Below, in pieces: positions 1 through 34,840 of a stretch of DNA of 34,840 nucleotides (position 1 is its first letter; every line of letters begins with the position of its first letter). This DNA is from an uncultured Eubacteriales bacterium (GTDB taxonomy: Bacteria > Bacillota > Clostridia > Christensenellales > CAG-917). The stretch lies in contig URTQ01000001.1 in NCBI GenBank assembly GCA_900550855.1, positions 1 through 34,840 on the forward strand. The letters are read 5' to 3'. Below the pieces are notes generated by a model. It was given only the letters and a program-made list of their open reading frames with translations, did no database searches and was not told where the DNA came from. Position numbers and translations under genes: made by a program.

Positions 1-54
1 ACGGCTTGAATCAAAACCCAGTGTACTGACGTACACGATTTTGAGGCAAGCCGT
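1..54 (-). terminator. Long imperfect hairpin 35 nt downstream of the gap stop. It may be a terminator, but any U-tract would lie off-window.
   Basis: ACGGCTTG (1-8) pairs with CAAGCCGT (47-54). Inner stems are CAAAA/TTTTG and GTGTAC-TGAC-GTACAC (21-36). The element is cut by the window edge. Confidence 0.3.
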
Positions 55-88
55 GCCTGACAAAGTTATTCGCTAAATAGCGCAGTTT

Positions 89-1141
89 TTACTTGAGTTC
101 AGAGAAGTACTTGATAGTACGAACCATTTGAGAAGTGTAGCTGTTCTCGTTGTCGTACCAAGAAACGACTTGAACTTGGCTGTTGCCGTCTTCCATCGGT
201 GCAACCATAGTTTGAGTTGCGTCGAAGATTGAACCGAAGCGGCTGCCGATGATGTCGGAAGACACGATTTGGTCGGTGTTGTAACCGAAGGATTCGGTTG
301 CGGCTGCTTTCATTGCTGCGTTGATTCCGTCAACGGTGACGTGACCTTTAACGACTGCGACGAGAATGGTTGTAGAACCAGTCGGGGTGGGAACGCGTTG
401 TGCAGAACCGATGAGTTTGCCGTTGAGTTCGGGGATAACGAGACCGATTGCTTTTGCAGCGCCGGTGCTGTTGGGAACGATGTTGATTGCAGCAGCGCGG
501 CTTCTTCTCAAATCGCCCTTTCTTTGAGGTCCGTCAAGAGGCATTTGGTCGCCGGTGTATGCGTGAACCGTGGTCATAATACCGCTCATAATGGGTGCAT
601 AATCGTTGAGAGCCTTTGCCATAGGTGCGAGGCAGTTGGTCGTGCAACTTGCAGCGGAAATGATGTTGTCGGTTGCTTTCAAAGTGGTGTGGTTGACGTT
701 GTAGACGATTGTGGGAAGATCGTTGCCTGCGGGTGCGGAAATGACGACCTTGCGTGCGCCTGCGTCGATGTGCGCTTGTGCTTTTGCTTTGGATGTATAG
801 AAACCGGTGCATTCCAAAACGACGTCAACGCCGAGTTCGCCCCAGGGAAGTTCCGCCGCTTTTGCTTTTGCGTAGATAGTGATCTTCTTGCCGTCCACTA
901 CGATGTAGCCGTCTTCTTTGATCGTGCCGTCTTCGTTGAGAACTGCTTCACAGCTTTCTACCGTGTGAGAATTTGCATAGTTGCCTTGTGTCGAGTCGTA
1001 TTTGAGAAGATGAGCGAGCATCTTGGGGCTTGTGAGGTCGTTGATAGCGACAATTTCATAACCCTCTGCACCGAACATTTGTCTGAAAGCAAGACGTCCG
1101 ATACGACCAAAACCGTTGATAGCGACTTTTACGTTTGCCAT
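89..1141 (-). CDS. gap: Glyceraldehyde-3-phosphate dehydrogenase, type I
   Basis: The ORF 89..1171 carries the NAD motif [11 protein letters not shown] and the catalytic SCTTNC. The start was trimmed to the ATG at 1141 ([10 protein letters not shown]), which lies 8 nt after GGAGG (1150-1154 on the minus strand). Confidence 0.95.
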
Positions 1142-1199
1142 TATAAATTCCTCCATAAAGGTGTATTCCAAATATTAGTCGGATTTTCCAACCGCCATT

Positions 1200-1228
1200 A
1201 TTTTACAATTATTATAAGAAATATGCAA
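1200..1228 (-). promoter_or_regulatory. Candidate sigma-70-type promoter for gap
   Basis: On the minus strand, TTGCAT (1228..1223), a 17-nt spacer, then TAAAAT (1205..1200), about 60 nt upstream of the gap ATG. Confidence 0.4.
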
Positions 1229-1309
1229 CTATAATTTGCGTATTTTTTTATCGACATCGATATATGTTTCCATACGTCCGCACGTTTTTTCGTACGCTTG
1301 TTTGCAAAT

Positions 1310-2389
1310 TCAGTCCGCAAGGAAGGTCGGCTTGCCGTAAACGGCGACGCTGATAAAGTCGACGGGCCACACGAACACGAACAGCGCAAAGGACAAAATT
1401 CCGGTGATAAGCGTGTGACATTGCCTCGTTTGCGAGTATTTCGCAAAGCGATATATATAAGTCAACGCCCAACCCAAAAGCGTTTCCACGACGAGTTTTA
1501 CGATGAGCGGCATTTGGTCGAACTTGTCCGTAAGCGGCAAGTTCGAATCGTCGTACTCGACGGGCAATGCCATTACGAACGTGCTTCCCTTGCCCTTTTT
1601 GCTCTTTACGCTCACTCTGCCGCCGTGCTCTTTCATAATCTCGCGCACGACGTAAAGCCCGACGCCCTGACTGTTTCCGTTAGAGCGCGACTTGTCCTCG
1701 GTGTAGAACTGGTCGAAAACGTAAGGCAAACTTTCTTTGGATATACCTATGCCCTTGTCCTTTACCGACAGAATAAACTCTCTGCCCCTCTTTCGCGCGG
1801 TGATTTTGACGACGCTTTTTTCGGGCGAATACTTGACGGCGTTGGACACGAGGTTTTGCACCACTCTTTCCATTTGCCTTTCGTCCACTCTAACGTTGAC
1901 GTCGGGGATTTTGCCGACTTTGAGTTTTATATTCTTCGCCGTTGCGAGCGGACGAAGTTTCTCGATGATTTTGCCGAACATATTTTTAGTCGCGTGCAGC
2001 GTTTTATGCTCGGATTGTTTTTTGATTTCGGCGTTTGAGGATTCCACCATACCGATGACCATCTCGTTCATCTGCTGTGCCTTTTGAATGATGAGCGCGG
2101 GATAATCTTTGTCGTCCATCCCGTCGGACATACACTCGGCGTATCCCGAAATTATGGCGAGCGGCGTTTTCATATCGTGCGCCACCGAAGCGATGGACTT
2201 GTTCGTTTTCGTGGATGTTTCCGTTATGCCGTCTTTCAGTTTGAGCATAGAAAGTCTGAGCGATTCAAGCCTCGTGCAAATAGCGTGGTATTCGCCGAAT
2301 CCCCACGACCTGACGGGCGAATACAAATCGCCTTCTTGAAAACGTGCGAGCGTTTTTTCTATTTCTACGATTTCCTTTTTGTTCAACAT
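1310..2389 (-). CDS. Sensor histidine kinase: partial HAMP, HisKA and HATPase_c domains, with a hydrophobic C-terminal tail
   Basis: H-box SVAHDMKTPLAIISGY, N-box NLVSNAVKYSP, G-boxes DKGIGI and GVGLYVVREI. There is no N-terminal TM segment. The last ~70 aa contain two hydrophobic stretches. Confidence 0.85.
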   Translation of the reverse strand: MLNKKEIVEIEKTLARFQEGDLYSPVRSWGFGEYHAICTRLESLRLSMLKLKDGITETSTKTNKSIASVAHDMKTPLAIISGYAECMSDGMDDKDYPALIIQKAQQMNEMVIGMVESSNAEIKKQSEHKTLHATKNMFGKIIEKLRPLATAKNIKLKVGKIPDVNVRVDERQMERVVQNLVSNAVKYSPEKSVVKITARKRGREFILSVKDKGIGISKESLPYVFDQFYTEDKSRSNGNSQGVGLYVVREIMKEHGGRVSVKSKKGKGSTFVMALPVEYDDSNLPLTDKFDQMPLIVKLVVETLLGWALTYIYRFAKYSQTRQCHTLITGILSFALFVFVWPVDFISVAVYGKPTFLAD

Positions 2390-2455
2390 AGAGCGTTTAA
2401 CCTCGCTTTTCGTGCGTATAAAACCTCTGTTTTGCGCATTAGCGGCAAATCCTCG

Positions 2456-3129
2456 TCAATCTTGCCACTTGTAGCCGAGTCCCCAAACGGTGACGACGTT
2501 GTTGATTCCCGCCTTCGAAAGTTTGTCGCGAAGACGCGCGATAGTCACGGCAACGGTGTTTTCGTCGATGTACTCGTCAACGCCCCATACGTCGTCGATA
2601 AGTTTTTGTTTGGGCATAATCTGATTCTCGTGAATGGTGAGATAGTCGAGAATTTTGAACTCTTTTGCAGTGAGATTGAGCGGTTCGCCGTCCGCTTTCG
2701 CCTCGAATCTCGTGGACGAAATCATAAGTTTTCCGTAGTGTCTGTCCCCCGACGGCACTGCGTTGAACTCGTAATAACGTCTGAGTTGCGCGCCGACTCT
2801 CATAACCATTTCTTTGAACGAAAACGGCTTTGTTATGTAGTCGTCCGCGCCGAGGTCGAACATACGCACCTTGTCTTCTTCGGCAACCTTTGCCGACACG
2901 ACGATGATAGGCATCGTCATCGTTTGGCGCAAGGTTTCACACACTGCAAATCCGTCGATTTTGGCATCATAATATCCAAAAGCGCAAGGTCGGGTTTTAT
3001 CTCGTTTGCAATTTGCAACGCTTGCGCGCCGTCGAACGCCTGATACACTTCGTGTCCCGCTTTTTCGAGATAACTTTTCATCATATCGGATATTTCGACG
3101 TTGTCCTCTGCAATAAGTATCTTTCTCAT
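2456..3129 (-). pseudogene. OmpR/PhoB-family response regulator, split by a 1-nt frameshift in a homopolymer (or an assembly error)
   Basis: ORF 2917..3135 gives the receiver N-terminus (MRKILIAEDN...LALLDIMMPK). ORF 2456..2944 gives the rest (CETLRQ..MPIIVVSAK..DDYITKPF) plus a winged-helix C-terminus (TVWGLGYKW). Adding one A to the A4 run (plus-strand TTTT at 2959-2962) restores MPKIDGFAVCETLR. The likely start is the ATG at 3129, after AAGAGG. Confidence 0.8.
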
Positions 3130-3191
3130 AAACACCTCTTGATTTATCTAACCGTATTGTACAATATATTTTTGCTTATTTCCACACTTTT

Positions 3192-4076
3192 TTACACGCC
3201 GTATTCGTTTGCGGCGATTTTCTTGCTCGCTTCGGCAAAGTATCTCGCGTACGCCTTTTTGCAATACCGCGCGTGTTTGTCCTTTTGCGGCGTTTGGGGT
3301 GCTTTGAAAGAGTACTTTCCGTTCACTCGCCAGCCGTTGAGTATGCCTATATCGAAAGCGTCGCGCGGACAGTTGAACGAGCATCTCGTACACATAACGC
3401 AATCGTTTCCGAAAGTGAATTTCCCGTTTTCGTCGATTTTGATGTTACCTACGGGGCAGTTTTTCGCACACGCGCCGCAGTTTATGCACTTGTCGGAATC
3501 CACCTCGAAAAAGCGTCCGTTGACTTTCATTGCAGGCTGTTCTATGCGCACTACCCACGCAACGAAACGTCCGAAAGGCACTTTTGCGAGTTTATGCTCG
3601 ACGCCGCAAATCACTTCCCTCGCCTCTATGGGCGCAAGTTTGTCAAGCGTGCCTTTCATCTTTGCCGCCATGTCGTCGGTGTGACGGAAAATCATATTGT
3701 ACGGCATAACGTAGTGATATTCACTTCCCGCAACGTAGCCTTTTTTCTTCATTATATCGTTGAATTTAATTGAAGAAACGTTGTTGATTTTGAGAGGTTC
3801 GCCCGACGTTTTGACGACGAAATATCCCTTCTTTTCGTTTGCTTTCGGCAACGCTTTTGCAAGGTCGAGCATAATGTACGGCGCGTTGAATCCGTGTATG
3901 GGGTAAGCAAAGCCCACAAGGTCGAAATCGTTTGGATTCGGCAAGTTTTCAAAGCCTTTTCTCACGCTGTACAGCGTGGTTTCGATTCCGAATTTTTCAA
4001 ACTCGCTCTTATATATATCGCACGCTTTTTTGGTGTTTCCCGTTCCCGAAAAAACGTAAATTATCGCATTTTTCAT
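3192..4076 (-). CDS. Flavodoxin-like domain fused to a 2x[4Fe-4S] ferredoxin domain (EFR1-type ferredoxin family)
   Basis: The N-terminus IIYVFSGTGNTKKA is a flavodoxin-type phosphate loop. Two cluster motifs are present: CINCGACAKNCP and CVMCTRCSFNCP. SD AAAGAGGTG precedes the ATG at 4076. Confidence 0.8.
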   Translation of the reverse strand: MKNAIIYVFSGTGNTKKACDIYKSEFEKFGIETTLYSVRKGFENLPNPNDFDLVGFAYPIHGFNAPYIMLDLAKALPKANEKKGYFVVKTSGEPLKINNVSSIKFNDIMKKKGYVAGSEYHYVMPYNMIFRHTDDMAAKMKGTLDKLAPIEAREVICGVEHKLAKVPFGRFVAWVVRIEQPAMKVNGRFFEVDSDKCINCGACAKNCPVGNIKIDENGKFTFGNDCVMCTRCSFNCPRDAFDIGILNGWRVNGKYSFKAPQTPQKDKHARYCKKAYARYFAEASKKIAANEYGV

Positions 4077-4094
4077 ATTCGCACCTCTTTTGGT

Positions 4095-5663
4095 TCAGTA
4101 TTGCGTGTATCTCGCAACGTGGTTTTGGTCGTAATAATAGGTCGTATTCTCGCCTTTTGCGTGGGTGTCGTACCAGATTTGAGCATAAAACGGCATAAAT
4201 TTGGACAGCCTGTCATAATCCCACGGACTCGGTTGACAACATTCGGGACACCAGTGCCCCGCTTTGAGAATTGTGTACGGCGACGCCCAAAAACGATGTC
4301 CGTCGTGACATTCCCATTCGAGTTTCGTGTACAAATCGCCCTTCGTCATACTCGTAGAAACGCACTTACCGCCTCTAAAAGCCGCCGCCGATTGCATATC
4401 TTCGATGTCGAGTTCCTCGTCGGGTTTGCTTTCGTCATAGCCGTGGTCGAGGATATAGCCGTGTTCTTTCAACTTGGTTATGTCGCGCATATCGTCGTAA
4501 TCGACGTCGCCGTCCGCAAGTTGTCCGTGCGCAAGGACGGGGAATTTATCCCAGTCGCTCGGCAAACACTTCAAGTTTTCCTTGCTTCCGAAAAACGCCT
4601 TGACCTTGCCTGCCTGATTCGTTTTGACCCAGTATCTCGGCGCATTGTCGTCTTTGAGCAGTCTTTCGATTGCGAATTTCGACACGAGTTTTGCAGGCAC
4701 GAGTTTGCCGAGTCTGTAATATCCATGCGTTGAAAGTATCTCTTGCCAGTAAGTTTTCACGTCCTCGTGCTGAAAATCGAAATAATCGTTGAGGATATGG
4801 CTGTCCTCGAACCACATACAATGAAAATTGCGGATTGAATTCCACTCGGGTTTCATATACTTTTTCGTCGAACCGCCGATAATCTTGAATCCCTCGTCGA
4901 ACGTGTCGTAACCCGTAACTCTGTTGCACGCGCCGCCGCCGATGTTGTAGCACTTCTTCCAGAACTTGTCTTCGAGTTCGCCCTTTGAGTCCTTTTCCAC
5001 GAGTCTGCGCATCAAAAGTCCGCTGTCGCGCGCCGTAACCCACTCTATCGGCGCGTTGAAGCAGGTGTGAAACATCAATCCGTCTTTCATATTGTTGGTG
5101 AGCATTCTGTTGTGAAGCATACCCGTCTGACGAAGCACCGCCCATTGCTTTACGTCGCTGTCGAGAACGTATCTCTCGCCCTTGATTTTGCTTGCAGAAT
5201 ACTCGTCGTAGGTGCTGGATATGAGCGGGTCGCCCACCCTGCCCCACGGGTGCTTATAGTTGCGGTTGCCGTATATCGCAACGGTGGAAATATGCACGAG
5301 TTTCGGCTGATTTTCCTTTATCTCGGACACCGAATCCACGATATTCATTGCGCCTATGCGGTTACATCTGTCCGTAAGCACGGGATAATGGTCGGCAGTC
5401 GGCGGAATGACCGCGGCGAGATTGAGAACGTAATCGCTGTTTGCCACGAGTTTTCTGCAATCGTCGATTTCCGCAATATCGCCGAAAATAACCTCGATTT
5501 TGTTTCCGTATTTGCGCTTCCATTCCTTTGCGCACTTGCGCTCTCGCCTCTCGTTCAAAAGCAAAACTTTGATTTTTTCCACGACGTCGCTTTCCATAAG
5601 TTGAGCGACCGTTTCAAGTCCCATATTTCCGCTTGCGCCGATGATTGCAACGATTTTTTTCAT
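4095..5663 (-). CDS. Extended-SDR / NAD-dependent epimerase-dehydratase family protein with a long C-terminal extension ending in a zinc ribbon
   Basis: Rossmann motif IIGASGNMG and catalytic YSASK (YxxxK). The C-terminus has LEWECHDGHRFWASPYTILKAGHWCPEC. The start was trimmed to the ATG at 5663 (MKKIVAIIG), after AGGAAGGTGG. Confidence 0.75.
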   Translation of the reverse strand: MKKIVAIIGASGNMGLETVAQLMESDVVEKIKVLLLNERRERKCAKEWKRKYGNKIEVIFGDIAEIDDCRKLVANSDYVLNLAAVIPPTADHYPVLTDRCNRIGAMNIVDSVSEIKENQPKLVHISTVAIYGNRNYKHPWGRVGDPLISSTYDEYSASKIKGERYVLDSDVKQWAVLRQTGMLHNRMLTNNMKDGLMFHTCFNAPIEWVTARDSGLLMRRLVEKDSKGELEDKFWKKCYNIGGGACNRVTGYDTFDEGFKIIGGSTKKYMKPEWNSIRNFHCMWFEDSHILNDYFDFQHEDVKTYWQEILSTHGYYRLGKLVPAKLVSKFAIERLLKDDNAPRYWVKTNQAGKVKAFFGSKENLKCLPSDWDKFPVLAHGQLADGDVDYDDMRDITKLKEHGYILDHGYDESKPDEELDIEDMQSAAAFRGGKCVSTSMTKGDLYTKLEWECHDGHRFWASPYTILKAGHWCPECCQPSPWDYDRLSKFMPFYAQIWYDTHAKGENTTYYYDQNHVARYTQY

Positions 5664-5772
5664 ATATGCCACCTTCCTTTTGTTTACGCATATATTATCG
5701 CACCCCGCCCCTGCCGAAGTCTTGACAAAAACCTTACACTTTCGCCGTTATCCGCCCGACTTTTCCGCATTT

Positions 5773-5794
5773 TGTAAGAATTGTGTAAGAAATG
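5773..5794. repeat. Tandem 11-bp direct repeat, a candidate response-regulator binding site
   Basis: TGTAAGAATTG (5773-5783) is followed directly by TGTAAGAAATG (5784-5794), 10/11 identical. It lies about 110 nt upstream of the SDR gene start on the minus strand. Confidence 0.3.
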
Positions 5795-5823
5795 AAAAAT
5801 TCGGCGCAAGCACCGAATTTTTC
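5795..5823 (-). terminator. Rho-independent terminator after the TM2-domain gene; its symmetry makes it potentially bidirectional
   Basis: Stem AATTCGG (5798-5804) pairs with CCGAATT (5813-5819), flanked by an A-run and a T-run. On the minus strand the hairpin is followed by TTTTTCATTTCTT. Confidence 0.6.
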
Positions 5824-5845
5824 GTGAGGATTTTTTATATTGACT

Positions 5846-6196
5846 TTACGCAATATACTCTTTGGGTTTCGTTGCAATGGCGATAATGTCAACGAGCCAA
5901 CCTATACACCACAACCCTAACGTAAACATATACAAAACGCCCATTCCCGTTTTGCCCTCGTAGAACTTGTGCAAGCCGAACCAGCCGCCGAAAATCGCCA
6001 TCGGCAACGCTACGCTTTTCTTGCACTTCTTTCCTTTTTCCACAACGGCAACGCCTTGATTGCTTTGTTGCACCACGTTGTTTATAACGATACTCGGTTG
6101 CGGTTTCGCCTCAACGCTTTGATTTGCACCGCAAGAAGCACATTTGAACGCTTCATCCGGCATTTCCGCGCCACAATACGAACACTTTTTACTCAT
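5846..6196 (-). CDS. Zinc-ribbon plus TM2-domain membrane protein
   Basis: N-terminus CSYCGAEMPDEAFKCASCGA, then a TM2-like GGWFGLHKFYEGKTGMGVLYMFTLGLWCIGWLVDII. The start was trimmed to the ATG at 6196, after GGAGGG (6202-6207). Confidence 0.75.
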   Translation of the reverse strand: MSKKCSYCGAEMPDEAFKCASCGANQSVEAKPQPSIVINNVVQQSNQGVAVVEKGKKCKKSVALPMAIFGGWFGLHKFYEGKTGMGVLYMFTLGLWCIGWLVDIIAIATKPKEYIA

Positions 6197-6271
6197 TTGT
6201 TCCCTCCATTGTTTACAACATATGTGTTTTATTAACAACATTATACATAATATATGTTGTATTGTCAAGTT

Positions 6272-6475
6272 ATGAAATCATTTGGTGAAAATCTAAAATA
6301 CGAAAGAAAAATTGCAGGCTTAACCCAACAGCAACTTGCAGACAAAATGGGCATAAAGCAACAGCAATTAAGTCGGTGGGAACGTGACGAAATCGAGCCT
6401 GCCGTCAGCAGTATCGTCGCCATAGCAAAGGCGTTGGACGTGAGTTACGACGACCTTTTCGACGGCATCGAATAA
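6272..6475 (+). CDS. XRE-family helix-turn-helix transcriptional regulator
   Basis: MKSFGENLKYERKIAGLTQQQLADKMGIKQQQLSRWERDE is a textbook Cro/C1 HTH. An alternative in-frame ATG sits at 6254. Neither start has a clear SD. Confidence 0.8.
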   Translation: MKSFGENLKYERKIAGLTQQQLADKMGIKQQQLSRWERDEIEPAVSSIVAIAKALDVSYDDLFDGIE

Positions 6476-6500
6476 TTGATGTTACTAATCTTTTTTTTCT

Positions 6501-6527
6501 AAACGGCACACATTATGCCGTTTTTTA
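6501..6527 (+). terminator. Rho-independent terminator of the XRE gene
   Basis: AAACGGCA - loop - TGCCGTTT followed by TTTTTAT. Confidence 0.7.
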
Positions 6528-6532
6528 TTCTC

Positions 6533-6568
6533 GGAAAAAAGAAAATCCACCGATTTATTCGGTGGATT
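6533..6568 (-). terminator. Rho-independent terminator at the end of the alpha operon, after rplQ
   Basis: Stem AATCCACCG (6544-6552) pairs with CGGTGGATT (6560-6568). On the minus strand it is followed by TTTCTTTTTTCC. Confidence 0.7.
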
Positions 6569-6591
6569 CTTTCGTTTTTTCAAAGACTCAA

Positions 6592-7095
6592 TTAGATGAG
6601 TTTGAGGATGCAGGTTTCTGCTGCGTCGCCGCGACGAGTGCCGGTTTTAAGGATACGGGTGTAACCGCCGCCCTGTCCGAGTTCGTTCTTGCGTGCGTCG
6701 TATTTGGGTGCATACTCTTTGAACATCTTTTCGATAAGGGGGTGTTTGGTGTCCTTAATGCGCGCTTTGAATGCGGATTTGGATTCCTTCTCGCCCTTGA
6801 TTTCTTGAAGGTCAACGAGTTCAGCCATAAGTCTGCGGCGTGCGGCAAGTTTCTTAGGACCGTCGTTTGTGAAGACGACTTCTTGCTTTGCGCCCTTTGC
6901 GCCGTCAACGGTCTTTGTGACTTTGACGTCGTCTTGATAGGCTCTCATTGCGATGGTGATGTATTTTTCAGCAAGGCTTCTGACTGCTTTTGCACGGTCA
7001 ACGGTTGTTTCGATTTGACCATACCAAAGAAGTTCGGAAACCTGATTTTTAAGCATAGCCATTCTTTGGTCTGTGCGTTTTCCTAATTTAGACAT
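6592..7095 (-). CDS. rplQ: 50S ribosomal protein L17 (bL17), long form
   Basis: MSKLGKRTDQRMAMLKNQVSELLWYGQIETT at the N-terminus and GGYTRILKTGTRRGDAAETCILKLI at the C-terminus. SD GGAGGA. Canonical position after rpoA. Confidence 0.9.
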   Translation of the reverse strand: MSKLGKRTDQRMAMLKNQVSELLWYGQIETTVDRAKAVRSLAEKYITIAMRAYQDDVKVTKTVDGAKGAKQEVVFTNDGPKKLAARRRLMAELVDLQEIKGEKESKSAFKARIKDTKHPLIEKMFKEYAPKYDARKNELGQGGGYTRILKTGTRRGDAAETCILKLI

Positions 7096-7113
7096 AGTGT
7101 TCCTCCTGTACTC

Positions 7114-8067
7114 TTAGTCCTCTTGTGCCTTCAAGCCGAGGCCGAGATCTTCGAGTTTCTTGACAACTTCTTCGAGTGATTTTCTGCCGAGGTTTCTCAC
7201 TTTGAGCATATCGTCTTCGCTGCGTTTGGTGAGGTCTTCGACGGTGTGGATGTTTGCGCGTTTCAAGCAATTATACGAACGCACCGAGAGATCGAGATCT
7301 TCAACTGACATTTCGAGGACTTTCTTGGTGTCGTCTTTCTTGTCCTCTTTGAGAATATCGTTTTCGTCCATATTTGAAACGAGATTGATGAACAGTTTGA
7401 GATGATCGTTCATAATCTTTGCTGCAAGAGAAGTGATTTCCTTTGCAGAAGTCGTACCGTCGGTGGTCACTTCGAGCGTGAGTTTATCGAAGTCGATGCT
7501 TTGCTCGACACGAGTGCTTTCGACAGCATAATTGACTTTGACGACGGGGGTATAGATAGAATCGATCGGAATATAACCGATGGATTGACGGCTGTCCTTG
7601 TTGCGAGAAGCGGGAACGTAGCCTCTGCCGCAATCGACGAAGATGGTCATATCGATAGACGCGCCCTCGTCCAAAGTGCAAATGACTTGGTCGGTGTTGA
7701 CGACTTCGATACCTGCGGCGCATTGAATGTCGCCTGCGGTGACCGTGCCGACGGTGTTGGCAAAGAGTTTGCATTCTTGCTTACCGGCTTTTTCAAGGCT
7801 GCTGACTGCTTTGAAACGAACAGTTTTGAGGTTGAGGATAATTTCGGTAACTTCCTCTTTTACGCCCTTGATTGTGGAGAATTCGTGATCGACGCCCGCG
7901 ATTTTGATGCCGACTGCTGCGGCACCGGGAAGCGCGGAAAGAAGGATACGGCGCAAGCAGTTGCCGATCGTCGTGCCGAAGCCTCTTTCAAGCGGCTCGA
8001 CGACGAACTTGCAATAATTCTTGCTTTCGTTCTCCATATTTATTTTGGGACTTCTCATTTCCATCAT
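7114..8067 (-). CDS. rpoA: DNA-directed RNA polymerase subunit alpha
   Basis: FVVEPLERGFGTTIGNCLRRILLSALPGAA, and a C-terminal domain with DLDLSVRSYNCLKRANIHTVEDL. SD GGAGGA. Confidence 0.95.
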   Translation of the reverse strand: MMEMRSPKINMENESKNYCKFVVEPLERGFGTTIGNCLRRILLSALPGAAAVGIKIAGVDHEFSTIKGVKEEVTEIILNLKTVRFKAVSSLEKAGKQECKLFANTVGTVTAGDIQCAAGIEVVNTDQVICTLDEGASIDMTIFVDCGRGYVPASRNKDSRQSIGYIPIDSIYTPVVKVNYAVESTRVEQSIDFDKLTLEVTTDGTTSAKEITSLAAKIMNDHLKLFINLVSNMDENDILKEDKKDDTKKVLEMSVEDLDLSVRSYNCLKRANIHTVEDLTKRSEDDMLKVRNLGRKSLEEVVKKLEDLGLGLKAQED

Positions 8068-8087
8068 AACTGTATCCTCCGATCAAA

Positions 8088-8711
8088 TTATTTAGAGTAC
8101 AACTCGACGATAAGGTGTTCTTGGATGTCGAGGTCGATGTCGCTTCTTTCGGGAAGAGCAACAACCTTACCTGTGAGCGTAGCGTTGTCAAATTCGAGCC
8201 ATTTGACGAGGTTGAGATTCTTGGTTTCTTTGACGGTGTTCCACAAAGCAGAATCTTTCTTGTTTTCTTTGACGGCAACGACGTCGCCTGCTTTGACGAG
8301 GTAGGACGGAATGTCCACAGTTTTGCCGTTGACGGTGATGTGACCGTGGTTGACGATTTGGCGAGCCATTGCTCTTGAAGTGCCGAGACCGAGACGATAC
8401 ACAACGTTGTCAAGACGTCTTTCGATAAGCACGAGCATGTTGTCACCGGTGACGCCGCGCATTTCGGACGCTCTGTCGTAGTACATCTTGAATTGTTTTT
8501 CGGTTACGCCGTAGTAGCGTTTGGTTTTTTGTTTCTCACGAAGTTGAACGCTGTAACCGCTCGCCTTCTTTCTTCCCTTGCCGTGATCACCCGGGGGTGC
8601 GTATTTTGTGAGAAGGGGGCATTTTGTAGAACCGCACTTCTCGCCTTTGAGATAGAGTTTGCATCCTTCGCGTCTGCAAAGACGGCAATCTGCTCCTGTA
8701 TATTTAGCCAT
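8088..8711 (-). CDS. rpsD: 30S ribosomal protein S4 (uS4)
   Basis: MAKYTGADCRLCRREGCKLYLKGEKC and an S4 RNA-binding domain (RLDNVVYRLGL). SD AGGAGG. Confidence 0.95.
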   Translation of the reverse strand: MAKYTGADCRLCRREGCKLYLKGEKCGSTKCPLLTKYAPPGDHGKGRKKASGYSVQLREKQKTKRYYGVTEKQFKMYYDRASEMRGVTGDNMLVLIERRLDNVVYRLGLGTSRAMARQIVNHGHITVNGKTVDIPSYLVKAGDVVAVKENKKDSALWNTVKETKNLNLVKWLEFDNATLTGKVVALPERSDIDLDIQEHLIVELYSK

Positions 8712-8728
8712 AGTTTAAGTCCTCCTAA

Positions 8729-9124
8729 TTACAGTCTTCTCGCCTTGGGCGGACGGCATCCGTTGTGAGGAATCGGGGATACGTCTTGAATGAGCGTAAC
8801 TTCGATACCGACGTTTGCGAGTGCGCGGATTGCGCTCTCTCTGCCTTGACCGGGACCTTTGACGTAGACTTCAACGCTTCTCATACCTTGATCGTAAGCA
8901 ACTTTGGCTGCGTCTTCGCTGACCATTTGTGCTGCGAACGGGGTGGATTTACGGCTGCCGCGAAGTTTGAGTTTGCCTGCGGAAGACCAAGAGATAGCGT
9001 TTCCGTTCATATCTGTGATAGTAACGATTGTGTTGTTGAAAGAAGCGTGAATATGCACTTGACCTTTTTCAACGCGTTTGATATCTTTTCTTTTCTTAAT
9101 AGCTTTTCTTGCGATACCTGCCAT
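8729..9124 (-). CDS. rpsK: 30S ribosomal protein S11 (uS11)
   Basis: [27 protein letters not shown] and [21 protein letters not shown]. Confidence 0.95.
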
Positions 9125-9136
9125 AGTCGCGCCTCC

Positions 9137-9505
9137 TTATTTCTTGCTGCGGCTGACTGCGCGCTTAGGACCTTTTCTCGTACGAGCGTTTTGTTTTGTG
9201 TTTTGACCGCGTACGGGAAGGCCTTTTCTGTGACGTACGCCGCGATAGCAACCGATTTCCATCAATCTCTTAATGTTGAGACCGACTTCTCTTTTGAGGT
9301 CGCCTTCGACGTGCAAATGTTGTTCGATGTAATCACGAATGAGACTGACTTGATCTTCGCTCAAATCCTTGACGCGAATATCGGGATTGATGCCGGTCTC
9401 TTTCAAAATCTTTTGAGAAGTTGCAAGTCCGATACCATAGATGTAGGTAAGTCCGTATTCAACTCTCTTGTCGCGCGGAAGATCCACGCCGGCGATTCTT
9501 GCCAT
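9137..9505 (-). CDS. rpsM: 30S ribosomal protein S13 (uS13)
   Basis: [34 protein letters not shown]. Confidence 0.95.
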
Positions 9506-9673
9506 TTTCTACCTCCGAAATAGTGAAAAAAGTGTTTTTTTTATATGCCACGCATAGGTAGTTGCCGTAAGATGTGGAATGAAGCAACCAGCCGCCCTAC
9601 GCTTTTTGCCGAATTTTACTTTTGAAGTCGAGGCGGAGCGTTGCCTCAAAACGTCAAAAGCCCGACGCTACAA

Positions 9674-9790
9674 TCAACCTTGACGTTGTTTGTGGTTGGG
9701 ATACTTTGAGCAGATAACCATAACTCTGCCGTTTCTTTTGATAACTTTGCATTTGTCGCACATAGGCTTGACGCTGGGTCTGACTTTCAT
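9674..9790 (-). CDS. rpmJ: 50S ribosomal protein L36 (bL36), zinc-ribbon type; absent from the supplied ORF track
   Basis: Hand translation of the minus strand gives [38 protein letters not shown] followed by TGA. SD GGAGGT lies 6 nt upstream. Canonical position between infA and rpsM. Confidence 0.9.
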
Positions 9791-9836
9791 AGTTAACCTC
9801 CTAAATGAGTCCTTTGTTTTCGATGTTTCGATGACC

Positions 9837-10055
9837 TTATTTGTTGCGGTAGATTATTCTGCCTTTTGTCAGGTCGTACGGCGACATTTCGATTTTGACT
9901 TTGTCGCCTTCGAGAATTCTAATGTTGTTGATACGCAACTTTCCGCCGAGATACGCAAGAATCTCGTGTCCGTTTGTGAGCATCACTCTGAATTGAGTTT
10001 TGGGCAAAACTTCGATGACTTTGCCTTCGGTTTCGATAACGTCTTCTTTTGACAT
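9837..10055 (-). CDS. infA: Translation initiation factor IF-1
   Basis: [41 protein letters not shown] is an S1-like fold sequence. Confidence 0.95.
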
Positions 10056-10064
10056 AGAGTCCTC

Positions 10065-10331
10065 TTAATTGTTGTTGTCGTTGTAAAAACGAAGTGCGCT
10101 GAACAGTTCCTGATCGAACACTTGCGCGCCGTTTTTGATTTTTTCGGCAATCTTTTCGAGCACGTCGCCCGTTGATTGCAGATGTTTTACGTTTTTGAGT
10201 TTCGCGTTTTTGATATGGCGCAGATTTCCGTCCGCGATTCTCACCGTGTTTTCGTCCACGATCTCGACGACTGCGTAATACGCGCCTTGGTCGCGACCTG
10301 CTTTTGAATAAACGATAGAACCGATTTCCAT
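10065..10331 (-). CDS. Small KOW-domain RNA-binding protein (YbzG-like), in the usual map-infA position in Bacillota
   Basis: N-terminus IGSIVYSKAGRDQGAYYAVVEI is a KOW motif. Conserved synteny between map and infA. Confidence 0.7.
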   Translation of the reverse strand: MEIGSIVYSKAGRDQGAYYAVVEIVDENTVRIADGNLRHIKNAKLKNVKHLQSTGDVLEKIAEKIKNGAQVFDQELFSALRFYNDNNN

Positions 10332-10332
10332 A

Positions 10333-11070
10333 TCAAAGCGTAAGTATTTCAGCCCCGTTTTCTGTCAGGGCAACAGTGTTTTCGTAGTGAGCGGAAGGTT
10401 TTCCGTCGAGAGTGACGCATTTCCAACCGTCTTCGAGCGTTTGCCACGTTCCCATATTGACCATCGGTTCGATTGCAAGCACCATACCCACTTCGAGTTT
10501 CGGACCGTGTCCCGCCTTTCCGTAGTTCGGCACTGCGGGGTCTTCGTGCATTTCTCTGCCGATCCCGTGACCGACCATCGACCTTACGACGCCGTAGCCG
10601 CGAGATTCGTTGTAAACCTGCACCGCGTGCGATATGTCACCGAGTCTGCCGCCTGCCTTGAATTGCTTTACGCCCTCGAAGAAACTCTCTCTCGTGGTGT
10701 CCACGAGGCGTTTCTTTTCTTCGCTGACTTCGCCTACGAGGAAGGTTCTTGCGGCGTCCGCTTGCCAACCCTTGAAAACGAGTCCGCAATCCACACCGAT
10801 TATCTCGCCCTCTTTAAGACGTCTGTCGGACGGGAATCCGTGAACGACGACTTCGTCTATCGAAGCGCATATAGTTCCGGGGAATCCGCCGTATCCGAGG
10901 AAGGACGGGGTCGAATCGTGCCTTTTGATGTAATCGTAGGCAAATTCGTCAAGACGCTTTGTAGATACGCCCGGTTTCACTCTGTCGCCGAGGAAGAGCA
11001 GGCAATCTCTGAGGATTGCGCCCGATTTCCTCATACATTCGATTTCGTGAGGGCTTTTGATGTTAATCAT
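10333..11070 (-). CDS. map: Type I methionine aminopeptidase
   Basis: Metal-ligand context VVHGFP, DCGLVFKGWQADAARTF, VGHGIGREMHE and LAIEPM. ATGA overlap with the adk stop. Confidence 0.95.
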   Translation of the reverse strand: MINIKSPHEIECMRKSGAILRDCLLFLGDRVKPGVSTKRLDEFAYDYIKRHDSTPSFLGYGGFPGTICASIDEVVVHGFPSDRRLKEGEIIGVDCGLVFKGWQADAARTFLVGEVSEEKKRLVDTTRESFFEGVKQFKAGGRLGDISHAVQVYNESRGYGVVRSMVGHGIGREMHEDPAVPNYGKAGHGPKLEVGMVLAIEPMVNMGTWQTLEDGWKCVTLDGKPSAHYENTVALTENGAEILTL

Positions 11071-11687
11071 TCAAGCACCTTCTTTATATCCGCAAAAATT
11101 TCTTCTTTCGTGCCGTTGGCTTTGATGTCCACGACTTTGTTTTGCGAACGATAGTAATCGATGAGCGGTTGAGTTTGGTCGCTGTACACTCTGAGTCTGT
11201 TCTTCACGGTTTCGGGCTTGTCGTCGTCGCGAATGAAAAGTTCCTTTCCGCAACGCTTGCAAGTCGTTTCGCCGTTGAGCATAGAAACGTGATAAGTTTC
11301 GCCGCACACGCAAACCCTTCTGCCGCCGAGTCTGTCGATAATGGTTTCAAACGGAACGTCGATGTTGATTGCAAGGTCGATTCTGGCAACCTTGTCGAGA
11401 GCCTCTGCCTGAGCGATCGTTCTGGGGAATCCGTCGAGGATGTATCCGTTTTTGCAATCGTCTTGCGAAAGTCTGTCTTCAACCAAGCCGATGACCACTT
11501 CGTCGGGAACGAGTCCGCCCGATTCGACGAAAGCCTTTGCTTTCAAGCCGAGAGGCGTGCCTTCCTTCATATTGCGACGGAGTATGTCACCCGTTGAGAT
11601 GTGAGGAACTTTGAATTCCTCTGCGATCATCGCCGCTTGCGTACCTTTTCCTGCGCCCGGAGCGCCTAATAATATAATATTTTTCAT
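11067..11687 (-). CDS. adk: Adenylate kinase
   Basis: P-loop GAPGAGKGTQA and a lid with CVCGETYH...CKRCG. There is no SD in the 20 nt upstream of the ATG. Confidence 0.95.
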   Translation of the reverse strand: MKNIILLGAPGAGKGTQAAMIAEEFKVPHISTGDILRRNMKEGTPLGLKAKAFVESGGLVPDEVVIGLVEDRLSQDDCKNGYILDGFPRTIAQAEALDKVARIDLAINIDVPFETIIDRLGGRRVCVCGETYHVSMLNGETTCKRCGKELFIRDDDKPETVKNRLRVYSDQTQPLIDYYRSQNKVVDIKANGTKEEIFADIKKVLE

Positions 11688-11695
11688 AATTATTT

Positions 11696-11724
11696 ATTAT
11701 AGCACTTTTTCGTCCCGATGGCAA
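11696..11724 (-). promoter_or_regulatory. Near-consensus extended -10 promoter immediately upstream of adk
   Basis: On the minus strand, TTGCCA (11724..11719), a 17-nt spacer ending in TGc, then TATAAT (11701..11696). Only 8 nt (AAATAATT) separate the -10 from the adk ATG. Confidence 0.45.
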
Positions 11725-11787
11725 ACAAATCATCGAGTGATTTGCGCCATCGAGCAAAAAATATGGGTTTGTTTGTCGTTTTCTCTC

Positions 11788-13113
11788 TTATTTGAGGAAG
11801 CCTTTGTAGTGCTTCATCATAATTTGAGATTCGAGTTGCTTGTTGAGTTCGAGCGCGACGGACACGACGATGAGCAAACCTGTTGCCGAGAACGAGTTTG
11901 CAAACGGAAGTGCTGGTGCGGCCCAAGAGCCGTTGCCCATAGCGAGCGCTCTGAACAAGAAGGTCGGGATGAGGGACAAGCACATAAGGAACACAGCACC
12001 GAAGAAGGTGATTCTGTTGTTAATCTTTTTGAGGAAGTCGCTTGTCGGTTTGCCCGCTCTTATGCCGGGGATAAATCCGCCGTATTGTTGAATGTTTTTG
12101 GATACGTCTTCGGGATTGAACTGGATTTGAGCGTAGAAATAACTAAATCCGAGAATGAACAATGCCAAGAGGACGTAGTAGACTGCCGTACCGCTTCCCA
12201 TATAAGTCGCATACCAAGTCGCAGCGGAAGTGTCGCTGAAAAAGAGTTGGATGATCATTTGCGGGAACATAAGCAAGGACGACGCGAAAATGATGGGCAT
12301 AACGCCGCTACCGTTGACGCGAATGGGGATATACGTCGTTTGACCGCCGTACATCTTGTTGCCCTTGATTTGTTTAGAGTACTGCACCGTGATTCTTCTC
12401 TCTGCGCCGTCCATAAAGACGATGAACACGAATATGAGGACAACCAACGCGATGAAGCCGAGGATGTTCCAGATATAAGTCCATTCGTTGCCGACGAGTT
12501 TGAAGGATTCCGCCATAGTAGTGCCTGCGGTCGAAAGGATACCGATGAAGATGATGATTGACGTACCGTTGCCGATGCCGTATTCGGTGATTCTTTCGCT
12601 GAGCCACATAACCATAACGCTGCCCGCCACCAAGATGACGATAGTCAGAGCCATTGTCAGAATGGGATTATCCGCACTCGCTTCGAAAGAGAACACGTCG
12701 AGGAAGTAACTCTTAAACGCCACGACGATACCGATTGCTTGCACGACGGCAAGCACGACGGCAACGATTCTCGTGATTTGCGTGAGTTTCTTTCTGCCTT
12801 CTTCACCTTCTTTGGACAACTTTTCGAGCGCGGGAATGACCAGCGCGAGAAGTTGCATAATAATCGACGAGTTGATGAACGGCAACACGCCGAGCGCAAA
12901 CAAGGTGGCGTTCTGCATCGAACCGCCCGTTATGACGTTGAGGATGCTGAGGAAGTCTGAATTGAATGCCGTAGCCTTTTGCATCGCAGCAATGTCGAAA
13001 GTCGGGATGGGGATGTAGCATCCGATTCTGTAAACGAGGATAAGAGCGAGAGTAATCCAAATCTTCACTCTTATTTCCTTCGTTTTGAATGCGTTTTTGA
13101 GTGTCTCAAACAT
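11788..13113 (-). CDS. secY: Preprotein translocase subunit SecY
   Basis: A 441-aa polytopic membrane protein starting [22 protein letters not shown]. Position after rplO. TAATG overlap with the rplO stop. Confidence 0.95.
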   Translation of the reverse strand: MFETLKNAFKTKEIRVKIWITLALILVYRIGCYIPIPTFDIAAMQKATAFNSDFLSILNVITGGSMQNATLFALGVLPFINSSIIMQLLALVIPALEKLSKEGEEGRKKLTQITRIVAVVLAVVQAIGIVVAFKSYFLDVFSFEASADNPILTMALTIVILVAGSVMVMWLSERITEYGIGNGTSIIIFIGILSTAGTTMAESFKLVGNEWTYIWNILGFIALVVLIFVFIVFMDGAERRITVQYSKQIKGNKMYGGQTTYIPIRVNGSGVMPIIFASSLLMFPQMIIQLFFSDTSAATWYATYMGSGTAVYYVLLALFILGFSYFYAQIQFNPEDVSKNIQQYGGFIPGIRAGKPTSDFLKKINNRITFFGAVFLMCLSLIPTFLFRALAMGNGSWAAPALPFANSFSATGLLIVVSVALELNKQLESQIMMKHYKGFLK

Positions 13114-13559
13114 TATAGCACCTCTGCTGTGCCGCCTGCCTTTTCGATTTTTTGAATTGCAGACGCGGTGAATTTGTTGGCTTTGATCGTAAGTTTCTTT
13201 TCAAGTTCGCCGTTGCCGAGGACTTTGAGTCCGTATGCTTCGACTTTCTTGATGATACCGCTTGCGACAAGCTCATCGATACCGACAACTGCTCCGTCTT
13301 CAAATCTGTTGAAAACGTCGATGTTGACCGTGTTGTAGACGTGTGCGAATCTCTTGTTGTTGAAACCGATCTTCGGAAGTCTTCTGGTCATCGGCATTTG
13401 GCCGCCTTCGAAGTTGGGACGAACGCCGCCGCCGCTTCTTGCCCATTGACCTTTATGTCCACGAGTAGATGTTTTACCCATACCGGAGCCGACGCCGCGA
13501 CCGATTCTCTTGGTAGCGGTTTTTGCGCCCTCTGCGGGTTTAAGATCTTGAATATTCAT
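13113..13559 (-). CDS. rplO: 50S ribosomal protein L15 (uL15)
   Basis: [22 protein letters not shown]. The start was trimmed to the ATG at 13559 ([11 protein letters not shown]), after AGGAGGAAC. Confidence 0.93.
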
Positions 13560-13569
13560 ATGTTCCTCC

Positions 13570-13779
13570 TCACGCTTCCTCAACCTTGACAAGGTGAGAA
13601 ACTTTTGCGATCTTTCCTCTCACGCAAGCGTCGTCTGCGAAAGTTCTGGAATTGCCGATTTTGTGCAAGCCCATTGCTTCGAGGTTGGCTTTTTGATTTT
13701 TGAGGATGCCGTTTGCGCTCTTAACGAGAGTGACTTTGATCATTTTGACTTCTGCTTTTGCTTCTGCTTTCTTTGCCAT
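13570..13779 (-). CDS. rpmD: 50S ribosomal protein L30 (uL30) with a short Lys/Ala-rich N-terminal extension
   Basis: [39 protein letters not shown] precedes the ATG at 13779. No SD precedes the internal Met. Confidence 0.9.
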
Positions 13780-13793
13780 AGTACACCTCTCGA

Positions 13794-14312
13794 TTAGTCA
13801 GCCACGACGTCTACGCCGCGAAGTTGCGCGATTTGCTCTGCGTTGCGAAGACTCATAAGACCTTCGAGCGTTGCTTTTGCGCTGTTGATGGGGTTGTTAG
13901 AGCCGAGTGATTTGGTTCTGATGTCCTTTACGCCTGCGGTTTCGAGCACCATACGGACTGCGCCGCCCGCGATGACGCCGGTACCTTCTTCGGCAGGAAG
14001 AAGAAGAACTTGACCACGACCGAATTTACCCGTCGTTGCGTGAGGAATTGTGTTGCCTTTCAAAGAAACAGTCACGAGGTTGCGTTTTGCAAATTGCGTT
14101 GCTTTCTCGATTGCTTCGGGAACTTCCGCCGCTTTGCCCATACCGAGACCCACTTTGCCGTTGCCGTCGCCGACTACCACGAGTGCGGAAAAGCGCATGT
14201 TCTTGCCGCCCTTGGTGGTTTTGGTGACGCGGTTGACAGCGATGAGTTTCTTGTTCAAACCGTCGTTTTCTTCTCTGTTTCTATCGTTTCTTCTATCACG
14301 ATTTTCTGCCAT
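13794..14312 (-). CDS. rpsE: 30S ribosomal protein S5 (uS5)
   Basis: [39 protein letters not shown]. Confidence 0.95.
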
Positions 14313-14323
14313 AATTCCTCCGA

Positions 14324-14692
14324 TTAAAACTCAAGACCGGCTTCTCTTGCGCCGTCGGCGAGAGATTGAACTCTGCCGGTGTAAAGATAGCCGCCTCTGT
14401 CGAACACGACTTCTTTGATGCCGATTGCCTGAGCCTTTTCAGCAATTGCCTTGCCGACGACTTTTGCAACTTCGCTCTTGGAAAGGTCTGCGGTTTGAGC
14501 CGCAATCGCTTTTTCGAGGTCGGATGCCGCGCAAAGAGTGTTGCCCTTCACGTCGTCGATCAATTGAGCATAGATATGGTTTGTGCTTCTGTACACGCTG
14601 AGACGAGGTCTTTCGGCAGTGCCGCTGACTTTCTTTCTGACTCTTGCGTGACGAATGATTCTATCTGCGTTTTTATCTTTTTTGCTTATCAT
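14324..14692 (-). CDS. rplR: 50S ribosomal protein L18 (uL18)
   Basis: [37 protein letters not shown] and [26 protein letters not shown]. Confidence 0.95.
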
Positions 14693-14704
14693 ACTTCACC
14701 TCAA

Positions 14705-15247
14705 TTACTTCGTGGCTCTCTTGCCGACTTTGTGGATGACGGTTTCATCCTTGTAGTGAATGCCGTAGTTGTGATACGGTTCGACCGGTTTGATAGCCTT
14801 GATGGTTGCAGCGGTTTGACCGACGAGTTGGCGATCAATACCCTTCACGACGATTTCGAGGGGTTGGGGTTGCGCAAAAGTGATTCCTTCGGGTGCGGTG
14901 AACTCAACGGGATGAGAGAATCCGATGTTGAGGGTCATCTTGTTGTTGCCCGAAAGGGTGACCTTGTAACCGACGCCATTGACGACGAGGCTCTTTTCGA
15001 AGCCTTTCGTCACGCCAACCACCATATTGTGGATGAGCGCGCGGTAAAGTCCGTGCAATGCGCGATGGTCTTTGTCGTCGGAATGACGAGTGCAGACGAC
15101 GTGTCCGTCCTCGACTTTGACGTCGATGGATTTGTCAACCGTTTGAGAAAGTGCGCCGAGCGGGCCTTTCACGGAAACGAGGTTGTTGTTGATTTCAACT
15201 GTTACACCTTGCGGAATGGCAATAGGTGCTCTACCGATTCTTGACAT
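14705..15247 (-). CDS. rplF: 50S ribosomal protein L6 (uL6)
   Basis: MSRIGRAPIAIPQGVTVEINNNLVSVKGPLG. The start was trimmed to the ATG at 15247, after GGGGGTG. Confidence 0.93.
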   Translation of the reverse strand: MSRIGRAPIAIPQGVTVEINNNLVSVKGPLGALSQTVDKSIDVKVEDGHVVCTRHSDDKDHRALHGLYRALIHNMVVGVTKGFEKSLVVNGVGYKVTLSGNNKMTLNIGFSHPVEFTAPEGITFAQPQPLEIVVKGIDRQLVGQTAATIKAIKPVEPYHNYGIHYKDETVIHKVGKRATK

Positions 15248-15258
15248 ATCGCACCCCC

Positions 15259-15654
15259 TTACCAAACGTATGCAAGCACTTCGCCGCCGACGTGCTGTGC
15301 TTTCGCTTCCTTATCGGTGAGGATACCCTTGGAAGTGGAAAGGATTGCAATGCCCATTCCGTTGAGAACCTTGGGAAGATTGTCCACACCTGCGTAGACG
15401 CGAAGACCGGGTGTTGAAACTCTTTTAAGACCGGTGACGACCTTTTGACCCTTGACGGGTGCGTATTTGAGAGTGATGACGATGTTGTTTTGAACTGCGC
15501 CGTCAACAACTTCAAATCCTTTGACGTAACCTTCTTTAACGAGTATTTCTGCTATTGCGACCTTGATTTTGCTCGCCGGAACTTCAACCGTTTCGTGCTT
15601 TGCGGTCAAGGCATTTCTAATTCTTGTAAGCATATCTGCAATGGGATCAGTCAT
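15259..15654 (-). CDS. rpsH: 30S ribosomal protein S8 (uS8)
   Basis: [15 protein letters not shown]. Confidence 0.95.
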
Positions 15655-15669
15655 TTTTAGTGCCTCCTC

Positions 15670-15855
15670 TTACCAACTTGCCTTCTTCACTCCGGGAATC
15701 TCACCTTTGTAAGCGAGGTTTCTGAAGCAAACTCTGCAAATACCGTACTTTTTGAGCACGGCGTGGGGACGTCCGCAAATACGGCAACGTGTATATTCAC
15801 GCGTCGAGAACTTTTGTGGTCTTTGTTGCTTAATTTTCATTGATGTTTTGGCCAT
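15670..15855 (-). CDS. rpsN: 30S ribosomal protein S14, type Z (zinc-binding short form)
   Basis: 61 aa with [22 protein letters not shown] (CxxC...CxxC). Confidence 0.95.
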
Positions 15856-15865
15856 AGTTCACTCC

Positions 15866-16474
15866 TTACTTCGCAAAAGGCATTCCGAGCAGTTTGAGAA
15901 GTTCTCTTGCCTCTTCGTCGGTTTTTGCCGTCGTAACGATACAAATATCGAAACCGCGAACCTTTTCAACTTTGTCGAATTCGATTTCGGGGAAGATGAG
16001 TTGTTCTTTCACGCCGACTGCGTAGTTGCCTCTGCCGTCAAACGACTTAGAGGAAATGCCGCGGAAGTCGCGGACGCGAGGAAGCGCGATGGAAATGAAC
16101 TTGTCGAGGAAGTCGTACATTCTGTTGCCGCGAAGCGTAACTTTTGCGCCGACGTTCATACCTTCTCTCACCTTGAAGTTTGCAACGGATTTCTTTGCTG
16201 TTGTGATAACCGGTTTTTGACCTGCAATCATTTTGAGTTCCTCAACTGCGAGTTGCAGTGATTTGCTGTTGTCTTTGCAGTCGCCCAAGCCCATATTAAG
16301 CACAATTTTTTCAAGACGAGGGACCTCGTTGATGTTCTTGTAGCCAAAGCGTTTGATGAGAGCCGGTACGACCTCTTCGGCGTACTGTTTTCTCATACGG
16401 TATCTTTCAGCATTACCAGCATTCGTCTTATCGGTTGCAGGTTCCTTAGCAACCTGATTTTTCTTTTCTGCCAC
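15866..16474 (-). CDS. rplE: 50S ribosomal protein L5 (uL5), GTG start with a ~25-aa N-terminal extension
   Basis: Core [45 protein letters not shown] lies 6 nt before the GTG at 16474. The internal ATG (M27) has no SD. Confidence 0.9.
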
Positions 16475-16492
16475 GATATTACCTCCGATTTA

Positions 16493-16897
16493 TCAGTCCT
16501 TATCTGCGGACTTTTCTGCTTTCTTTTTTGCGGCTTTCTTTGCCACTTTCTTTGCAGATGGTTTCTTCTCGTCCAAAGACGCACCGCACTTGGGGCATAC
16601 GCGGACGGATTTTTGTTTACCGTTCACGTCTTTCACTTCGTGCTTAACTCTGACGACGTCGCCGCAACCTGCGCAAACGTGCATAACGTTGGATGCGTCG
16701 ATTGTGCCTTCTTGTTTGACGATGCCGCCCTTTTCTTGTGCGTTTCTGGGCTTTTTGCTCTTTGAAATGATGTTTACGCCTTCAACGTAGATTCTTCCGG
16801 TTTCGGGAACGACTTTGAGGACTTTGCCCACTTTGCCTTGATCCTTGCCGGTGATAACCATAACGTTGTCGCCTTTCTTAACACTCAATTTTGCCAT
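16493..16897 (-). CDS. rplX: 50S ribosomal protein L24 (uL24) with an embedded CxxC...CxxC motif and a Lys-rich tail
   Basis: KOW motif KKGDNVMVITGKDQGKVGKV, then VCAGCGDVVRV...VRVCPKCG and KKVAKKAAKKKAEK. Confidence 0.93.
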   Translation of the reverse strand: MAKLSVKKGDNVMVITGKDQGKVGKVLKVVPETGRIYVEGVNIISKSKKPRNAQEKGGIVKQEGTIDASNVMHVCAGCGDVVRVKHEVKDVNGKQKSVRVCPKCGASLDEKKPSAKKVAKKAAKKKAEKSADKD

Positions 16898-16911
16898 AAT
16901 AGTTGTCCTCC

Positions 16912-17280
16912 TTACAGCACTTCGGGTGCGAGAGAAATGATTTTGGTGTAATCCTTGTCACGAAGTTCTCTTGCGATAGGCCCAAAAATACGAGTGCCTT
17001 GTGGTTGTTTTTGGTTGTCGATGATGACTGCCGCATTGTCGTCGAACTTGATGTGGCTGCCGTCCTCGCGTTGAAGACCGAAGGTCGTGCGGACGATAAC
17101 TGCCTTTACGACGTCGCCCTTCTTAACCTTGCCGCCCGGGATAGCCGATTTGACGGATGCGACGATAACGTCGCCGATGTTTCCGCTTCTTCTGAAAGAA
17201 CCGCCCAGGACTCTGATGCACATAATTTCTTTGGCTCCGCTGTTGTCAGCGACTTTGAGCCAACTCAATGGTTGAATCAT
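16912..17280 (-). CDS. rplN: 50S ribosomal protein L14 (uL14)
   Basis: [27 protein letters not shown]. Confidence 0.95.
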
Positions 17281-17293
17281 AGCGTTCCTCCTA

Positions 17294-17551
17294 TTATTTG
17301 GCTTTCTCGACTATTTCGACGAGTCTCCAACACTTGTCCTTGGAAAGAGGACGAGTTTCTTGGATGAGCACCTTGTCGCCAATTCCGCAAGCGTTGTTTT
17401 CGTCGTGCGCTTTGAACTTCTTGGTGCGGTTTACGATTTTCTTGTAGAGGGGATGTTTTACACGTTCGCTGACTGCGACGACGATGGTTTTGTCCATCTT
17501 ATCGCTCACGACGATACCCACTCTTTCTTTTCTCAAATTTCTTTCTTCCAT
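17294..17551 (-). CDS. rpsQ: 30S ribosomal protein S17 (uS17)
   Basis: [21 protein letters not shown]...HPLYKKIV...KAHDENN. Confidence 0.95.
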
Positions 17552-17563
17552 ACGTTCCTCCGA

Positions 17564-17779
17564 TTAGCCCTTTGCCTCGTCTTTTGCGCGAGCAATTTCT
17601 CTTTGACGGATGACAGTCTTGATACGGGCAATGTCGCGACGCGTTTCAACGATAACCATAGGGTTGGTCAGTTGATTCGTGGCGTTTTTGAAGCGAAGGA
17701 AAAACAATTCCGACTTCAATTCGTTGAGTTTGGTTTGCAACTCTTTATCTGTCATTTCCAAAACTTGTTTCGATTTCAT
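17564..17779 (-). CDS. rpmC: 50S ribosomal protein L29 (uL29)
   Basis: [27 protein letters not shown] overlap with the rplP stop. Confidence 0.93.
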
Positions 17780-18213
17780 TGTTCACCGCCTTCGACACCG
17801 TTCACGTCCTCTGCTCTGACAAACTTGCACTTGACGGGAAGTTTGTTTGCTGCAAGACGGAGTGCCTCTTTTGCTACTGCTTCGTCGATGCCTGCGATTT
17901 CAAACATCACACGGCCCGGCTTGACGACTGCTACCCAGTATTCGGGAGAACCTTTACCTGAACCCATACGAGTTTCGGCAGGTTTCTTTGTTACGGGTTT
18001 GTGAGGGAAAATATCCACCCAGACTTGTCCGCCACGACGGATGTATCTCGTCATAGCGACACGCGCTGCTTCGATTTGGTTGGAGGTAATCCAGCCCGGC
18101 TCTGTCGAAACAAGACCGTATTCGCCGTATGCGACGATGTTGCCCTTGTTTGCTTTGCCTTTCATTCTGCCACGCATTTGGCGACGTCTTTTGACGCGTT
18201 TAGGCATTAACAT
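17776..18213 (-). CDS. rplP: 50S ribosomal protein L16 (uL16)
   Basis: [19 protein letters not shown] and [22 protein letters not shown]. Confidence 0.95.
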
Positions 18214-18875
18214 TATTGATTTCCTCCTTCAAGTGGATTTTTGCCAAGGATTTCGCCCTTGTAGATCCAGCATTTGACGCCGATTGCGCCGAATGTGGTG
18301 TTTGCGGTTGCTACGCCGTAATCGATGTCTGCACGAAGGGTTTGAAGCGGGATAGAACCTTCACGGTATTGTTCGCTTCTTGCGATTTCAGCGCCGTCGA
18401 GTCTGCCGCTGACCATCGTCTTGACGCCCTTTGCGCCCGCTTTCATAGCCTTGGACATTGCTTGTTTCATTGCGCGACGGAAGGAAGCGCGTCCTTCGAG
18501 TTGTTTCGCAATGCCTTCTGCAACGAGTTGAGCGTCTGCATCGGGATGTTTGACTTCCATAATGTTGATGCTCACTTTCTTGTCGCCGGAAACGAGTTTT
18601 TCAACTTCTTTCTTGATTTCTTCAACGCCTGCGCCTGCTTTGCCGATGAGGACTGCGGGGCGTGCGGTGTAGATTGCGACTACGAGTTTATCTGCTGCTC
18701 TTTCGAGTACGATTTTTGAAATTGCCGTATCGTAGTATTTCTTTTTGATGAATTTGCGGACTTTATTGTCTTCGACGATGTTGTCTGCAAAGTGCGCCTT
18801 GTCGGCATACCATTTAGAACTCCACGATTTGATGACGCCTGTACGAAGACCGTTTGGATCGACTTTTTGTCCCAT
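18213..18875 (-). CDS. rpsC: 30S ribosomal protein S3 (uS3)
   Basis: [24 protein letters not shown] and [31 protein letters not shown]. Confidence 0.95.
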
Positions 18876-18890
18876 TGTGTATACCTCCTA

Positions 18891-19280
18891 TTACGCTTTC
18901 ACCGTGTCAAGAATGACCGTGATATGACTTGTTCTCTTGTTGATACGATACGCTCTGCCCTTGGACACCGCTTGGATACGTTTGAGGGTCGGACCTTCGT
19001 TTGCGTAGCACTCTGCGATATACATATCGTTTCTTGCGAGATTTTGATTGTTTTCGCCGTTTGCCGCCGCGCTGTTAACCAACTTGATAAGGGGTTCGCT
19101 TGCAGCCTTGGGCGTGTTTTCCAAAATAGCGATTGCTTCTGTTACCGATTTGCCTCTGATGATGTCGAGAACGATGCGGACCTTGAAGGGAGAGATTCTG
19201 ACGAATTTAGCCGTTGCACAAGGTCTTGTATCCGCTTTTGCTTGACGGTCCAAGGCTTTTTGTTTACTTCTTGTTGCCAT
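18891..19280 (-). CDS. rplV: 50S ribosomal protein L22 (uL22)
   Basis: ATAKFVRISPFKVRIVLDIIRGKSVTEAIAIL. Confidence 0.95.
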   Translation of the reverse strand: MATRSKQKALDRQAKADTRPCATAKFVRISPFKVRIVLDIIRGKSVTEAIAILENTPKAASEPLIKLVNSAAANGENNQNLARNDMYIAECYANEGPTLKRIQAVSKGRAYRINKRTSHITVILDTVKA

Positions 19281-19292
19281 ATCTTCCTCCTA

Positions 19293-19565
19293 TTACTTCG
19301 TAGTCTTTGCGCCCGCGTGACCTCTGAACGTACGCGTAGGTGCAAATTCGCCGAGTTTGCAACCGACCATATCTTCCGTGATATATACGGGGACGTGTTG
19401 CTTACCGTTGTGAACTGCGATCGTGTGACCGACCATTTCGGGGAAAATCGTGGAACTTCTGGACCAAGTTTTAACGGATTGACGTTCACCGGACGCGTTC
19501 ATCGCATTGATTCTGTTCATAAGGCGTTCTTCTACATAAGGGCCTTTTTTAACACTTCTACTCAT
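19293..19565 (-). CDS. rpsS: 30S ribosomal protein S19 (uS19)
   Basis: [11 protein letters not shown] and [38 protein letters not shown]. Confidence 0.95.
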
Positions 19566-19577
19566 TTTGTCCTCCGA

Positions 19578-20405
19578 TTAGTTCACACGCTTAATAATGA
19601 ACTTATTAGATTTGTTCTTCTTCTTTCTGGTCTTATAACCGAGAGCAGGTTTGCCCCAAGGTGTGACAGGTGAAGGCATACCGACAGGTGACTTGCCTTC
19701 GCCGCCGCCGTGCGGGTGGTCGTTCGGGTTCATAACGACACCACGAACGGTCGGACGCACGCCCATGTGGCGGGTCTTACCGGCTTTGCCGACGCGCACG
19801 ATTTCGTGATCGATGTTGCCGACTTGACCGACTGTCGCTCTGCAATTGATGAGAACGTATCTCATTTCGCCGCTGGGCATACGCACGATTGCGTATTTAC
19901 CTTCTTTTGCCATAAGTTGTGCCGCATTGCCAGCCGCTCTTGCGATGATTCCGCCGTTGCCCGGTTGAAGCTCGATGTTGTGAATCATAGTACCGACGGG
20001 GATTGCGGAAAGAGGAAGTGCGTTGCCGACTTTGATGTCTGCGTGCTCGCCGCTTTCGAGAACGTCGCCGACGTTGAGTCCCAAAGGTGCGAGGATATAT
20101 TTCTTTTCGCCGTCAGCATAGTGCAAAAGCGCGATGTTTGCGGAACGGTTGGGGTCGTATTCGATGGAAGCGACTTTTGCGGGGATACCGTCTTTGTTGC
20201 GCTTGTAGTCGATGATACGATATTTGTTTCTGTTGCCGCCGCCGATGTGACGAACGGTGATTCTGCCCATAGAGTTTCTGCCGCCGCTCTTATTGAGTGA
20301 CACCAAGAGTGAACGCTCGGGCGTTGTGCTTGTGATCTCCTCGTATGCAGACACCGTCATAAAACGACGTGCAGGAGACGTTGGTTTATATTTCTTAATA
20401 GCCAT
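19578..20405 (-). CDS. rplB: 50S ribosomal protein L2 (uL2)
   Basis: [14 protein letters not shown] and [16 protein letters not shown]. Confidence 0.95.
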
Positions 20406-20419
20406 ATTCTTTACTCTCC

Positions 20420-20710
20420 TTATGCCAAGCTCTCGAAGAATTCGATTGCCTTACTGTCGTCGGTAAGAGTGACGATAGCTTTCTTGAAAGCAGAGCGTCT
20501 GCCTTCGTTTCTGCCCATTCTCTTCACTTTGCCGTCGTAGTTGGATGTATTGACTTTGTCAACTTTCACTTGGAAGATTTGCTCGACCGCAGCCTTGATT
20601 TGCGTTTTGGTTGCAGATTTGACAACCTTGAACGTGTATCTCTTGTTTGCGATGCCGTCATAACTCTTTTCGGAAAGGATAGGCTCGATAATGATGTCGT
20701 ATGCTGTCAT
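20420..20710 (-). CDS. rplW: 50S ribosomal protein L23 (uL23)
   Basis: [40 protein letters not shown]. Overlaps the rplD stop. Confidence 0.93.
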
Positions 20711-21327
20711 TGTGCTGCCTCCTCGAGTTTTTTAAGTGCGTCAACCGTGATGACGATGTTCTTCGTTGCGACTACGTCGTAAACGCTGAGGGTTCTTGCT
20801 TCGCAAACTTCGACGGAAGGAATGTTCTTGCTGGCTTTGAGCGCGACTTGGTCGTACTCGTCGAGGACGAACATAACTTTGCCGTTGAGAGAGAGTGCTT
20901 TAACCGTTCCCGCAACGAGTTTGGTTTTTGCTTCTGCGAGTGCAAATTTGTCAAGAACGACCACTTCGTTTTGACGAATCTTTTCAGAAAGCGCGGAATA
21001 GAACGCGGCTGTCTTCATACTCTTGTTGATTTTTTGAGAGAAATCTCTGGGTTTCTTTGCGAACACCACGCCGCCTCCGACGTATTGAGGTGCGACGATG
21101 GAGCCTTGACGCGCACGACCCGTACCTTTTTGACGATAAGGCTTGCAGCCGCCGCCGCGAACTTCCGTTCTGGTGAGCGCGCTCATAGTGCCTTGACGCT
21201 TGTTTGCGAGTTGTGCAACGACCACTTGGTGAATAAGTGCTTCGTTATAGTCGCGTGCAAAGATGGAATCGCTGATTTCTACCGTTCCGGCTTTTTTGCC
21301 TGCCATATTCAAAACGTTCAGTTTCAT
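20707..21327 (-). CDS. rplD: 50S ribosomal protein L4 (uL4)
   Basis: RQGTMSALTRTEVRGGGCKPYRQKGTGRARQGS. Confidence 0.95.
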   Translation of the reverse strand: MKLNVLNMAGKKAGTVEISDSIFARDYNEALIHQVVVAQLANKRQGTMSALTRTEVRGGGCKPYRQKGTGRARQGSIVAPQYVGGGVVFAKKPRDFSQKINKSMKTAAFYSALSEKIRQNEVVVLDKFALAEAKTKLVAGTVKALSLNGKVMFVLDEYDQVALKASKNIPSVEVCEARTLSVYDVVATKNIVITVDALKKLEEAAQ

Positions 21328-21340
21328 ATTCTACCTCCGC

Positions 21341-21976
21341 TTAACCCTTGATGGATTCCTTCACGACGACTACGCCGCCCTTCGGTCCGGGGATTGCACC
21401 CTTGATGAGAAGAAGATTTCTTGCTGCATCTACGCGTGCGACAGTAAGGTTTTGGACAGTAACCTTTTCGTGTCCCCATTGTCCTGCCATATGTTTGTTC
21501 TTGAACACTCTCGACGGAGAGGAACAAGCACCCATAGAACCGACGCTTCTGTGAATAGGACCGGTACCGTGAGTCATAGGACCGATTCTGTGAGAGTTCC
21601 ATCTTTGGATGACGCCCGAATAGCCGTGACCTTTGGAAGTGCCGGTAACGTCAACTTTGTCGCCCTCTGTGAACATGTCGCAGGTCAGTTCCTGTCCGAG
21701 CGTGTAGCTCGCGCAGTTTGCGAAACGGAATTCACGAAGGTACTTCTTGACGGTTACGCCCGCTTTCTTGAAGTGTCCGGCAACCGGCTTGTTTACTCTT
21801 GTTTCCTTGACGGTGCCGAAGCCGACTTGAACCGCTTCGTATCCGTCGTTCTCTTTGGTCTTTATCTGCACGACCGGGCACGGACCCGCTTCCACAACGG
21901 TTACGGGGATAACCTTGCCTTCCGCAGTAAAGATCTGGCTCATACCGATTTTTTTACCGATGATTGCTTTATCCAT
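21341..21976 (-). CDS. rplC: 50S ribosomal protein L3 (uL3)
   Basis: [29 protein letters not shown] and [15 protein letters not shown]. Confidence 0.95.
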
Positions 21977-22002
21977 GTAAAGTTCATCCTCCTTTTATTT
22001 GC

Positions 22003-22311
22003 TTAGAGTTTGATCGAGATGTCCACACCTGCGGGCAAGTCGAGTTTCATCAAAGAATCGACCGTTTTGCTCGTGGGGTTGTAAATATCGATCAAACGCT
22101 TGTGAGTTCTGAGTTCAAATTGTTCGCGGCTGTCTTTGTATTTGTGAGTAGCACGCAAAATAGTGATGATTTCCTTTTCCGTGGGAAGAGGAATGGGACC
22201 GGAAACCTTCGTTCCCGTCTTTTTGACGGTCTCGACAATCTTCTCTGCGGAAAGATCGATAAGGTTGTGGTCGTAAGCCTTAAGTTTAATTCTGATCTTT
22301 TGTCCAGCCAT
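22003..22311 (-). CDS. rpsJ: 30S ribosomal protein S10 (uS10)
   Basis: [30 protein letters not shown]...GPIPLPT. SD AGGAGG. Confidence 0.95.
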
Positions 22312-22409
22312 TATTAGCCTCCTATATTACACTTGTCCGTGTGTGTCTTATATTTTTTACCCGCCGCAACCGCGACGGAAAATGCGTATCTCTTTCGACA
22401 CGCTCGTTT

Positions 22410-22438
22410 ACTATATAATTTTTGAAAATTAAAGTCAA
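22410..22438 (-). promoter_or_regulatory. Strong sigma-70-type promoter of the S10 operon, with an A/T-rich upstream (UP-like) region
   Basis: On the minus strand, TTGACT (22438..22433), a 17-nt spacer, then TATAGT (22415..22410). The sequence upstream is an A/T-run (CATTTTTTTGC). This predicts a ~90-nt leader to the rpsJ ATG. Confidence 0.6.
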
Positions 22439-22710
22439 GCAAAAAAATGAGAATTTACGAATATTTTTCAAACTTGTGTCCGAAAACTCGAAATAACCGC
22501 AAAATCTTGTATATATGGATTACTTTTGTTTTCAAATAAAAGTGAATTATAAATATAATTGCGCGTGCCACGCACTCGGGTGTATCGAGGCAAAAACCGT
22601 CGTCAAGGCAACGACAACGCGCATAAAATGCGCATTGCCGAGAGCCTTGCTCGGTTTATTGCCTTCCCTACCGCGCAGAGAATTTGCGCTATTAAATCAA
22701 AAATTGAGAT

Positions 22711-22786
22711 GAAGAACAAGAAAACGCCCCTTTGATAGCAATCCTAACGTACATAGGCGTACGTGAATTGATAGCAAAGGGGCGTT
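22711..22786 (-). terminator. Rho-independent terminator after the ACS-domain-like gene (12-bp GC-rich stem, large loop with an inner hairpin)
   Basis: AACGCCCCTTTG (22723-22734) pairs with CAAAGGGGCGTT (22775-22786), with an inner ACGTAC...GTACGT stem. On the minus strand it is followed by TTTCTTGTTCTT. It begins 15 nt after the stop at 22802. Confidence 0.6.
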
Positions 22787-22801
22787 GCCGCAGTTATTCG
22801 C

Positions 22802-23557
22802 TCAATAGCGAGGTTTTGAAAGGTTGAGGTGCAACTCTCGCATGCCCTCTACCTCATCGCATATCTCTTTCAAATTGCAATGCGCACAGTCCACGAGTAC
22901 GTTGTCGAGAATGTGGTTGAATGCGGAAAGTATTTGCGAGGTATGAAGTGCAAAATTTTGTACGGGGTCAAAATCCGATGCGGTGTCGGCGACGAAAATC
23001 ACGGTGACGGCATTTACGACGTCGCGGCTCAAATAGGATTTTATTGTGGTTGCGCCGAGTGCCTCAAACGACAAACCTTTTTTGAGTGCGGTTTTTGAAA
23101 CGCGCACTTGCTCGCGCTGTCTGAAAGAAGAAGCGCGCATCATAAAGCCTTGCACGTTCTCTTTGTACTTTGCGTATTCCAAAGATTTGGTGAGGTCGAA
23201 AATCGCTTGTTCGTCCTCGGTCGCGTCCTTTACGGATATTAAAACTATCTTTGCGTAGTTACAATCGCGCTTGATGTCTTTGAGTTCTTTGCCGACCAAA
23301 ACGACTTTGTTTTCGACGGGCAAGTTGCCCGTAATGACGGTTGCGGCGGCGCAAGGCATATCGCTTCCGCCGAGTTCGTACGCGCTGTCCTTCGTCAAAA
23401 TCAGTTCGCTATGTTCGCTGACAGGCAAAGCCTTGCTCTCGTCGTAAGCGTAAATTTTGGTCGCGTTTTTCGCAACGTACGCCGTCAATTCGTTTATGTC
23501 GCTGTCAAAAATACTTATCATTTTCTTGCTGTGTTGTCTTATGCGATTTTGTGCCAT
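22802..23557 (-). CDS. Protein of unknown function resembling the middle domain of acetyl-CoA synthase (AcsB/CdhC), ending in CxxCx5C
   Basis: 251-aa ORF. By-eye alignment to AcsB residues ~305-515 (from memory): AYELGG, VRVSKTALKKGLSF, VTVIFVAD and a C-terminal DCAHCNLKEIC. No strong SD. It starts 16 nt after the CooC-like stop, so translational coupling is likely. The coding call is confident; the family assignment is tentative. Confidence 0.5.
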   Translation of the reverse strand: MAQNRIRQHSKKMISIFDSDINELTAYVAKNATKIYAYDESKALPVSEHSELILTKDSAYELGGSDMPCAAATVITGNLPVENKVVLVGKELKDIKRDCNYAKIVLISVKDATEDEQAIFDLTKSLEYAKYKENVQGFMMRASSFRQREQVRVSKTALKKGLSFEALGATTIKSYLSRDVVNAVTVIFVADTASDFDPVQNFALHTSQILSAFNHILDNVLVDCAHCNLKEICDEVEGMRELHLNLSKPRY

Positions 23558-23575
23558 TTTGCACGAAACGGCACT

Positions 23576-24340
23576 TTATTTGATTATTTCGAGTCCTTTA
23601 AGTGCTTCTTTCACACCAAGTACGACTTTCGAGTCGGCAGGAAGTTCAAACACGTTTTCGCCTTTGAGGTCAAACGAGGCAAGGTTTTTGTCGTCGCCTA
23701 TCGTGGCAAGAAGTTTCACGCCGTCGTAGTCGAGAGCGCGCACGGCAGCCTCGTCGGAAACGCGGTTTACGACGATTCCTATCTTGTCGTACATCACGAG
23801 TTCGTCGGCAACTTTCTTTATGGTCTTGCAAACGTCCCTACCCTTTTTCGACTGGTCGGTGACGAGAATAAGGTGAGTAACCTTTTCCATTACGCGACGA
23901 TTGATTTGCTCTATGCCCGCTTCGCCGTCGATAACGACGTAGTCGAAATCTTCTGACAAAATGCCGATTACGTCTTTGAGATACGCATTGATTTTGCAAT
24001 AGCAACCTGCGCTTTCGGGACGTCCTACCGCGATGAAAACGTAGCCGTCTTTTTCCACCATTGCGTCGAAAATGCGGAAGCGCGCCTCGTTGAGAAGTTC
24101 GATTGCGCCCTTTGCGTTGCCGTCCTCGACGTTTTCGATTATGCTCTTTCTTATGTCGTCTATTGTGGATTCCACTTCAACGCCGAGCGCAGTGGAAAGA
24201 CCTACCGCAGGGTCTGCGTCTATTGCCAAAATACGCTTGTCGGGATAGTTTTCAACCAACGTACGCACGATGGTTGCGGCAAGCGAAGTCTTGCCGACGC
24301 CGCCCTTTCCCGCGACTGCTATTATCGTTGCTTTTGCCAT
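23576..24340 (-). CDS. CooC/AcsF-family nickel-insertion ATPase (MinD/ParA fold)
   Basis: Deviant Walker A AGKGGVGKTS and the CooC-type Cys-x-Cys motif ESAGCYCKIN. The start was trimmed to the ATG at 24340 (MAKATIIAVAG), after GGAGGT. Confidence 0.85.
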   Translation of the reverse strand: MAKATIIAVAGKGGVGKTSLAATIVRTLVENYPDKRILAIDADPAVGLSTALGVEVESTIDDIRKSIIENVEDGNAKGAIELLNEARFRIFDAMVEKDGYVFIAVGRPESAGCYCKINAYLKDVIGILSEDFDYVVIDGEAGIEQINRRVMEKVTHLILVTDQSKKGRDVCKTIKKVADELVMYDKIGIVVNRVSDEAAVRALDYDGVKLLATIGDDKNLASFDLKGENVFELPADSKVVLGVKEALKGLEIIK

Positions 24341-24370
24341 AACATACCTCCGTCGCAAAGCGACGCTAAT

Positions 24371-24399
24371 ATAATACAACTTCCTCGACATTTTGTCCA
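24371..24399 (-). promoter_or_regulatory. Candidate promoter of the CooC-like operon
   Basis: On the minus strand, TGGACA (24399..24394), a 17-nt spacer, then TATTAT (24376..24371). The short leader contains a CGTCGC-TTT-GCGACG hairpin abutting the SD. Confidence 0.4.
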
Positions 24400-24588
24400 C
24401 ATTTATAAGGAATATCCTCTTGTTAACATTCTACACTCGTTTATACACCTCATTCGCGACATTATAGCCCACCACATCTTTTTTAGTCACGCAAGAAATC
24501 CATCGTTACGCTTTATCATTTGTCCCGATACTTCAATTAGCAATAAAACATTTTTATGCAAAACTAAGTTCTTTTTAAGAATAAAATA

Positions 24589-24617
24589 TTGATTTTTCAA
24601 ACAAATCATATTAAAAT
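24589..24617 (+). promoter_or_regulatory. Candidate promoter of the lipoprotein gene
   Basis: TTGATT (24589-24594), a 17-nt spacer, then TAAAAT (24612-24617), 47 nt upstream of the ATG. SD AAGAGGT. Confidence 0.45.
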
Positions 24618-24664
24618 TTCAGCAATAAAAAAATTAGTGCTTTGCACTTAAAAAGAGGTAAAAT

Positions 24665-25777
24665 ATGAAAAAGAAAAGTATAATTCTTTTGCTTTGTCTT
24701 GTAGTAATAACGATTATCGGCGTTTTTGCGCTTTCGGCGTGCGGGGACTCGGAAGAACCCGAACCGACTGCTACAAAACACAACGTTACCGTGCAATCAA
24801 CCGCCGAGTGCTCTGTTTCCGTCGATAAAACGCAAGCGGAATTTGCAGAAACAGTAACTATTACGGTAGATTTGAAAGTTACGGACAAATACATCGAAAA
24901 GGTTACCTACAACGGACAAGAAGCAACCAAGCGTTCAAAAAACACATATGATTTCCTTATGGGAAACGACGACGTTGTAGTTGCCGTCGAATTGAAAGAG
25001 TATCAACAACTTCTTATCGATCCAAACGGCTTTGCCACATATCTCACCCTAAATCCTACGACTATTGCTAAAAACAACGGAACGATTTCACTCACGGTGT
25101 CGTTGCACTCAAATTATATGACGATTCTGAACTGGGATATTCAATCCACAAATCAAGCGGCGATTCCCGGATCGAGCGTAAAGAATTCTTATTCCGAACT
25201 CGACGAAAGCGGCGCAATATCGGCGGAAGTGCAAACATCGAGTTCAAGCAATGTCATTACCTCTCTTAAAATTTATATCGATACGGATAAAACCGAAAGC
25301 GGCAAGACTTTCCTTCTCATAAATCTTCAAAACGGAAACTCGTCATCTCAAAGCGCAAGTCTTGTTGTTCCGATCACTGTTGCGGAAGACATTGTCACAA
25401 CAAAGTGGAACGAAACCTTGATTTTTGACGTGTCTGCTCTTCCAAACAACGTAAAACAAGGCAAATTCAACATATATGTCAACGACTATGATTATGTTTC
25501 TGGAAGCGACAACAAGCAAGATCAAAATTTTGAAAATATGGAAGCCGATGACAACGACAAAATAAAAATTAATATAGAATATGTACCGACAAGACGATAC
25601 TATATCTCAATCTGGTTTGTAGAACAGGACGGTTCTCTCACTTGTTATGCCCTTGCAGATACGATCGGGTCGGGTTCAAGTGCCATCGGTTTCAACCAAT
25701 TCAAAAACTCTATGCTCACCCTTCTTTCGAATGGTCAAAGTTTTGAATTGACCGTACTAAACAAAATCGAGCACTGA
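24665..25777 (+). CDS. Secreted lipoprotein of unknown function
   Basis: Signal peptide MKKKSIILLLCLVVITIIGVFALSAC with lipobox LSAC followed by G. The mature part is Ser/Thr/Asn-rich and beta-rich in character, with no motif I recognise. Confidence 0.85.
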   Translation: MKKKSIILLLCLVVITIIGVFALSACGDSEEPEPTATKHNVTVQSTAECSVSVDKTQAEFAETVTITVDLKVTDKYIEKVTYNGQEATKRSKNTYDFLMGNDDVVVAVELKEYQQLLIDPNGFATYLTLNPTTIAKNNGTISLTVSLHSNYMTILNWDIQSTNQAAIPGSSVKNSYSELDESGAISAEVQTSSSSNVITSLKIYIDTDKTESGKTFLLINLQNGNSSSQSASLVVPITVAEDIVTTKWNETLIFDVSALPNNVKQGKFNIYVNDYDYVSGSDNKQDQNFENMEADDNDKIKINIEYVPTRRYYISIWFVEQDGSLTCYALADTIGSGSSAIGFNQFKNSMLTLLSNGQSFELTVLNKIEH

Positions 25778-25800
25778 AACCATACTTGTTTACGGCAAAA

Positions 25801-25838
25801 TGACAACCGAAATGTACGCGAGTGACAACTAAAATGTA
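25801..25838 (+). repeat. Two 16-bp direct repeats with a 22-bp period, just upstream of and abutting the tldD promoter
   Basis: TGACAACCGAAATGTA (25801-25816) and TGACAACTAAAATGTA (25823-25838), 14/16 identical. The second copy is part of the inverted repeat CTAAAATGT-ATTT-ACATTTTAG (25829-25850). Confidence 0.5.
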
Positions 25839-25867
25839 TTTACATTTTAGCCCGTCGGCTTTATAAT
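25839..25867 (+). promoter_or_regulatory. Candidate promoter of tldD-tldE
   Basis: TTTACA (25839-25844), a 17-nt spacer, then TATAAT (25862-25867). SD GAAGGAG lies 5 nt before the ATG at 25896. Confidence 0.5.
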
Positions 25868-25895
25868 GAAACTATCAATTAATGAAGGAGCGATT

Positions 25896-27230
25896 ATGTA
25901 TAAATTCAATCCAAAATTTTATGCGGACGTGCGTATAGAGGACAGATTCACGACGGCTATCGTTTACAAAAACGGGGCGCTGGACTCGTGCAGAGTACGC
26001 AACGAAAAACGTGCTTTTATCCGCGTATATGACGGACAAATCTGGCTTTACGCCTCGACATCTGACACGAACAAGATTCAATCGGAACTTGACAATTTGT
26101 ACGCGCAGGCGACACCTTGCGACGATATTGCAAATCACCCCATCGTAAAACGTTATCAAGTCAACGTGGCAACCGAATACAAATTCGAGAATCGCAACGT
26201 AAGAAACGTTTCCGTCGAGGACAAAAAGGAACTTTGCAAGCGCATACTGCCCCACGTTAAGAGTCAATTTCTCGCAATGTCGCAAATCGGCTATCAAGAC
26301 CGCAACAGTCGTTACGAGTTCTATTCCTCGAAAGGCGCGGACATCAAATACGATTATCAAATGTGCGGCATTTTAGCGGTAGGCGTGCTTGCCGCACCCG
26401 GCGACTTCGTACAAGCGGTGTATCAACTCGCAAAACCATATTTTGACGAGATTAAAGGCTTCGAAGCCGACATCGAAAAGAAAATGGCTGACGCGGACAA
26501 CTTCGTCCAAAATGCAAAACCCTGCAAAAAGGGCAAATATCCCGTCATTCTCTCGCCTATGGCGGCAGGTATGTTCGCTCACGAGTCCTTCGGACACAAG
26601 AGCGAAGCGGACTTTATGCTCGGCGACGAACAAATGGCAAAAGAATGGGTGCTTGGCAAAAAAGTCGGTAGCGAAATTCTTTCTATCGTAGATACGGGCG
26701 CGGACTTCGGTTCGGGTTACGTTCCCTTCGACGACGAAGGCACGAGATGCACCAAAACTTACCTCATCAAAGACGGTATTTTGTGCGGTAGACTTCACAG
26801 CGCGACCACGGCGGCTGCTCTCGACGAGGAACTCACGGGCAATGCAAGAGCAATCGACTGCAAGTTCGAGCCTATCGTGAGAATGACCAACACCTATATC
26901 GAACCGGGCAACAGCACTTTCGACGAGTTGGTCGCAGGCATAGACGAGGGATACTTCATCGACACGGTTTCGCACGGTTCGGGCGGCTCGACGTTTACGA
27001 TTGCGCCCTCTATCGCATACGAAATCAAAAACGGCAAACTCGGCGGACCTGTCAAGATTTCCGTCGTCACGGGCGACGTGTTCGAAACCCTTATGAAAAT
27101 CGACGGTTTGTCCGACGAAACCGTATTCGAAGACGGCGTTTTCGGCGGTTGCGGCAAAATGGAACAATTCCCGCTTCACGTTCTGGACGGCGGTCCGTTC
27201 GTACGCGTGAAAGAAATGAACGTACAATAA
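25896..27230 (+). CDS. tldD: TldD-family zinc metalloprotease, the catalytic subunit
   Basis: HESFGHKSE (HExxxH) plus the C-terminal GGCGK cysteine ligand context. The start was trimmed to MYKFNPKF, after GAAGGAG. Confidence 0.9.
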   Translation: MYKFNPKFYADVRIEDRFTTAIVYKNGALDSCRVRNEKRAFIRVYDGQIWLYASTSDTNKIQSELDNLYAQATPCDDIANHPIVKRYQVNVATEYKFENRNVRNVSVEDKKELCKRILPHVKSQFLAMSQIGYQDRNSRYEFYSSKGADIKYDYQMCGILAVGVLAAPGDFVQAVYQLAKPYFDEIKGFEADIEKKMADADNFVQNAKPCKKGKYPVILSPMAAGMFAHESFGHKSEADFMLGDEQMAKEWVLGKKVGSEILSIVDTGADFGSGYVPFDDEGTRCTKTYLIKDGILCGRLHSATTAAALDEELTGNARAIDCKFEPIVRMTNTYIEPGNSTFDELVAGIDEGYFIDTVSHGSGGSTFTIAPSIAYEIKNGKLGGPVKISVVTGDVFETLMKIDGLSDETVFEDGVFGGCGKMEQFPLHVLDGGPFVRVKEMNVQ

Positions 27231-27240
27231 GGAGAACGCT

Positions 27241-28458
27241 ATGGAAAAAGAATATATCGTAAACAAAACATCCTCTCTTTCTATAAACGTGGTTGCCACA
27301 GAAGTCGAATCTCTGCGCAAAGTCGATGAAACGACGTCCACCGTTCGCGTATACGAAGACGGTTATATCGGCGTTGCGGGACAAATCGGCGACGAAAATA
27401 TCGGCGATCTCGAAGCGCAAGCCGTTGAAAACTTGTCATCAAAAATCGAATATCCCTGCCAACTCACTCAAAACGAAACGAAAAGCGTCGATTCGAGAAA
27501 ACATATTGTTGACACCGAGCATTTCGTGAAAGTCGCAAGAGATTTGCTTGCCACGCTCAAAGCCGAAGTGCCCGACTTCCTTTTCAGCAACAAAATTCAG
27601 TATCACGAGAGCGAAACGACCTATCGCAACAGCCAAAACACTTCTCTTTACTATGCAGGCAACGAGATGGATTTGGTTATTTGCATAAAGAGCAAGAAGA
27701 GCGCAAACATTATGGACTTTGCATATGCGGTTGCCGTCGACGAATACGACAAGCAAAAGGCGGTTGCGGACATCAAAGCACTTTGCGCCGCGTATCTCAA
27801 CGACGTCCCCCTCGAAGACGGCAAATACACCGTCGTTGCGGAACAATCCTTGTTCTTCGGCAACTGCGTCGAACATCTTGCGGGCGAGAGTTACGCAACA
27901 AGCGCGTCGCTTTTCAAGGATAAACTCGGACAACGCATTTTGAGCGACAAACTCACCATCGAACTCGACAGAACGAACAATCTCAATCTTGCGTTCTTCG
28001 ATGCAGAAGGTTCGTTTGCAAAGACGGACGAAAACGTACTGGTTGACAAAGGCACGTTCGCGCGCGTGCTTGCGAACAAGAAAATCGCAAGCACATACAA
28101 CCTTCCCCGCGTATTCTGTTCGAGAGCGGCGTACGATTCCGTTCCGGTAACGGGCGGTTCGGGGCTCGTTATGCGCAAGACCGCCGATAGAATCGAAGAT
28201 TTGCTCGGCGACGAAAAAGCGATCTACATTCTCGACGCGTCGGGCGGCGATATGACCACAAGCGGCGATTTCGCAACGCCTTGCCAAGTCGCGTTGCTCG
28301 TTGAAAACGGCAAATTCGTGGGCAGAGTTCCTCAAATCAACCTGTTCGGCAACGTCAAAGAATATCTCGGCGACGATTACGTCGGAGCAAGCGACAGAGG
28401 TTTGTTCCAAAACAAAACCGACCTTGCCGTCGCAAAAATGAACGTCACGAAGATTTGA
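27241..28458 (+). CDS. tldE: TldE/PmbA-family partner subunit, with no HExxxH motif
   Basis: It lies 10 nt after tldD with SD AAGGAGA. It has TldD/PmbA-like length and C-terminal Gly-rich segments (VTGGSGLVM, ASGGDMTTSGDFA) but lacks the metal motif. Confidence 0.8.
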   Translation: MEKEYIVNKTSSLSINVVATEVESLRKVDETTSTVRVYEDGYIGVAGQIGDENIGDLEAQAVENLSSKIEYPCQLTQNETKSVDSRKHIVDTEHFVKVARDLLATLKAEVPDFLFSNKIQYHESETTYRNSQNTSLYYAGNEMDLVICIKSKKSANIMDFAYAVAVDEYDKQKAVADIKALCAAYLNDVPLEDGKYTVVAEQSLFFGNCVEHLAGESYATSASLFKDKLGQRILSDKLTIELDRTNNLNLAFFDAEGSFAKTDENVLVDKGTFARVLANKKIASTYNLPRVFCSRAAYDSVPVTGGSGLVMRKTADRIEDLLGDEKAIYILDASGGDMTTSGDFATPCQVALLVENGKFVGRVPQINLFGNVKEYLGDDYVGASDRGLFQNKTDLAVAKMNVTKI

Positions 28459-28506
28459 GTTTTATTTGCAGAATCCTTTGATTTTGCGTAAAAACGTTAA
28501 AGAATA

Positions 28507-28540
28507 GAAAAAACGGAATCTTTTGATTCCGTTTTTTATT
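28507..28540. terminator. Bidirectional rho-independent terminator between the convergent tldE and opp operons
   Basis: AAAACGGAATC-TTTT-GATTCCGTTTT, flanked by an A-run on the left and a T-run on the right. Confidence 0.75.
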
Positions 28541-28565
28541 TTGTAATTTATTAGACTTTCAAAGA

Positions 28566-28985
28566 TTATTTCACGTTCAGATATGCGATGAGCAACGCAA
28601 CTGCCACGGCGATCAACACGCCGCCGAAAATCAAAGCAATATTAAATTTCTTTTTCTTCTTTTCGGGCGAGTGTTTCCTCTCGATATACTCTTGATAAGT
28701 TTCTTTTTTGTGCCAGTCCAAGCCTTTGCCTGCGGGCATATGCGTATTAAAAAACGTGGATATGCCGTAGCCTATCGCGTCGAACGCACCCTTATCTGAT
28801 GCCCACGACAAGCCGCTTACGCAAAGCAAGACCACACCGGGCACGAAAAACGCGTCGCAAAGCACTTTCAAAACTTTGGATTGTTCGCATTGCTCGGTAA
28901 GCAAGCCGTTGACGCCGCATATCGTGAGAATGATTGCAAGCGCAATCACAAACAGAACGGCAATTTTTATAAGCGTCGTTTTCAT
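28566..28985 (-). CDS. Small three-TM membrane protein (DUF3899-like), translationally coupled to oppF
   Basis: Hydrophobic segments IAVLFVIALAIILTICGV, FFVPGVVLLCVSGL and IALIFGGVLIAVAVALLIAYL. A GAFDAIGYGISTF motif is present. ATGA overlap with the oppF stop. Confidence 0.6.
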   Translation of the reverse strand: MKTTLIKIAVLFVIALAIILTICGVNGLLTEQCEQSKVLKVLCDAFFVPGVVLLCVSGLSWASDKGAFDAIGYGISTFFNTHMPAGKGLDWHKKETYQEYIERKHSPEKKKKKFNIALIFGGVLIAVAVALLIAYLNVK

Positions 28986-30472
28986 TGCTCGTCTTGATTC
29001 GTATCCGATTCGGCTTCGTTTGCGGTTTCGAGAATAACCTCGTTGCCTGCAACCGTAATGCCTTCTTGTTTGAGAAGGGACAAATCGACGGGTGCGATAA
29101 CGGGCATATCGTCAACCGATTCGGCGGTTTGTTCCGCAACGGTTTCTTCGGTTTGTGCGACTTCCGCTTGATTTTGTTCGCCTACGCCCGTCGTATCGTC
29201 TACGATTTCGCCCTTGCAAATCTTGACGTATCTTTCAAATTCCTCTTGGTTGCAAGACACGAAATGTCCGGGTTCGACCTCTCTCATTTGAGGCTTATCC
29301 ACCGAATAATCGTGATCGGCAAGCGGATTGTAAACTATACGTTTGCGTTGTTTCTCATAGATAGGATCGGGAAGCGGAATTGCCGAAAGCAACGACTTCG
29401 TGTACGGGTGCAACGGGTGCGCGAACAGTCTGTCCGAAGTTGCGAGTTCCACCATATTGCCGAAGTACATAACGCCGATTCTGTCCGAGAAGTATTTGAC
29501 GACGGAAAGGTCGTGCGCAATGAACATAATCGTCAAGCCGAGTTCGTGTCTTAAATCGTTGAGCAGGTTGATAACTTGCGCCTGTATGGACACGTCGAGT
29601 GCCGAAATAGGCTCGTCGGCGATTATCATTTCGGGTTGCATAATGATTGCTCTTGCAACGCCGATACGTTGTCTTTGACCGCCCGAAAATTCGTGGGGAT
29701 ATCTGCCTGCGTGTTCTCTGACAAGACCGACTTTTTCAAGCACGTCGTACACTTTTTCGTCCACGACTTTCTTGTCTCTTATGCCACGAATGGTAAGACC
29801 TTCCGCAATGATTTCGCGCACGGTCATACGAGGGTCGAGCGACGCAATCGGGTCTTGGAACACCATTTGAATCTTGGTTACGAGCCTCGTTTTGCGAGCG
29901 AAATTGAGGTCTTTAAGATACTGCCACAAGAGTGCGAAATACGCTTTGTCTTTCTTCTCTATTGCCGCAAACTTGGGTTTATAGTCCTCTTTTACCTTGT
30001 TAATGTGCTCTTTTGCGTAATCTCTGTCGCATCTCTTTTGATCGTGATTCGCTTTGCGGATGTTTTTGTTCTGCTCTTTCACCGCAGCCTTCAACTCGGC
30101 AAAAGACGCTTTCAAATCAACCGCGTTTTCTTCGTTTTCTTCGCCTTTCTTTTTGGACGAAGCGCGCTTCAAATCGCCGAGGGATTTTTTGAACGCGGCT
30201 TTTCTCGCTTCCTTGTAGGAAAGCGTGCCGGCGCATATTCTTCTGCCCTCGAAGTACACGTTGCCCGAAGTGCAGTTGTAAAGTTTGATGATACTGCGAC
30301 CCGTCGTGGTTTTACCGCAACCGGATTCGCCGACCAAACCGAAGACCTCGCCTTTTTTGATGTCAAAGGAAACGTCGTTGACTGCTTTGAGCGTTGACGA
30401 GCCGAGTTTGAAGTACTGGCACAGATGTTCGACGCGCAATAGCGTTTCTTGTTCGTTTACGTTCGTGTCCAT
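28982..30472 (-). CDS. oppF: Oligopeptide/dipeptide ABC transporter ATP-binding protein, OppF-type, with an internal insertion and an acidic C-terminal tail
   Basis: Walker A GESGCGKTT, Q-loop IQMVFQDP, signature FSGGQRQRIGVARA, Walker B MIIADEP. The Opp C-terminal domain has HPYTKSLLSAIP. Confidence 0.9.
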   Translation of the reverse strand: MDTNVNEQETLLRVEHLCQYFKLGSSTLKAVNDVSFDIKKGEVFGLVGESGCGKTTTGRSIIKLYNCTSGNVYFEGRRICAGTLSYKEARKAAFKKSLGDLKRASSKKKGEENEENAVDLKASFAELKAAVKEQNKNIRKANHDQKRCDRDYAKEHINKVKEDYKPKFAAIEKKDKAYFALLWQYLKDLNFARKTRLVTKIQMVFQDPIASLDPRMTVREIIAEGLTIRGIRDKKVVDEKVYDVLEKVGLVREHAGRYPHEFSGGQRQRIGVARAIIMQPEMIIADEPISALDVSIQAQVINLLNDLRHELGLTIMFIAHDLSVVKYFSDRIGVMYFGNMVELATSDRLFAHPLHPYTKSLLSAIPLPDPIYEKQRKRIVYNPLADHDYSVDKPQMREVEPGHFVSCNQEEFERYVKICKGEIVDDTTGVGEQNQAEVAQTEETVAEQTAESVDDMPVIAPVDLSLLKQEGITVAGNEVILETANEAESDTNQDEQ

Positions 30473-30484
30473 ATTCGTCTCCTT

Positions 30485-32662
30485 TTACTGCTGTTCCGCT
30501 TTGGATTTTTGCGCGAGGGCTTTCATTCTCTCGATACGGTCGGAAACGATTTTGGGCATTTCGACCTTTGGTGCGGACGGGTGCAACAACCACGTTGCCG
30601 CGCTGTGAGTATCGCTGATTTTGAACATCGGGGGTTGTTCCTCGAAGTCTATCTTCATAGCATACTTGTTTCTTGCGGCAAACGCGTCGCCCTTAGGCGG
30701 ATAGATCATATTCGGGGGCGTACCGGGGATAGCTTCGAGTTTCTCGTTCGTGTCGAGGTCGGGCATAGAGGACAAGAGCGCCCAAGTGTACGGATGCGCG
30801 GGGGAATAGAAAATATCTTCCGCCGTACCCGTTTCCACGATTTTGCCCGCGTACATAACCGCGATTCTGTCAGCCATATTCGCAACGACGCCGAGGTCGT
30901 GTGTAATGAATATGATGGAAAGATTTCTTTCTTTCTTGATTTTGTTGATAAGTTCGAGGATTTGAGCCTGAATCGTAACGTCGAGTGCGGTCGTAGGTTC
31001 GTCGCAAATGAGAATATCGGGGTTTGCGGCGAGCGCGATTGCGATGACGATACGTTGTCTCATACCGCCCGAGAACTGGAAGGGATATTGACGATATCTC
31101 TTTCTCGGTTCGGGAATACCGACCTCTTCCATAAGTTTCAACGCCTTATTCTTTGCGACGATATGCGTAACGCGATACGCGACCGCTTGCGCCTTTTCTT
31201 TGAAGAAGTCGATCATAGCGACCGTAGCGGCGTCGAAATCGATGTTTTGCGCGTTTTCGACGGCGTGTTCGTAGACCGAAACGAGTTTGTCGATAATCTC
31301 GACTATATTGTGTCTTGCGATATCCAAATCGATGATTTTCGCGGGGATAACCTTATAGTCGGGCGTTTTTCCTTTTGCGACGAGTTTGTCGAACTTCGCC
31401 TGATCTCTGTCGAAACGTTTTTGTTCTTTCGCGTTGTTGGGAATCGCCTCGAAATAGGTGTTTATCGCGCGCATAATGCTCGATTTGAACGTATACGCCG
31501 CGCTGTCCTTGACGAGAGCGAGTTTGTCGATAGACTCGGCAACGCTTGCGCACATCTCTTTTGCGGCTTCTTTATACGCTTTTTTGTCGGGTTCGCCGTC
31601 GGTAAACACGCTTCTCTTTTGTTTGAGAAGTTCGATGGCTTCCTTTTTCTTTTCGAGCGAACGATTGAACGAGAACTCTATACCCTTTTTTGCCGTGTCG
31701 ATAAAGTCGAGCATAAAGTTGTCATCGAGATATTTGCGCAAGAACTTGTTTTCTTCCTCGACGTTGTCGGGAAGTTCCTCGTTGTGTCCGAACGTCTGAT
31801 AGTATGCAAGCGCAAAGTAATTGGGCATAGTCTTTGCGCACGCTTCCTCGAAGCACGCTTTGAGTTTTTTGAGCGGCTCGACGCAAACGGAATAATCTCT
31901 CTTTTTCGCGCTGACTTTGAGCAAGGGTTTTACCGCTTCGATAAGTTCCTGACGAGCGGTCAAAACGTCTTGCGAGCATACGTTTTCGTGTACGGAAAGT
32001 CTTGCGCTTTTAAGAATGTCGTATATCGATCTCGTGAAACCTTCGACGGCGTTCTTTTCGATGTGGAAAAGCAAATCGTCAACGTTTTCGAGTCCCGTTT
32101 CGGCATTTTCGTACGCTTTGTTGTACGCACCCTCTATTTTGAGGTGGTAGGTTTCGAACGTATCGAAATCTTTTGCTTTTTTGGCGTTGATTTTGCCTTG
32201 TTCGCTGTTTGCGGCAACGCCCGCTGCGCTGTTGACCGCTTCGAGCAAGAGAGCCATTTTTGTGTTGAACTCTTTTCTCGATTCTCTGCGATTCGCTCTG
32301 TTTTTGAGGATCATAGCCTCGGTAAGTTGCATACCGATGCGGTTGATCGGGTCGAGCGCGGAAAGCGGGTCTTGGAATATCATCGCGATTTTGTCGCCGC
32401 GAAGTTTGTGGAAATCGTCCTCGCTGATTTGAAGCAAGTCCATACCGTCATAGAGTATCTCGCCGCTTTCAACGATTGCGTTTGGTGCGGAAATGCCTAT
32501 GATCGCTTTGTTCGTAACGGATTTACCCGAACCGGACTCACCCACTATCGCAAGCGTTTCGCCTTTGTAGAGGTCGAAATCGATGCCTCTGACCGCTTGT
32601 ACGTTGCCTGCGTCCGTGCGGAAGGAAATACGCAAATCTTTAACTTCTAACTTCTTTTCCAT
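30485..32662 (-). CDS. oppD: Oligopeptide/dipeptide ABC transporter ATP-binding protein, OppD-type, with a ~375-aa insertion in the helical subdomain
   Basis: Walker A GESGSGKS, Q-loop MIFQDP, signature FSGGMRQRIVIAIA, Walker B ILICDEP, and HPYTWALLSSMP. The start was trimmed to the ATG at 32662 (MEKKLEVKDL), after GGAGGG. Confidence 0.9.
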   Translation of the reverse strand: MEKKLEVKDLRISFRTDAGNVQAVRGIDFDLYKGETLAIVGESGSGKSVTNKAIIGISAPNAIVESGEILYDGMDLLQISEDDFHKLRGDKIAMIFQDPLSALDPINRIGMQLTEAMILKNRANRRESRKEFNTKMALLLEAVNSAAGVAANSEQGKINAKKAKDFDTFETYHLKIEGAYNKAYENAETGLENVDDLLFHIEKNAVEGFTRSIYDILKSARLSVHENVCSQDVLTARQELIEAVKPLLKVSAKKRDYSVCVEPLKKLKACFEEACAKTMPNYFALAYYQTFGHNEELPDNVEEENKFLRKYLDDNFMLDFIDTAKKGIEFSFNRSLEKKKEAIELLKQKRSVFTDGEPDKKAYKEAAKEMCASVAESIDKLALVKDSAAYTFKSSIMRAINTYFEAIPNNAKEQKRFDRDQAKFDKLVAKGKTPDYKVIPAKIIDLDIARHNIVEIIDKLVSVYEHAVENAQNIDFDAATVAMIDFFKEKAQAVAYRVTHIVAKNKALKLMEEVGIPEPRKRYRQYPFQFSGGMRQRIVIAIALAANPDILICDEPTTALDVTIQAQILELINKIKKERNLSIIFITHDLGVVANMADRIAVMYAGKIVETGTAEDIFYSPAHPYTWALLSSMPDLDTNEKLEAIPGTPPNMIYPPKGDAFAARNKYAMKIDFEEQPPMFKISDTHSAATWLLHPSAPKVEMPKIVSDRIERMKALAQKSKAEQQ

Positions 32663-32663
32663 A

Positions 32664-34226
32664 TCAGCCCTCCGAACCTCTGAGCGACGGGTTGAACGCG
32701 TCGCGCAAACCATTGCCGAACAAGTTGAAACTGAGCAGCAACAGAGCAAGGAACAACGACGGCATCAACGCGACGTGAGCAGCCGTCATAAGTGCGCTTT
32801 GACCGCTTGCAAGCAACGTGCCGACGCTTGTAAGGTTGCCCGACGTCAAACTGATGATTCCGAGATAACTCAGGTTGACTTCCGAATAAATCATAGACGG
32901 AATGACGAGAGCGCAACTCGTGACCAACGTACCGAGCGCGTTGGGGAAAATGTGTTTGACGATAATTCTTGCGTCGCGTGCGCCGAGAGTGCGCGCGGCA
33001 AGGACGTATTCTTGATTTTTGTAGCGATAGAACTGCATTCTGGTCGTTGAAGCCATACCGATCCACCCCGTAAGGAAGAAGGACAGGAACAGTATCAGCG
33101 GCGCGCCCGACGCGCCCATATGCAGTTTGAGCAGCGTAACGACGATCATAGTCGGAACAGCGGAAAGTATATCCGAAACCCTTTCCATAACCAAGTCGAT
33201 TTTGCCGCCGTAGTAACCCTCTATTGCGCCGTAGATTGCGCCGACGATCAAGTTGACGAGAGCAACCGAGATTGCAAACGCGAACGAGAACAACGCACCC
33301 GAAGCGAGGCAAGTGAAAATGTCTTGACCTTCTTCGTTTGCACCGAACAGGAACGAGGGCTTTTTTATACCGTCTTTAAGCACATACGAGTGCTGGAAGA
33401 TGTAATATTCGTAGTAGTTTACACGGACTTCGTAGCCTGCGTCGATAGCGCGAGCGTATTCGTATTCGATGCCGTTTTCACGGTCGCCTGCGATACGCAA
33501 GGAATCGTAATCGTCGTAGCAAGTTTGTCCGATATTGTGTTTTTTGTAATCGGGAATAACGTTACCGTTTGCGTCCAACTCTGCCTGCATAGAACTCGTG
33601 TTGAACTTGTAGTAGTAGTTTGCTGCGGTATCGACGGAAACGTTGCCTTTCGTCACGATTTGGTAGGTTTCGACCATTCTCTTTTGCGAAAGTCTGAGCG
33701 CGGGATAAATGACCTGTATGCCCGTTTCGTTCTGATACTGTTGAAGAAGTTTATATTCTTCTTCGGACATTTTCAAATAAACGCAACCCGTCTTTTGATA
33801 GGAATCGAGACGGAACGTATACATTTTGCCGTCTTTGGTGTATTCCTGATTTTTGACCGCATTATGCCCCGTTTCTTCACCCATATAGTAGTAGTAATAG
33901 AACGTGGCTTTGGACAGAGTTTTTTCCTCGCAGCCGTCCCAGAAGTCCGTTTTTGCAAACAGTTCGCTGCGCGGCAATGCGTAACGGAAATAAGTATCTC
34001 TGTGCGACACGGGATATTGAGAGAAAATCGTACCGAAAATTGCGTACAAAATCAACAACAATATAACGCACGCGCCCACGATAGAGCCTTTGTTTTTGCA
34101 AAAACGCGAGAACGCGTCCGCAAAGTAACTGCGCGGCTTCGTGGCGAGAGATTTTTCGTGCGACAAGTCTTGCTTGTCCACGAATTCGAATTTTTCTTTG
34201 GGGATGTTTTGACAGACTTGTTCCAT
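32664..34226 (-). CDS. oppC: Opp/Dpp ABC transporter permease, OppC-type, with an enlarged first extracytoplasmic loop
   Basis: Permease core with EAA-like LAARTLGARDARIIVKHIFPN. Residues ~70-295 lie between TM1 and the conserved FGANEEGQDIF segment. Confidence 0.85.
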   Translation of the reverse strand: MEQVCQNIPKEKFEFVDKQDLSHEKSLATKPRSYFADAFSRFCKNKGSIVGACVILLLILYAIFGTIFSQYPVSHRDTYFRYALPRSELFAKTDFWDGCEEKTLSKATFYYYYYMGEETGHNAVKNQEYTKDGKMYTFRLDSYQKTGCVYLKMSEEEYKLLQQYQNETGIQVIYPALRLSQKRMVETYQIVTKGNVSVDTAANYYYKFNTSSMQAELDANGNVIPDYKKHNIGQTCYDDYDSLRIAGDRENGIEYEYARAIDAGYEVRVNYYEYYIFQHSYVLKDGIKKPSFLFGANEEGQDIFTCLASGALFSFAFAISVALVNLIVGAIYGAIEGYYGGKIDLVMERVSDILSAVPTMIVVTLLKLHMGASGAPLILFLSFFLTGWIGMASTTRMQFYRYKNQEYVLAARTLGARDARIIVKHIFPNALGTLVTSCALVIPSMIYSEVNLSYLGIISLTSGNLTSVGTLLASGQSALMTAAHVALMPSLFLALLLLSFNLFGNGLRDAFNPSLRGSEG

Positions 34227-34227
34227 A

Positions 34228-34840
34228 TTACTTAGCCCCCATTCTGATTCTCGGGTCGATAATGCCGTAACTTATATCGACGATAATACCCGCAAGCAAG
34301 CCTACGAGTGTGTAGAAGCCCGACAACAACATAAAGAAGTCGTAGTCAAGCGAGTTGATTGAGTTCAAATACAAACCGCCGACGCCCGGTATCGAGAAGA
34401 ATTTTTCAATGATAAGCGAGCCGCTGAGAACGGAAATAAATTCGCCCAAAATCATCGGGAAAATCGGGACCATAGCGTTTCTCAAAGCGTGGCGAACAAT
34501 CGCCTGCCCTTTGGTCAAACCTTTCGTTCTTGCAAGAAGCATAAACTCGTTGGTCAACACTTCGGTGAGTTCCGCACGCGTGTAACGCGCATAACCCGCG
34601 ATAGAACCGAGGCACAGAGCCAAAACCGCCGGCAACATACTGTAAAACATTTCCCAAGTGAAATAGTCAGTTCCGTTTGCCATCATAAGCGGGAACCATT
34701 TCCACTTAAAGCACAAAACGTACTGAATCAAGAATGCAAACACGATCGAAGGGATCGAAATAAGCAACATAACGCCGGTGGAAATGACTTGATCTTGCCA
34801 TTTGTTCTTTTTGAGTGCCGCGAGAATGCCGCGGCCGGGA
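34228..34840 (-). CDS. oppB: Opp/Dpp ABC transporter permease, OppB-type; the 5' end is off-window
   Basis: EAA motif LLARTKGLTKGQAIVRHALRNAMVP and C-terminal DPRIR. The reading frame stays open upstream of the listed Met to the window edge (…GRGILAALKKNKWQDQVISTGV). Confidence 0.85.
   Translation of the reverse strand, partial: PGRGILAALKKNKWQDQVISTGVMLLISIPSIVFAFLIQYVLCFKWKWFPLMMANGTDYFTWEMFYSMLPAVLALCLGSIAGYARYTRAELTEVLTNEFMLLARTKGLTKGQAIVRHALRNAMVPIFPMILGEFISVLSGSLIIEKFFSIPGVGGLYLNSINSLDYDFFMLLSGFYTLVGLLAGIIVDISYGIIDPRIRMGAK

What the first reader, a model, noticed from the sequence alone, without database searches (positions are those of the whole stretch)
22802..24340. Orphan CooC/AcsF-type nickel ATPase operonic with a free-standing acetyl-CoA-synthase middle-domain homolog
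**Seen in the sequence.** 23576..24340 encodes a MinD/ParA-fold ATPase. It has the deviant Walker A AGKGGVGKT and the CooC-diagnostic Cys-x-Cys metal site (ESAGCYCKIN; compare GGSQCYCREN in Carboxydothermus CooC1, recalled from memory). Sixteen nt downstream, 22802..23557 encodes a 251-aa protein. I can align it by eye, nearly end to end, with about residues 305-515 of bacterial acetyl-CoA synthase AcsB, the middle domain.
- AYELGG matches YVEMGG.
- VRVSKTALKKGLSF matches LRVSKDAVAKGFRF.
- VTVIFVAD matches VQVTIFTD.

The protein stops right after DCAHCNLKEIC. That lines up with the first C-x2-C of the A-cluster domain, but the rest of that domain (including the Cys-Gly-Cys Ni site) is missing. 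The pair has its own promoter-like element and its own strong terminator. No cooS/acsA, full acsB, acsCDE or corrinoid genes occur anywhere in the 35 kb. The pair sits where tuf or the str operon would commonly precede rpsJ.

**Inference.** This could be a two-gene metallocentre-handling or chaperone module derived from the CODH/ACS machinery and detached from it. It could also be an evolutionary relic. I know of no described function for a stand-alone ACS middle domain.
Basis: partly seen in the sequence, partly recalled or inferred. Interest (0 to 1): 0.7.

Follow-up and report, generated by a model that had tools for sequence, protein, structure and literature searches.

The report
Split-off metal-handling half of reductase operon
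The two genes are real relatives of a nickel-inserting ATPase and of the middle domain of acetyl-CoA synthase, but they are not an orphan remnant of CO metabolism: they are the accessory half of an undescribed six-gene iron-sulfur enzyme system found in hundreds of gut Clostridia species, which has been split into two loci in this lineage.

Summary
23576..24340(-) encodes a CooC-family ATPase (best solved relative CooC1, E 3e-17; invariant GKGGVGKT and CxC). 22802..23521(-) encodes a 239-aa protein that passes Pfam CdhC. Its confident AlphaFold model matches only acetyl-CoA synthases in the PDB (21 hits, then nothing).

The "orphan, detached from CODH/ACS" reading does not hold. In 76 related loci the two genes are the first and last genes of one cluster: ATPase, HgdA-like, HgdB-like, HgdC-type activator, tiny membrane ORF, CdhC-like. 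That is an ATP-driven enzyme of the 2-hydroxyacyl-CoA dehydratase / benzoyl-CoA reductase / double-cubane-protein family.

In the window's clade (Christensenellales-like, "CAG:238") the CdhC-like gene first moved next to the ATPase gene. The four catalytic genes then separated; they occur as stand-alone four-gene loci in the same lineage. One metagenome assembly has both halves on two contigs of equal coverage and composition. The pair remains under strong purifying selection (dN/dS 0.15 and 0.06).

Most likely it is a metal-centre (by analogy nickel) loading or carrier module for that enzyme. The chemistry is inferred, not shown. I found no published description of this system.

The parts
23576..24340 (-). 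CooC-family P-loop ATPase (254 aa): deviant Walker A AGKGGVGKT, invariant C113-Y-C115 metal site, GGAGG ribosome-binding site 8 nt upstream of the ATG
22802..23521 (-). Stand-alone acetyl-CoA-synthase middle-domain (A2 / CdhC N-terminal) homolog, 239 aa. It ends in the near-invariant motif NHILDNVxxDCxxCNLKxICDEVEGMxELH (Cys212, Cys215, Cys221, His203, His231, Asp211, Asp222). The ORF extends to 23557 (251 aa), but homologs and gene calls support the start at 23521.
22712..22786 (-). Intrinsic terminator of the pair: long hairpin (22723-22786) followed by a U-rich tract
   Evidence: dG -37.2 kcal/mol, z -6.4; sequence
24461..24490 (-). Promoter-like site (GTGACT-18-TATAAT) about 120 nt upstream of the ATPase start. 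This is a consensus match only.

Best explanation
The pair is the accessory, metal-handling half of a six-gene system whose catalytic half lies at another locus in this lineage.

The full system, as found in most carriers, is: CooC-type ATPase; HgdA-like subunit (BzdN/HadC/DCCP-like, 9 invariant Cys); HgdB-like subunit (about 510 aa); HgdC/HadI-type ATP-dependent activator; a 49-58-aa membrane peptide; and the ACS-A2-like Cys3 protein. This is an ATP-driven, low-potential Fe-S enzyme of the dehydratase / benzoyl-CoA-reductase / double-cubane family, plus two proteins borrowed from the CODH/ACS world.

Shown:
- the homologies;
- the cluster and its three architectures;
- the derivation of the two-gene form: the CdhC-like gene first moved next to the ATPase gene, then the four catalytic genes left the locus;
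- purifying selection on the pair;
- the existence of complementary four-gene loci in the same lineage, and once in the same assembly at equal coverage.

Inferred mechanism: the ATPase dimer binds a metal ion (nickel, by analogy with CooC and AcsF) at its invariant CxC site. It uses ATP binding and hydrolysis to load that metal onto the Cys3/His/Asp site of the A2-like protein. That protein either keeps the metal as a small Ni/Fe-S cofactor protein working with the HgdAB-like enzyme, or hands it on to that enzyme, acting in trans. Acting in trans would explain why the pair tolerates being unlinked, as hyp or cooC genes do.

My probability that the pair belongs to this split system is about 0.85. 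My probability that its job is ATP-dependent metal loading is about 0.45.
For: - Six-gene cluster in distant homologs. Tally over all fetched loci: 76 canonical, 4 ATPase-CdhC-HgdA-HgdB-Act, 38 pair-only, 46 four-gene-only.
- The pair-only clade is monophyletic and nested among cluster-bearing forms in the CdhC tree. Its basal members L017, L026 and L171 carry the contiguous rearranged form with the same upstream neighbours as the window.
- Catalytic genes identified by PDB and NCBIfam: BzdN 4.5e-34, HadC, DCCP; activator versus MbdQ/HadI/HgdC 1e-53 to 1e-61.
- HgdB proteins of the stand-alone four-gene loci L092-L110 fall in the same 90% cluster as those of L017 and L026.
- In assembly C74, NODE_9 (cov 52.57) carries the pair, with the S10 operon 98% nt identical to the window. 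NODE_12 (cov 53.33) carries the four-gene unit. GC is 0.476 vs 0.482 and tetranucleotide r is 0.95.
- dN/dS is 0.146 (CdhC-like) and 0.056 (ATPase) in the pair-only clade, against 0.164 and 0.051 in six-gene genomes.
- CooC1 similarity with the CxC aligned and invariant; invariant Cys3/His/Asp motif.
- The two genes stay together whenever the cluster is broken.
Against: - Presence of the four-gene unit in the window's own genome is not demonstrated. The link is by clade plus one co-assembly with matched coverage, not a shared contig. Attempts to find a shared contig failed.
- L096 has the four-gene unit at the very site where relatives have the pair. Some genomes may therefore keep only one half.
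- A second four-gene-only lineage (L125-L169) has no identified pair.
- Nothing shows which metal is involved. No Ni-specific marker was found; the nearby Opp/Nik-type transporter is lineage-specific context.
- The Cys motif region is modelled at low confidence (pLDDT 51-63) and has no detectable homolog in solved structures.
Confidence: 0.6

Rival explanations
1. The A2-like protein is a stoichiometric subunit of the HgdAB-like enzyme rather than a maturation factor. It would use the ACS middle-domain surface to bind CoA or an acyl-CoA substrate, and its Cys3 site to carry an Fe-S cluster for electron transfer. The CooC-like ATPase would only mature that site.
For: - In ACS, acetyl-CoA binds mainly to A2 residues (bioRxiv 10.1101/2024.08.05.606187; PMC12289521).
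- The partner enzyme family acts on CoA thioesters.
- The basic RVSK / R129 / R136 / R140 residues are invariant.
- The cluster contains no CoA-transferase.
Against: - By my hand reading of the alignment, one ACS Trp near RVSK aligns with a Gln in this family. It is my assumption, not shown, that this is the adenine-stacking Trp405.
- Stoichiometric subunits are rarely unlinked from their partners, yet here the gene leaves the catalytic genes and stays with the ATPase.
- The protein evolves much faster (38-50% identity) than HgdA and HgdB (56-86%) across the same genomes.
Confidence: 0.22
2. In the window's lineage the catalytic genes were lost, not moved. The pair then has an autonomous function, for example a small Ni/Fe-S protein with its own insertase, independent of any HgdAB-like enzyme.
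For: - Strong purifying selection on the pair.
- A stable pair-plus-S10-operon layout in many assemblies without Hgd genes within 10 kb.
- L096 shows that one half can replace the other at the same site.
Against: - Four-gene loci of the same clade are abundant.
- The C74 assembly holds both halves at equal coverage and composition.
- No pair-only lineage was found outside the clade that also supplies four-gene loci.
Confidence: 0.12
3. The pair is an accessory unit (AcsF/CooC plus an ACS fragment) for a complete CODH/ACS encoded elsewhere in the genome.
For: Both proteins' only characterised relatives belong to CODH/ACS.
Against: - Across the fetched loci the conserved neighbours are HGD-D and BcrAD_BadFG genes. 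No CODH, ACS or corrinoid-protein family appears in any annotated neighbourhood.
- Both proteins fall far below the NCBIfam cut-offs for ACS.
- The family is a tight stand-alone clade of about 235-aa proteins.
Confidence: 0.03
4. The pair is a decaying evolutionary relic without function.
For: It lacks the A-cluster Ni site and the catalytic partners are absent from the window.
Against: - dN/dS is 0.06-0.15.
- All motifs are invariant.
- Intact ORFs occur in dozens of species and assemblies.
- The pair has its own ribosome-binding site, promoter-like site and terminator.
Confidence: 0.02

Closest known systems
CooC1 / AcsF (CooC-family MinD-type ATPases that insert Ni into the C-cluster of CODH and the A-cluster of ACS)
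   Same: Full-length sequence similarity to CooC1 (E 3.4e-17). Same size (254 aa), deviant Walker A, and the CxC metal site at the aligned position, invariant in the family.
   Different: Never next to cooS or acsB. Always linked to an HgdAB-type enzyme and an A2-like protein. The client and the metal are unknown. No curated NCBIfam model claims it.
Acetyl-CoA synthase AcsB / CdhC, middle (A2) domain
   Same: Passes Pfam CdhC. The predicted fold matches only ACS structures. It retains the ELGG and RVSK motifs.
   Different: Stand-alone at about 235 aa. It has no A1 domain (CODH docking, gas tunnel) and no A3 domain, so it lacks the fourth cubane Cys and the Cys-Gly-Cys Ni site. Instead it carries its own CxxCx5C plus His/Asp tail, which has no detectable homolog.
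Double-cubane cluster protein with its reductase (DCCP / DCCP-R); class I benzoyl-CoA reductase BzdNOPQ / MbdONQP; 2-hydroxyacyl-CoA dehydratases HadBC-HadI and HgdAB-HgdC
   Same: The partner genes of the pair in relatives are two HGD-D subunits plus an ASKHA [4Fe-4S] activator. The best matches are BzdN, HadC, DCCP, MbdQ, HadI and HgdC.
   Different: - Scores lie far below every curated equivalog cut-off (141 vs 350 bits for double_cubane; 118 vs 454 for BzdN).
- The HgdB-like subunit is divergent and about 100 aa longer.
- In the literature I searched, none of the known systems has a CooC-type ATPase, an ACS-domain protein or the tiny membrane ORF.

Membership tests
CooC family (Ni-insertion ATPases of CODH/ACS) | MinD/ParA fold with deviant Walker A (GKGGxGKT) | tested here: met
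   AGKGGVGKT, invariant in 60 homologs; CbiA/MinD profiles
CooC family (Ni-insertion ATPases of CODH/ACS) | Cys-x-Cys metal-binding motif at the dimer interface, at the position seen in CooC1 | tested here: met
   C113-Y-C115 aligned with the CooC1 CYC in the phmmer alignment; invariant
CooC family (Ni-insertion ATPases of CODH/ACS) | Genomic or functional association with CODH (cooS) or ACS (acsB) | tested here: not met
   No CODH/ACS genes in the window or in any annotated neighbourhood. The conserved partners are HGD-D / BcrAD_BadFG genes.
CooC family (Ni-insertion ATPases of CODH/ACS) | ATP-dependent nickel binding and insertion | not testable with these tools
   Needs biochemistry (metal analysis, ATPase assays)
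Acetyl-CoA synthase (AcsB / CdhC) | Middle (A2) domain: Pfam PF03598 above the gathering score, and the ACS fold | tested here: met
   35.2 bits vs 24. Foldseek: 21 ACS hits, E down to 1.5e-9, no other fold.
Acetyl-CoA synthase (AcsB / CdhC) | A-cluster domain: four cubane Cys plus the Cys-Gly-Cys Ni site | tested here: not met
   The protein ends 18 residues after its third Cys, with no CGC. The tail motif has no similarity to ACS. It falls below the NCBIfam ACS cut-offs (26 vs 800 bits).
Acetyl-CoA synthase (AcsB / CdhC) | CoA / acetyl-CoA binding by A2 (adenine-stacking Trp, basic patch) | tested here: inconclusive
   The basic RVSK/Arg residues are conserved. By my hand reading of the alignment, one ACS Trp near RVSK aligns with a Gln; I assume, without proof, that this is the adenine-stacking Trp405.
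HAD / BCR / DCCP ATP-dependent Fe-S enzymes (for the whole system) | Two HGD-D (PF06050) subunits plus an ASKHA [4Fe-4S] activator (PF01869) in one cluster with the pair | tested here: met
   Met in 76 canonical and 4 rearranged loci of relatives. These genes are absent from the 34.8-kb window itself.
HAD / BCR / DCCP ATP-dependent Fe-S enzymes (for the whole system) | Reaches the curated equivalog score of a named member (double_cubane NF040772, BzdN, HadC) | tested here: not met
   141 vs 350, 118 vs 454 and 96 vs 700 bits. This is an unnamed subfamily.

The most novel reading that the evidence does not exclude
The CooC-type ATPase and the A2-like Cys3 protein together build or carry a nickel-containing Fe-S site, an A-cluster-like centre assembled in trans. 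That would make this widespread gut system the first nickel-dependent member of the dehydratase / benzoyl-CoA-reductase / double-cubane enzyme family. Alternatively it could be a CODH-independent Ni-thioester (CoA) chemistry module.
Probability: 0.15. Interest if true: 0.85.

Novelty: new variant of a known kind. Interest (0 to 1): 0.6.

Why it matters
Enzymes of the dehydratase / benzoyl-CoA-reductase / double-cubane family perform some of the most reducing chemistry in biology, and no dedicated metal-insertion factors are known for them.

Here, a distinct and very well conserved subfamily is obligatorily linked to a CooC-type ATPase and a free-standing ACS domain. Its HgdB subunit is 56-86% identical across orders. 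One exact variant is seen on at least 1,000 contigs, and one cluster holds more than 5,000 sequences. The A2-like protein is encoded in more than 563 species-level genomes of gut and rumen Clostridia.

This gives a testable lead to a new cofactor-maturation route, or to a new heterometal in this enzyme family. It also shows that the ACS middle domain has an evolutionary life outside CODH/ACS.

In practical terms, it corrects misleading annotations of these genes ("carbon monoxide dehydrogenase", "cobyrinic acid a,c-diamide synthase") in organisms for which no CODH/ACS gene was seen in any examined neighbourhood.

Tried and rejected
1. Equal contig length as proof of a shared contig. L006 (pair) and L105 (four-gene) both sit on contigs of 93,354 bp. 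However, L006's proteins have no NCBI source, whereas L105's contig is an NCBI record, so I dropped this argument. A second equal-length match (10,506 bp, P0017 / P0193) was a plain coincidence. A third (52,439 bp) was genuine.
2. Direct look-ups for a contig carrying both halves found none. These used P0241, P0242, P0312, the window's rpsJ and the window's ATPase.
3. Pseudogene remnants of the four missing genes in the window's spacers: only noise.
4. Homology of the C-terminal Cys motif to the ACS A-cluster region or to anything else solved: none.
5. Rfam scan of the window: no family.
6. Literature: eight searches and several papers. These included Haft's SAO / double-cubane preprint, reviews of CooC maturation, DCCP reviews, the BzdNO structure paper and a gut Fe-S enzyme review. 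None describes a CooC-like or ACS-domain partner for a HAD/BCR/DCCP enzyme.
7. The window's 370-aa ORF is unrelated to the 417-421-aa gene that precedes the pair in relatives.
8. I considered the nearby Opp/Nik-type transporter as evidence for nickel but rejected it as too lineage-specific. Six-gene clusters in other lineages have unrelated neighbours.
Full report
**1. What is in the window**

Two co-directional ORFs lie on the minus strand.

23576..24340 encodes a 254-aa P-loop ATPase. A GGAGG ribosome-binding site sits 8 nt before its ATG. Pfam and NCBIfam give only generic CbiA/MinD/ParA hits. Its best solved relative by far is the nickel-insertion ATPase CooC1 of Carboxydothermus (3KJE): E 3.4e-17, near full length, next best 5e-7. 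The CooC Cys-x-Cys metal site is aligned exactly. In 60 family members the Walker A GKGGVGKT, C113-x-C115 and H156 are invariant.

22802..23557 encodes the second protein. All 34 aligned homologs start at the second ATG (23521, 'MISIFD', 239 aa), and 9 of 10 gene calls in other assemblies agree. It passes Pfam CdhC (35.2 bits vs 24) over profile positions 12-152 of 155. A family profile aligns to Moorella ACS residues 331-497, the middle domain. An AlphaFold2 model built on the family alignment is confident (pLDDT 85.1, pTM 0.80). Its top 21 PDB matches are all acetyl-CoA synthases (E 1.5e-9 to 6e-6, TM 0.42-0.58 over about 175-200 columns), followed by a gap to E 0.29.

**2. The C-terminal motif**

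The family ends in a nearly invariant NHILDNVxxDCxxCNLKxICDEVEGMxELH motif: Cys212, Cys215, Cys221, His203, His231, Asp211 and Asp222. It follows the A2-like fold at about the distance where the A-cluster's first CxxC follows A2 in ACS. However, the ACS alignment stops before it. A profile of the motif alone finds nothing in the PDB, and the model is uncertain there (pLDDT 51-63). A metal or Fe-S site is very likely. Homology to the A-cluster ligands is not shown.

**3. The family and its real context**

The protein belongs to a compact family of stand-alone proteins of about 235 aa. There are 253 clusters (at 90% identity) in the word-indexed search. The exhaustive search gives 185 representatives (at 50% identity) at E ≤ 1e-30, with no fusions among the best 150. 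More than 563 species-level genomes encode it, all gut or rumen Clostridia.

Neighbourhoods of distant members (42% and 51% identity) showed that the ATPase and the A2-like gene are the first and last genes of a six-gene cluster: ATPase, HGD-D (about 400 aa), HGD-D (about 510 aa), BcrAD_BadFG activator, a 49-58-aa membrane ORF, then the A2-like protein.

The middle genes match as follows:
- HgdA-like: BzdN (4.5e-34), HadC and the double-cubane cluster protein.
- HgdB-like: DCCP and MbdO, weakly.
- Activator: MbdQ, HadI and HgdC (1e-53 to 1e-61).

All lie far below any curated equivalog cut-off, so this is an unnamed subfamily of the ATP-driven dehydratase / benzoyl-CoA-reductase / double-cubane enzymes.

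**4. Three architectures and their order**

I ran tblastn with the six proteins over all fetched loci. The sampling is biased by how loci were fetched, so the counts are not prevalences.

| Architecture | Loci |
|---|---|
| Canonical six-gene cluster | 76 |
| ATPase-CdhC-HgdA-HgdB-Act-tiny (L017, L026, L171, L172) | 4 |
| ATPase-Act-tiny-CdhC-HgdA-HgdB | 3 |
| Pair only | 38 (15 with at least 1.5 kb on both sides) |
| HgdA-HgdB-Act-tiny only | 46 (24 with at least 1.5 kb on both sides) |

Every locus whose A2-like protein is at least 65% identical to the window's has the ATPase and A2-like genes adjacent; all of these are pair-only except L017 and L026, the contiguous rearranged form. Every locus at 59% or below with enough flank carries the canonical cluster (positional filter corrected).

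In the A2-like tree the pair-only clade is monophyletic and nested among cluster-bearing forms. The ATPase tree interleaves four six-gene taxa, so more than one event is possible.

L017 has exactly the window's upstream context (Opp-type transporter, DUF3899, PmbA/TldD on the other strand, ATPase, CdhC-like) but continues with HgdA-HgdB-Act-tiny. The window, L009 and L015 continue straight into the S10 ribosomal operon. The inferred order is: canonical cluster, then the A2-like gene moves next to the ATPase gene, then the catalytic four-gene unit leaves the locus. No pseudogene remnants remain in the window.

**5. Is the other half still in the genome?**

This could not be shown directly for the window's organism. 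The evidence is indirect:
- The HgdB proteins of the four-gene loci L092-L110 fall in the same 90% cluster (P0136) as those of L017 and L026. The four-gene loci therefore come from the same lineage as the pair-only loci.
- L096's upstream flank is 79-81% nt identical to the flank upstream of the pair in L015, L006 and L013.
- In assembly C74, NODE_9 (251,677 bp, cov 52.57) carries the pair followed by an S10 operon 98% nt identical to the window's (ATPase 98% aa, A2-like 88% aa). NODE_12 (218,527 bp, cov 53.33) carries a stand-alone four-gene unit. GC is 0.476 vs 0.482 and the tetranucleotide correlation is 0.95, as high as window versus NODE_9.
- The pair is under purifying selection just as strong as in six-gene genomes: median dN/dS is 0.146 vs 0.164 for the A2-like gene and 0.056 vs 0.051 for the ATPase.

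Two caveats apply. L096 has the four-gene unit at the site where relatives have the pair. A second four-gene-only lineage (L125-L169, GC 0.37) has no identified pair. Some genomes may therefore keep only one half. An equal-contig-length argument that I first considered proved unreliable and was dropped.

**6. How it most likely works**

All characterised CooC-family proteins are ATP-dependent nickel insertases for Ni-Fe-S clusters (established knowledge on CooC and AcsF; reviewed in PMC6006190, found).

The ATPase here keeps every diagnostic residue. The A2-like protein offers an invariant Cys3/His/Asp site. The two genes stay together whenever the cluster is broken.

I therefore favour a model in which the ATPase dimer loads a metal, nickel by analogy, onto the A2-like protein. 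That protein then either serves as a small metallo-cofactor protein for the HgdAB-like enzyme or passes the metal on to it. Acting in trans explains why unlinking is tolerated.

The main rival is that the A2-like protein is a stoichiometric CoA- or substrate-binding subunit. It rests on the fact that acetyl-CoA binds mostly to A2 in ACS and that the partner enzyme family uses CoA thioesters. Against it are the protein's much faster evolution compared with HgdA and HgdB, its genetic behaviour, and my hand reading of the alignment, in which one ACS Trp near RVSK aligns with a Gln; that this is the adenine-stacking Trp is my assumption.

A CODH/ACS accessory role and a relic status are effectively excluded (and all neighbourhood listings).

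**7. Novelty**

Eight full-text searches and several papers turned up no description of a CooC-type ATPase or an ACS-domain protein associated with a dehydratase / BCR / double-cubane enzyme. Source annotations are 'hypothetical protein', 'carbon monoxide dehydrogenase' or 'cobyrinic acid a,c-diamide synthase'.

Each component belongs to a known family. The combination, and the free-standing A2 domain with its own Cys motif, appear to be new. I rate it a new variant of a known kind, with moderate to high interest: it is widespread in the human gut and gives a concrete biochemical hypothesis to test.

Noticed in passing
window 28566..34770 (-); also L017, L009, L014, L008, L171, L205-L211: An Opp/Dpp/Nik-type ABC transporter with unusually long ATPase subunits (754/725 aa and 496 aa), followed by a DUF3899 gene, lies near the pair in the window's clade. 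In L171 and L015 it is directly upstream on the same strand. NikABCDE belongs to this transporter family, but the link is lineage-specific and the substrate is unknown.
   Followed up: partly
L015:7707-8966, L006:7713-8966, L171:7608-8873, L025:3889-5150, L096 about 5087-6400, L185-L192: A 417-421-aa protein with an N-terminal membrane anchor and no Pfam family directly precedes the ATPase gene in many pair-only loci, in one rearranged locus and in one canonical locus. In L096 it directly precedes HgdA. It may be a seventh component of the system. The window lacks it.
   Followed up: partly
window 24665..25777 (+): A 370-aa lipoprotein-like ORF (signal peptide with Cys, Ser/Thr-rich) with no Pfam family, divergently oriented from the pair. 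It is conserved in all 10 assemblies of the window's species and is unrelated to the 417-aa gene of relatives.
   Followed up: partly
window 22312..22700: About 390 nt upstream of rpsJ are conserved at 94-98% nt identity across species, as part of the block that aligns with the S10 operon. Rfam finds no family there. It could be an S10-operon leader or regulatory element.
   Followed up: partly
L125, L126, L153-L162, L167-L169 (metagenome contigs up to 669 kb, GC 0.37): A second, unrelated lineage carries the four catalytic genes without the ATPase or A2-like gene. It is a close relative of six-gene genomes such as L001 (tetranucleotide r 0.95; HgdB cluster P0166 vs P0165, 88% identity). Whether it has a relocated pair, which would mean an independent second split, or has lost it is unknown.
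   Followed up: no
L174-L183 and L105 (CAG:475-type contigs, up to 1.18 Mb): The stand-alone four-gene unit sits in a fixed context: thrS, an MFS transporter, a metallophosphatase, a Na+-pump-type oxaloacetate-decarboxylase operon (alpha, gamma, biotin carrier, beta), a strain-variable 260-aa ORF on the other strand, HgdA-HgdB-Act-tiny, then PEP carboxykinase. This may hint at the metabolic setting.
   Followed up: no
L116-L118; L122; L073: Further permutations and degraded forms of the cluster. L116-L118 have ATPase-Act-tiny-CdhC-HgdA-HgdB. L122 has HgdA-HgdB-tiny-CdhC without an activator. L073 has the A2-like gene preceded only by an activator fragment and the tiny ORF.
   Followed up: no
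L001:9843-10001, L004:9817-9993 and equivalents: A conserved 49-58-aa ORF with one predicted transmembrane helix lies between the activator and the A2-like gene, and stays with the catalytic genes after the split. This suggests the enzyme is membrane-associated.
   Followed up: partly
window 25866..28458 (+): A TldD/PmbA metallopeptidase gene pair lies between the transporter and the pair, on the opposite strand. The same arrangement occurs in L017, L009, L014 and L190.
   Followed up: no
L025 (CP091723.1, long-read MAG): The cluster genes of this long-read MAG appear frameshifted (A2-like ORF cut at 188 aa, HgdA split). These are probably assembly errors rather than pseudogenes.
   Followed up: no
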